A stretch of 64,000 bases of DNA, taken from assembly GCF_006345805.1 (NCBI RefSeq), contig NC_043010.1, positions 13,764,001-13,828,000 of the forward strand, read 5' to 3'. Below are positions 1 through 64,000 of this stretch, in pieces. Numbering within the stretch: the stretch's first letter is position 1; each line of letters begins with the position of its first letter. Under the pieces are notes generated by a model that was not told the origin of the DNA, made no database searches, and was given only the letters and a program-made list of their open reading frames with translations. The DNA comes from Octopus sinensis (taxonomy: Eukaryota). Position numbers and translations under genes: made by a program.

Positions 1-1384
1 GAGGTAGTAGGTAAATGGAGGGAGAAACGGCGATAATAGTAACAGCGTGAGGAGAAATCGAGCTTGAGGAAACTGTAACAGAGTAGCAGGAGGACGCAGA
101 GGTAGCAGCGTGAGGGAACGGAGGAGAAGTTGTATGAAATGACTACAAGAAAAAAAAGGAGCTACACAACAATGATCAAGGTAATAGGAGGAGAAAATAT
201 GTGTCCGTGTGTGATGATGATGTTGTGTGAGAATTGACTACATAGATATATATAAATATTTATATATATATATTATTTATATATATATACGCTGATGTAT
301 GTGATGTGTTTACGAAAGGCCTTGATCGTGAATGGGAAGGAATGAAAGAGTGGGGGGGAGGAAGGAGGAATGAGAGAGAAGCTTTATAGGAAGTTGGTTT
401 GTGTGAGAAGGAGAGTGAAGAAGAAGAAGGGAAAAAAAGAGAGAGAGAGGATAGGACAGCAGAGAGATGTACGGTGGTGGGAGGAGGAGGAGGAGGAGGC
501 AGTGAAAGAGAGAGAGAGTGATAGATAGATAGAGTGAGTGAGTGAGTGAAAGGGTGAGAGATGATTGGTTTGTAAAAAAAAGGGAAAAGAGAGCCAATAT
601 GTCATCAAAAATATATATTTTTTCGGAAGAAATATATTTTCGGCCAGAGAAACGAGATCGAATTGTAATAGTTGATGAAAGAAATCTGCACAAAAAAAAA
701 AAAGTTATAAAAGGACGGGACTTAGAAAGTCGATTGTAACTCTGAAGGAGTGTGTGTGTGTGAATGAATGTTTGGTGTTGTGTTGTGTTGTGAGGGTGAT
801 GCTGTGTGTGGAGGAGGAACGGACGAGGATGGACGAGAAGTGAGGCTGCTTTCGAAGACCGTTTTGCATACAAGTGGAAGGAAGAGATAGAGATTTTCGA
901 CAAGGTGGGAGGTGAAAAACAGCCGCCCGTTGCTTAGACATCTCAGAAAGTTGCCGTGTCTGTGAGATGAGTGGTGGGTAAGCACCTACCTTTGTGAAAC
1001 AGGACGACCACTTAAGGCCCCCGCCGAAAAGAGACCGGGTTATTTTAACACCAACAAACTGCAACTCTTTATCATTCCACACACACCGACACAACACGCG
1101 CGCACGGGAACGGCATCATAGGGGGAGGCACAATGACATACAGACAGACAGACAAAAATGTTTTATTTACTCAGTTTTTTTTCCAGGAATCTGTGAGTGA
1201 GTGACTCAAACAGCAAAAGGATGTAAACAAAGGGCAGATAACTGCACCGAGCTTACTCTACTCTAATCATAAGAATAATTCTCTCCTTGGCCTTTTTTCA
1301 TTCATTCATTCATCTTCGTTCATCGCAAAACCCACCCATCTCACCTTTCTTATTTCAATGTAAATTATCATTGTTATTATTATA

Positions 1385-2153
1385 GGCGCAGGGAGTGGCT
1401 GTGTGGTGAGTAAGTAAGCTTGCTTACCAACCAACCACATGGTTCTGGGTTCAGTCCCTCCCACTGCGTTGCGTGGCATCTTGGGCAAGTGTCTTCTACT
1501 TATAGCCCCGGGCCGACCAAAGCCTTGTGAGTGGATTTGGTAGACGGAAACTGAAAGAAGCCCGTCGTATATATGTATATATATATATATATATGTATGT
1601 GTTTGTCCCTCTAGCATTGCTTGACAACCGATGATGGTGTGTTTACGTCTCCGTCACCTAGCGGTTCGGCAAAAAGCCGGTCGTATATATGTATATATAT
1701 ATATTTATTTGTATATGTGTATATATGTTTGTTCCTCTAGCATTGCTTGACAACCAATGATGGTGTGTTTACGTCTCCGTCACTTAGCGGTTCAGCAAAA
1801 AGCCTGTCGTATATATATATATATTTGTATGTGTATCTGTGTTTGTCCCTCTAGCATTGCTTGACAACCGATGATGGTGTGTTTACGTCTCCGTCACTTA
1901 GCGGTTCAGCAAAAAGCCTGTCGTATATATGTATATATATATATTTGTTTGTCCCTCTAGCAATGCTTGACAACCGATCATGGTGTGTTTACGTCTCCGT
2001 CGCTTAGCGAGCGGTTCGGCAAAAAGAGACCGATAGAATAAGTACTGGGCTTACAAAAAAGAATAAGTCCCGGGGTCGACTTGTTCGACTAAAGGCGGTG
2101 CTCCAGCATGGCCGCAGTCAAATGACTGAAACAAGTAAAAGAGTGAAAGAGTA
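1385..2153 (+). mobile_element. SINE-A with 4x internal tandem amplification
   Basis: tRNA-like head (A box TGGCTGTGTGG, B box GGTTCAGTCC), CORE-like TTGGGCAAGT, (TA)n tract, tail CAGTCAAATGACTG-AAACAAGTAAAAGAGT. Confidence 0.85.
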
Positions 2154-3756
2154 TTCGTTTCATTCGGCTGGAATTAAATAACTGGATCAACAACTTTATT
2201 ATTTTCCATTTGCTTTAGATTGTTTTTGTCCCTATTGAATTGTTAGCATTTATATTTTTTGCACCACCACACCTGTACCTCTTGACCAGAAAACCTTGAT
2301 TAAATCTTGTGTTTTTGTCCCATTTTTATATTTTGGAGTAGAATCTATTGAATTGGTAGCATATATATTTTTTACACCGCCACACCAGTACCTCTTGACC
2401 AGATAAACAAAACCTTGATTAAATCTTGGATCTCTTTACACACACACACACATATGTATAATTAATTCGTTTTATTGGCCACAAGGGCTGACACATGTAT
2501 AATTAAATCAAAATATGTTGGACGACAGATTGTATAAGGGTAAATAAACTGAGTTGTTCTGCCAGAGAAAAGCAAAAAAAACAAATTCAGTAATTTTTTT
2601 TTTATATCTTAAAAAAAATTACACTGAAGCTATTTGATAGTAATTAATGATGGACAAAGTTTTTTTTAGTAATAATTTGCATACCAAAGCAGTTGATTTA
2701 GTAAAAGGTGCAAAACTCATGCTGGTGGAATTTATGAAGGGAAACTTAAATTTATAGTAGAATAAAAGCAAAGAAATTGTGAGGGATAATGAATGAGCTA
2801 GAAGGGAGGAGATGAAGTGAAGAAAGCCAGTTAAGGAGTACTGTAATTGCATGTTTAAAAAAAAAAACTGTAAGATATGGTGAAAGAATGGGAAGAAAGT
2901 ATGATCAAGATGACAAGCAGAAAGAACCTAATACAGTCCTTCAGCTTTTTCCCTTAAAACTGCATTCTGGTTAGTGCAATACTGCAATGTCTATCGTACC
3001 TTTCAGCATCTCTATCATTATTATTTATATTCATACAATACACACGTTTTCTATGTTATTGATTATTTAAATCTCTATCTCTCCATTCTATGGTTCTCTC
3101 TCACTCTAGCTCTATCCTCTCAGAGATGGTCCCGCCAATTTATTCTCAAAAGCTTTCCAACTATTCTCTCTCTCTCTCTCTGTCTATCTCTCTCTTAAAT
3201 ACTTCCGCATTATTGTTTGTCCTCCAGAATATTTTTTTACCATTTGTTATTTGTTCTGCTGATGACATCTTAGTTTATTGACAAAAGTTCAATTAAGATG
3301 GGATATATATCGCGCAGGAGGATTAGAAATGAAACTAGATTTTCGATTAAAACTAATATTTAAATTTAAACTTATAAGGTACAAGTACCAACTTATAATT
3401 AATTAAATGTGTTTACGAAGAGCAGCAAAGAAATTGTCGGTCATAGGTTTTCTAAACCGCCTTCCTCATTTTTCACATTTATTTTTTGTGATTTTGTCTC
3501 CGATTTATAGAGATGTTCTTATACTTTATACATTTTTGTTAGTATTTAAGTACCTTAAAATTGTTATATCTACTCATTCATCTATATTTCCCATTATCTT
3601 GGTATTGTTTTCTTTCTGTGTCACTTGGTTTATGTTATATAATAATATTTTGCTGCTTTCTCCATCCAATCATTTAACATAAAATCTATGTGCATGTTTT
3701 GGGCCATTTATACTAAGACAATATCATATTTTAATACAACCTAACCTTTTTTTAAT

Positions 3757-3767
3757 TATATATATAT

Positions 3768-3810
<43 letters not shown>

Positions 3811-3862
3811 TATATATATTATATATATATATATATATATACTATATATATATATATATATA

Positions 3863-3896
<34 letters not shown>

Positions 3897-3905
3897 TATA
3901 TATAT

Positions 3906-3954
<49 letters not shown>

Positions 3955-3955
3955 A
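3757..3955. repeat. (TA)n then (TG)n microsatellite
   Basis: Direct inspection. Confidence 0.95.
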
Positions 3956-4019
3956 GATTATAAGTGGATAAATCAGTGTATTGGCTTTAGAATAACCTTC
4001 TTTAGCCCTTGATTATAAG

Positions 4020-4058
<39 letters not shown>

Positions 4059-5179
4059 ATATATATATTTCGTATTTTATTCCAGTTCTGTTGTCAGGTT
4101 ATTAGAAACAGCAGTCCCCAGAAGATTTAGATTTCATGTTTGAAGTCAACTTAGCTTTTTCTCAGTTACAAATTATATACTTCATCGTTTGTATTATCCC
4201 CTATAATAAATTTATGGACTTGGTGCCAGTGTAAAATATTCTTATTTTCGATTGTCCTTCACTGACATATGTTCGGATTTAAGACTCAATCCACCTTTTA
4301 GCTTTGGTACCTAGCTTTGTTAAGTCTTTTTTTCTTTTAATATCTTTCGTTTTAACTTATTTACACTTGCACCTAGATACAAGTTAATTAATAATGTAGT
4401 CTTTATTTGTATAGGTATATCTATTTACTTAGTGTATTGTCTTACACGTGCACATAAATATACACAGGCCCATTTTTCCTAGTCACCAGCCCATTTGACA
4501 CACAACTACACTTGTCTCTTCATCTATTTACATGACCCTTATTATTACTACTCCTGCCTTGGCTTCGTTAATCCCGTTTTTCCCATCGTGTAGAACCATC
4601 GTTTTCATTTTAATTTTTGATGTGTGTGTGTGTGTGCTTAATCACTCTTATTATATATTCTCTCTCTTCTCTCTCTCTCTCTGTTCAGTTTCTCCTCCAT
4701 AGTGAAACTGGGTTTTCTCTTTCTCTGTGACAAATCATTATTTTTTTTACTCAAACCTGCCCTTTTGTTTAATCAATTAAAAGGGGTTATATAAAACCAT
4801 TTTATATATGTATGTATATATACGTAAATATATATATATATATGTATATATACGTAAATAGGTCCATCAAACGATGACCGATTTTTCAAGTATGGAACCT
4901 CAGATGTGCTATAATCCTATTATCCTGCATTATAAAAGCTCTTCTCGTTGTTTTCTCGTTACAATATTAAAAAAAAAACAAAAACAAATTGGTCACATTT
5001 TTTTTCTTTCTTTCTGAGATGTCTGCATTTTTTTGCGGGGTTAGATTTTTTACGGAGCTAGCGAAAAAGAAAATCCGAATGAATTATATATACGTCCTTA
5101 ATTATGGATGTATTAAAAGAAAAGGCAATCTTTCGTTTGTAGTAGACCTTTCCGTGATAACTGAAATTTTTTACTCGGT

Positions 5180-5420
5180 GTATGTGTATATGTATGTATG
5201 CATGTATGTGTGTGTGTGTGTATGTATCTATGTGTGTGTATGTATGTATGTGTATCTATGTATGTATGTGTGTGTGTATCTATGTGTGTGTGTGTGTATG
5301 TGTATCTGTATCTATGTATGTGTGTGTATGTGTATCTATGTATGTATGTGTGTGTGTATCTATGTGTGTGTGTGTGTATGTGTATCTGTATCTATGTATG
5401 TGTGTGTGTATGTATGTATG
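5180..5420. repeat. Compound TG/TATG/TATC microsatellite with higher-order repeat
   Basis: Direct inspection. Confidence 0.9.
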
Positions 5421-6774
5421 GCCGATTCAGTGTTTACATTATTTCGAGTTAAAACGAAAGATTACCTTTGCTATGTAGAAAATAATGAGGTTGACTCAAA
5501 AAATATAAAACAGGCAAACTAAATGAACTGGACATGTCTCATATGTGGCCCACGAATGTTTTTTGCTGTTGTAGTTTCTTAAAAATGGTTAGTATATACT
5601 ACAATAAATAAATGATTAGAATGAAAGAAACACTAAGTCAATGTTTCCATATGCCTTCTTGGCTAACACCGAAGACTACTTTCTTCTTTCAAGAAATTAT
5701 TTTGTCTCTAATTAAATATTTAAGGGTGCCCGTATGTGATAGATAAATACGATCAGGCTGTAATGGGATGGTTATATTCGATCATCGATTCGTATCGATT
5801 TTACTTTGAAAAAAAAAAAAAAAAGATTTTTTTTTATCATTAATATTTTTGAAATTCTTGACAGGATGAAATTGTAAGATTATTCGGAGATTCTTCTGTC
5901 TGTTTGCTTCACGACTGAAGAACGACGAATTAAATTAATTTAAAGATAGAATTGTCTTGAAAATTTGGGTAGATTTCTGAAAATTGACCGAAAATTGTGA
6001 TGTAAGACATCATAAAACAAGTACTTGTAGGAAGAGAAAGTATTTCGGAAGATAAGGAATGGAAAGACAACTTGTCTTTTAATGTAGGACCGAAGAACAA
6101 GCGATATTTCACATTAAAATACAAGAAGAAATTAGTTTTAATTTGGTTAGATTCTGTAAAATGACAGCTGTGATAAATTCCTCGTTGCTAGAATTTTCAG
6201 TTTGTGGTGGTGGTAGCTAGGCAATTTTTCGTCTGATGAAGTCCAGCGCCTGTGAACCGTTACACGGCCTCTTAGACAGGTGGAAGGACTGCTAGAAATA
6301 GCAGCGGCCAAATCTCACTCATCCCATCATCTTGGAAAGAGGATGAATTAAATGATACAGTCCCAGACGGTTGGACTGTTTTGGAAAATTCTATTTTGTC
6401 CAGGCTAATTATGGGATTAAACGACAACTGTGAAAACTAGTGCCTTCTCTTTTTTTGCCAAACTTGTTCTAGCACTGTAAATCACGATTTTGTTTATATC
6501 TGGGAGAGGGTGGTCTTTCTTTGGTCAGTTGTCAGCAGGTAGGGTCCAGCTTGTTTATTAGCGGCTCTCATTGATACCAATTTGTTGATTTCCGATCATA
6601 CTATGGAACTGGTGAACTAGCGAGTGGGGCTCGACCCGCTGAAAATAGTCCTACCAGGCTCAAAGGAAGACACGAGATAAATCCGGGGTACACTAATTAT
6701 ATATGGGGGGTGGGGACAAATCAGAAGCAAGCCGCCCTTTGCCCATGACTTAACTATATCTTCTGTCCAATCGC

Positions 6775-6958
6775 GGTATTTTGTCTGCCGCTACGTTCTG
6801 AGTTCAAATTCCGCCGAGGTCGACTTTGCCTTTCATCCTTTCAGGCTCTATAACTTAAGTACCAGTTACGCACTGGAGTCGATGTAATCGACTCAATTAG
6901 TTTGTCTGCCCTTGTTTGTCCCCTCTATGTTTAGCCCCTTGTGGGTAATAAAGAAACA
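6775..6958 (+). mobile_element. SINE-B monomer unit with TSD
   Basis: Starts GCGGTATTTTGTC; flanked by ATATCTTCTGT(C/T)CAATC direct repeats. Confidence 0.8.
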
Positions 6959-7936
6959 CATATCTTCTGTTCAATCAGGTCTGACTTGAGACTTGAAAAA
7001 AAAACAACTTTTCTCCATTTTACTGAATAAAAACGTTCATCAAAGGTTTCTTTTCAGTATAAAATTGTTGTAGGGTACCTTCTAAATTTCATATATTTTT
7101 TATATACAAGTACACCGCCAATTCTCTGGCATCTTAGGTTCTAAACTTGTTATAAATTTTGCCTAAGTAACAAGTTACGTAATACGAATTCTGAGTAAAT
7201 TCCTAGAAAACTACTGCACACTGTTAACAACTTTTTTCTCTACTAAACCTTCACGCCAGGCCTGTTCATTAGAAATATGTCATATAGCTAGAAGCCTTCT
7301 TCAACCATAATTTGTTGGTGTAATTATTTAAAAGAAAAATTTAATGCCACTCGCAAACCCCCTAATTGCTGAGCCCTCGCCATGCCCCTCTTGAAACCTG
7401 ACTATGAAGGGTATATATATTTACCTTTATCTCTTTCATGTTGGGACACTGTATTCTCCGCAGTGAAGGTAAGTTATCTGTGAACTTGCTCTTCACAAAG
7501 AGGAGGGGTCCCTTGGGAGTTGGCACGTGTTGCTAGATTTAGTTTTAAACGTTTGCTCCATTGTACTATTATTGTTAGGTTTAGGGGGAGAGTGTTTCTG
7601 CCTTCACGAAATGTGTGTTACTTGTGAAAACACATGTATGTCCTAAAGGCCTGGTAGAGAAAAAAGTTATTAATTATAATAGCGGGAAATTTAACTGTCC
7701 TCACTCGCATTATTCTGTCCAGATTATAAAAAAAAGGGCGGGTGGGGGGACCCGGATCATCATCATTTGCCAGAAATTCGGTAGTGTACTTTTTTATGTT
7801 ACTAAATAAAATAGAATTTATATTTAGACTAGAAACAATCCCATGCCTTTCTTTGCTGTATCTGCTAGTTTAGTGTCTCACTTTTCTCGGCCCAGCTCAC
7901 TCACACTTAACAGAATTTTTTTTTCAAATAGATATC

Positions 7937-8093
7937 TATTTCTTTACTACCCACAAGAGGCTAAACACAGAGAGGACAAACAAGGACAGACAAACGGATT
8001 AAGTCGATTGTATCAACCCCAGTGCGTAACTGGTACTTATTTAATCGACCCCGAAAGGATGAAAGGCAAAGTCGACCTCGGTGGAATTTGAAC
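7937..8093 (-). mobile_element. SINE-B, 5'-truncated
   Basis: Homology to the SINE-B body and tail. Confidence 0.8.
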
Positions 8094-8526
8094 GTCGATC
8101 TATTATGTCAGTTAATTTTTTTCTCCTGAAACATCACGTTAAGTACATCAACACAGACATGTAATTGTATATTGTGTTCAAACAGAATGGATCCTTAGGA
8201 AATTTCCCCCGCTTCAGTTCATGTCTCTTGTAAAAGTAATTATCTACTCTAAAGTAAGTAAGGTAACTGGTGAGAGAATTTGCATGGGAAAAAAATGTTG
8301 CAATACTGGAAAAGTGTAGATTGATATTTCTGATCTGTAGTCACACATTCTTTCGATTTCTTTTTTTTTTGTTATTCCCTGTAAAATTAACTTTGTTCAC
8401 TCAAATATAAACCCCCTTATTTTTAGGATCGGAATTTTGCCAGATGCCCCCAAAGGATTTGAAATTCATTTGTTTCTTTAGAAACTCTGAATCTTGTTTA
8501 TTGCTTCAAAATCTCATGTTATCTTT

Positions 8527-8878
8527 CATCGTCAGCATCATCGTCGTTAAACGTCCGCTTTCCATGCTATCATGGGTTGGACGATTTTGACTGAGAGCTG
8601 GCGAACCAGATGGCTGCACCAGGCTCCAGTCTTGATCTGGCAGAGTTTCTACAGCTGGATGCCCTTCCTAACGCCAACCACTCCGAGAGTGTAGTGGTGG
8701 GTTCTTTTACGTACCACCGGCACGGGGGGGCCAGTCAGGCAGTACTGGCAACGACCTCGCTCGAATATTTTACACATGCCACCGGCACAGGTGCCAGTAA
8801 GGCGATGCTGGTAACGATCCCGCTCGAATGGTGCCTCCTTCATGCCACCGGCACGGAAACCAGTTAGCTGCTCTGGCA
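8527..8878 (-). mobile_element. RTE 3' UTR fragment
   Basis: Homologous to 19326-19700 with the same GGACGTTTAACGA tail. Confidence 0.75.
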
Positions 8879-9651
8879 GTTCTTTAAAGTTATTTATTCG
8901 CAAATATTTTGGCTTATTCGATATACCATTCAAGAGCCCATTGCTAAAAGCATGGCTGTGAGGTTAAGAAGCTTGCTTGTCAACAGTTTGGTTTTGAGTT
9001 CAATTCCTCTCTATGGCATCTTGGGAAAATGTCTTTTACCATAGTCTTCTGCCTACCAAAACTTTGTGAGTGAAATTTGGTCAGAGTAAACTGAGGAAGT
9101 TTATTTCTGTTCTTGGATAGTAGACTTGATCTATCAACAGGTTTAACCTGGTCCTTGGGTGCCTTAGCAGAGTCCACTTTGTTGCAAATATTAGGACCAG
9201 GTCTTTCATATGAGGATAACTTCCTCCCATTAATCTCAGGAGCACTGCAAAGTGATCTTAGGCACTGCCCTTCCTCTTTGGCCTAAGCAACAAAGAATTG
9301 ATATAATTATGCCTGATTGTAAAAATTTACACTAAGCATTGTTGTTGATGTTGTATTTTTATATTGGCACAGAAGTTGGCCAAGTCATTAGAATGTCTAA
9401 TTAATAGTTTGTATCCTATTATTGGCATTGGGATATGTCTGTAACTAAGACAGGTTTACTCTTAGGATCAACATATTTTAAACTGTAGATTGACACTATG
9501 CAGTGCTATGTGTTTGTAATAGGGCTGAGTATTTTGATAGCTTTTCCACGCTGTGCTCTATTTCTAACTGTGAGCCACTGTATTGAACCCATATACACAT
9601 TACCATGTATAAAAAGATATAAACTACAGCTGCATTTAATAATCTTGTTTG

Positions 9652-10037
9652 GGATCTTTTCGGTTTGAACGGCAGTTTTTAACATAATTTCTTGGTAACT
9701 AAAAAATTTTTAAACTTCGTATACTGGTAGAATGTGTTTATAAAACATCTTTTTCTCTCGGCTTTATTGAGAAAATTCTATAGTTTGTAAGATATTTGTT
9801 GTTGTTTTTCTTCAATTTCTGCAATTTCAAACCAATCAGTGACGTCTATTGAGGTAAAAAAAACATTCTGTGCCGTATGAATATGTCCCTCGTTTAAGAA
9901 ATAGATTGGGTTTATTTACATTTGTGAAGAAAAAAAGATACCCTTCCGCCCAGCCCTAACCGTAACCCTAACCCTAAAACAGATTGAAATGCAATAGATC
10001 GAAACTAGGGTCATAATTATGGATGACAATTTCATAT
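9652..10037. mobile_element. TIR MITE carrying (TTAGGG)n, one end truncated
   Basis: TIR GGATCTTTTCGGTTTGAACGGCAGTTTT; homologous to the full copies. Confidence 0.8.
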
Positions 10038-10340
10038 ACCAAATTAAAAAAATAAAGCTAATATCATTTCCAGCCAAATGTGCACCTGTCCTTGTCAATT
10101 GGTGTTGTGAATTTTAAAATCTACCTAAAAATTATGCTACAGAGATGAGTTTAATATTGAATAAGTTTGTTATTTACATTTGACGGATATTTGTCCTCCT
10201 CTTGTTTGTTGTCAACACAACGTTCCCGTCAAATGTAAATAATGTACATAATTCCTTATCTCTTGAATATAAAATTGAATAAGTTGTTTTATTAAATCCC
10301 ACCTAATTTTTTATTATCTAAAAAAAATTATTTGAAACAC

Positions 10341-10622
10341 TGCCGGGTCATAGTGTTAGTGCATGCATATACAGCTGCGTGCGTGCGCACATACACGCGA
10401 GTACTGTCCAAATCTCCGACCAATCACATACAGCTAGCTGGCATTCAATTGGCATATCAAGTTTCGGGCATTTTGATTGGGTTTTGGATAGAAAATTCAC
10501 AAAAAAGTCACTTCTATTGATTTTTTAATGGCTTTGCAGGGTGACTGGGGAAATGTAAAGATGTGCACGACCACCCTTGGACGGTTTTGAATGACCATAG
10601 AAAGTGCGAGCCCTCTAGCTGA
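10341..10622 (-). mobile_element. Helitron fragment
   Basis: Internal part of the same family, both ends missing. Confidence 0.7.
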
Positions 10623-10774
10623 GAGAGATGAAGATAATTTATTTTATGGTCATGAAAGTTAACTGTTTACATAATCAGTGATTATGTATTTAAACACTTT
10701 GTACCTTTTTCTGCATATTTCTGTTAGCTTCTTTTATTAATTGCTTCACATTATTTTCCTAACGATATATAATT

Positions 10775-10801
10775 TTCTTTCTTTTTTTTTTTCTTTTTTA
10801 G
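10775..10801 (+). promoter_or_regulatory. Candidate splice acceptor upstream of the ZNF coding exon (5' UTR intron end)
   Basis: Long polypyrimidine tract TTTTCTTTCTTTTTTTTTTTCTTTTTTAG ending at 10801, 420 nt before the ATG. Confidence 0.55.
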
Positions 10802-11220
10802 GTAACATTCACCAAATCTTCCAGCTGAAATGGAACATGATTTCCAAAGAACTGTCTGTTTAACAATTTAAACATAGATGACACTGGAACTTCATATATT
10901 AAAATTACATTTTTATTTTATCCATTTTTTATTGTTGAAGTTCAGCACATCAAGATTCTTGAAGTTTCTACAAGACAGAACTACATCTCAAAAAGAAGTC
11001 TATTCTATTTATCCATTTACAAGTGCACAATCCATTTTTATACCAAAGATAATCTAGTCTTAATATTTTATCAAATCAAATGAAGTGAACAAGACTAAAA
11101 TTTAAACCTTATTTTCAACTTTATATTTCAAATGTTGGCATTTTCACTTTGTTAAAAAGTTTTTTTTTTCTTTTTTTTTTTTTTTCTAATTATCAAAAAA
11201 ATCAAGATTCTTTCATTGTC

Positions 11221-12723
11221 ATGAATTCAATGCTTGTGTCTAACCAGATGCATAATTCTTCGTCAGTTCATAATATGGAACGAATGTACAATTGCAGTAT
11301 CTGTATGAAGACGTTTTCAAGGTACGACAACTTAGAACGACACAAGCTGACTCACCAAATGGAAAAACCCTTCAACTGTGACATATGTGGTAAAGCCTTT
11401 AGCCAGAAATATCACTTGAAGCAGCACCAAGTTACTCACACTGGGGAGAAGCCTTTTAAGTGCAACATCTGCGACCACAGCTTCTCACGCAACGGCAACC
11501 TGTCTAGACATATGGCAATCCATACCAAAACTCTGTCCCCGAACAATACAGCAAGACCGCCTCTCCATTCCTCTTCTTACGATGACAATCCATACAATTG
11601 TGATGTCTGTGGCAGGGCTTCACAGAATCAGAAACAAAACATGGGGCACACAGTGATTAATTCGGTAGACAAACCATTTAAATGTGATATCTGTGGTTGC
11701 ACTTTCTCTCGTAGTGGTGACCTGACGAGACACATGAAGACGCACGAGAAAGCTCTCCAGCCATACCATAACAACGGAGGCACAAGTTCGCCCCCGTATC
11801 AAAGTGAGAACCCATTTAATTGTAAAGCTTGCTGGAAGGCTTTTTCTCAGAGGGCTGGCGTAAATGTTCATGAGAAAATTCACAAAGCACTTAAACCATT
11901 CCAATGCGACGAGTGCGGTAAAGCATTCTCTCAACGTACACATTTACAAGTTCACAAAAGTCGTATACATACAGGTAACAAACAGTTCAAACCAAGCGGG
12001 GACACAACTCCTACAAGATCAAAATCTCACGAGAATCCATTGAACTGTGACATCTGCTGGAAGGCCTTCTCTCAAAGATCTCTCGTGAGCCTGCACAAAC
12101 GTATCCATTCTGTTGTTTTACCGTTCGAGTGTAACATATGCGGGAAAGTTTTCACGGAAAAGGGAAACTGGAAGAGACATCAACGCAGTCATTTGGGAGA
12201 GAAATTATTCAGTTGTGATGTGTGTTCAAAGACGTTTTTACAACGGTCCCACTTAAAAGAACATCAGAAAACTCATTCTGGTGAACGTCCTTTCAAATGC
12301 TCAACCTGTGGGTATGCATTTTCTCGCAAAGATCACCTCGAGCGCCATCAACGAACTAATAAATGTTCCAAAAAAGTGAACTGCACTCTTCAGCAAACAT
12401 CATCGTCGTCATCCTCATCAGGCAACACTGGGGAAAATCCTAACAACAACAGCAACAACAATCACCAGTTAAATATTACACACCACCCAACCACGACTGC
12501 TCCTACTGTGCCACCCCAGCATTCAAATGTACCACGACACCATACCACAGAGATCCCCCAGCACACAAACTTACCCAACGCCCCAATGTATCCGGCCACC
12601 ACTCAAATGTACCCTACTACCATACAATTGTATCCAAGTACACCTGTGTTTCCAACCATACAAATGTATCCAAATGCATCCCAAATATTTGCAGCAAACA
12701 ACCAAATATTTCCAAACAATTAG
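11221..12723 (+). CDS. C2H2 (Kruppel-type) zinc-finger protein, 500 aa, single coding exon; 10 intact fingers (last is C2HC-like) plus 1 degenerate finger
   Basis: Open frame from ATG 11221 to TAG 12723; repeated F/Y-x-C-x2-C-x3-F-x5-L-x2-H-x3-H units with TGEKP-like linkers (TGEKP, MEKP, GEKL, SGERP); low-complexity N/S/T/P C-terminus. The in-frame TTG at 11149 lies in a T-run and is not taken as the start. Confidence 0.93.
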   Translation: MNSMLVSNQMHNSSSVHNMERMYNCSICMKTFSRYDNLERHKLTHQMEKPFNCDICGKAFSQKYHLKQHQVTHTGEKPFKCNICDHSFSRNGNLSRHMAIHTKTLSPNNTARPPLHSSSYDDNPYNCDVCGRASQNQKQNMGHTVINSVDKPFKCDICGCTFSRSGDLTRHMKTHEKALQPYHNNGGTSSPPYQSENPFNCKACWKAFSQRAGVNVHEKIHKALKPFQCDECGKAFSQRTHLQVHKSRIHTGNKQFKPSGDTTPTRSKSHENPLNCDICWKAFSQRSLVSLHKRIHSVVLPFECNICGKVFTEKGNWKRHQRSHLGEKLFSCDVCSKTFLQRSHLKEHQKTHSGERPFKCSTCGYAFSRKDHLERHQRTNKCSKKVNCTLQQTSSSSSSSGNTGENPNNNSNNNHQLNITHHPTTTAPTVPPQHSNVPRHHTTEIPQHTNLPNAPMYPATTQMYPTTIQLYPSTPVFPTIQMYPNASQIFAANNQIFPNN

Positions 12724-13389
12724 GAATCAATCAGCTTACTAAAAGATTGTTTTTTTTTTGTTTTTTCTTTTTTTTTTTTTTGTCAATTCCTCTTTAGCTT
12801 TTCATTGCGAAAGCAAAAAGAAAAAAACATTTTTCTATGAATTATTTTTATATCAAACAAACAATTAATTAACACACCTCCCCACACCCCTACTTTTTTT
12901 CTTTTTTTTTTCTGTGAATTCGGCATGATTCCTATTATCAATCATATCCAGACTATTTCTATTTTTCTGATTCTATTTGGAGTTTTTCCTTCAGCTCTGA
13001 GACAATGCCATTTTGCTTGGATTTTTAAGTAACTGACTCAAAAAACCAATGACAAAATTAAAAAGGGGAATGAGGCAGGACACCTGGCATATTGCTACCT
13101 GTATCCAGCTGTCACCAATAACAGTTCAATTTCTTTTGCTATTTGTGAATTTCTATGATGTTATCACCTGTTATATAGTCACCATTTATAATTATTATTA
13201 TTATTATTACTACTACTATTATTATGATTATTATTATTATTATTACTATAATGTTTAATCAAGCCAAATATGAAAGTTTTTTTTTTTCTTTTTTGTTTTG
13301 TTCTTGTTTCTTCAAATGAAATTTTTAAAAGATATTTGTAAAACCACAAATCCAGACATTTATTAGAAGAGTTTATAAAATAGACTTAA

Positions 13390-13598
13390 CCCTTTAGTGT
13401 TCAGATTATTCTATCAAGCATAATGCCTATTGATTCCCATTGATTTGAATTAATCATGCATTATCTCATATCTTCAAGATCTTGATGGTGTAATTACTTC
13501 ATGTAGAATAACATTGTAGGGTAGGTGCGAGGGCCTGGATCTTGTCAGTTTGAACATAAAACAGATTAAATATTTTGGCTGGTTTAAATACTAAAGGG
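13390..13598. mobile_element. piggyBac-like MITE in the ZNF 3' region
   Basis: TTAA|CCCTTTAGT...ACTAAAGGG|TTAA; related partial copy at about 16505-16670. Confidence 0.7.
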
Positions 13599-14066
13599 TT
13601 AAAATCAAATTATGCACTGAAATTTTATAAATTTTAAATTAGTCCCAGTTTTCTTCTACGTTTTAAATGTTATCCATTGAAAGACTTTCTTTCAACAAAG
13701 GATCTCTGGATATTATATTTCATCCTCTCTCCATTAATCATTCGTCTTTTTTTTTTTTTTTTAATAAGAAAGTTTAAAGGAAATATACTAAGACTACCCT
13801 ACCCTAATATGATAAACACTTTAAAAAAATATTGTTAGATTTCAGCTGCTGCAGATGTTTTGGGTGTTTACCGAAAATGTTACCTGTGTAGTTCTTTGAT
13901 CATGACTGAAGAAATGTTTTGTATTACAATCATAAAAAATAACCATTTGTTTTGGAGTTTAGATTTTATGTCTTTATTCATTTTCCTTTATATCCCTTTT
14001 TTCCATGTTAGCATGGCTTAGATGAGTACAAATTATCGAGGGTTGTTTTTTGTTTTTTTTTCTTGA

Positions 14067-14432
14067 TTAGCACTATGACCCAGCGTTGCCGGGTCATGGT
14101 GCTAGTGCATGCATATACAGCTGCGTTTGTGCGCACATACACGTGAGTACTGTCCAAATCTCTGACCAATCACATACAGCTAGCTGGCATTCAATTGGTG
14201 TATCAAGTTTCGGGCATTTTGATTGGGTTTTGGATAGAAAATTCACAAAAAAGTCATTTCTATTGATTTTTTAATGGCTTTGCGGGGTGACTGGGGAAAT
14301 GTAAAGATGTGCACGACCTCCCTTGGACGGTTTTGAATGACCATAGAAAGTGCGAGCCCTCTAACTGAAAAATTGTGGATTTGTATAAAGGACACACACA
14401 CAGACAGACATTTTGCCGTTTATATATAGAGA
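14067..14432 (-). mobile_element. Non-autonomous Helitron with intact 3' hairpin
   Basis: 3' palindrome CTAGCACCATGACCCGGC-AAC-GCTGGGTCATAGTGCTAA; TC 5' end. Confidence 0.78.
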
Positions 14433-14608
14433 GAAGATGTCTTCAAAAGCAGAGAGACTGTTTGTTAATTGGGAATTGTCAGCAAAGACCACCATTTGTA
14501 GCTCAAGGCCTTTTTTTTTTCATATGAATGTCAAAGTGCAGAATGTAAACATTCTCAGATACACCCACGTTGCACACGTATATACATACATATACTCATA
14601 TATATGGT

Positions 14609-15018
14609 TACTCTCTTTTACTCTTTTACTTGTTTCAGTCATTTGACTGCGGCCATGCTGGAGCACCGCCTTTAATCGAGCAACTCAACCCCGGGACTTA
14701 TTCTTTTGTAAGCCCAGTATTTATTCTATCGGTCTCTTTTTGCCGAACCGCTAAGTAACGGGGACATAAACACACCAGCATCGGTTGTCAAGCAATGCTA
14801 GGGGGACAAACACAGACACACAAACACACACACACGCACATATATACATATATACGACGGGCTTCTTTCAGTTTCCGTCTACCAAATCCACTCACAAGGC
14901 ATTGGTCGGCCTGAGGCTATAGTAGAAGACACTTGCCCAAGGTGCCACGCAGTGGGACTGAACCCGGAACCATGTGGTTGGTAAGCAAGCTACTTACCAC
15001 ACTGCCACTCCTGTGCCT
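14609..15018 (-). mobile_element. SINE-A, full length
   Basis: Homology to the other SINE-A copies. Confidence 0.85.
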
Positions 15019-15790
15019 ATATGTTTATATACATATTTTTATTGGTTAGCTCAGTCTTTTGCTACTCTGAGTTTTGCCTGTGAGTCCACTTGGTTGTAAC
15101 TTGCTTCATGACCCTGCACACCCACAAACAAAACTCTAAATAGTAAGAGACTAGCTCGACCAAAAATAGAATTATAATTAATCTTTACTTGTGAAGGTGC
15201 ATGGCTCAGTGGTTAGAGCGGCGAGCTTATGATCGTGAGGTTGTGGGTTCAATTCTTGGTGGTGTGTTTAGCAGTTTGGCAAAAGAGTCTGATAGAATAA
15301 GTATTAGGCTTACAAAGAATAAGTCCTGGGGTCGATTTGCTCTACTAAAGGCGGTGCTCCAGCATGGCCACAGTCAAATGACTGAAACAAGTAAAAGAGA
15401 AAGTATGTTTTTGGAGTTCATCCGAAGCTGTCTGTCCTCCATATCCTCACCTTCTTCATCAAACAACTCTCTTCTATCTTTCAGTGGATAATCAAATCAA
15501 TATGACTCCAAATAGATTTAATCAAGCAATGCATTTTAACACCTTTAGAATTCAGGTTATTCTGTTAAATGTAATGCTTATTTATATATTCACAGGAGTG
15601 GCTGTGTGGTAAGTAGCTTGCTTACCAACCACATGGTTCCAGGTTCAGTCCCATTGTGTGGCACCTTGGGAAAGAGCCTTCTACTATAGCCTTGGGCTGA
15701 TCAAAGCCTTGTGAGTGGATTTGGTACACGGAAACTGAAAGAAGCCCATTGTATATATGTATATATACTTTATTTAAAAGCAGCAGAAAT

Positions 15791-15847
15791 TTAACAAAAG
15801 CTGTTACTCGGAGTTTCACGTTCCCGTTCGTTGGACAGTTTTGTTAA
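15791..15847 (-). ncRNA. Second, probably decayed, hammerhead-like motif
   Basis: Reverse complement TTAACAAAACTGT-CCAACGA-ACG-GGAA-CGT-GAAAC-TCCGA-GTA-ACAGCTTTTGTTAA; 13-bp stem I with one bulge; G5 mutated to A. Confidence 0.55.
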
Positions 15848-15970
15848 AATAGAACCGAGATGGTTGTCACCTCCACTCAGGCCTACCCAGTTCACTCATT
15901 TTTCCACCTCTTGTCACCCATATTGTGTCTAAAGCTTCATATGTGTTTACTCTGGTATATATATATAAGC

Positions 15971-16291
15971 CAGCGCCGTCCTGACTGCCCTCCGTGCCGG
16001 TGGCACATAAAAAGCACCATCCGACTGTGGCCATTGCCAGCTTCGTCTGGTCTCCATGCCAGTGGCACATAAAAAGCACCATCCGATCGTGGCCGTTTGC
16101 CAACTTCGTATGGCATGTAAAAAGCACCCACTACACTCACGGAGTGGTTGGCGTTAGGAAGGGCATCCAGCCATAGAAACATTGCCAGATCAGACTGGAG
16201 CCTGGTGCAGCCTTCTGGCTTCCCAGACCCCAGTTGAACCGTCCAACCCATGCTAGCATGGAAAGCGGACGTTAAACGATGATGATGATGA
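15971..16291 (+). mobile_element. RTE 3' UTR fragment with (GAT)n tail
   Basis: Homologous to 19326-19700; internal GCACATAAAAAGCACCATCCGA repeats. Confidence 0.75.
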
Positions 16292-16742
16292 TATGTATGT
16301 ATGTGTTTGTCCCTCCCAACATCAACTGATGCTGGTGTGTTTACATCCCCATAACTTAGCGGTTCGGCAAAAGAGATTAAAAGAATAAGTACTAGGCTTA
16401 CAAAGAATAAACCAACCCTGGGGTCGATTTGCTTGACTAAAGGTGGTGCTCCAGCATGGCCACTGTCAAAATGACTGAAACAAGTAAAAGAATTAAAGAA
16501 TTGTTTTTGAATTAATCATGCATTGTGTTGTATCTTCAAGATTTCACTGATGAGATTGTTTATGTTTGCAACAACATTGTAGGGTTGGTGTAAGAGGCCT
16601 GATCCGGCCAGTTTCTGTGTAAAACAGAATATTTTGGCCAGATACGGTCAGTTTGAATGCTGAAGAGTTAAAGACTTGCCAGAATATACATATACACCCA
16701 ACTGTTACTAAATCTTTATAATATTCAAGTGAAACTGACAAT

Positions 16743-17127
16743 GGGCGCAGGAGTGGCTGTGTGGTAAGTAGCTTGCTTGCCAACCACATTGTTCCAGGTT
16801 CAGTTCCACTGCGTGGCACCTTGGTCAAGTGTTTTCTACTATAGCCTCGGGCCGACCAAAGCCTTGTGAGTGGATTTGGTAGACGGAAACTGAAAAAAGC
16901 CCGTCGTATATATGTGTTTGTATGTCTGTGTTTGTCGCCCCCAACATCGCTTGACAATTGATGCTGGTGTGTTTACATTCCTGTAACTTAGCAGTTTGGC
17001 AAAAGAGACTGATAGAATAAGTACTAGGCTTATAAAGAATAAGTCCTGGGGCGATTTGTTCGACTAAAGGCAGTGCTTCTGCATGGCCACAGTCAAATGA
17101 CTGAAACAAGTAAAAGAGTAAAGAGTA
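16743..17127 (+). mobile_element. SINE-A
   Basis: Full-length homology. Confidence 0.85.
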
Positions 17128-17169
17128 ATGGGACACGTCAGCATCTGTGACAGCATTGCTGCTATGTGT

Positions 17170-17459
17170 GTGGAGACACATGGCCTAGTGGTTAGAGCAG
17201 CGGTCGAGGGATCGCGTGTTCGAATCTCAGACCGGATGATGTGTGTGTTTATGAGCAAAACACCTAAGCTCCAGCAGAAGGTAATGGCGAAACTTCTGCT
17301 GACTCTTTCGCCACAACTTTCTCTCACTCTTTCCTCCTACATCTTGCAGCTCACCTGTGACAGACCGGCGTCCCGTCCAGGTGGGGAACTTATACGCCAA
17401 GAAACCGGGAAAACCGGCCCTTATGAGCCAGGCATGGCTCGAGAAGGAACAAACAACAA
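17170..17459 (+). mobile_element. SINE-C head with alternative tail 2
   Basis: Shares head and TTTCTCTCACTCTT, then diverges. Confidence 0.7.
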
Positions 17460-17780
17460 TTGCTGCTATGTACCCAAATGACAGACATAGAGCCCCTCTT
17501 CAACTCATTCCAATCTTTCACCAACAAATGTGCTGCCTTCTCACACCTTTTATGCCACCACTACTGCGACAGTGGTCCACTGCTCTTCATACCTGGCTGA
17601 TCTCATGCCACCTCCACTCAGGCCCACCCAGTTCACTCATATTTCCACCTCTTCTCACCCATATTGTGTCTAAAGCTTCATACTAACCACTTACCCATGG
17701 TTAGTCCACGTTACTCCATAAGGACCACAGGGCCAGTTTATCTGCCTTAATTATTCCTCTCTGGACAGGACGCCGGTCTC

Positions 17781-18198
17781 TCTTTACCCTTTACTCTTTT
17801 ACTTGTTTCAGTCATTTTGACTGCGGCCATGCTGGAGCACCGCCTTTAGTCGAACAAATCGACCCCGGGACTTATTCTTTGTAAGCCCAGTGCTTATTCT
17901 ATCGGTCTCTTTTGCCAAACCGCTAAGTGACGGGGACGTAAACACACCAGCATCGGTTGTCAAGCAATGCTAGGGGGACAAACACAGACACACAAACACA
18001 CATATACATATATATATATATATATATACATATATACGACAGGCTTCTTTCAGTTTCCGTCTAGCAAATCCACTCAAATTTTTCACTGGCTTGAGGCTAT
18101 AGTAGAAGACACTTGCCCAAGATGTCACGCAGTGGGACTGAACCCGGAACCATGTGGTTGGTTAGCAAGCTACTTACCACACAGCCACTCCTGTGCCT
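17781..18198 (-). mobile_element. SINE-A
   Basis: Full-length homology. Confidence 0.85.
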
Positions 18199-18505
18199 AG
18201 GATTACTCATTTTTACCAGCTGAGTGGACTGGAGTATTGTGCTCAAGAATGCAGCATATTGCTCAGTCCAGGAATCGAAATCACAAGCTTATGCTCACAT
18301 GTCCAACACCCTAACCTCTAAGCCATGCGACTCCGCATACCACTTACCCATCCTTTATCCAGAATTCACTCCCTGCCCTTGTTCTACTGAAGTGGCGTCA
18401 TTCTCTGTCACATCGCACTCTTGTCTGAGAAAGACAAATACGACATCGTTCTATTTAATTATGATCAGCAAACTGGAATGGTGGATTATTTCTTACTTGC
18501 TTTAG

Positions 18506-18907
18506 GCACAGGAGTGGCTGTGTGGTAAGTAGCTTGTTTACCAACCACATGGTTCCGGGTTCAGTCCCACTGCGTGGCACCTTGGGCAAGTGTCTTCTGC
18601 TATAGCCCTGGACCGACCAATGCCTTGTGAGTGGATTTGGTAGACGGAAACTGAAAGAAGCCTGTCGTATATATGTATATATATATATGTGTGTGTATGT
18701 GTTTGTGTGTCTGTGTTTGTCTCCCTAGCATTGTTTGACAATCGATGCTGGTGTGTTTACGTCCCCGTCACTTAGCGGTTCAGCAAAAGAGACCGATAGA
18801 ATAAGTACTGGGCTTACAAAGAATAAGTCCCGGGGTCGAGTTGCTCGATTAAAGGCGGTGCTCCAGCATGGCCGCAGTCAAATGACTGAAACAAGTAAAA
18901 GAGTAAA
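18506..18907 (+). mobile_element. SINE-A
   Basis: Full-length homology. Confidence 0.85.
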
Positions 18908-19325
18908 GGAGAGAGAGTTTAGTCACTTGAACAAATCAACTTTTTAAAATTTAATTTAATTTTTTTTTTTTGTATGCTTGGTATTCCATCAGTCTTGCTG
19001 AACCTGTAAGTTACAGTGACATAAACAAACCAGAGCTGGTTGTGAAGCAGCTGTGGGAGACAAACCTGAATACGCACACAGACCAGGTTTCCACACAGTT
19101 TTCATGTACCAAGTTCACTCAAGGCATAAGTCAGCCTGGGGACACTGACACAGTGTCTATCAGTGCATCTGGACATGGAACCACATGGTTGCAAAGTGAG
19201 CTACTTAAACACTTAGCTATTGCCTGGGCCTGTATTGTTTAATTGTATGAATTTAGAAGACTTAAAAAGACAGTAAAAAGAATATACCAAAACCATTTTC
19301 TTGGCATGTCTCTCAGACTGCCTGT

Positions 19326-20566
19326 CATCATCATCATCATCGTTTAACGTCCGCTTTCCATACTAGCATGGGTTGGACGATTTGACTGAGGACTGGCGAA
19401 CCAGATGGCTGCACCAGGCTCCAATCTTGATCTGGCAGAGTTTCTACAGCTGGATGACCTTCTTAATGCCAACCACTCTGAGAGTGTAGTGAGTGCTTTT
19501 TATGTGCCTCCGGCATGGGGGCCAGTCAGGCGGTACTGGCAACGACCTCACTCGAATTCTTTTACATGTGCCTCTGGCACAAGTGCCTCGAATTGTGCCT
19601 TTTATGTGCCACCGGCACAGAAGCCAGTTAGCTGCTCTGTCAACAATCATGCTCAGATGGTGCTCTTAGCGCCCCACTAGCACGGATGCCAGTCATCAAA
19701 TTTGATTTCGATTTCACTTGCCTCAACAGGTCTTCGCAAGCAGAGTCTAGTGTCCAAAGAAGGAAAGGTATGCATAAGTGGGCTGGTTACACCCCTGGCA
19801 TAGGTCACGAGGCTATGGTCTCATTTGGCTTGCCGGGTCTTCTCAAGCACAGCATATTTCCAGAAGTCTCAGTCACAAGTCATTGCCTCAGCGAGGCCTA
19901 ATGTTCGAAGGCCATGCACCACTTCATCCTGGGTCTACCTCTTCCACAGGTTCCCGCAACCGCTAAGGTGTGACACTTTTTCACACAGCTATCCTCATCC
20001 ATTCGCAACACATGACCATACCAGTGCAGTTGTCTCTCTTGCACACCACAACTGATGCTTCTTAGGTCCAACTTTTCTCTTAAGGTACTTACACTCTTTC
20101 GTATATGCACACTGACATTACACATCCATCGGAGCAAGCTGGCTTCATTCCTTGTGAGCTTATGCATGTCCTCAGCAGCCACAGCCCATGTTCCACTGCC
20201 ATGTAATATGGCTGTTCGTACACATGCATCATACAGTCTACCTTTTACTCTGAGCGAGAGTCCCTTTGTCACCAGCAGAAGTAAGAGCTCTCTGAACTTT
20301 GCCCAAGCTATTCTTATTCTAGCAGTTACACTTTCAGCGCACCCTCCCCCGCTACTGACTAGGTCACCTAGGTAACGGAAGCTATCAACTACTTCTAGTT
20401 TTTCTCCCTGGAATGTGGCGGAAGTTGTTCTCTGCACATCTTCAGTGTTTATTGCTCCTGAGCATTTGCCACACACAAAAACTATCTTCCCAGTTAGCCT
20501 TCCTTTGATATTGCTGCACCTCTTATGTGTCCATAGCTTACACAGGGTACATCTTACGATTTATGT
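19326..20566 (-). mobile_element. RTE-clade LINE 3' portion (RT C-terminus, 3' UTR, (GAT)n tail)
   Basis: LEVVDSFRYLG, ARIRIAWAKFREL, LHWYGHVLRM, GRGRPR motifs; tail GGAAAGCGGACGTTAAACGATGATGATG. Confidence 0.88.
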
Positions 20567-21143
20567 ATACAGTGGAAGCTGCTTATTGTAATCAGTTTGG
20601 GACTGATTACTTTTGATAACATTATATGTGATGGTACTTAAGTAGTTATCACTGTACAAGGATGAATGTATTTTCACAAGTAGCGTAAAATCCATGCATT
20701 GTTTATTGTGTTCAATATATACAAAAGTTCCACACCTTTAACTCTTTTGATACCTATTTCTTTACTACCCATAAGGGGCTAAACACAGAGGGGACAAACA
20801 AGGACAGACAGACGTATCAAGTCGATTACATCGACCCCAGTGCGTAACTGGTACTTAATTTGGAAATCAAGTGGATGGAAACAAACTTTCCAATCCCATG
20901 TCATGTTTCCAGCCCCATGTCATGTTTCACTCAGCACCATTAACTGTAGGCATATGGAAGAAATAGGTTCAATCCTGGGGAGAGTGCAGAGTATGGTTCT
21001 CAACAAAGTGGATGGAGAGTATAAATGGATATTAAAAAAAAAAAAGCAAAAGAAAACAAACAAACAAAAACAACTAACTACTCTGTGATCTAGCTGTTTG
21101 GAGTTATAGAATACTTTTTGGAGACTTTTTCATGTATTATTAA

Positions 21144-21513
21144 CCCTTTTGATATGATATTTCAGTTGAAAATACACTTGTTTTCATTTCTCCTAATTTG
21201 AATATTATGTAGTGTTTAGTGAAATAACTCCATTTTTAAGCTAGTGTTTGAAGCAACATAAAATTTTGATAGATTTTTATATAAATCACTTTAAGCTTTT
21301 AGCATTTAAATGAGCCATATCAGACCCAAATATTCTACCTGCTTTATATTCCAAACTAGCCAGACCCAGCTCCTCACAACTATCCTACAATGTCATTCTA
21401 AAAATATACAATCACATCATTGAAATCTCAAAGCTATGAGATAATGTGTGATTAATACAAAACAATGAATAAATAAGCATTACACATGACAGAGTAATCT
21501 GAATGCTAGAGGG
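21144..21513. mobile_element. piggyBac-like MITE
   Basis: TTAA|CCCT...AGGG|TTAA; right half related to the 13390 element. Confidence 0.55.
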
Positions 21514-21574
21514 TTAAAATAACAAGTTTCTATCATAGAACCAAGGGTGGCATCAGGTTGGTATCAAAAGAGTA

Positions 21575-21915
21575 TAAAGGCAGCGCACTGGCAGAAACGT
21601 TAGCACACCGGGCGAAATGCTTAGCGGTATTTCGTCTGCCGTTACGTTGTGAGTTCAAATTCCGCCGAGGTCGACTTTGCTCTTTCATCCTTTCGGGGTC
21701 GATTAAATAAGTACCAGTTACGCACTGGGATCGATATAATCGACTTAATCCGTGTGTCTGTCCTTGTTTGTCCTCTCTGTGTTTAGCCCCTTGTGGGCAG
21801 TAAAGAAATAGGTATTTTGTCTGCCGTTATGTTCTGAATTCGAATTCCGCCGAGGTCGACTTTGCCTTTCATCGTTTCGGGGTCGATTAATTAAGTACCA
21901 GTTACGCACTGGGGT
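21575..21915 (+). mobile_element. SINE-B, head plus about 1.5 units
   Basis: tRNA-like head TGGCAGAAACGTT...GAGTTCAAATTCC; junction AAAGAAATA|GGTAT at 21810. Confidence 0.8.
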
Positions 21916-22085
21916 CTTTTGCCAATGTAGATTATAACTGGTTATAATCAATAATTAGCTGTACTTCCTAGGTAATTAATATCTAATCAGAAGATAAAAG
22001 AAACAATGTTACCACAGAATATATATTGGTATAAAATGTGTTCAGAAATATTTCGTTAACAAATTATAAAAAAAAAAAAAAGTAC

Positions 22086-22178
22086 TGCCCCGGGTGAGGA
22101 TCGAACTCACGACCTTCAGATGGCTCTTTCTTTGCATTGATTATGAGACTGACGCGCTGCCTACTGCGCTACCGAGGC
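22086..22178 (-). tRNA. tRNA-Met(CAT), elongator type, with 20-nt intron (22122-22141)
   Basis: Reverse complement GCCTCGGTAGCGCAGTAGGCAGCGCGTCAGTCTCATA-[ATCAATGCAAAGAAAGAGCC]-ATCTGAAGGTCGTGAGTTCGATCCTCACCCGGGGCA; full cloverleaf, G1:C72, TTC T-loop, followed by GTAC and an oligo-T terminator. Confidence 0.93.
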
Positions 22179-22667
22179 GCTTAGAAAGCATTTGTTGTAG
22201 TATAAGTATTTGGTATTTATGCAATTATTTCAGCTATTAACCGACAATCAGGCTGTCGACGGCTTTCTTACTCAAGGGAGATAACTAAAATTTAGACCAA
22301 AAGAAAAGTTCTGGTGTCTGTTAATGTGATAGTCATGCCCTCTCCTCTGCGTAGCCAGGGTACATTACGTCTCTCCAGATTCCAAATTCAGATCCTAAAG
22401 GAATTGATTTTACTATTCTCCATTTAACGAAGAAAATGCAATAATTACGTAGACTCTTATTTACCACATTCATCACACGACGATGAAGACTTGGACGAGT
22501 CCCTTTCAAGGGGGAGAACTCTTTATTGCTTCGTTTTTGGATTTGGTTGGATTTGGTTTGCAAGATTCTTTATGTGAGTTCGTGTGTTGAAGTATATTCT
22601 GTTGTGTCTGGGGAGAGTCGTTCTCTTTTGGTGCCTTATAATTTAACACACTCACCGGTAAAATTTC

Positions 22668-23004
22668 CTTTAGTCGAGCAAATCGACCCCAGGACTTATT
22701 CTTTGTAAGCCCAGTACTTATTCTATCGGTCTCTTTTGCCGAACCGCTAAGTTACGGGGACGTAAACACACCAGCATCGGTTGTCAAGCAATGCTAGGGG
22801 GACAAACATACACACATATATATATATACATACATATATACGACGGGCTTCTTTCAGTTTCCGTCTACCAAATCCACTCACAAGGCTTTGGTCGGCCCGA
22901 GGCTATAGTAGAAGACACTTGCCCAAGATGCCACGCAGTGGGACTGAACCTGGAACCATGTGGTTGGTAAGCAAGCTACTTACCACACAGCCACTCCTGC
23001 GCCT
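22668..23004 (-). mobile_element. SINE-A lacking its 3' tail
   Basis: Homology; bracketed by 52-bp inverted repeats. Confidence 0.8.
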
Positions 23005-23210
23005 ATGTTAAATTATAAGACACCAAAAGAGAATGACTCTCCCCAGACACAACAGAACTCTTTATTGAATATGAATTATATTTGTATGAATCGCAATATC
23101 TGAAAACCTGAATTATTAAGGATTTCAAATACTAAATAAGAATTATTAATAGGGATTTCCTATCACTGAAGTGTTAATTCGTGGATTCCGTATTAAAAAA
23201 AAAAAAGTAC

Positions 23211-23303
23211 TGCCCCAGGTGAGGATCGAACTCACGACCTTCAGATGGCTCTTTCTTCGCATTGATTATGAGACTGACGCGCTGCCTACTGCGCTACCGA
23301 GGC
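23211..23303 (-). tRNA. tRNA-Met(CAT), elongator type, with 20-nt intron (copy 2)
   Basis: Near-identical to copy 1 (C67T giving G6:U67; one intron substitution); oligo-T terminator; about 85 bp of homologous upstream flank. Confidence 0.92.
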
Positions 23304-23934
23304 GCTTAGAAAGTATTCGTTCTAGTATGGTATTTATGTAATTATTTCAGCCTTTAACCGACAATCACACTGTCGACGGCTATCCATGCACACACATATA
23401 TGTACATATACACATTCATACTTGCTTGCACATAGACACACTGCTCTCTCTCACTCACATACATCCACACCCACACGTACAAGGTAGAAGAGGTAGTATA
23501 ATCAAAATGCTTTGCGATTTTGGCTAGTCGTGCTCAGTTCATATCCAGCCGACGTCAACTTTGTTTTTCAGCCATTCCGGTTCGATAAAATATAGTACCA
23601 GTCAAGCACTAGGGTCGAAGTAAGCGATTTTTTCCCCTCCCTTCAAAATCTGCCAGCCCTGTGCCACAATTTGAAGCCATTATACGTTCTGAGTTCAAAT
23701 TCCGCTTTGGCTGTCATCCTTTTAGGGTCGATAAAATAAGTACCAGTTGAGAACTGGGGCAAACGTAATTGACTTCCCTTCCCCTAAAATTGCTGGCCTT
23801 GTGCCAAAAATTGAAACCATTATTGTAATTATTATTATCATTATTATTATTTCGCCGAGGTCGACTTTGCCTTTCATCCTTTCGGGGTCGATGAATTAAG
23901 TACCAGTTGCGTACTGGGGTCGATCTAAACTGGT

Positions 23935-24290
23935 TGACAACGCGCAAACACGCGCCATCCTATCCAGGAGTATTCACGATGACCTCCAACTTATGCGCTA
24001 CATCATAGAGAGGGTGGGTAACTAAGCTGGCATGGGTGGGGCTCTGATCAATTTAGATCAATCTAAAGCCTTTGATAGGGTCGACCATCAATACTTGGCA
24101 GCTGTTCTCAAGGCAGCCGGTTTCGGTCCAGTTTTCCGCGGTTGGATTGCTGCTTTGTACAACGGCATCTACTCAGTTGTTCGGGTGAATGGTCACCTGT
24201 CGGAGCCATTCAGAATCTTGTGTTCGGTGCGTCAAGGTTGCCTTCTCTCCTCCCTTCTGTACGTACTGACCCTTGAGCCACTACTGCGGA
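23935..24290 (+). mobile_element. Tx1/L1-clade LINE ORF2 RT fragment (subfamily alpha, 5' part)
   Basis: Translation GGALINLDQSKAFDRVDHQYL...SVRQGCLLSSLLYVLTLEPLLRK; RT motifs; in-frame stop upstream. Confidence 0.85.
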
Positions 24291-24396
24291 AGTATCATAG
24301 CATGTGTATATGCATATGTATACACACATGCTATTATACAGACGACACTAACTGACATAGACATTTCGTTAACAATTTATATAAAAAAAAAAGTAC

Positions 24397-24489
24397 TGCC
24401 CCGGGTGAGGATCGAACTCACGACCTTCAGATGGCTCTTTCTTCGCATTGATTATGAGACTGACGCGCTGCCTACTGCGCTACCGAGGC
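24397..24489 (-). tRNA. tRNA-Met(CAT), elongator type, with 20-nt intron (copy 3, embedded in a LINE)
   Basis: Exons identical to copy 1, intron as copy 2; oligo-T terminator; about 50 bp of homologous upstream flank, then LINE sequence resumes. Confidence 0.92.
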
Positions 24490-24540
24490 GCTTAGGAAGT
24501 AGTTATTGTAGTATAGTATTTGGTATTTATGCAATTATTT

Positions 24541-26097
24541 CAGGCATATAGACCTGATTCGAGAAACACTACAGGAATATGAAGCGGTAACAGGAGCTAA
24601 AATTAATGCAGAAAAGTCAGTGGGCTTGCAACTCGGCACCTGGAGAGGCAAGTTCATGACGTCCAGCAGCGTGATGGGGCGCTCAACAGACGGTACCGTT
24701 ACGTTGCTCGGAGTTTGGTTTGGTCCGGATTCCCAGCTGAAGAACTGGGACAAAGTGATGAGCAGGGTAGCCATTCTCACCCAGAAATGGGCCGAGAGAA
24801 AGCTGTCCCTGAAAGGTCGGGCGGAGGTGGCGAATGCGACCATCGCATCCGTCATCTATTACCGCTTGACAGTCGTCCCTTGCCCTGTTTGCTGGTTGAC
24901 CAAGCTGGTGCGCTTACTCTTCCGCTTTCTGTGGAAGGATCAGGTTCCACTGGTCAGGTGCTCCATCTGCTGTCAACAGCTGCTGAATGGAGGGCTGGGC
25001 ATGCCGTGGTTACTGATGCGCAGACAAGCGCTCAGGTTGCGGCATCTCCAGCATTTCCTTGACAGTGAGCAGGTGTGGCCACCGTTTGTAAGGGACACTT
25101 TTCTACAGTTTGTCTCTTTGACTGAGCTGCAATCCTGGATTAGACGTAGACCGAGGAGGGGCGCTTGGCACCTCGAGTGACGTCAAGCGCTCACAGCCCT
25201 CCGCCTGACGGGTAATGCTGTCGATGGTAGTTCTACTCTAACGTTCTATAGAGGGCTAGTGAAAGGAAAGTGCGACGACGTTCTCGGGGTAACTCTGGGT
25301 GTCGATGAAGATCAACTAACCGGTCTGTTTCGGAGAACTTTCGGGCCAGGGCCTATGGATAACTTGCAGAAATCCCTTGCCTGGCAGTGCTACTGAGGGG
25401 CGCTGCCTGTTGGAGATAAACTTTACAGACACGGAAGTGCCGTCAGCCGGGCCAGCTCGAAGTGCGCCCAGAACGATGAAACCGTTCTGCACGCCCTAGT
25501 CCAGTGCCCGAGTATTGCTGACCTGTGGGTTTATGTTGAACACCTGCTGTCGCGTGTAGGATGAATCCGGCTATCTTCTGAATCCATTGTGAAAATTTCC
25601 CCGCCACCCTCGTTTGGCCGGGAGGCGCAGGCAACTTTTATTTGTCTAGTGGCTGTAGCAAAAGAGGTAGTATGGTGGATCCGTTTGAAAGGGCCAAAGA
25701 CAGACATTTTCCTCTTTGGCCAAACCTTCATCAACTTTTTCAAGAGAAACTTGAAAAGGAAGTTGCGGTTGGAGAGGGAAGTGTTGCCTTGTAGCAAGTT
25801 TTTTGAAAGGTGGGTGAATGTTGGAAGAATGGCTAGTGTGAAAGGACCAGTTCTGAGCGTACACCTGTAAAAAAAAGTAGAAGGGCTTTTGCTCTGTTGT
25901 TCAGGCACCCGTGGCTTTTGTGGGTTTTTCCACGAGGACCTTAAAACGCCTCTTCTATTGGGAGTTTAATTTGTTCCCCTTTTTAATTACATTATATACA
26001 CGCGAAAACCCATTGCATCGTCCTGTTTTTGTCTTTAATGTTGCTGCATGTCTTTTAATGTTTTGTATCTGAGCCCTTGAGGCCAATAAAAGAATAA
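24541..26097 (+). mobile_element. Tx1/L1-clade LINE, RT C-terminus to 3' end (subfamily alpha), decayed
   Basis: LSLKGRAEVAN, FLWK, GGLGMP and C-x2-C...HALVQC zinc-knuckle-like motifs; stops; ends GCCCTTGAGGCCAATAAAAGAAT then (ATT)n. Confidence 0.85.
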
Positions 26098-26127
26098 ATT
26101 ATTATTATTATTATTACTACTACTAGA

Positions 26128-26700
26128 AAGGCGGCAAGCTGGCAGAAGCGTTAGCACGCCGGGCGAAATGCGTAGCCGTATTTCGTCTGCCGTTACGTTC
26201 TGAGTTCAAATTCCGCCGGGGTCGACTTTGCCTTTCATCCTTTCGGGGTCGATTAAATAAGTACCAGTTACGCACTGGGGTCGATATAATCGACTTAATC
26301 TGTTTGTCTGTCTGTCCTTGTTTGTCCTCTCTGTGTTTAGCCCCTTGTGGGTAGTAAAGAAATAAGTGTTTCGTCTGCCGTTACGTTCTGAGTTCAAATT
26401 CCGCCGAGGTCGACTTTGCCTTTCATCCTTTCGGGGTCGATAAATTAAGTACCAGTTACGTACTTGGGTCGATATAATCGACTTAATCTGTTTGTCTGTC
26501 CTTGTTTGTCCTCTCTGTGTTTAGACCCTTGTGGGTAGTAAATAAATAGAAATAGGTATTTCGTCTGTCTTCACATTTTGAGTTCATATTCTGCCGAGGT
26601 CGATTTTGCCTTTCATCCTTTCGGGGTCAATGAAATAAGTACCCGTTACACACCCCAAATTTCAGGTTTTGTGCATATAGTAGAAAGGATTATTGTTACT
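26128..26700 (+). mobile_element. SINE-B tandem array (head + 2 units + remainder of an older B' copy)
   Basis: Junctions at 26364 and 26554; last unit carries a different tail. Confidence 0.8.
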
Positions 26701-27028
26701 AGAAGATAGAAGAGGAAAAGATATAGTGGATGATGCTGATCTAGAGTAGGAAGGCGCAACAAGGGCGGTCCACTCGGGGCGATGCTTTTTCACAGGTGGC
26801 ATTTTTGGGGTCTGCTGCATAATCTTGTACAAGAGGGGTGGGGCAGCGGAGATGCAAACTCAAAGGCTATTTTGGGCTAGCTACACAACTGAAGGGGAGA
26901 AGCTGAGGTAGATAGTACAGAGGAGCATATGCCGATGTAGTTGCAATAAAAAAAAAGAAAAGAAAACCTAGAGTGGACAGCACATCTGTGAGTTAATGGA
27001 TAGAACCTTTTCAAATCATCTGTATATT

Positions 27029-27250
27029 TATTTCTTTATTACCCACAAGGGGCCAAACATAGAGGGGACAAACAAGAACAGACAAACGGATTAAGTCGAC
27101 CCCAGTGTGTAACTAGTACTTAATTTATCAACCCCGAAAGGATGAAAGGCAAAGTCGACCCTGGCGGAATTTGAACTCGGAACGTAACGGCAGACGAAAT
27201 ACGGCTACGCATTTCGCCCGGCGTGCTAACGGTTCTGCCAGCTCGCCACC
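27029..27250 (-). mobile_element. SINE-B, full length
   Basis: Head, body and tail present. Confidence 0.8.
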
Positions 27251-27451
27251 TTGTGTTAGATGTTAATTAGCTTGAAGTATGAATGTATTAGTGGCAGTAT
27301 ACCATAAATAGATATTGGGCAGAACTCCAATATGGAGATGGTATGAAAACAAATCAAGTTTTTCTTTCCTTCAGATAATCGTCTGCACTTTCCATTGGCA
27401 GCTGTTGTTTTGCCCTAAGTCAGCCATATCGCTACGACAGCATTGTCCAGT

Positions 27452-28010
27452 GTCGTCGTCGGCACCCGTCCGTCTCGAGAGACGATGGTGTAGCTCGGAT
27501 GTTGAGCTACAAGGCCTGGGCAGGTTTGTATGAGGGATCAGCTGTTACCCATGCAGTTTGATCCCCCCCCCCTCTCCACGCAGCTGGTAGCTCCAAGGGA
27601 ACGACGGGTCGATACAGCTTGGCACCAGATGCGTCGCGGGAGTTGCCGGTGATGACGTGTTGTGTCAGGCCGCCTTAGGGACTCCAGCTCCGGATTTTCT
27701 GTCGGGGTTTACTCCCTTAGCCTTCCCCCAGGAGGGGTCTTGCCGCAAGGCAGCGGAGGTCTGAAATCAGAGTTTCCCTCCCCTAGCTGGGCTGCCAGTC
27801 AAGGCTATCGAGTCCCAACTACCCGAAGCAACTGGTTTTAAGGCGCCAGTGACTCGCCTTTGCCCCTTCTCCTTTCAGTGGGAACAGTTTCGCTGCGGGA
27901 AGGCCAGGAGTTGGACTTGACTGTCAGAGACTATTTGAGACGCACGCCGTGGGAACACTTTGTAGGCAATGGGAGCTTATCCCCGCTACCACTCCCGGCT
28001 ATGTCCAATG
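27452..28010 (-). mobile_element. Non-autonomous RTE-like element (putative 5' UTR joined to 3' tail)
   Basis: GC-rich non-coding block resembling RTE/BovB-type 5' UTRs, ending in a (GAC)n-like tail; partial inverted copy at 29631-29790. Confidence 0.45.
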
Positions 28011-28068
28011 TATACTTCTTGTTTTAAGACGGTAGTTTATATTTGAAGGGTTTTTGGTGCTACATATA

Positions 28069-28437
28069 TATTTCTTTACTACCCACAAGGGGCTAAACAC
28101 AGAGGGGACAAACAAGGACAGACAAACGGATTAAATCGATTACATCGACCCCAGTGCGTAACTGGTACTTAATTTATCGACCCCGAAACGATGAAAGGCA
28201 AAGTCGACCTCGGCGGAATTTGAACTCGGAACGTAAAGACAGGCGAAATACCTATTTCTTTACTACCCACAAGGGGCTAAACACCGAGGGAGCAAACAAG
28301 GACAGACAAACGGATTAAGTCGATCACATCGACCCCAGTGCATAACTGGTACTTAATTTATCGACCCCGAAAGGATGCGCACAAGGGGCTAAACATAGAG
28401 GAGACAAACAAGGACAGACAAACGGATTAAATCGATT
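28069..28437 (-). mobile_element. SINE-B partial tandem array
   Basis: Internal junction at 28252/28253. Confidence 0.8.
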
Positions 28438-28602
28438 CAGTCATATAAGCAGATTAAGTGACTTCTTCGTGACTTTTGCAGTCTCGATCTACGACAGTTT
28501 TTTTTTAAACTTTCCTTTTCGATGTAGATAATATGTTTCTCGTTGGTCCGCCAAGGGTTTTTTTTATATATATTCGTAAATACTACACTACAGAAAAATG
28601 AT

Positions 28603-28989
28603 GTGGAGGCGCAATGGCCCAGTGGTTAGGGCAGCGGATTCGCGGTCGTAGGATCGCGGTTTCGATTCCCAGACCGGGCGTTGTGAGTGTTTATTGAGCG
28701 AAAGCACCTAAAGCTCCACGAGGCTCCGGCAGGGGTGGTGGTGATCCCTGCTGTACTCTTTCACCACAACTTTCTCTCACTCTTACTTCCTGTTTCTGTT
28801 GTACCTGTATTTCAAAGGGCCGGCCTTGTCACTCTCTGTGTCACGCTGAATATCCCCGAGAACTACGTTAAGGGTACATGTGTCTGTGGAGTGCTCAGCC
28901 ACTTACACGTTAATTTCACGAGCAGGCTGTTCCGTTGATTCGGATCAACCGGAACCCTCGTCGTCGTAACCGACGGAGTGCTTCCATTC
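28603..28989 (+). mobile_element. SINE-C, full length, 16-bp TSD
   Basis: tRNA-like head TGGCCCAGTGGTTAGGGC...GGTTTCGATTCC; TSD CACTACAGAAAAATGA at 28586-28601 and 28990-29005. Confidence 0.88.
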
Positions 28990-29877
28990 CACTACAGAAA
29001 AATGAGCTTTTTGTGTTTGTTTACTGCCATCGTCCGTAATCGTTTTAAAGTCATTAAAGAAAACAGAGAGGTCGATGAACTTTTCCCAGTACGTTTAAGG
29101 TCACGAGATTCTTTCAAATCATTAAGTTTATAATTATACATAGGTGATAATGAGGACTCTATAGTGTAATTAGCAACACAGTCACCTGGCGTGTTTTAAT
29201 TATAACTTCGTGCTTTTCTAATTATGACTGTTTTCTATTTCAGAAAAAACAGAAATTATCTACTAAATAAATGTTTAGAGATAGCGTGAGAAGGTCTCTC
29301 AGTAATATCATTCTAAAGAATGTTGCAGCTTTCATTCGACTTGAACAACACACGAATTGATTACTGTCAAGTACTGTTATTTTTATCCTTTCTTTTTTAA
29401 TTTTTTGCCTAAAGTTGATCATTCATGAATTCCTGTTATTTTATGTGTTTTTGTTATTATTTTAAATCTAAAAACGGTGCCAATTCCGACCAATTTACGT
29501 TGCGTAGTAAGACGATAGCTTCTCAGTCACGTGGTTTTTGGGTTCAGTCCAATTGCATGGGAAACTTGAGTTACACACTATCTAAAACCAGGAAGGTCAT
29601 ACTATATTAAATTGTCATAGACGCACATTCAGTTGCTTCGGGTAGTTGGGACTCGATAGCCTTGACTGGGTAGCCCAACTAGGAGAAAGAAACTCCAATT
29701 TCAAACCTCCGCTGCCTTACGGCAAGACCCCCTCCTGGGGAAGGCTAAGGGAGTAAACCCCGACAGAAAATCCGGAGCTGGAGTCCCTAATACTATAGTC
29801 CCAATACTTTAATGCCCTATAAGTGAATTTGGTGTACAGAAATTGTGAAGCATATATATATATATATATATATATAT

Positions 29878-30188
29878 CACCACCATCACGTGACCGACCA
29901 GGCTATCAGATGTTGCTACACATCGCTGGTCACAATGCGCTTCGCATTGTTTTGGCCTTCAAATGACGCCACCCCACTGGCTAAGCGAGCAGGCCAACAG
30001 AAGAAAGAGTGAGAGAAAGTTGTGGCGAAAGAGTACAGCAGGGATCGCCACCACCCACTGCCGGAGCGTCGTGGAGCTTTTTAGGTGTTTTCGCTCAATA
30101 AACACTCACAACGACCGGTCTGAAAATCGAAACCGCGATCATACGACCGCGAGTCCGCTACCCTAACCACTGGGCCATTGCGCCTCCA
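29878..30188 (-). mobile_element. SINE-C head with alternative tail 3
   Basis: Shares head and TTTCTCTCACTCTT, then diverges. Confidence 0.7.
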
Positions 30189-30222
30189 TATACATACATA
30201 CATACATACATACATACATACA

Positions 30223-30318
<96 letters not shown>

Positions 30319-30352
30319 GTATATATATATGTATGTATGTATATATACACAT
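30189..30352. repeat. (ATAC)n/(TA)n microsatellite
   Basis: Direct inspection. Confidence 0.95.
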
Positions 30353-31162
30353 AGATATAAATAGTTATATATTTTCTTACGAAACACAGACCGCATAGAA
30401 GCGCTCAATTTATAAGACCTAAAAGGCAGTCTTTCAAATTCTTTATATATATTTTTGCCCCCTTCTTCGCCGCTTCGGCTTGTAACCTGTTCTAGCTAAA
30501 TAAATCTGTACCTTTGATATAGGTCGTTATTGTATTGTAATTCAGCATTTCCACACGAATATATTCAAGTAAGACACAGATTTTAATGTCGAACTCATGT
30601 AGAGATGAGTCAAACATTCGTAAAACAAGCACACTTTATTCACTTTATTCAATCCTTTATTCACCCGAACATCACTGTTGACCTTCCACGAACCAACAAA
30701 AGAACAAAAGCTGTTAAAAAATACCAGCCAAATCTCCCCCCGAATTACACACTATCTAAAACCAGGAAACGTCATACTATAATAAATTGTCATCGACGCA
30801 CATTCTGATTCAGAGATTGACAATCGTGCCTGGAATGCCTTTATCATAGATTTGCGTCACCAAGGCTGACTTCGAGCAGAGAGTTATGTCCCTTCAACAA
30901 ATATATTAAAAGGAGTAATGTCCCTTGCAAACACTAGCTGAAGGAAAATTGCGTTGATGTCCACAATTCATTCATACCTCCGAGGTCGATAAAGTAAAGT
31001 GCTTGTCAAGTTCTGGACTCGATGGTTTATAGAAACCTTCTCATTTTATAGTTGTTGGTCTTTTGGCTAAATTAGAAAAAAAAAATAGTGAATATAAAAA
31101 TGATTACCGGAGGATAATTTTTTTAAAATGGAAGAGCTGATGTTGTTTGTGATCTAACGCAA

Positions 31163-31164
31163 AA

Positions 31165-31204
<40 letters not shown>

Positions 31205-31230
31205 AGGAAGGAAAGAAAGAAAGATAGAAA

Positions 31231-31316
<86 letters not shown>

Positions 31317-31332
31317 AGGAAAGAAAGAAGGA
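31163..31332. repeat. (AAAG)n microsatellite
   Basis: Direct inspection. Confidence 0.95.
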
Positions 31333-31602
31333 AAGAAAGAAAGAAAGAAAGAACCGCAAGTATCTGAGATTTTCCTCTGAGACGGAGAAGGAAAACGAAA
31401 ACCTTGCCGTTGCCTTGTCCGGAGAGAACAGTAAAAGTTAGATTCCCAGGGCGCAGGTGTAGTTATGAGGTTACGAAGTTTGCATCACAAACCCGTGGGG
31501 GGTTTACTTCCAATCCCATTGGGTGGTAACTTGGGCAAATATCATCTACTTTTATGCATTTAGTATCTGTTTTTTTTTATTACCAACAGAGATAATAAAT
31601 AC

Positions 31603-31800
31603 GGATCTTTTCGGTTTGAACGGCAGTTTTTAAAAATAATTTCCACGAAACTAAACACTTTTAAACTTCGTATACTGGTAGAATGTGTTTATAAAACATC
31701 TTTTTCTCTTGGCTTTATTGAGAAAATTCTATAGTTTGTAAGATATTTGTTGTTGTTTTTCCTTCAATTTCTGCAATTTCAACCAATCAATGACGTCTAT
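31603..31800. mobile_element. TIR MITE, half copy
   Basis: Same TIR and first about 200 bp. Confidence 0.75.
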
Positions 31801-31869
31801 GTTTGAGGTGTGGTGTTGTGTGTAAAGTCGACCCAAATTTAATGTTTGTTCTATAACCAATGCTCCTGT

Positions 31870-31902
<33 letters not shown>

Positions 31903-31904
<2 letters not shown>

Positions 31905-32109
31905 CTCTTTTACTCTTTTACTTGTTTCAGTCATTTGACTGCGGCCATGCTGGAGCACCGCCTTTAGTCGAGCAAATCGACCCCGGGACTTATTCTTTGT
32001 AAGCCCAGTACTTATTCTATCGGTCTCTTTTGCCGAACCGCTAAGTTACGGGGACGTAAACACACCAGCATCGGTTGTCAAGCAACGCTAGGGGGACAAA
32101 CACACATAC

Positions 32110-32150
<41 letters not shown>

Positions 32151-32313
32151 CGACAGGCTTCTTTCAGTTTCCGTCTACCAAATCCACTCACAAGGCATTG
32201 GTCGGCCCGGGGCTATAGCAGAAGACACTTGCCCAAGATGCCACATAGTGGGACTGAACCCGGAACCATGTGTTGGTTAGCAAGCTACTTACCACACAGC
32301 CACTCCTGCGCCT
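31903..32313 (-). mobile_element. SINE-A
   Basis: Full-length homology. Confidence 0.85.
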
Positions 32314-33259
32314 ATATATATATATATATATACAATTATGAAAAATCTACTAATAATTTCAAGCTTTTACGATACTTTAAATTGGCAGATTTATAAAACA
32401 CGCCATGTATCTCCAAAAAAATCTTTCAGTCTCAATTCATGCGTTAGATTTTATTTAAAAATAAGGATGCTGGACCGTGAGAAAATGAGAAGAAGAAAAA
32501 AACACAGAAAAGCAAGAAAACCAAGATCTTCGTCCTGTTTGTTTGTAGAATCAATAGTTAATGAAACTGGTGCGGAACGATATAACGGAAAGGATACCAA
32601 AGTCTGGAAGACAACCACTCGATTCGGAGCGGGTTGTGAACTTCAGTTCGACAAGAGAAACTTGTTCATATGTTTGCACCTGCTAAAAATTTCAGATCTG
32701 GAATTAAGCAGTGTAGTAGCATTCTCGGATCTAAAAAGAATACGTGATCTTTCTACTACGCATAAGTTCTTTCTTAGATCCATCTTTCTACTACGCATAA
32801 GTTCTTTCTTAGATCCATGTGTGAGGGGTATGCGTTGTCTCGTATATGTCCCATAACTTAGTAGTACGACAAAAGAGACCGATACAATAAGAACCAGACT
32901 TAAACAAAAAATATTAAAAGTATCTATTCTCCTGAATTGTTCGAGGCTGTATCCCAGCATAGTGTAGTCTAATGATTGAAATACGCCATGTATCTCCATG
33001 AAATTTTTGGCAAGTGTCTTCCACTATAGTCCCGAGCCGACCAATGCCCTATGAGTGAACATGGTGGACAGAAAGTGTGTAGAAACTCGTCATATGTGCA
33101 TGTGTGTGTGTGTGTGCGTGCGTGCACGCGTATGTTTCTGTCCGTTATCCGAGCAGCGTTCTTTTTGTTTGTTTGTGCGCATGTGTGTGGGTCAGTGTGT
33201 GGACGCATACACATGTATGTATGAATGTATGTATGTTACATATATATTATTTTTTTCTT

Positions 33260-33311
33260 GCAAAAACTGTCCGACGAACGGTAACGTGAAACTCAGAGTA
33301 ACAGGTTTTGT
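33260..33311 (+). ncRNA. Minimal type I hammerhead ribozyme-like motif (Penelope-like element type)
   Basis: Stem I CAAAAACTGT/ACAGGTTTTG, core CCGACGA, stem II ACG-GTAA-CGT, GAAA, 2-bp stem III AC/GT with TCAGA loop, GTA cleavage triplet (33298-33300). Confidence 0.65.
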
Positions 33312-33409
33312 TGAATTTTCTGCTGCTTTTGAATAAAGCATATTACTCTACCGCTGGTATTTGAGTACTCTTTTTTCCACCTTGTTTCACATTTATGTGT
33401 TTACTCCGG

Positions 33410-33445
33410 TATATATATATATATATATACATATATATATACATA

Positions 33446-33479
<34 letters not shown>

Positions 33480-33672
33480 TATATATATATACATACATAC
33501 ATACGCACACACACACACACACCACACACACACACATATATATTTACATACATACACACATACACACACACATATATATATACATATATATATATATTAT
33601 ATATATATATATACATATATATATATACATACATACACACATACACACATATATATATATACATACATACAC

Positions 33673-33723
<51 letters not shown>

Positions 33724-33725
33724 CC
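33410..33725. repeat. Compound (TA)n/(CA)n microsatellite
   Basis: Direct inspection. Confidence 0.95.
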
Positions 33726-34610
33726 AATACCTTGTAATAAAAAGAAAGATAAAATATTGTGTGTGTGTGTGTGTGTGTTTTCTTTTTAAGTTCTGATAAC
33801 ACATTCTTCTATTCCTAATCATTAAGTCAATATACCATAGAATGCTAAAGCTATCTAACAAATAACGTTCCGTAATTTGTATTAAACAATTGTGACTCAG
33901 AGCTAAACTATGAAATGAAACATTTTATCAACATTTTCTTTACCATTGTTTATAAGTTAGAACCTTACACACGCAGTTACAATGTTAAGAATTATAGTCA
34001 CGCATCTCATTTCTATAACAGCAAGTTCTTCGCTTAGAAGATGCGGACTTATTTAAAATGTTTATACGATTTTATTCACAGAACTGTTATCTCAGCATCA
34101 GGATCTAATTTTCCCACATTTCTCTTGGAAGCATTGCTTAAGGAGCTTGGTTTGTAGCCATGGGGTTACGGTTCAATCCCACTGCACAGTACCTAGGGCA
34201 AGTGTCTCTTCTTCTACAGTCCCGCGCGGACTAGTTATCTTGTCATCAGGATCTAATTTTCCCACATTTCTCTTGGAAGCATTGCTTAAGGAGCTCGGGT
34301 TGTAGTCATGTGGTTACGGTTCAGTCCCACAGCACAGTACCTTGGGCAAGTGTCTTCTTCTACAGCCCCGTGCCGACTAGTGCCCTAGTGCCCTATGAAT
34401 GAACTTGGTTGACAGAAAGTGTGTGGAAACACGCCAGTGGCTGTGTAGTAAGAAGCTTGCTTCCCAACCACATGGTTCCGGGTTCAGTCCCACTGCGTGG
34501 GAGGGAGCCTTCAACTTTTTCTCTCCAAAATGCTTTTTTAACTCAGTAATTACACACTGTCATTTAAGTTTATCTGCTTCGAGATTCACCATTCCTAAAA
34601 AAAATATATA

Positions 34611-34848
34611 TATTTCTTTACTGCCCACAAGGAGCTAAACACAAAGCCCAAAGCCCAAACAAGGACAGACAAAGGGATTAAGTCGATTCCATCGACCCCA
34701 GTGCGTAACTGGTACTTAATTTATCGACCCTGAAAGGATGAAAGGCAAAGTCGACCTCGGCGGAATTTGAACTCAGAACGTAGCGGCAGCGAAATACGGC
34801 TACGCATTTCGCCCGGCGTGCAACCGTTTCTGCCAGCTCGCCGCCTTC
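34611..34848 (-). mobile_element. SINE-B, full length
   Basis: Head, body and tail present. Confidence 0.8.
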
Positions 34849-35243
34849 TATTCCTAAAAAAAAAAAATTATAGAAATTAATGTAATGAGATCGATGCTAC
34901 AAAGAGAGCAAATATGTTAATGAGATCTCTGTTTTTCCTAAGTGAGTGAACGTGTAACTAATATCCTTGTTACAATGAGAACAATGGCTCAAATGATACC
35001 CTCGACATTCACAAAGTAAATGAGATACCTGCTACAAAATCAGTAACTATGTTCAAAGAGAGCAACTATGCGGAGAATTTCACTGCCATTTAAAGAGTAA
35101 CTAAATACGATCTGTATTAAAAAGAGATATTTACTTGGAGCGAAGAAAGAAATGCAAATGGTGTACCCAGCCATCTGGCAGGACATTACATATCTAGCCA
35201 GAGGGAAGAAGTTTGGAGCCATCGTGGTGAGGTTCAAGAGGAA

Positions 35244-35627
35244 GGAAGCACTCCGTCGGTCACGACGACGAGGGTTCCGTTGATCCGAATCAACGGAACA
35301 GCCTGCTCATGAAATTAACGTGTAAGTGGCTGAGCACTCCACAGACACGTGCACCCTTAACGTAGTTCTCGGGGATATTCAGCGTGACACAGAGAGTGAC
35401 AAGGCCGGCCCTTTGAAATACAGGTACAACAGAAGCAGGAAGTAAGAGTGAGAGAAAGTTGTGGTGAAAGAGTACAGCAGGGATCACCACCATCCCCTGC
35501 CGGAGCCTCGTGGAGCTTTTAGGTGTTTTCGCTCAATAAACACTCACAACGCCCGGTCTGGGAATCGAAACCGCGATCCTACGACCGCGAATCCGCTGCC
35601 CTAACCACTGGGCCATTGCGCCTCCAC
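35244..35627 (-). mobile_element. SINE-C
   Basis: Full-length homology. Confidence 0.85.
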
Positions 35628-35944
35628 GAAGTTCAAGAACGCAGAAACAGCACAGGGACACTCTGTAGTGTCATTAGAGTCACAAGACACATTATTGATC
35701 CCGGTTTGCACGGGAGTGAGAACATCTAGCGGTTCTAGACTGGGGTCCATATGACCCTTGGTGTTCATATAAGATTTTGTGGGGTTCATGAAAGCAAAGT
35801 AGTAACTTGGGGATTCATGGTAGTATTTTAAAGGGTCCGTGGAAAATTTTACTTTCATATGTCTATATTGCAAGAAACAGCTAGGTTTATTTCTCTGGTG
35901 TTTTACATAGTTTAAAATGTTTCCTGCCACTGAAATATGTTCTC

Positions 35945-38668
35945 ATAGAGAATAGGAGATGGTCTAGTTAAGAAACTAGAAGAAGCCTGGAGGACTGGTA
36001 ATGCGGACCAAGCGAGGGTGAAAAGACTGGAGTTAAACCAGCATCTTGAAGCCCAACACATGGGAAGTATTGCCAGAGCTAAGTTACGTGCAATGGGAAG
36101 TGAAGGAATCAAGGCCGCTGGATGGGTCCGGGTGGTGGAAGCTCGGCAAGGAAATAGTTCCACTATTCGGTCTTTGACGAATCAAAATGGTGTCTTGGTA
36201 AACGAACCCGAGAAAATGTGTGAGGCCTTTCGGGAGTACTTCGCCCAGCTGTTCGGGGGTGACGGCAGTCCTGGTGGTGGGAGAGCCCTCGAGGACTTTC
36301 TTACCGGGCTGCCATGCCTCTCGGGGTCGGATGCGGAGTCTTGCGAAGGGTCAATCACGCCTGTGGAGGTGATGGAGGCTTTGGCCGACTGTAAATTAGG
36401 TAAGTCGCCGGGACTTGATGGTCTTCCGTACGAGCTGTATAAATGTATGCCAGACTTGTTCGGGCATCTACTGGCTGATATGTACGCGAACTGGCAACAG
36501 AATGGGTTTATCCCCAGATCTGTGCACCGGGAAGTAGTGACGTTGGTCAGAAAGGACCCGGACAAGGAGAACGTTATAGAGAATTTCAGGCCCATCACTC
36601 TGTTAAACGCAGAAGTTAAGATTTTGGCCAAGGTCTTAGGAAAAAGATTGGCGCGTGTTGCGAATGGTATAGTCGGGGAGTCACAGACATGTGCCATCCC
36701 AAGCAGAACCATTCAGGATACCCTCCATCTTATTCGCTATACCAGAGAGGGTTGGTAATAAATCTGGCAAAGGTGGGGCATTGGTACATTTAGACCAGTC
36801 TAAAGCTTTTGATAGGGTTGACCATCGATACTTAGCGACGGTGCTTGCGCGGTTCGGCCTGGGCTTTGGCTTCTTCAGGTGGTTTATCGCTTTGTACCAC
36901 AACATTGACTCGATAGTTCGGGTGAACGGTTTCCTTTCGAAGCCGTTCTGCATCAGACGCTCGGTTCGTCAAGGATGTCCGCTCTCACCACTTTTGTATG
37001 TGATGGCTCTCGATCCCCTACTGCGAAGGTTGAGTGGCATCCCGAGAGAACCAGGTCTAGATGAGCTTATTACGGCTTACGCGGATGATATCACTATCAG
37101 CGTAACCTCAGTAGCACGCCTACGTGAAGTGGGTAAGACTATTGAGGCTTACGAGGAGGTGGCAGGAGCAGAGATTAACCGGGAAAAGTCGGTCGGCTTG
37201 CAGCTCGGCACCTGGGTTGGCAAGTCGATGCCTTCAGACAGCGTTGTTGGGCGCTGGACGAAGGGACCGGTTAAGTTGCTGGGAGTTTGGTTTGGACCAG
37301 GCCTCCAGAGAGAGAAGAACTGGACGGAGGTATTGAGCAGGGTGGCTGCAGTAGTCAAGACCTGGTCTTGGCGGTGGCTATCCCTGAAAGGGAGGGCGGA
37401 GGTGGCCAATGTGTTTATCACATCGGTCATTACCTACCGCCTGACCGTCGTGCCCTGTCCGGATTCGTGGTTGATCAGCTCTTTCGCTTTTTGTGGAAGG
37501 GCAGGTCCCCACTTGTGAAACGCTCTGTCTGCTGTCAAAAGCCTTTAAAGGGAGGTTTAGGGATGACTTGGTTAATGATGCGCAGGCATGCGTTGAGGTT
37601 GAAGCACCTCTGGATTCTCCTGGATAGTGAACGGGTGTGGTCTCCGCTGGCAAGACAAATGTTCCCCGAGTTCAAAAGTTTTTACGAACAGGAAGCCTGG
37701 TGTTCTCGTAGACCGAGGTCGAGTGAATGGCATAAAGAGTGCCGTAAGGCCCTCTTGCTATTCCGACGCTCGGACAACGCCAGCGGTGGGGGTTCCACAC
37801 GGATTTTATATAGTGGGTTGGTAGAGTCTGAATGCGACGATGGCCTTGGGGGAGACTCTACATCTCGGATTTATTCAACTGGACAGCCTGTTTTACCGTA
37901 CATTCGGGTTGAGCACGTTGGACAACTTCCAAAATTCCTTAACCTAGCAATGCTACAGAGGTGCCTTGCCCGTTTGGGATAAGCTTGCAAGACACGGTAA
38001 GCGTCAGTCGCCGACCTGTCCAAGATGCGGGGGGGGGTGCGGACAGGGAACCCATCCATCACGCTATTGTTCAGTGTCCGGAGATATCTGAAATGTGGGC
38101 TTATGCTGAACACCTGTTGTCCGGCGAAGGAAGAGTACCGCTGTTAACTGAGTCAATTATAAAAATTGCCCCACCGGGAGTTTTAACGAACGAAGGTAAG
38201 AATTGTTTTCTCACGGTTGTAGCAATAGCGAAAGAGGCAGCATGGAAGACTAGGATAAAAGGAATTTAGACAGGCAACTTTATCTCTGGCCACAATTTAC
38301 GATAATTTTTTTCTTTTCATTTGAAAAGGAAGGTGTGGCTGGAGAAGAGATGTCTATCGGAGTGTACGTTCCAAAAGAGATGGAAGCATGTTGCACGAGT
38401 GTTGTGCGTGCAAGGAACCGTGTAAACAGACGGGGAAAAAAGAACAAAAAAAGATACCAGCGATAGATCGGGGCTTGTGGGGTCGGAGCGCGGCCTGGTT
38501 GTCGCTTCATTTGTGTTGTCCCTGTATTGTTAATTTCATTCGATTTTCTATATATTGTATTTAATTTTTAAAAGTCGCATTTTATGTAAAATCATACCGC
38601 ATTACTGATCCCATCAGTTGTTCTGTCCATTTCTATGTTTAGCCCCCCCGGTGGGCAATAAAGAAATT
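35945..38668 (+). mobile_element. 5'-truncated Tx1/L1-clade LINE (subfamily beta), frameshifted ORF2
   Basis: KSPGLDGLPYE, NFRPITLLN, DQSKAFDRVDH, QGCPLSP, AYADD, LSLKGRAEV motifs across three frames; 3' end TTTAGCCCCCCCGGTGGGCAATAAAGAAAT. Confidence 0.9.
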
Positions 38669-39177
38669 GGTATTTCATCAGTCTATGTTCAGAGTTCAAA
38701 TTCCGCCGAAGTCGACTTTGCGTTTCATCCTTTCGGAGTCGATAAATTAAGTACCTATTGCGTACTGGGGTTGATCTAATCGACTGGTGCCCCTAAAAAT
38801 CTTGGGCCTTGTGCCTAGAGTAGAAAGGAATCGTAAGCACGTCGGACAAAATGCTTAGAAGCATTTCGTCTGTCCTTTCTTACCGTACGCTCTGAGTTCA
38901 AATTCAACTGAGGTCAACTTTGCCTTTCATCCTTCCGGAGTCGATAAAAGTACTGGGTCGATGAAATCGACTCAACCCTCCTTACCAAAATTCAGGCCTT
39001 GTGCCTATAGAAGAAACGATTATTTATAGCTCTCTCTGCTTCGAGATCCACCGCTTACCCATCCCAAAGAATTGTTTCACGTTATTTCGAGGTTTATAAA
39101 TTCTTATGACATCATTTATGTCTATCTTCGTAGGAATTTGCTTCATTTCCATATTTTACATCACATAGACCCAATTT

Positions 39178-39611
39178 GGATCTTTTCGGTTTGAACGGCA
39201 GGTTTTTCTAGCGGTGTCATATGAAATTGTCACCCATAATTATGACCCTAGTATCGATCTATCGATCTGCTTAGGGTTAGGGTTAGTTAGGGTTATGGTT
39301 AGGGTTAGGAGGGGGGGGAAGGGTATCTTTTTTTTCTTCACAAATGTAAATAAACCCAATCTGTTTCTTAAACGAGGGACATATTCATACGGCACAGAAT
39401 GTTTTCACCTCAATAGACGTCATTGATTGGTTGAAATTTCAGAAATTGAAGAAAAAACAACAACAAATATCTTACAAACTATAGAATTTTCTCAATAAAG
39501 CCAAGAGAAAAAGATGTTTTATAAACACATTTCAGCAGTATACGAAGTTTAAAAGTGTTTAGTTACGTGGAAATTATTTTTAAAAAACTGCCGTTCAAAC
39601 CGAAAAGATCC
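39178..39611. mobile_element. TIR MITE with internal (TTAGGG)n
   Basis: Both TIRs present. Confidence 0.85.
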
Positions 39612-39863
39612 ATGTTTCAAGCAGCAAAGAGACCGTGACTGACAAATGTTTTATTTTATTATCATTTTTAAAGCAACGTTGAGTATATATATATTTACAG
39701 TCATAAGCATTGAAATATTCGTGAAGCCTTCATGCGTCCTATGATTCATTTAGTTAACAAACATCGGTCTAAATAGCAACACTATCTACTTTGCAGACTT
39801 CATTCAGAAAATTCTTTTTAGCTGACTTCACCGAGACAAAAGCAGTAATGTTAGAAAGAGTTA

Positions 39864-40278
39864 GGATCTTTTCGGCTTGAACGGCAGTTTTTAACATAAT
39901 TTCTAGGTAACTAAAAAATTTTAAACTTCGTATACTGGTAGAATGTGTTTATAAAACATCTTTTTTCTCTTGGCTTTATTGAGAAAATTCTATAGTTTGT
40001 AAGATATTTGTTGTTTTTTTCTTTAATTTCTGCAATTTCAACCAATCAGTGACGTCTATTGAGTTAAAAAGCATTCTGTGCCGTATGAATATGTCCCTCG
40101 TTTAAGAAACAGATTGGGTTTATTTACATTTGTGAAGAAAAAAGATACCCTTCCCCCACCCCTAACCCTAACCCTAAAACAGATTGAAATGCAATAGATC
40201 GATACTAGGCTCATAATTATGGGTGACAATTTCATATGACACCGCTAGAAAAAACTGCCGTTCAAACCGAAAAGATCC
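39864..40278. mobile_element. TIR MITE with internal (CCCTAA)n, inverted relative to the 39178 copy
   Basis: Both TIRs present; flanked by an 85-bp direct duplication. Confidence 0.85.
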
Positions 40279-40561
40279 ACACTGTCTGCTTTGCAGACTT
40301 CATTCATAAAATTCTTTTTAGCTGACTTCACCGAGACAAAAGCAGTAATGTTAGAAAGAGTTAGTCTACCGCAGTCATTATTTTCTAACATGGGTCGTCA
40401 CAAGCCTGAACGAACGCACACAAGCAGACGCACACGAAGTCGATGTAGCTGTAGAGTGCACCCGTCTATTTCCATATTATAGTGTATGTATGTGTGGTCT
40501 TGGTGCGCGCGCGTGTGTTTGTGTGTGCGTGCGTGCGTGTGTGTGTGTATGTGTGCATATA

Positions 40562-41304
40562 TATTTCTTTACTACCCACAAGGGGCTAAACACCGAGGGA
40601 GCAAACAAAGACAGACAAACGGATCAAGTCGATCACATCGACCCCAGTGCGTAACTGGTACTTAATTTATCGACCCCGAAAGGATGAAAGGCAAAGTCGA
40701 CCTCGGCGGAATTTGAACTCAGAACACAGCGGCAGACGAAATACCTATTTCTTTACTACCCACAAGGGGCCAAACACAGAGGGGACAAACAAAGACAGAC
40801 AAACGGATCAAGTCGATCACATCGACCCCAGTGCGTAACTGCTACTTAATTTATCGACCCCGAAAGGATGAAAGGCAAAGTCGACCTCGGCGGAATTTGA
40901 ACTCAGAACGTAGCGGCAGACGAAATACCTATTTCTTTACTACCCACAAGGGGCTAAACACAGAGGGGACAAACAAGGACAGACAAACGGATTAAGTCGT
41001 TTACATCGACCCCAGTGCGTAACTGGTACTTAATTTATCGACCCCGAAAGGACGAAAGGCAAAGTCGACCTCGGCGGAATTTGAACTCAGAACGTAACGG
41101 CAGACGAAATACCTATTTCTTTACTACCCACAAGGGGCTAAACACAGAGGGGACAAACAAGGACAGACAAACGGATTAAGTCGATTACATCGACCCCAGT
41201 GTGTAACTGGTACTTATTTAATCGACCCCCGAAAGGATGAAAGGCAAAGTCGACCTCGGCGGAATTTGAACTCAGAACGTAACGGCGTGCTAACGATTCT
41301 GCCA
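40562..41304 (-). mobile_element. SINE-B tandem array, 4 units, 184-bp period
   Basis: Unit 3' ends at 40562, 40746, 40930 and 41114; partial head at 41282-41304. Confidence 0.88.
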
Positions 41305-41476
41305 TATATGTGTGTGTGTGTATATATGTATGCATACATGGCCTGGCTGCGTGGTAAGAAGTTTGCTTCCTAATCACATGTTTCTGAGTTCAGTCCCTCT
41401 GCGTGGAACTTTGGCAAGTATCTTCTATTATAGCCCTGGGCCGACCAAAACTCCCGTGAATGGATTTGGCAGCCGT

Positions 41477-41587
<111 letters not shown>

Positions 41588-41805
41588 GTATATATGTATA
41601 TGGGTGCGCGTGAATGCCTTTATGCTTGTTCCCCATCTCAGCTTGATAACCGGTGTTAGTTTGTTTAGCCCCGTAACTAAGGACTCCGGCATGGAGGCCG
41701 TTAAAATAAGTTCCAGGCTTTATGCAGTTTCCGTACTTTTCTCCGCTGCCACCTCAATGTTGAATCTTTTTCCGTGACTGTTCTACCACTCCCAGAAAGC
41801 TTACC

Positions 41806-41844
<39 letters not shown>

Positions 41845-41989
41845 ATTCTCATTTAATTGTATATATTTTAATTGTTTTTTTATTCATACGTTTCGTCTCA
41901 TTCGATACCCTGACCTCAACGTTTGTTTTATCTGTCCCCGTATTGTCCCCTCTTTTTCTCAACCTTATGGTGAATAAAGAAATACTTTC

Positions 41990-42053
<64 letters not shown>

Positions 42054-42354
42054 ACGCTATCTACTCCTCTTCTTTTGTCTTCACTCTCTCACTACCTCAC
42101 TACTTCATCAAATCAGTATACTTTCCCCTAGCCTTTCTCTCGTACACACACACACACACACACACATTTATATATCAAAATATATAAAATCTTAAGATGG
42201 CACTCGAAAATAAATACCAAAATAAATACATGCACATATTTGGATATATTTTTCTCCGGACACGAATTCGTGTTTCCAATTATGAAACGAACTCGTGTTT
42301 CTAATAACCCCACATTTAAAATAAAGCGTACAGAAAACAGATTGGATGGATGAT

Positions 42355-42735
42355 GGAAGCACTCCGTCGGTCACGACGAGGGTTCCGGTTGATCCGAATC
42401 AACAGAACAGCCTGCTCGTGAAATTAACGTGTAAGTGGCTGAGCACTCCACAGACACGTGTACCCTTAACGTAGTTCTCGGGGATATTCACCGTGACACA
42501 GAGAGTGACAAGGCCGGCCCTTTGAAATACAGGTACAACAGAAACAGGAAGTAAGAGTGAGAGAAAGTTGTGGTGAAAGAGTACAGCAGGGATCACCACC
42601 ATCCCCTGCCGGAGTTCGTGGTGCTTTTAGGTGTTTTCGCTCAATAAACACTCACAACGCCCGGTCTGGGAATCGAAACCGCGATCCTATGACCGCGAGT
42701 CCGCTGCCCTAACCACTGGGCCATTGCGCCTCCAC
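42355..42735 (-). mobile_element. SINE-C
   Basis: Full-length homology; (TCCA)n-like tail. Confidence 0.85.
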
Positions 42736-43074
42736 TCTGAGTATATACAGACTGGCCACGCTGAAAAGGAAAAACCAGAAAGCTACGATGCAGTCGAAAT
42801 ATTGATAAATCATTTGCAAATTTACTATGCATAAAATACTTAATAAGAGCGCTCGGTTCTCCGAAATTGATTGAAACTTGATATTTAAAACTTGCAGAAG
42901 TAGACTGCAATGTTTGCTCTGACGCAGCAAAACAGCTGCAATGAACTTCCAGCAAATTCCAGCAAAGATAATGCACCTTTTTTCATCTTTCAATTTCACC
43001 CACAATAACCTTGCATTTAACGTCGTGCTATCCTCTTTTAAAATGGCTGAGTTTACTTCATTCAAGCAAGTCCT

Positions 43075-43493
43075 GGAATCTTTTCGGTTTGAACGGCAGT
43101 TTTTAAAAATAATTTCCACCTAACTAAACACTTTTAAACTTCGTATACTGGTAGAATGTGTTTATAAAACATCTTTTTCTCTTGGCTATATTGAGAAAAT
43201 TCTATAGTTTGTAAGATATTTGTTGTTGTTTTTCTTCAATTTCTGCAATTTCAACCAATCAATGACGTCTTTTGAGTTAAAAAAACATTCTGTGCCGTAC
43301 GAATATGTCCCTCGTTTAAGAAACAGATTGGGTTTATTTACATTTCTGAAGAAAAAATGATACCCTTCCCCCTAACCCTAACCCTAACCCTAAAACAGAT
43401 TGAAATGCAATAGATCGATACTAGGGTCATAATTATGGGTGACAATTTCATATGACACCGCTAGAAAAACTGCCGTTCAAACCGAAAAGATCC
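43075..43493. mobile_element. TIR MITE
   Basis: Both TIRs present. Confidence 0.85.
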
Positions 43494-43731
43494 CAATTCT
43501 GGACCATTTGTAGCTAGTTTTCAACTTAAGCAACGCTTGCATCTTGCAAGATATTGATATAACAGTCCGCTTCTGTAAGTTGATTTTAAATAACATTTTT
43601 TGTAATTAATTCCGGAGAATCGAACGCTCTTATAAAGTATTTTATGGATAGTAAATTTGTAAATTGATTTATCAATATTTCGACTGCGTTCGTAGCTTTC
43701 TAGCTTTTTCCTTTTCAGTATTACTAGTCTA

Positions 43732-44150
43732 GGATCTTTTCGGTTTGAACGGCAGTTTTTTCTAGCGGTGTCATATGAAATTGCCACCCATAATTATGAC
43801 CCTAGTATCGATCTATTGCATTTCAATCTGTTTTAGGGTTAGGGTTAGGGGTGGGGGGAAGGGTATCTTTTTTCTTCACAAATGTAAATAAACCCAATCT
43901 GTTTCTTAAAAGGAGGGACATATTCATACGGCACAGAATGTTTTTTTTTACCTCAATAGACGTCACTGATTGGTTGAAATTGCATAAATTGAAGAAAACA
44001 ACAACAAATATCTTACAAACTATAGAATTTTCTCAATAAAGCCAAGAGAAAAATATGTTTTATAAATACATTCTACCAGTATACGAAGTTTAAAATTTTT
44101 TAGTTACCAAGAAATTATGTTAAAAGCTGCCGTTCAAACCGAAAAGATCC
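43732..44150. mobile_element. TIR MITE, inverted relative to the 43075 copy
   Basis: Both TIRs; degenerate 8-bp TSD CTAGTCTA/CCAGTCTG. Confidence 0.85.
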
Positions 44151-46675
44151 CCAGTCTGTATATAATCAGTGTATATCTCTTAATGATTCTATCTCTTTTC
44201 TGTTTTTCACTGATGATAATACCAGACTTAAACGGAGTGGCGGGAGGGGCTGTTACAAAAACACGAATTCTTATCCGGGGGAATATTTATAAATATATGC
44301 ATGTATTTGTTTTAGTGCTTAATTTCGAATGTCATCTTATCTTAGCTATCTTTATATTTTAATTATATATGTATGCACACACAAAGGCACACACACAAAC
44401 ATAAATATATATGCATATGTATTTATTTATGTGTATATATATATACATAGATATATGTATATGCGTGTGAGTGTGCGTGAGAGTGTCTACGCGTATATAT
44501 ATGCGCACGCTTATACGTTGATGATCTAGATTGAAAGAAATTATATTAACTACAGAAGATAATTGCTGAAACTGTCAGCGACGAGTACCATAGCAACACC
44601 ACTGTAGAACGTATTCTATCGACTCCCAATCCTGTGCTGAATCTGTGGGGAAGGTGCATTACACGAAAGCACCAGGAAAACGCCTTACAATTAGATATTT
44701 GCATTAACGCTCTACAGAGTGTCATTCGGGTGCAAATTTAAAAGAATTACAAGAGACCAGACCGACATAACAAGCTGGCGCTGACAAATCTTGTAGACAA
44801 AAATAGAAGTACTGACTTGGCTAAAAATGATAGGTCTTCTGCTTGCCTAAACACGCACGAACAGTTTAATGTGTATACGTATTTGAGCATGTCCCTTTTC
44901 TTTCATTTTAGTCATCGGACCTCGGATTTTAGTCGATCAAACCGGTCCTCTGCCCACCACCAGTACTCATTCTTTTTTACTCTATGCACAAGGCCCGACA
45001 TTTTTGGAGATGAGGCCAGTCAATTGGATCGACTCCATTATGCAACTGGTACTTAATTAATCGACTCTGAAAGGATGAAAGATCCGAAATTTTGGGGGAG
45101 GGGGCCAGTAAATTAGATCGACTCCACTGGTACTTAATTTATCGACCCCGAAAGGATAAAAGACAAAGTCGACCTCGGCGGAATTTGAACTCAGAACGTA
45201 ACGACAGACGAAATATCGCTAAGCATTTCGCCCGGCGTGCTGACGATTTAACAATCAATATTGACAATGGTGATGGTTGGTGCTGCCAACTGTTAATCTT
45301 AATGAAAATTCCTCGATTTCGTAAAAACAAACAAACGAATAAACACGACTAAAAACAATACCTCCGCCTTCGCTAAGGCGGAGGCAATAAGTACTGGCGA
45401 TGGAAGGCGGCGAGCTGGCAGAATCGTTAGTACGCCGGGCGAAATGCTTAGTGGTATTTCGTCTGCCGCTACATTCTGAGTTCAAATTCCGCCGAGGTTG
45501 ATTTTGCCTTTCATCGTTTCGGGGTCGATTAAATAAGTACCAGTTACGCACTGGAGTCGATATAATCAACTTAATCCGTTTGTCTGTCCTTGTGTGTCCT
45601 TCCCGCGAAACTGCTGGCCTTGTGCCAAAATTTGAAGCCAATATTGATTGCTAAATAAAACCAGGCAAAATGCATAGAAGCATTTCGTCCGTCTTTACGT
45701 TCTGCGTTCAAATTCCGCTAAGGTTGATTTTTGCCTTTCATCCTTTTGGGGTCCATAAAATAAGTATCACTGGGGGATCGATACAATCGTCTTAACCACC
45801 ACCCCCGCTCTCGAAATAGCCAGCCTAGGCGTGTCTATGGAGTAAGAACTTTGCTTCCCAACTACATGGTTCCGGGTTCAATCGTACCGTGTGACACCGT
45901 GGGCAAGTAGGTGTCTTCTTCCATAACTCCTGGGTCGGAAAGGCCTTTCACATAGGGTAGACACACTGTGGTCAGTTTATGGGTTTCATCCCCTCTTCTC
46001 ATCATAACTGGAATGGATAATATATTTTAAACCAGCATTGATTGCTAAATAATCTCACAAGACCTCACCACCATTCCTTCAAGCCGTATCAAATGACGTC
46101 AGGATTGATTATGATCTTATTGTTTGTTCTGAGCGAGTGACCAATACTCATGATCTTTAAATAACACCCCCCCCCCCTCCAACACACGTACACGCACGCA
46201 CACCTCCGGGAATAATGAGATCAATATGGCAGATGTTCAGCTCAGTTTGACATCTGTAACTCGATATTCAATCTACAGAAAAGTTTCTACGTGGTAGTTC
46301 AATCTACGAGAAATAACAGCCAATTTTTCTCTCATCTCACACGCTACCGTCTTTACAAAATCTTTTCTACTCTAGGCATACGGCCCGAAATTTTGGGCGA
46401 GGAGGAGGGCAGTCGATTAGATCGATCCCAGTACGCAACTGGTACTTAATTTTTCGACCCCGAAACGATGAAAGGCAAAGTCGACTAAGCATTTCTCCCG
46501 GCATGCTAACGTTTCTGCCAGCTCGCCGCCTTTGTCTTTAACAAATAATACAAAAAGGAAAAGCATATTGGAGAAAATAGTCATAGATACATTAAAAAAA
46601 CCCAAATATGGCACGATCACGGCTGGAATAAGTCATAAGTCACGGCTGGAATAGTCATAAGCCTGCTCAGTTCTT

Positions 46676-46960
46676 CGAGGGTCGGCTGAAAAGTTCATAG
46701 GCTGACCAAGATATTCTCATGGGATATCAATCCTCTTGCGGTCTACACAACTCTTCCATTGGTGTTGTAGTGCTTCGATCCCATTGGGGAAGAAGCTTTC
46801 GTCCTGTTGATAAAAAAAAAATCATCAACAGCAGATGTAACGTCATCATCACTGCGATACTGGTTCATGCTGGGAAACAGATAATAGTCAGATGGGGCCA
46901 AATCAGGAGAATAGGGAGGGTGGTGGCGAAATTTTTTTCCCACGAGAGTTCCGGACCCCA
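46676..46960 (-). mobile_element. Mariner transposon remnant (3' transposase end plus TIR)
   Basis: HPPYSPDLAPSDYYLFP motif; CGAGGGTCGGCTGAAAAGTT TIR-like end. Confidence 0.8.
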
Positions 46961-46969
46961 GTTATGAAC

Positions 46970-47160
46970 TCATTTGCATACAGCCAATCAGAGCTCAACT
47001 ATCAAACTAATTTATGAGCGCATAAGAAATGGGCGATAAGATAAGGTCACTTGGGTGAGGGATGACCATGTTTCTGTAGTGACGCTATTGCGGAAGTTTC
47101 AGCGCGCATGCGCATAGTTGGATTACTTCTTGTATGCCGCCGGAAGTTCCCTCATGCGCA
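46970..47160 (+). promoter_or_regulatory. Candidate Pol II promoter
   Basis: Octamer ATTTGCAT 46972, CCAAT 46984, ETS-type GCGGAAGT 47090 and CCGGAAGT 47140, NRF1-type GCGCATGCGC 47104; CpG retained. Confidence 0.5.
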
Positions 47161-47324
47161 TAATCACGGCTGGAATAACTTAAATCATAAGTCGGTTCAG
47201 TTCCGTGTTAACATTGGTCTAAACAAGACGAAGGAGAGAGATTCACAGAGGATTGGGACGACGGAGAGCAAGGACATGAAAAAGAATTTAGTTTGGAGGA
47301 TGAAAAAGTAAGAATGACGAGAGA

Positions 47325-47840
47325 GAGGAGAGAGAGAGAGAGAGAGAGAGTGGCAGAGAGAGAGTGGCAGAGAGAGAGTGGCAGAGAGAGAGTGGCAGAG
47401 AGAGGAAGAAGAGAAGAGAAGAAAAGAAAGACAGAAAGAAAAAGCGAGAAAGAGAGAGAGAAAGAGTGAGAAAGAAACACAGAGAGAGAAACAGAGAGAA
47501 AGAAATAGAGAGAAAGAGAGAAAGAAAGAGAGAAAGAGAGACAGAAAGAAAGAGAGAAAGAAAGAAAGAGAGAGAATGAAGGAGAGAAAGAAAGAGAGAA
47601 AGAGAGACAGAAAGAGAGACAGAAAGAAAGAGATAAAGAAAGAGAGGAAGAAAGAGAGAATAAGGAGAGAAAGAAAGAGAGAAAGAAAGAGAGAAAGAGA
47701 GACAGAAAGAAAGAGAGAATGAAGGAGAGAAAGAAAGAGAGAAAGAAAGAGAGAAAGAGAGACAGAAAGAAAGAGAGAAAGAGAGACAGAAAGAAAGAGA
47801 GAAAGAAAGAGAGGAAGAAAGAGAGAATGAAGGAGAGAAA
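47325..47840. repeat. Polypurine GA/GAAA compound repeat
   Basis: Direct inspection. Confidence 0.95.
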
Positions 47841-48373
47841 GCAATATTTGTGTCGGGTGAATATGGGTAAAAAAAAATCCGTCTGGCTTTCATTCGTCTT
47901 CTATATTTCTAACGAACCATTGTTAGCATTTATTTCTTAAAGCTGTCCCAACCCATCACCAGTCCTCCATACCAGCAATAAACCATTGTTAGTAGTGATT
48001 ATATAAAGATCTCACAACACATCACTAGTCCTTCATTGTTAGTATTGATTATTTAAAAGATCTCTCTCTCTCTCTCTTTCTCTCACTCTCTCTTTCTCTC
48101 TCTCTCTCTCCCTCACCAATCCTCCATGTTACCAACACATTGTTATCGATATTGATTATTTAAAGATCTCTCTAGCCTTCACTAGTCCTTCAAACCAATA
48201 AACATGCTATTATTGTCGGTATTGATTAGTTTGAAGATCTCACAAGGCCTTCACCAGAGTCTCCGTAATTACTGACACAAAAGTTACAAGCCCCTCATCA
48301 GCCCCTCGCTAGGCCCTCATCATGTCCTCACTAGCAACCTCACCAGTACCCATTCCAACCACTCACACTTTGT

Positions 48374-48591
48374 CAGGCGGCGAGCTGGCAGAAACGCTAG
48401 CACGCCGGGCGAAATGCGTAGCCGTATTTCGTCTGCCGTTACGTTCTGAGTTCAAATTCCACCGAGGTCGACTTTGCCTTTCATCCTTTCGGGGTCAATA
48501 AATTAAGTACCAGTTACGCACTGGGGTCGATGTAATCGACTTAATCCGTTTGTCTGTCCTTGTTTGTCCCCTTGTGGGTAGTAAAGAAATA
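48374..48591 (+). mobile_element. SINE-B, full length
   Basis: Head, body and tail; older B'-type copies also at about 23.5, 38.7, 45.0, 46.4 and 53.2 kb. Confidence 0.8.
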
Positions 48592-48610
48592 TATTTTAAT
48601 TATATATGTT

Positions 48611-48769
48611 GGAGTGGCTGAGTGGTAAGTAGCTTGTTTACCAACCACATGGTTCCGGGTTCAGTCCCACTGTGTAGAACCTTGGGCAAGTGTCTTCTAC
48701 TACAGCCTCGGGCCGACCAAAGCCTTGTGAGTGGATTTGGTAGACGGAAACTGAAAGAAGCCCGTCGTA

Positions 48770-48817
<48 letters not shown>

Positions 48818-49010
48818 TGTGTGTTTGTCCCCCTAGCATTGCTTGACAACCGATGCTGCTGTGTTTTTATCCCCGTTACTTAGCGGTTCGGCAAAAGGGA
48901 CCGATAGAATAAGTACTGGGCTTACAAAAGAATAAGTCCCGGGGTCGAGTTGCTCGATTAAAGGCGGTGCTTCAGCAAATGACTGAAACAAGTAAAAGAG
49001 TAAAAGAGTA
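48611..49010 (+). mobile_element. SINE-A
   Basis: Near full-length homology. Confidence 0.85.
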
Positions 49011-49211
49011 TGCACACACAGGCACACACACATATCCAAAAGGATATTTCGGTTTTGCATGTCTTTGAATGGTTGTAAACTGATTGGAAACTCACGGATT
49101 GAAGACTTTTGTTGTAGGACTTCTCCATTACGATCTGGTCTAGGGTACTAGTTCTTTAAGGGTTTTATTTTTAGCACATCACTGCCAAGGTCATGCAGGA
49201 GCACTGCCTTC

Positions 49212-49664
49212 GGATCTTTTCGGTTTGAACGGCAGTTTTTTCTAGCGGTGTCATATGAAATTGTCACCCATAATTATGACCCTAGTATCGATCTCTTGCA
49301 TTTCAATCTGTATTAGGGTTAGGGTTAGAGTTAGGGTTAGTTAGGGTTAGGGTTAGGGTTAGGGGTGGGGCGAAGGGTATCTTTTTTTCTTCACAAATGT
49401 AAATAAACCCAATCTGTTTCTTAAATGAGGGACATATTCATACGGCACAGAATTTTTTTTTACCTCAATAGACGTCATTGATTGGTTGAAATTGCAGAAA
49501 TTGAAGAAAAAAAAACAACAAATATCTTACAAACTATAGAATTTTCTCAATAAAGCCAAGAGAAAAAGATGTTTTATAAACACATTCTACCAGTATACGA
49601 AGTTTAAAAGTGTTCAGTTACCTAGAAATTATGTTAAAAACTGCCGTTCAAACCGAAAAGATCC
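49212..49664. mobile_element. TIR MITE with perfect 8-bp TSD
   Basis: TSD CTGCCTTC at 49204-49211 and 49665-49672. Confidence 0.9.
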
Positions 49665-50413
49665 CTGCCTTCTAATTAATCAACAACAGAGACACCAAAC
49701 ATTACCATAGGCACAGGCCTGGCGGTGTGGTAAGAAACGTGCTTTCTAATCACATGGTTCCGGGTTCAGTCTCTCTGTGTGACACCTTGGGTCTTCTACT
49801 GTAACCCCAGCGCGACCAAAGCTTTGAGAGTCGACTTGGTAGACGGAAACTGATAGAAACCCGTCGTGTGCGTGCATGTGCGTGTGTAAGTGTGTGTGTG
49901 TGTGTATGTGCGCACGCGCGCGTGTGTGTGTGTCTGAGATTGTCCCTCACCACCGCTTGACAACCGGTGTTTGTGTGTTTCCGTTCCCATAACTTAGCAT
50001 TTCGGCAAAAAGAGAGACCAATAGAATAAGTACCTGACTTAACAGAAAATAAATACTGGGGTCGATTCATTCGACTAAAAGTTCTTCGGGGCGGTGCCCC
50101 AGCATGGCCGCAATCTAATGTCTAAAACAAGTAAAAGATAAAAGATTGGCAGTAAGGATTAGTCAAGGACGTCACTCTAAGTCCTCATCAGTCTTTCCAT
50201 ACCATCGACGCATCACCAACACCATCCACCAAAGGAGTCTCTACGGGGTCTCTCAATCTGCTAGAAATAGCTGTCGAATTCCTGACTTAACCTTTTGCCT
50301 GTCCCAAGCATGTTCGTAAGTTTGTCGTAAACATCCATGCTTGTTTGCAGACTTTTAGTAAGCCCTTGTTTCGACCCCTTACGATTATGAATGACCATCG
50401 GATTGCACCTAGG

Positions 50414-50801
50414 GATGGAAGCACTCCGTCGGTTACGACGACGAGGGTTCCGGTTGATCCGAATCAACGGAACAGCCTGCTCGTGAAATTAACGTATAAG
50501 TGGCTGAGCACTCCACAGACACGTGCACACTTAATGTAGTTCTCGGGGATATTCAGCGTGACACAGAGAGTGACAAGGCCGGTCCCTTGAAATACAGGTA
50601 CAACAGAAACAGGAAGTAAGAGTGAGAGAAAGTTGTGGTGAAAGAGTACAGCAGGGATCACCACCATCCCCTGCCGGAGCCTCGTGGAGCTTTTAGGTGT
50701 TTTCACTCAATAAACACTCACAACGCCCGGTCTGGGAATCGAAACCGTGATCCTATGACCGCGAGTCCGCTGCCCTAACCACTGGGCCATTGCGCCTCCT
50801 T
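50414..50801 (-). mobile_element. SINE-C nested in another SINE, 13-bp TSD
   Basis: TSD GATTGCACCTAGG at 50401-50413 and 50802-50814; host SINE head at about 51107. Confidence 0.88.
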
Positions 50802-51192
50802 GATTGCACCTAGGAAGCTACCCTCCGAGGCACAAGTCCGGGCAAGGTTGTTCATGGAAGACCAGCAGTCGCCCCATGCATACCAGCCATCCCTCTCCAC
50901 ACCACCAATGTTATCCAAGGAAAAGGCAAAGGCTGACACAACTTGGTACCAGTGACATCGCAGTTCATTTCTACAGGTGAGTGAACTTAAGCAACGTAAA
51001 ATAAAGCGTCTTGCTAAAGAGCACATCACACAGCCCGGTCCGGAAATCGAACTCACTACCTCATGATTGTGAGCCCGACGTTCTAACCACTGAGCCATGC
51101 GCCTTCACTTCTGTGTAATATAAAGCTACTTCATGTAAGTCCCAAGTTACTCTGGTGGATGACGAAAAGTTCAGAATATGTATTATATATGA

Positions 51193-51507
51193 CTAGCACT
51201 ATGGTAATGTTTGGTGCTAGTGCATGCAAATACAGCTGCGTGCGTGCGCACATACACGCGAGTACTGTCCAAATCTCCGACCAATCACATACAGCTAGCT
51301 GGCATTCAATTTGCGTATCAAGTTTTGGGCATTTTGATTGGGTTTTGGATAGAAAATTCACAAAAAAAGTCACTTCTATTGATTTTTTTAATGGCTTTGC
51401 GGGGTGACTGGGGAAATGTAAAAGATGTGCACGACCACCCTTGGACAGTTTTGAATGACCATAGAAAGTGCAAGCCCTCTAACTGAAAAATTGTGGATTT
51501 GTATAAA

Positions 51508-51538
<31 letters not shown>

Positions 51539-51562
51539 TTTTGCCGTTTATATATATAGAGA
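51193..51562 (-). mobile_element. Non-autonomous Helitron
   Basis: Same family; A|TC and CTAG|T termini on the minus strand. Confidence 0.78.
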
Positions 51563-51723
51563 TGCATGGAGAGCAGGGAAATATGTGGAACACAGGACAA
51601 GCAAAGGGGACAAAGACATGCTTGGAAAAAAAAACCTGGTGCTCACAGTATGATTGGATGGTCAAGTTTACTAAGCCTTTTATTCTTATATCATATGACT
51701 GTTCGATCAGGACTGACCTATGG

Positions 51724-52190
51724 TTCAACAACAACAACAACAACAGCAACAACAACAACAACAGCTGAGTCTCGGCTGATTGTTCCACACAAAACAGAAA
51801 TTAGTATTGATCAACACATCAATATCTACATTACATTTTAGTATCTGTTGCTAGTGTTAGTGAGGAATGGGGGGAGTTCTGTGGAGGTGGTGGTGGTGGT
51901 GGTGGTAGTTGTAGTAGTAGCAGCAGCAGTAGCACCAGCAGGAGTAGTAGTAGTGGTAGTGGTTGTAGTATCAGTGGCATTGTTGTTAGTGTTGAGGTTT
52001 GTTGTTGTTGTTGTGGTGGTGTTGGTGGTGTTGGTGCTTGATTTGGTTGTTTAGCGGCGGTATCGTTCGTTGTTGTTGCTGTGATGCTATTCTTGGTGGT
52101 TGAGGGTGATGATGATGATGATGATGGTAGTGGTGACAGTTGTTGTTGTTGGTGGTGGTAGTAGTGGTAGTGCTGCTGTTGTTGCTGTTG
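51724..52190. repeat. Mixed trinucleotide repeats (AAC, GGT, GTT, GAT)
   Basis: Direct inspection. Confidence 0.9.
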
Positions 52191-52505
52191 AGCGAACAGT
52201 CTTCGTCCCAGAGCTCGCAAGATGGGAGAAGTCCAAAACATGATCCTTTGCTATTCGTAAGACCCGCAGAAGAGAAAGCAGGTCAACCCCCGACACCGAG
52301 AACATCGACGGATGGATGAATGCGCATCCAGGCTCAGCGGTTGCGTAGGAAGTCGGGGGACAAGAAACAGGAAGAAAGAGTGAGAGAAAGTTGGAGCGAA
52401 AGAGTACAACAGGGTTCGCCACCCCCACCCCCTGCCAGAGCCTCGTGGAGCTTTAGGTGTTTTCGCTCAATAAACACACACAATCGAAACCGCGATCCTC
52501 CGACC
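52190..52505 (-). mobile_element. SINE-C body with alternative tail 4, head truncated
   Basis: Shares body to CTCTTTCTTCCTGTTTC, then diverges. Confidence 0.65.
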
Positions 52506-53647
52506 GTTATCGACTGTTGTTATCGTTATTGTTTCCATCTACAAATACATGGTTGCTGTCTTTGCTTATATTTCTTTCCACCCATTTAACCTATACACTT
52601 TCCCACTGCATAACATCCACCCCACACTCAGGCTGTAGTTTCTCTGTTCCTCACCCTCTCTCTCTCATCCTCTCTGTCCATCTAAGTATACCCCTACAAC
52701 ATTTTCCTATACCACGCATCCCTCCGACAATGCCCTAACTACGTCAAACCATAATCCTTCCACTCTCTAGCTATACTCTTTCTACCTGTTTAACTATACT
52801 CTTTCTTTCCATCTGAGTATTTTCCCCTCTTGCCCTTTAACTATACATCTCTTCTCATCACAAGATACTCCTCCCCCATCAACTAACCAAATCTTCACCT
52901 ACCCTCCACATTTATCTATTTATCATACACCTCCCCATCGACATATATCCCCTCCTCCGACTAAGTATCCCTCTTCCCCAACTTGCCAACAAAATAAATA
53001 CATTTTTCATCCAACAAAAATAAATATAATTTCACCTGCCTCTCTGTCAATTCGAACCCGCTTCCTCGAGTTCGGAAATATTCGTCTTTTTTTTTCTTTG
53101 TTAAGGGCTGGCTGGAGTATACAGTCTATTAAATGGACTACACTGACGTTACCCAATTCCATCAAGTACAAGGCTTCAGCAATAATCCTTTCTACTGTAG
53201 GCACACGCCCTGGCATTTGAGGGGAGGGGTATAGTCGTGCACATCGACCCCAGTACATGACAGGTACTTAATTTATCGACCCCGAAAGGATGAAAGGAAA
53301 AATCGATCTCGGCATAAGGCCTCCGCAATAATGAAGCCTTCGTGGAAATACTCTACCATTCAACACCTGTCGGTTCATTTGAAATTGGCTACGAAATAAT
53401 TTCAAATTCTGGATCAAGGCCAGATATTTTAAAGGAACTGGTAAGTCGATTACCATCGACCCGAATGTGCAATATTGTACTCATATCATAGATTCCGAAA
53501 GGTTGAAACAAAGTTGACCTCAACGAAATTTGAACACAGACCCAAAGAACCAGAAGAAATGTCGCATTTTGTCTGATTCATTAGTTAGCCACCTTAAAAA
53601 ATGATTATTAAATGATCTGGTATTTCTATAATCTCCTCCGATGTTTT

Positions 53648-53967
53648 GTGAAGACGCCTGGCTTAGTGGTTAGGGTATTCGGGTCACGATCGTAAAGTCG
53701 TGAGTTCAATTCCTGGCGGCGAGTTATATCCTTGAGCAAGACACTGTATTTCACGTTGCTCCAGTCCACTCAGCTGGCAAAAATGAGTTGTACCTGTATT
53801 TTAAAGGGCCGGCCTTGTCACACTCTGTGTCACGCTGAATCTCCCTGAAAACTACGTTAAGAGTACGCATGTCTGTGGAGGGCTCAGCCATTTGCCTGTT
53901 AATTTCACGAGCAGGCTATTCTGTTGATCGGATCAACTGGAACACTCATCGTCGTAACCGACGGAGA
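53648..53967 (+). mobile_element. Chimeric SINE: different tRNA head and CORE-like body with the SINE-C standard tail
   Basis: CCTTGAGCAAGACAC body, then TTGTACCTGTATTT...CCGACGGAG tail. Confidence 0.65.
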
Positions 53968-54191
53968 ATCAAACCAAGACTCCAATGTTTTACCGACCAT
54001 GTTTTTTCTGGTTCTGCCACGAGTATTTATCTTCAGGAGTTTTACTTTTCCTTTGTGAATTTGTAGTCCAAATTTCCTCGGTGCTGCCGTCTTGTCCTGT
54101 TACTGTCGCTGACTGTGAAGCATTAACGATAGGTCGTCAGCAAAATCCGTTCATTTTTATAATTTGTTTATTTATTTTTCTTAGGGAAAAT

Positions 54192-54644
54192 GGATCTTTT
54201 CGGTTTGAACGGCAGTTTTTAACATAATTTCTAGGTAACTAAAAAATTTTAAACTTCGTATACTGCTGGAATGTGTTTATAAAACATCTTTTTCTCTTGG
54301 CTTTATTGAGAAAATTTTATAGTTTGTAAGATATTTGTTGTTGTTTTCTTCAATTTCTGCAATTTCAACCAATCAATGACGTCCATTGAGGTAAACAACA
54401 TTCTGTGCCGTATGAATATGTCCCTCGTTTAAGAAACAGATTGGGTTTATTTACATTTGTGAAGAAAAAAGATACCCTCCCCCCACCCCTAACCCTAACC
54501 CTAACTAACCCTAACTAACCCTAACTCTAACCCTAACCCTAATACAGATTGAAATGCAATAGATCGATACTAGGATCATAATTATGGGTGACAATTTCAT
54601 ATGACACCGCTAGAAAAAAACTGCTATTCAAACCGAAAAGATCC
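54192..54644. mobile_element. TIR MITE with perfect 8-bp TSD
   Basis: TSD GGGAAAAT at 54184-54191 and 54645-54652. Confidence 0.9.
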
Positions 54645-55190
54645 GGGAAAATGAATTTCAAGTGCGAAAAACAGAACGACGTCTAGCATATATGTCTTCT
54701 GCTGGTGATACTGTTGTTAATGTCCAAATCTCAAGGAGAAAAAAACGTAATTGTTTCCATGCAAGCTTTGAAAATCAGTATATTTTAGTTCTATCACTGT
54801 GTGAACAACTCCAAATAAAGTAAAGTTTACGCGCTATTACCCATGATAATTGCCAATGCCACATTTAAGGTAACAAAATCCTGTGAACAACTGGTAGAGA
54901 GAGAGAGAGAGGGGGGGGAGTGAGAGAGAGAATGAAAGAGAATGAGAGAGGGAGAGAGGGGAGGAGAGAAAGAGAGAGAGAGAAGCTGGTAACACATGTT
55001 GACTGACATGTGTTACAGATTTACAGACTCAAACACAACAGACAATCTGACTGTGGCAGACAGACGATCTTCAAAACAGAATAGACAGATCAATAGAGAC
55101 ACAGACAGACAGAGAGATCTATAGGCAAAGAGACAGAAGGACACAGAAAAACAGAGATCGATAAACCGACATAAGTGCATTAAACACATA

Positions 55191-55582
55191 TCTCTATATA
55201 TAAACGGCAAAATGTGTGTGTGTGTGTGTGTGTGTGTGTTGTGTGTGTGTGTGTGTGTGTCTGTGTGTCTGTGTGTGTGTCCTTTATACGAATCCACAAT
55301 TTTTCAGTTAGAGGGCTCGCACTTTCTATGGTCATTCAAAACCGTCCAAGGGTGGTCGTGCACATCTTTTACATTTCCTCAGTCACTCCGCAAAGCCATT
55401 AAAAAATCAATAGAAGTAACTTTTTTGTGAATTTTCTATCCAAAACCCAATCAAAATGCCCGAAACTTGATATGCCAATTGAATGCCAGCTAGCTGTATG
55501 TGATTGGTCGGAGATTTGGACAGTACTCGCGTGTATGTGCGCACGCACGCAGCTGCATATGCATGCCGGGTCATAGTGCTAG
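55191..55582 (+). mobile_element. Non-autonomous Helitron
   Basis: A|TC 5' end (TCTCTATATATAAACGGC), CTAG|T 3' end, internal (TG)n; no TSD. Confidence 0.78.
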
Positions 55583-55600
55583 TAATAGAATAAAATGATA

Positions 55601-56018
55601 GGCGCAGGAGTGGCTGTGTGGTAAGTAGCTTGCTAACCAACCACATGGTTCAGGGTTCAGTCCCACAGCGTGGCACCTTGGGCAAGTGTCTTCTACTATA
55701 GCCCCGGGCCAACCAATGCCTTGTGAGTGGATTTGGTAGACGGAAACGGAAAGAAGCCCGTCGTATATATGTATATATATATATGCGTGTGTGTGTTTGT
55801 GTGTCTGTGTTTGTCCCCCTAGCATTGCTTGACAACCGATGCTGGCGTGTTTATGTCCCCGTCACTTAGGGGTTCGGCAAAAGAGACCAATAGAATAAGT
55901 ACTGGGCTTACAAAGAATAAGTCCTTAGGTCTAGTTGCTCGACTAAAGGCGGTGCTCCAGCATGGCCGCAGTCAAATGACTGAAACAAGTAAAAGAGTAA
56001 AAAAGAGAGTAAAGAGTA
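55601..56018 (+). mobile_element. SINE-A
   Basis: Full-length homology. Confidence 0.85.
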
Positions 56019-57016
56019 TCGAATCAGATTATGGCAGTTATATATTTATACAGCACAATAAGAGAAACGAATGCGCAGAGGAATATAAATTACAACAGAT
56101 CAGTAAATGTTCCACTAAGGAATGTTCATAATGGTTGCAACATACACTGGTATACTCCAAAAAATAGCGATCGGTAAGTCTGTAGTGTTGATATGTCAGT
56201 TCGGTAGGTGGAAGCATGTCATCACAGACATAACCCCAAAACTAGAAGAGAAGAAGGAAGAATGTGTGCAGATTATTCCTTTACAGCTGTTTCGAAAATA
56301 GATGCATTATTGATGCAATTCTCTACAAGTTGCCTGTAGTCTATTGTGCTAGTCTATTCCATCTTTCGGGGGGAAAGTACATTAGGACTCGGTAGGGAAT
56401 GAATATACATGAGGGGTGATAGCTGTTAAGAAGTGAGCATAAAGAAAAGGAGATTAATTAAGGTGGAAAAAAAAAGAACTGGAGAAAGATACAAATATAC
56501 AAACTTACATGCATATATACATTCATACGTAAGCACATACATATATGCAAACAGGTTGGCGGACAGACAAGCCAATAGACAGACAGACAGACAGACACAG
56601 ACAGAGAGTCGGGCGGAGATTGTCAATCAGGCAGACTTACTGACGCATGCGTGGCTGTGTAGTAAGGAAATTTGCATCCCAAACACATGGTTCTGGGTTC
56701 AGTCCCGCTACGAGGGATCTTGAGCATGTGTCTTCCACTATAGCCTCGGGTCGACCAAAGACTTGTGAGTGGATTTCGTAGACGGAAACTGAAACTTGTT
56801 TTTTGTGTGTGTGTGTGTGTGGTGGTGGTGGTGGTGGGGGTGCATGTGTGTGTGTGTGTGTGTGCGCGCGCGCGCGCGTGTGTATCTTGTGTTTGTCCCC
56901 CACTACTACTTGACAACCGGTGTTGGTGTGCTTACGTCCCCGTAACTTTAGCGGTTCGGCAAAAGGGGCCGATAGAATAAGAACCAGGCTTTACAAAAGA
57001 ATAATAATAATAATAA

Positions 57017-57771
57017 ATTCTGGTTATATTGGCCACAAGGGCTAATATACATCAAAAACATGCAGGGACAAACATAGGATGATAAAAACAAAAGGTTTTG
57101 CAAAAAGAAATGGTCCGTGTAAACATTATATAACAGCAAAAAATGTAACAAGTAAAAAAAACCTCCCAATAGGGGAAGGCGCTTTGAAAGGTTACTCATC
57201 CAAGATTGTAGCTCGGTCAAAGAGACGAGCTGTGGAAAGGAGAGCCTGACGAACGGCGACCACACCTGCTCACTGTCCAGGAAACGCTTGAGATGCTGTA
57301 GCCTGAGCGCACGTCTGAGCATCAGCAACCACGGCATGCCCAGGCCTCTGTTCAGCGACTGTTGACACCAGATGGAGCGCCTGACCAGTGGTACCTGACC
57401 CTTCCACAGAAAGTCCAAGAGCAAGCGCACCAGCTTGATCAACCAGCGGCCGGGACAAGGGACAACAGTCAAGCAGTAATAGATGACGGATGCGATGTAC
57501 GCATTCGCCACCTCCGCTCGACCTTTCAGAGACATCTTCCTCTCGGCCCATTTCTGGGTGAGATTAGCCACCCCGTTTGTCACCTCGTCCCAGTTTTTCT
57601 CCACCTGGAGGTCCGGTCCGAACCAGACCCCGAGCAGTTTAACGGGACCGTCTGTCCAGCGCCCCATAACGCTGTTGGATGGCATGGACTTGCCCCTCCA
57701 AGTGCCCAGTTGCAAGCCCACCGACTTTTACGCGTTAATTTTCGCACCTGTCACCGCTTCGTACTCGCTTA
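57017..57771 (-). mobile_element. Tx1/L1-clade LINE fragment (alpha): RT C-terminal part fused directly to 3' UTR
   Basis: GLQLGTWRGK...KGRAEVANAYIASVIYY homologous to the 24.6-kb copy; jumps to 3' UTR near 57190; (ATT)n beyond the 3' end. Confidence 0.8.
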
Positions 57772-57789
57772 CCAATTCTACTATATGGC

Positions 57790-58187
57790 TCAGAAACCTG
57801 GACGTTATCAAAGAAGCTTGAGAGGCAGTTGGATGGAACCTACACCCGCCTCCTTATGAGAGCTCAAAATCTCTCGTGGAAGCGCCATCCAACCAAAATG
57901 CAAATATATGGGAAACTACCACCTGTGTCATCTCTTGTGAAAGGTAGGAGAGTCCAGTTTGCTGGACATTGTTGTAGAGCTGAAAAAGAGGTAATTTCTA
58001 CTCTTCTCCTCTGGAAGCCATCTACTCGCAATACTAGAGGGCGCACACTCTCCTACCCTGATATAATCTCCAGGGATACAGGCATCCAGCAACAGGACCT
58101 CCGTAATGCCATGATGGACCGTGAAGTCTGGCGTAGCATAGTAAATTCCATTGTCTCGACCACGGTCAAACAATGATGATGATGATA
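57790..58187 (+). mobile_element. RTE-like LINE 3' end of a second family
   Basis: LDGTYTRLLMRAQNLSWK...RRVQFAGHC...DREVWR C-terminal motif, stop, then (GAT)n. Confidence 0.7.
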
Positions 58188-58214
58188 GTGTCTCGTCATC
58201 AAAGAATAATTATT

Positions 58215-58390
58215 ACTTTCAAAGCACCTCCCCCTATTGGGAGTTCTTTCTAATTGTTATATTTTTAGCTGTTATTTGAATGTTTACACGGACTTTTCTT
58301 TTTCGCAAAACCCTTTGTACTCTTCGTCCTGTGTTGGTCCTTACATGTTTCTTGATCTATGTTAGCCCTTGTGGCCAATAAAACCAGAAT
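58215..58390 (+). mobile_element. Tx1-like 3' UTR-only module
   Basis: Homologous to the reverse complement of 57017-57190; ends GGCCAATAAAACCAGAAT then (TTA)n. Confidence 0.7.
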
Positions 58391-58411
58391 TTATTATTAT
58401 TATTATTATTA

Positions 58412-58996
58412 CTGTCACGTATAGGACGGATCCGGCTATCAGCTGAATCCATAGTGAAGATTGCCCCGCCGACCTCCTTTAACAAGGCGGGCAAGGCCGT
58501 TTTCCTGTGCCTAGTAGCTGTGGCGAAAGAGGTTGTATGGTGGACCCGTTTGAAAGGGCTAAAGTCAGACACTTTCCTCTTTGGTCAAGGCCTCATCAAC
58601 TTTTTCAAGTTTCACTTGAAAAGGAAGATGAGGTTAGAGAGGAGAGTGCTGTCCGATGGCAAGTTTTCTGAAAGGTGGGTGAATTGTGCAAGAATGGCCA
58701 GTATAAATGGACCAGTTCTCAGGTTTCGCCTGTGATTGAAAAAGGTATTAAAAAAGGAGAAAGGGGCTCTCTACCCCCCTTTTGACCAGGCTCCCGTGGC
58801 TTTTATGGGTTTTTCCACGTGAGACCTTTTCTTTTTTTCGAAGCGTCTCCTCTATTGGGAGTTTTTCGTTGTTATACTGCTTTTTACTCGTTTTTTTTTT
58901 TCACAAACGGTCAAAACCCTTTGTAACCTTTCGTCCTGTTTTGTCCCTTTATGTTTTCCAATCATGTGTGTCAGCCCTTGTGGCCAATAAAAAGAA
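58412..58996 (+). mobile_element. 5'-truncated Tx1-like LINE (alpha) 3' end
   Basis: KIAPPTSF...FLCLVAVAKEVVWWTRLKG homologous to 25.6 kb; flanked by (TTA)n on both sides. Confidence 0.8.
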
Positions 58997-59289
58997 TTAA
59001 TTATTATTATTATTATTATTAATCACTGGGGTCGATTTGTTCGAATAAAAATTTATTCAAGGCGATGCCCAAGCATGGCCGCTATCTGATGACTGAAACA
59101 AGTAAAAGATAAAAAAATACAAGATCTAATCAGCCAACCAGACAGACAGACCAATAGACAAGGCAGACAGGCGGACAGAGAGACAAACCAATAAGCAGAC
59201 ATACAAACAGACCAATAGACAAGGAGACAGACAAATCAACAGCCAGACAGACAGACTCACTGGCCGACAGACAGACAGACGGACGGACG

Positions 59290-59343
<54 letters not shown>

Positions 59344-59449
59344 TAAAGACAATAGTCTATTTGTTATTGCAGCCTTCATGCCCCAGTTACCATAGTAACA
59401 GTTCAACTAATTTACCAACTAATTTCCAACCAATCATTTCATTTAGTTA

Positions 59450-60793
59450 TCTTGTTGTGGTTGGTGATGATGATGATGATGTTAGTGGTGGTGGTGCTGG
59501 TTGTGGTGGTAGTGGTGGTGGTGGTGCTGGATGTTGTTCGTGCTGATAGTACTGGTGACCGTGTTGGTAGTGGTGGTTGCGGTGGAAATTGCACTAGTGC
59601 TGTTGATATTGGTAATGTTGTAGTGGTACTTGGTAGTGTGTAGGTGGTGGTGGTTGTAGTGGTGGTTGAAGTGGTGGCAGAGGTGGTATTTGTAGTGGAA
59701 TTAGTGATGGTGATAGTGATGCTTGTTGTTGCTGGTGGTGGTGGTGGTGCTAGTGGTGGTGGTGGTGGTGGTGGTGGTGGTGGTGGTGGTGGTGATGGTG
59801 GTGGTGATGGCGGCGGCGGTGGTGATGGGATGTGGGGGTGGGGTGGTGGTACTGCTGCTGCTGCCGCTGATGATGATGATGATGTTGGTTAAGGGGGGTG
59901 GGGTGGGGTGGAAATGATAATGTTGAAAATGGTGATAATGCAGTAATACTTTTCTTGCCGTTGGTATCAGCGATAGAGGCGGCGGCGGTGGTGGTGGTGG
60001 TGGTGGTGATGGTGGTGATGGTGGTGGTGGTGGGTGGTGGTGTGGTGGTGGTGGTGGCGGTGGTGGTGGTGGTGGTGGTGGTGGTGGTGTGGTGGTGGTG
60101 GCGGTGGTGGTGGTGGTGGTGGTGGTGGTGGTGGTGGTGGTGGTGGTGGTGGTGGTGGTTGTGGTGGTGGTGGTGTGGTGGTGGTGGTTGTGGTGGTGGT
60201 GGTGGCGGTGGTGGTGGGGCGGCGGTGGTGGTGGTGGTGGTGGTGGTGGTGGTGGTGGTGGTGGTGGTGGTGGTGGTGGGGCGGCGGTGGTGGTGGTGGT
60301 GGTGGTGGTGGTGGTGGTGGTGGTGGTGAATGCGAAGACAGGATGGGTGCAGATATATATATACAGGCGGAAGCTGGGGGTGGCTTCAGATGTCTCTCTA
60401 ACGTTTGTTTATCAAACAGATGTCGGATGGAGAAGATAACCGACGAAGGAAGGAAGGAAGGAAGGAAAGGGTGTGGGAGTGGGTAGGATGAGTTTTGTTC
60501 GGGTAGGAACAATCGGGGACGGTTGGCTGGCTGGCTGTCTGGCTGGTTGGACGGTTGGACGGTAGTGGTTATAATGATGATAATCGTTATAGTGGTTGTT
60601 GCTGTGGTGATGCTGGTGGTGGTGGTAGTGGTGGTGGTAGTGGTAGTGGTGGTGGTGATGGTGGTGGATGATGATGATGCTGCTGATGTTGATGACGATG
60701 ATGATGATGATGATGATGATGATAATAATGATGGTGATGATGGTGGTGGTGATGATGATGATGATGATGGTGGTGATGGTGATGATGGTGGTG

Positions 60794-60847
<54 letters not shown>

Positions 60848-61110
60848 TGATGATAATGTTAGTAGTGGTGATTGTTGTTGTTGTGGTGGTGGTTGTGGTG
60901 GTGGTGGTGATTGTTGTTGTGGTGGTGGTTGTTGTGGTGGTTGCGGTGGTGGTGGTGGTTGTGGTGGTGGTTGTGGTGGTGGTGGTTGCGGTGGTGGTGG
61001 TGGTTGTGGTGGTGGTTGTGGCGGTTGTGGTGGTGGTTGTAGTGGTGGTTGTGGTGGTGGTTGTGGTGGTGGCGGTGGTTGTGATGATAGTCGTGGTGGT
61101 GGTGATGTGA
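59450..61110. repeat. About 1.6-kb (GGT)n/(GAT)n/(GTT)n trinucleotide domain interrupted by a short unique block
   Basis: Direct inspection. Confidence 0.95.
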
Positions 61111-61158
61111 AGCATTGTTGCTGTTTAGTCGGAGGTCAGCTGTTACCGAGCCCAGCCT

Positions 61159-61192
<34 letters not shown>

Positions 61193-61793
61193 CGTAATTT
61201 CTGTAGTCACGAGAACGACTGAAACGCCATCTATAGATCCAGTCTAGCAGATAAATTATACTTTCTTCTTCTCTCAGCATATTTAAATATGTTTTTAATC
61301 ACAAGATTCATGCATTTGTATGTGCAACTGCATCATATTTCAATAGGATAAACTCCGGGATGCACGGAGACAAGTGAAGATGGACGTCGGTTCGAATAGT
61401 CATAAGTAGAGAGCCTCCGAGATATATTTTTTAAGGTGGTGAAAAACGTTAAATATTATTTGCAGAGGGTCTCCTTCATCGAAAACCGGTGTTTACCATG
61501 CGTTGACGAGAGGCAATTACCTTGAAACTATAGTCCGTATGTATCACTTAGGCTTTCGAGGGAGGATGACCTCCCTTTGCAAATAACACAAGGGCACTGG
61601 AATTTTGTGTCTAAAGTCCATCTGGTGACGTTGATCGCCTGGGGCTAAAAGTATCAGTAACACCCCAAACCCCAGTGGCTAGCCACATTCAGATGGCTAG
61701 TACCCCTTACGTTAAAATTACTTTGTGTTTTGCAGGGAAAGCTTCTCTCAAATATTGAAGAAGTTATGAGAAGTTAATCGTTTTGATTTATAT

Positions 61794-62196
61794 GGCGCAG
61801 GAGTGGCTGTGTGGTAAGTAGCTTGCTAACCAGCCGCATGGTTCCGGGTTCAGTCCCACTGCGTGGCATCTTGGGCAAGTGTCTTCTGCTATAGCCCCGG
61901 GCCGACCAATGCCTTGTGAGTGGATTTGGTAGACGGAAACTGAAAGAAGCCTGTCGTATATATGTATATATATATGTGTGTGTGTTTGTGTGTCTGTGTT
62001 TGTCCCCCTAGCATTACATGACAACCGATGCTGGTGTGTTTGCGTCCCCGTCACTTAGCGGCTCAGCAAAAGAGACCGATAGAATAAGTACTAGGCTTAC
62101 AAAGAACGGGTCGATTTGCTCGACTAAAGGCGGTGCTCCAGCATGGCCGCAGTCAAATGACTGAAACAAGTAAAAGAGTAAAAAGGGAAAAGAGTA
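61794..62196 (+). mobile_element. SINE-A
   Basis: Full-length homology; diverged variants also at about 41335, 49710 and 56648. Confidence 0.85.
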
Positions 62197-62240
62197 ATAT
62201 TAGCACTTCTGGCCAATAAAAAGAATTTATTATTATTATT

Positions 62241-62705
62241 GAGTGAGGGAGCAGTGCATGCCATCAAAGTGACACTGGGGTAAAATATACGAAGCCCAGT
62301 ATACCCATCATGACTACATGTCTGATAAGAGTACACCAGGCACATGCATTACAACCATATGTGCGCGACATTGTGACCTCATATCAAGATAAACAGCGCA
62401 TGACCTTGCAGGTGGGGCCCAGTTAGAATGTTCTTTAGGTCGAGTAATCCAAACTATTCAAAAAGTCTGTGAATAAAGAGTCGTTCAAGGATGACGAACA
62501 AAACAACCTTGTTTTCAATGGTGAATTATTCAAACCCCAAAGAATTCCTCTCAACACATGGCTATGGTGCTCCCCACTACTTCACTACTCCTGCTCGGGA
62601 TCAGAGACGCTCATATGATCAGTCACTAAGAGTCATGCTCAACTGGTTAAGATCAAGCAACTGACAAGCAATTCTGCGGTATTGAGAAGAATATTTGCTG
62701 TAGTC
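62241..62705 (-). mobile_element. Non-LTR element 3' UTR with (AAT)n tail, copy 1 (possibly R4/Dong-like)
   Basis: Homologous to 62817-63275; ends GCACTGCTCCCTCACTC-(AAT)n on the minus strand. Confidence 0.45.
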
Positions 62706-62816
62706 TGTTTCACACCAAGACGAAAAATGGTAACACTGTAAATCAGAACCATGATCAGTAGAACCATGATCAGAACCATGGGAGCCACTGCTTGGTATTG
62801 CACTATTACCATTATT

Positions 62817-63480
62817 GAGTGAGAGAGCAGTGCTTGCCATCAAAGTGACACTGAAGTAAAATATACGAAGCCCAGTATACCCATCATGACAACCCAAATG
62901 ATAAGGGTACACTAGGCGCAAGCATCACAACCATATATGGGTGACATGGTGATCTGTAACCCACCCGCTCAAAAGGTCCCTGAATAAGGGTTGTTTAAGG
63001 ATGTGTTTCCAGAGGTGAACTATTCAAACACCAAAGAATCCTTCTCAACACATGGCTATGATGCTCCCCCACTACTCCTGCTTGCGATCAGAGATGCACA
63101 TATCGCCAGTCACTAAGGGACATGTTTAACTAGTTAAGGTCAAGCAACTGACAAGCAAATCTGTGGTATTGAGCAGAATATTCTTTTATAACAAGACAAA
63201 ACAATGTACATGATAACACTTCCAATTAGTTAAGATCAGAAGCCATGTGAATCACAGATGCAGTACCAGGTAGTACAAGGCATTATTATCATTATATTTT
63301 TCTTCTTTTATCTTCAAAATTATGCTAAAGCATACTGACACCTAATCTTTATTATTGTACACACTTTCTTTTCCCCGTCCCAGATTACTATGTCCGGTCT
63401 GTTGTGCCCGGTTTTTTTCAGAGGTTTTATCAGAGACATTTCTAAATTAAACTTTCTCATTTTATGGGTGAGTATGCTGT
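62817..63480 (-). mobile_element. Non-LTR element 3' UTR copy 2 plus restriction-like endonuclease (RLE) remnant
   Basis: HNRPDIVIWDGEKKVCTII (about 63350-63406) resembles the PD-(D/E)xK RLE motif of R4/NeSL-type elements; same strand as the 3' UTR. Confidence 0.45.
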
Positions 63481-63544
63481 CTGTATCACCGTAACTTATA
63501 TCTTTATCTTCAGGAATATTCATACGTGTTGGCACATATGTCTG

Positions 63545-63565
63545 TGCATATGTATATATGTATAT

Positions 63566-63655
<90 letters not shown>
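63545..63655. repeat. (TA)n microsatellite
   Basis: Direct inspection. Confidence 0.95.
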
Positions 63656-63656
<1 letters not shown>

Positions 63657-64000
63657 GGCAACGTCGATATGATGGGGAGAGTGAGCTAATGAACAGCTCA
63701 AGCACAAACATTTGATTACTACAAACAAATCATTTGTTCAGGCCATTCAACAAGAAATTGCATAACTATCTTTCTCGGACTATGACACACTACCATCATG
63801 CGCGTGCGTGCGTGTGTATGTGTGTGTGCGTGTGTGTGTGTGTGTGTGTATGTGTGTGTATACTTGCACTCATATGTGTATACAATACTCATTAGTACAC
63901 GAGTGTACCTCAATTATCTTATGTATTTGTGCGTCTATACAGTAAGCACATATGTGATTGTATGTATGTATGTATGTATGTATGTATGTATGTATGTATG

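What the first reader, a model, noticed from the sequence alone, without database searches (positions are those of the whole stretch)
40562..41304. SINE-B appears to insert into its own head, building 184-bp tandem arrays
Seen: every internal array junction reads ...AAAGAAATA|GGTATTTCGTC (21810, 26554, 28252, 40745, 40929, 41113; variant AGTGT at 26364). That GGTAT/CGTAT site lies inside the SINE's own tRNA-like head, between the A and B boxes. The array at 26128 ends in the remainder of an older B' element with a different tail, as if new copies landed in an old head. Inference: target-primed insertion at a site inside the element's head, with the homologous 5' end resolved seamlessly, would turn a dispersed SINE into a satellite-like array and keep regenerating an intact Pol III promoter. 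Established: Tx1-clade LINEs are often sequence-specific (Dewa, Keno, Mutsu, Kibi/Koshi).
Basis: partly seen in the sequence, partly recalled or inferred. Interest (0 to 1): 0.82.

Follow-up and report, generated by a model that had tools for sequence, protein, structure and literature searches.

The report
Octopus SINE stacks into 184-bp arrays
A short mobile element in the octopus genome is repeatedly joined, tail to one exact spot in its own head, into short satellite-like arrays, most likely because its partner LINE's cutting motif lies at that spot; this gives a testable route from a dispersed repeat to a tandem repeat.

Summary
Window 40562-41304 (minus strand) holds four head-to-tail units of a 184-bp repeat (96% matches). 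The same junction, tail ...AAAGAAATA | GGTATTTCG at position 50 of the SINE, recurs in three other arrays. The window is Octopus sinensis chromosome CM016872.1.

- Outside arrays, 8 of 9 SINE-B tails are followed by N-R-T-A-T. Three or four clear target-site duplications show this motif belongs to the target.
- GGTAT at position 50 is the only such motif in the element.
- A 5'-truncated L1/Tx1-like LINE with the same tail ends at the same spot in an older SINE.
- The older remainder in array 26128 has lost 5/9 CpGs, against 0/18 in the units upstream.
- In the O. vulgaris orthologue, the 3' unit of array 21577 is conserved but head plus first unit differ by 8.5%, against a 2.1% background.

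Against a simple reading:
- Head hits are about 50-90 times more frequent than the motif predicts.
- Two composites lack the expected left halves, which fits template jumping.
- Neighbouring units share private variants, which points to local duplication or conversion.

Verdict: a site-specific, retrotransposition-made junction; the exact route is unresolved. It is a new variant of known kinds.

The parts
40562..40745 (-). Array A40, unit 4 (3'-most): SINE-B positions 50-233, tail AAAGAAATA followed by flank TATATG
40746..40929 (-). Array A40, unit 3. It shares 4 variants with unit 4, one of them private to the pair.
40930..41113 (-). Array A40, unit 2, 98.9% identical to the consensus
41114..41286 (-). 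Array A40, unit 1 (5'-most). It carries the TTAAATAAG marker and is joined to the head remnant through a GCCG microhomology that deletes the hairpin (positions 35-64).
41283..41304 (-). Head remnant, positions 13-34 (GGCAGAATCGTTAGCACGCCG), with the A-box-like motif
40540..40561 (.). 3' flank of A40: (TG)n/(TA)n microsatellite, probable target-site duplication partner of 41305-41327. On the element's strand the flank starts TATAT.
   Evidence: imperfect match, microsatellite context
41305..41327 (.). 5' flank of A40: probable second copy of the target-site duplication
26128..26554 (+). Array A26: full B-type head (26128-26176), unit 1 (26177-26364), unit 2 (26365-26554, ending with a duplicated GAAATA)
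26555..26702 (+). Older B' element from position 50 to its own (ATT)n-type tail. It has lost 5 of 9 CpGs and ends in ...TTACTAG, which also precedes the array.
21577..21916 (+). Array A21: full head (21577-21625), unit 1 (21626-21810), and unit 2 positions 50-155 (21811-21916), cut by an old inversion
20755..20861 (-). The other part of A21 unit 2 (positions 127-233), with tail and target-site duplication, now inverted
21560..21573 (+). Target-site duplication GGTATCAAAAGAGT of array A21. The second copy is at 20741-20754 on the minus strand.
28069..28437 (-). Array A28: a fragment (28380-28437), a unit from column 60 (28253-28377) and a full unit (28069-28252). There is no head upstream. The flank is TATATG on both sides.
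35950..38668 (+). 5'-truncated L1/Tx1-like LINE (reverse-transcriptase ORFs 36018-37982). Its last ~40 nt match the SINE-B tail, making it the probable partner. It ends ...AATAAAGAAATT directly before GGTAT of a B' head. The 5' boundary is not resolved.
38669..39021 (+). B' element from position 50 (38669-38828), followed directly by another B'-like element from position 18 (38828-39021). This is a chain of 5'-truncated elements.
6773..6956 (+). Single SINE-B copy that starts 2 nt before the junction site (GC|GGTAT) and has a 17-bp target-site duplication
27029..27252 (-). Full-length single SINE-B, 3' flank AATAT
34611..34847 (-). Full-length single SINE-B, 14-bp target-site duplication, 3' flank TATAT
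48375..48591 (+). Full-length single SINE-B, 3' flank TATTT
7937..8093 (-). 5'-truncated single SINE-B, 3' flank GATAT

Best explanation
SINE-B arrays are built by retrotransposition events aimed at one spot in a SINE head.

Shown:
1. The element's partner is an L1/Tx1-like LINE with the same 3' tail.
2. Insertions of this tail type are followed by N-R-T-A-T in the target.
3. The only N-R-T-A-T on either strand of SINE-B is GGTAT at position 50. This is the first base of the 3' arm of a 13-bp hairpin, between the A-box-like and B-box-like motifs.
4. Tails of SINE-B and of the LINE are joined exactly there, to heads of both SINE-B and the older B' family.
5. At least one downstream element is older than the units upstream of it, and one 5' unit has a history separate from its 3' neighbour.

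Inferred:
6. The LINE endonuclease nicks the bottom strand of a genomic head at 49|50, and reverse transcription of a SINE-B RNA starts at that nick.
7. The far end of the new cDNA is a head sequence homologous to the DNA just upstream of the nick. The cDNA is therefore taken up as a flap, without a second cut, duplication or deletion, in the manner of prime editing. Exactly one 184-bp unit is added and the head is renewed.
8. Transcripts that read from one unit into the next carry GGUAUUUCG... after a tail and so can anneal to a nicked head. This would explain the strong excess of head hits.
9. Arrays then change further by unequal exchange or gene conversion.
For: - Junctions: there are eight tail|position-50 junctions of three kinds (B|B, B|B', LINE|B') in 64 kb.
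- Target motif: 3' flanks of 8 of 9 non-array SINE-B tails fit NRTAT. The background frequency is 1.8%, giving P about 1e-13.
- Target-site duplications: GGTATCAAAAGAGT (window), GGTATTCTAG... (O. vulgaris locus L004) and ATATCTTCTGTYCAATC show the motif is target sequence.
- Uniqueness: the consensus has one NRTAT site, at position 50, and none on the other strand.
- Hairpin: positions 33-45 pair with 50-62, loop UAGC, -16.5 kcal/mol.
- Partner LINE: its reverse transcriptase is closest to human L1 ORF2p, homologues carry zf-RVT, and it shares the tail.
- Array A26: a target-site duplication ...TTACTAG flanks the whole array. Its head is B-type although the 3' remainder is B'. CpG loss is 0/18 in the B units against 5/9 in the B' remainder, p=0.0016.
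- Cross-species comparison: in the O. sinensis/O. vulgaris orthologues, array A21 unit 2 differs by 1/106 and 1/121. Head plus unit 1 differ by 20 substitutions and 1 indel in 234 bp, where 5 are expected, P=4e-7. The two species also carry different subfamily markers there.
- Cross-locus relatedness: nearest relatives of many units lie in other arrays, so the arrays are not simple local amplifications.
- Parallel case: B' elements, whose tails end in (ATT)n, form chains of full-length units joined through (ATT)n.
Against: - Excess of head hits: heads are about 0.5% of NRTAT sites in the window, yet they take 3-8 of 12-17 junction events (P<=3e-5). A 4-base motif cannot explain this, and the annealing and flap steps that would are untested.
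- Missing left halves: the LINE|B'|B'' chain (35950-39021) and array A28 lack the head halves that nested insertion should leave upstream.
- A28 end: A28 may have a 6-bp target-site duplication around an array that is truncated inside a unit.
- Shared private variants: adjacent units share private variants. These are A40 units 3 and 4, A26 units 1 and 2, and O. vulgaris A21 units 1 and 2 (3 shared, 0.15 expected, P=5e-4).
- Weak gradient: the divergence gradient is not significant (p=0.14).
- Alternative for A21: the head plus unit 1 replacement could be ordinary ectopic gene conversion.
- Missing data: no endonuclease domain or activity is available.
- Sample size: the sample is one 64-kb window plus about 110 kb of other octopus loci.
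Confidence: 0.45

Rival explanations
1. Template jumping during one retrotransposition event. The reverse transcriptase copies a SINE RNA from its tail, stalls or dissociates at the top of the head hairpin (position 50), and resumes on the 3' end of another SINE or LINE RNA. The whole array is then integrated at once.
For: - The junction lies exactly at the hairpin loop/arm boundary.
- One copy has the hairpin skipped between GCCG repeats (A40 unit 1), and one has a deletion that starts in the loop (46485-46532).
- A monomer with a target-site duplication starts 2 nt before the site.
- The chain LINE|B'(50-)|B''(18-) and the 5'-truncated array A28 lack the left halves.
- Array sizes (5 singles; arrays of 2, 3, 2-3 and 4 units) look geometric.
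- No targeting problem arises.
- The SINE families here are mosaics of heads, bodies and tails.
Against: - The B' remainder of A26 is clearly older than the B units joined to it (p=0.0016).
- A21 unit 2 is ancestral, while head plus unit 1 differ between species.
- A frequent stop at position 50 should leave many monomers starting there, but only 1 of 9 does.
- The match between the head site and the genomic target motif, including two GGTAT target-site duplications, would be a coincidence unless the motif reflects primer choice rather than cleavage.
Confidence: 0.2
2. A few founder junctions spread as multimers. A dimer or array with an intact head is transcribed by Pol III through several units and retrotransposed as a block. 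Copy number then changes by 5' truncation and unequal exchange.
For: - The consensus unit has no TTTT terminator.
- All junctions are the same sequence.
- The 5' units of three arrays are each other's nearest relatives and all carry TTAAATAAG, while inner units carry TAAATTAAG.
- A28 is truncated inside a unit.
- Target-site duplications flank whole arrays.
Against: - The B|B' and LINE|B' junctions cannot be inherited from a B|B founder, so a site-specific process is needed anyway.
- Inner units of different arrays do not cluster, and unit order is not conserved. The GCTCCCTCGGTG variant is last in A40 and first in A28.
- O. vulgaris has a different subfamily in the 5' unit of A21.
Confidence: 0.15
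3. DNA-level satellite dynamics only. A chance duplication is followed by unequal crossing-over, replication slippage and ectopic gene conversion, with no role for reverse transcription in making the junction.
For: - Within-array distance (5.3%) is below between-array distance (6.9%).
- Private variants are shared by neighbouring units in three arrays.
- Whole-element replacement at A21 is what SINE gene conversion looks like.
- Unequal recombination is the explanation offered for the SINE-derived satellites of squamates.
Against: - Every junction joins a complete tail to the partner LINE's target motif, in four arrays at unrelated loci and in the LINE|B' and B|B' composites.
- Microhomology between the 3' flank and the head could give this junction only where the flank is GGTAT (A21), not at A40 or A28, whose flank is TATATG.
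- Units of one array belong to lineages shared with other loci.
Confidence: 0.12
4. Rolling-circle reverse transcription of a circular 184-nt RNA, as in retrozymes.
For: The arrangement is tandem with a fixed period. Such elements are reported in animals (abstract of 10.64898/2026.07.22.740005).
Against: - There is no hammerhead or other ribozyme match on either strand at E<=1.
- Units of one array differ by up to 7% and carry different subfamily markers.
- Arrays begin with a normal head.
Confidence: 0.03

Closest known systems
SINE-derived satellites (sSats) of squamate reptiles (Vassetzky et al. 2023, PMC10702118)
   Same: Both are tandem repeats made of a part of a SINE. In both, the terminal unit extends to the SINE's own end, arrays are present at many loci, and arrays are short and not yet homogenised.
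   Different: In squamates the repeat boundaries vary between taxa, and no link to the partner LINE's target site was reported; unequal recombination or repeated insertion was suggested. Here the boundary is one fixed nucleotide that matches the target motif, and the partner LINE sits at the same spot.
Target-specific Tx1-clade LINEs and their SINEs (Kojima 2015, PMC4494074; Kojima and Fujiwara 2004 as cited there)
   Same: The LINE and its SINE share a target preference. Tandem SINEU-3 copies arise by sequential insertion at the same, regenerated target. Tx1 relatives target small-RNA genes, transposons or microsatellites.
   Different: In those cases the target is another sequence (Mariner-N4, U2, 5S, (TC)n) and tandem copies are full length with a target-site duplication between them. 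Here the target lies inside the SINE's own head, units are partial, and no duplication is visible. Tx1-clade membership of the octopus LINE is not shown.
Chains of full-length SINEs joined through their microsatellite tails (B' family here; Dip/B1 multimers of jerboas as cited in PMC10702118)
   Same: Both are head-to-tail multimers made by insertion next to, or into, an earlier copy's tail.
   Different: Those units are complete elements. The SINE-B units start at position 50.
R2/R1-type precise integration helped by read-through target sequence in the RNA (cited in PMC4494074)
   Same: In both, RNA that carries target sequence downstream of the element's 3' end could anneal to the nicked target (for the literature statement).
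   Different: For SINE-B this step is only inferred from the structure of arrays. No transcript data were examined.
Whole-element SINE gene conversion, chimeric L1 insertions resolved on a resident copy, and prime editing as a laboratory analogue (from my own knowledge, not checked here)
   Same: In each, a new cDNA or flap replaces or extends a resident homologous sequence without a target-site duplication.
   Different: None of these is known to add a fixed sub-element unit repeatedly at a site defined by the element's own head.

Membership tests
SINE (non-autonomous, LINE-dependent retroposon) | 3' tail shared with a LINE | tested here: met
   About 40 nt of the tail match the 3' end of the LINE at 35950-38668.
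SINE (non-autonomous, LINE-dependent retroposon) | Dispersed copies flanked by target-site duplications of variable sequence | tested here: met
   Duplications of 10-17 bp flank L004, 6773, A21 and 34611. Three copies have none visible.
SINE (non-autonomous, LINE-dependent retroposon) | Internal Pol III promoter (A and B boxes) | tested here: inconclusive
   A-box-like TGGCAGAAACG and B-box-like GTTCAAATTCC were identified by eye against the textbook consensus. No transcription data are available.
tRNA-derived SINE | Head recognisable as a tRNA (cloverleaf or sequence) | tested here: not met
   ARAGORN calls no tRNA in any SINE-B head. Rfam gives no tRNA match at E<=10. The fold is an acceptor-like stem plus a long 13-bp hairpin.
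SINE-derived satellite (sSat) | Head-to-tail repeats of a portion of a SINE, with a terminal unit that runs to the SINE terminus | tested here: met
SINE-derived satellite (sSat) | Satellite-like amplification (many units, homogenised, subtelomeric) | tested here: not met
   Arrays here have 2-4 units and units differ by 3-10%. Chromosomal distribution was not tested.
Target-specific non-LTR retrotransposon of the Tx1 clade | Reverse-transcriptase phylogeny within Tx1 | not tested
   Only L1-superfamily affinity is shown. The best solved relative is human L1 ORF2p at 1.8e-15, with R2 weaker, and homologues carry zf-RVT. No Tx1 reference set was available.
Target-specific non-LTR retrotransposon of the Tx1 clade | More than 20% of copies at one kind of target (criterion used in PMC4494074) | tested here: inconclusive
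   The single LINE copy with this tail sits at the head site. Of the SINE-B tails, 7 of 16 abut a head. The sample is one window.
Target-specific non-LTR retrotransposon of the Tx1 clade | APE-type endonuclease that determines the target | not testable with these tools
   The LINE copy is 5'-truncated and has no endonuclease region.
Retrozyme (tandem, ribozyme-bearing, circular-RNA retroelement) | Hammerhead ribozyme in each unit | tested here: not met
   No ribozyme family matches on either strand of 40400-41500 at E<=1.
CORE-SINE / octopus OR2 family (Ohshima and Okada 1994, cited in PMC4758252) | CORE central domain | not tested
   The body resembles the CORE domain from my memory only. No reference sequence was at hand.

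The most novel reading that the evidence does not exclude
A SINE whose partner LINE cuts a motif inside the SINE's own head. The new cDNA ends in sequence homologous to the DNA beside the nick, so it is resolved as a flap without second-strand cleavage. This would be a natural counterpart of prime editing that adds one 184-bp unit per event, renews the promoter-bearing head, and converts a dispersed repeat into a growing tandem array. Array read-through transcripts would guide further events to heads.
Probability: 0.35. Interest if true: 0.8.

Novelty: new variant of a known kind. Interest (0 to 1): 0.6.

Why it matters
How satellites are born from transposable elements is an old question, usually answered only with 'unequal crossing-over'.

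Here the first step, the founding junction, can be tied to a defined biochemical event: a LINE target motif inside the SINE head. That makes it testable by a genome-wide census in three or more sequenced octopus species and by simple nicking and retrotransposition assays.

If the flap-type resolution is right, it would also be a natural example of nick-primed, homology-resolved insertion without a double-strand break. Octopus genomes are 11-12% SINE, so the process could shape a sizeable part of the genome.

Tried and rejected
- **Scans of other collections.** I scanned metagenome, bacterial-genome and viral collections for the SINE tail or body. Only chance 20-22-mers turned up, with no cephalopod DNA.
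- **Search with the LINE C-terminal ORF.** It gave three distant hits on very short contigs, useless for flanks.
- **ENA contig L010.** It carries a related zinc-finger gene but has no SINE-B or B'.
- **Rest of the O. vulgaris orthologue.** I could not fetch the O. vulgaris orthologue of window 26-64 kb. No conserved annotated protein lies there, so arrays A28 and A40 could not be compared between species.
- **LINE 5' end.** I looked for the old head or a target-site duplication there. No head-like sequence lies between 34848 and 38668, there are no ORFs upstream of about 35950, and only a chance 8-mer is shared with the far flank.
- **Divergence gradient.** It is not significant under a strict definition of private changes.
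- **Microhomology-mediated duplication** between the 3' flank and the head. I rejected it as a general cause because A40 and A28 have TATATG flanks.
- **Rolling circle or ribozyme.** Rejected.
- **tRNA identity of the head.** Not confirmed.
- **Literature search.** Searches for the sequence itself and for octopus SINE arrays found nothing describing this.

Full report
**1. What is there**

Tandem Repeats Finder reports 40562-41286 as a 184-bp period, 3.9 copies, 96% matches, no indels, score 1301. Read on the minus strand, the region contains:
- a 22-nt head remnant (41304-41283);
- a first unit (41286-41114);
- three complete units (41113-40930, 40929-40746, 40745-40562).

Each junction reads ...GTAGTAAAGAAATA|GGTATTTCGTC. 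The exact 20-mer occurs three times.

BLAST of the unit against the window finds about 17 units of the same element, which I call SINE-B. The full element is about 233 nt:
- a head (positions 1-49);
- the 184-nt stretch from G50 to the tail AAAGAAATA.

Three other arrays have the same junction:
- 21577-21916, plus an inverted piece at 20755-20861;
- 26128-26702;
- 28069-28437.

A related, older family (B') shares the head and body but ends ...GCCTAGAGTAGAAAGGA(TTA)n.

**2. Where the window comes from**

An exact look-up of the C2H2 zinc-finger protein encoded at 11221-12720 found it in two genomes. Locus L011 is 100% identical to window 1221-22723. The window is therefore Octopus sinensis GCA_006345805.1, chromosome CM016872.1, from about 13,764,001.

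L012 is the O. vulgaris orthologue (94-97% identity). It reaches window position 24890 and then, after a 1.29-kb deletion, the first unit of array 26128.

**3. The site**

The RNA fold of the consensus pairs positions 33-45 with 50-62 (13 bp, loop UAGC; -16.5 kcal/mol for the isolated hairpin). G50 is the first base of the 3' arm.

The site lies between an A-box-like and a B-box-like motif. However, the head is not called a tRNA by ARAGORN or by Rfam, even at E<=10.

Two copies carry deletions tied to this hairpin:
- The first unit of the 40562 array lacks positions 35-64, between two GCCG repeats.
- The copy at 46485-46532 lacks positions 49-93.

**4. The junction is a retrotransposition junction**

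A 5'-truncated LINE lies at about 35950-38668.
- It has reverse-transcriptase ORFs at 36018-37982 with Pfam RVT_1.
- Its best solved relative is human L1 ORF2p.
- Homologues carry zf-RVT.
- It ends ...TGTTTAGCCCCCCCGGTGGGCAATAAAGAAATT. This is the SINE-B tail, so this LINE family is the probable partner.
- This copy abuts GGTATTTCATC of a B' element at exactly position 50.

Outside arrays, the nine SINE-B tails (eight in the window, one in O. vulgaris locus L004) are followed by GGTAT, GGTAT, GATAT, AATAT, CATAT, TATAT, TATAT, TATAT and TATTT. Eight of nine fit N-R-T-A-T, against a background of 1.8% (P about 1e-13).

Target-site duplications show that the motif belongs to the target, not to the element:
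- GGTATCAAAAGAGT around array 21577;
- GGTATTCTAG... around the L004 copy;
- ATATCTTCTGTYCAATC around the copy at 6773.

The SINE-B consensus has exactly one N-R-T-A-T on either strand, at position 50. The position of the junction therefore follows from the target preference of this tail type.

**5. Evidence that units were added at different times**

*Array 26128.* The array is flanked by ...TTACTAG on both sides and sits at the (ATT)n(ACT)n tail of another LINE.
- Its head is B-type (GCGTAGCC), but its last element is a B' remainder.
- Over positions 50-148 the two B units kept 18 of 18 CpGs, while the B' remainder lost 5 of 9 (p=0.0016; p=0.007 without a possible family marker).

*Array 21577 between species.* Both species share the inversion that split unit 2, the target-site duplication, and unit 2 itself (1/106 and 1/121 differences).
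- The head (4/49) and unit 1 (16/185 plus one indel) differ by 8.5%, against 2.1% in 2.5 kb of surroundings (P=4e-7).
- O. sinensis has TTAAATAAG / GATATAATCG / CCTCTCT where O. vulgaris has TAAATTAAG / GATGTAATCG / CCCCTCT.
- So head plus first unit were inserted or replaced as a block after unit 2 was in place.

**6. Evidence that does not fit a simple nested-insertion picture**

- **Too many head hits.** Heads are about 0.5% of the N-R-T-A-T sites in the window but take 3-8 of 12-17 junction events (P<=3e-5).
- **Missing left halves in the LINE chain.** The chain LINE|B'(from 50)|B''(from 18) has no left halves upstream.
- **A28 has no head.** Array 28069 starts inside a unit, has no head, and may have a 6-bp duplication (TATATG) around it.
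- **A monomer starts near the site.** A monomer with a 17-bp duplication starts 2 nt before the site.
- **Neighbouring units share private variants.** This holds for A40 units 3 and 4, and for A26 units 1 and 2. In O. vulgaris, A21 unit 1 shares three derived changes with unit 2 (0.15 expected, P=5e-4).
- **Distances.** Mean distance is 5.3% within arrays, 6.9% between arrays and 8.5% to dispersed copies. Even so, nearest neighbours are often in other arrays: the three 5' units cluster together, and A40 unit 4 is closest to A28 unit 1 at 2.4%.
- **Gradient.** The 5'-to-3' gradient in private changes is only a trend (p=0.14).

**7. Most likely mechanism**

I commit, at about 0.45, to insertion at the head site followed by homology-based resolution.

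1. The LINE endonuclease nicks the bottom strand at 49|50 of a genomic head.
2. A SINE-B RNA is copied from its tail.
3. The cDNA's last 49 nt are homologous to the DNA next to the nick, so it is incorporated as a flap. One 184-bp unit and a renewed head result.

This accounts for four things:
- the fixed period;
- the absence of an internal duplication;
- the B-type head on a B' remainder;
- the block-wise difference between the two species.

A nick at an inner junction would instead convert the upstream unit.

The excess of head hits would follow if completion is far more efficient with homology. It would also follow if read-through transcripts of arrays (the unit has no TTTT) anneal to nicked heads, as is described for R2/R1-type elements. 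These last steps are inference.

Template jumping at the hairpin (0.2), multimeric masters (0.15) and pure DNA-level dynamics (0.12) remain open. The first two probably contribute to some composites, and unequal exchange or conversion clearly reshapes existing arrays.

**8. Comparison with what is known**

- Partial-SINE tandem repeats with an extended terminal unit are described in squamates, without a mechanism.
- Tandem SINE copies made by repeated insertion at a specific target, and target-specific Tx1 LINEs, are described by Kojima.
- In this same genome, B' elements form chains of full-length units through their (ATT)n tails.
- What I did not find described is a target inside the SINE's own head that gives sub-element units.

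I rate it a new variant of known kinds, interest 0.6.

Noticed in passing
window 20862-21916: An inversion of about 1.05 kb splits unit 2 of array A21. The two pieces overlap by 28 bp that are 100% identical (20833-20860 and 21889-21916). The inversion is shared with O. vulgaris, so it predates the species split.
   Followed up: partly
window 24891-26183 vs L012 21300: O. vulgaris lacks 1.29 kb (the 3' half of a LINE plus the head of array A26). The ends are joined at a TTT microhomology.
   Followed up: partly
window 23929-26125: A second LINE, about 72% identical to the first, ends ...GAGCCCTTGAGGCCAATAAAAGAATAA(ATT)5(ACT)3. Similar tails followed by (ATT)n lie at 2465-2489, 57024-57051, 58358-58383 and 58965-58997. 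It is the likely partner of the (ATT)n-tailed SINEs.
   Followed up: partly
L005 6024-6613 and 19836-20598 (O. sinensis), same in L006 (O. vulgaris): B'-type SINEs form chains of three full-length copies joined head to tail through (ATT)n tails. The chains are conserved between the two species.
   Followed up: partly
window 35240-35627; also 28603-28990, 42349-42735, 50413-50799, partial 30000-30188, 52363-52483, 53787-53966: A repeat of about 390 bp, 93-97% alike. Its end reads as the reverse complement of a tRNA-like head (…TGGCCCAGTGGTTAGGG…GGTTTCGATTCCC). The copy at 35240 is flanked by GTTCAAGA. It is probably another young SINE family.
   Followed up: no
window 22086-22178, 23211-23303, 24397-24489 (minus strand): ARAGORN calls three 93-nt 'tRNA-Tyr (ata)' genes. 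They are copies (89-91%) of a repeat of at least 151 nt, spaced 1125 and 1186 bp apart, and one lies inside the second LINE. They are likely SINE heads, not tRNA genes. O. vulgaris lacks window 22556-23282 in this stretch.
   Followed up: partly
every tail|head junction, e.g. window 40732-40751: The last six bases of the tail (GAAATA) are the reverse complement of head positions 52-57 (TATTTC). Each junction therefore forms the palindrome GAAATA-GG-TATTTC. The 'TAT' of the general target motif is likewise the complement of the RNA's last three bases. The meaning is unknown.
   Followed up: no
window 45404-45800: A mosaic element: SINE-B head and body up to column 147, then a third tail type (...TGCTGGCCTTGTGCCAAAATTTGAAGCC), followed by a 5'-truncated B'-like copy. 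Heads, bodies and tails are shuffled among these SINE families.
   Followed up: no
window 14897-16733: A segment of about 1.8 kb is present in O. sinensis but absent from the O. vulgaris orthologue.
   Followed up: no
window 39271-39309, 49313-49364, 54487-54542: Short interstitial (TTAGGG)n / (CCCTAA)n runs.
   Followed up: no
window 11221-12723: A single-exon C2H2 zinc-finger gene (500 aa, at least 8 fingers) encodes an identical protein in O. sinensis and O. vulgaris, although the surrounding DNA differs by 3-6%.
   Followed up: partly
window 59643-61104: About 1.4 kb of (GGT)n/(GTG)n microsatellite with strong GC skew (0.57).
   Followed up: no
window 21811-21821 and 6775-6785: A C-to-T change turns GGTATTTCG into GGTATTTTG. 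This creates a TTTT (a Pol III terminator-like run) right after the junction site.
   Followed up: no
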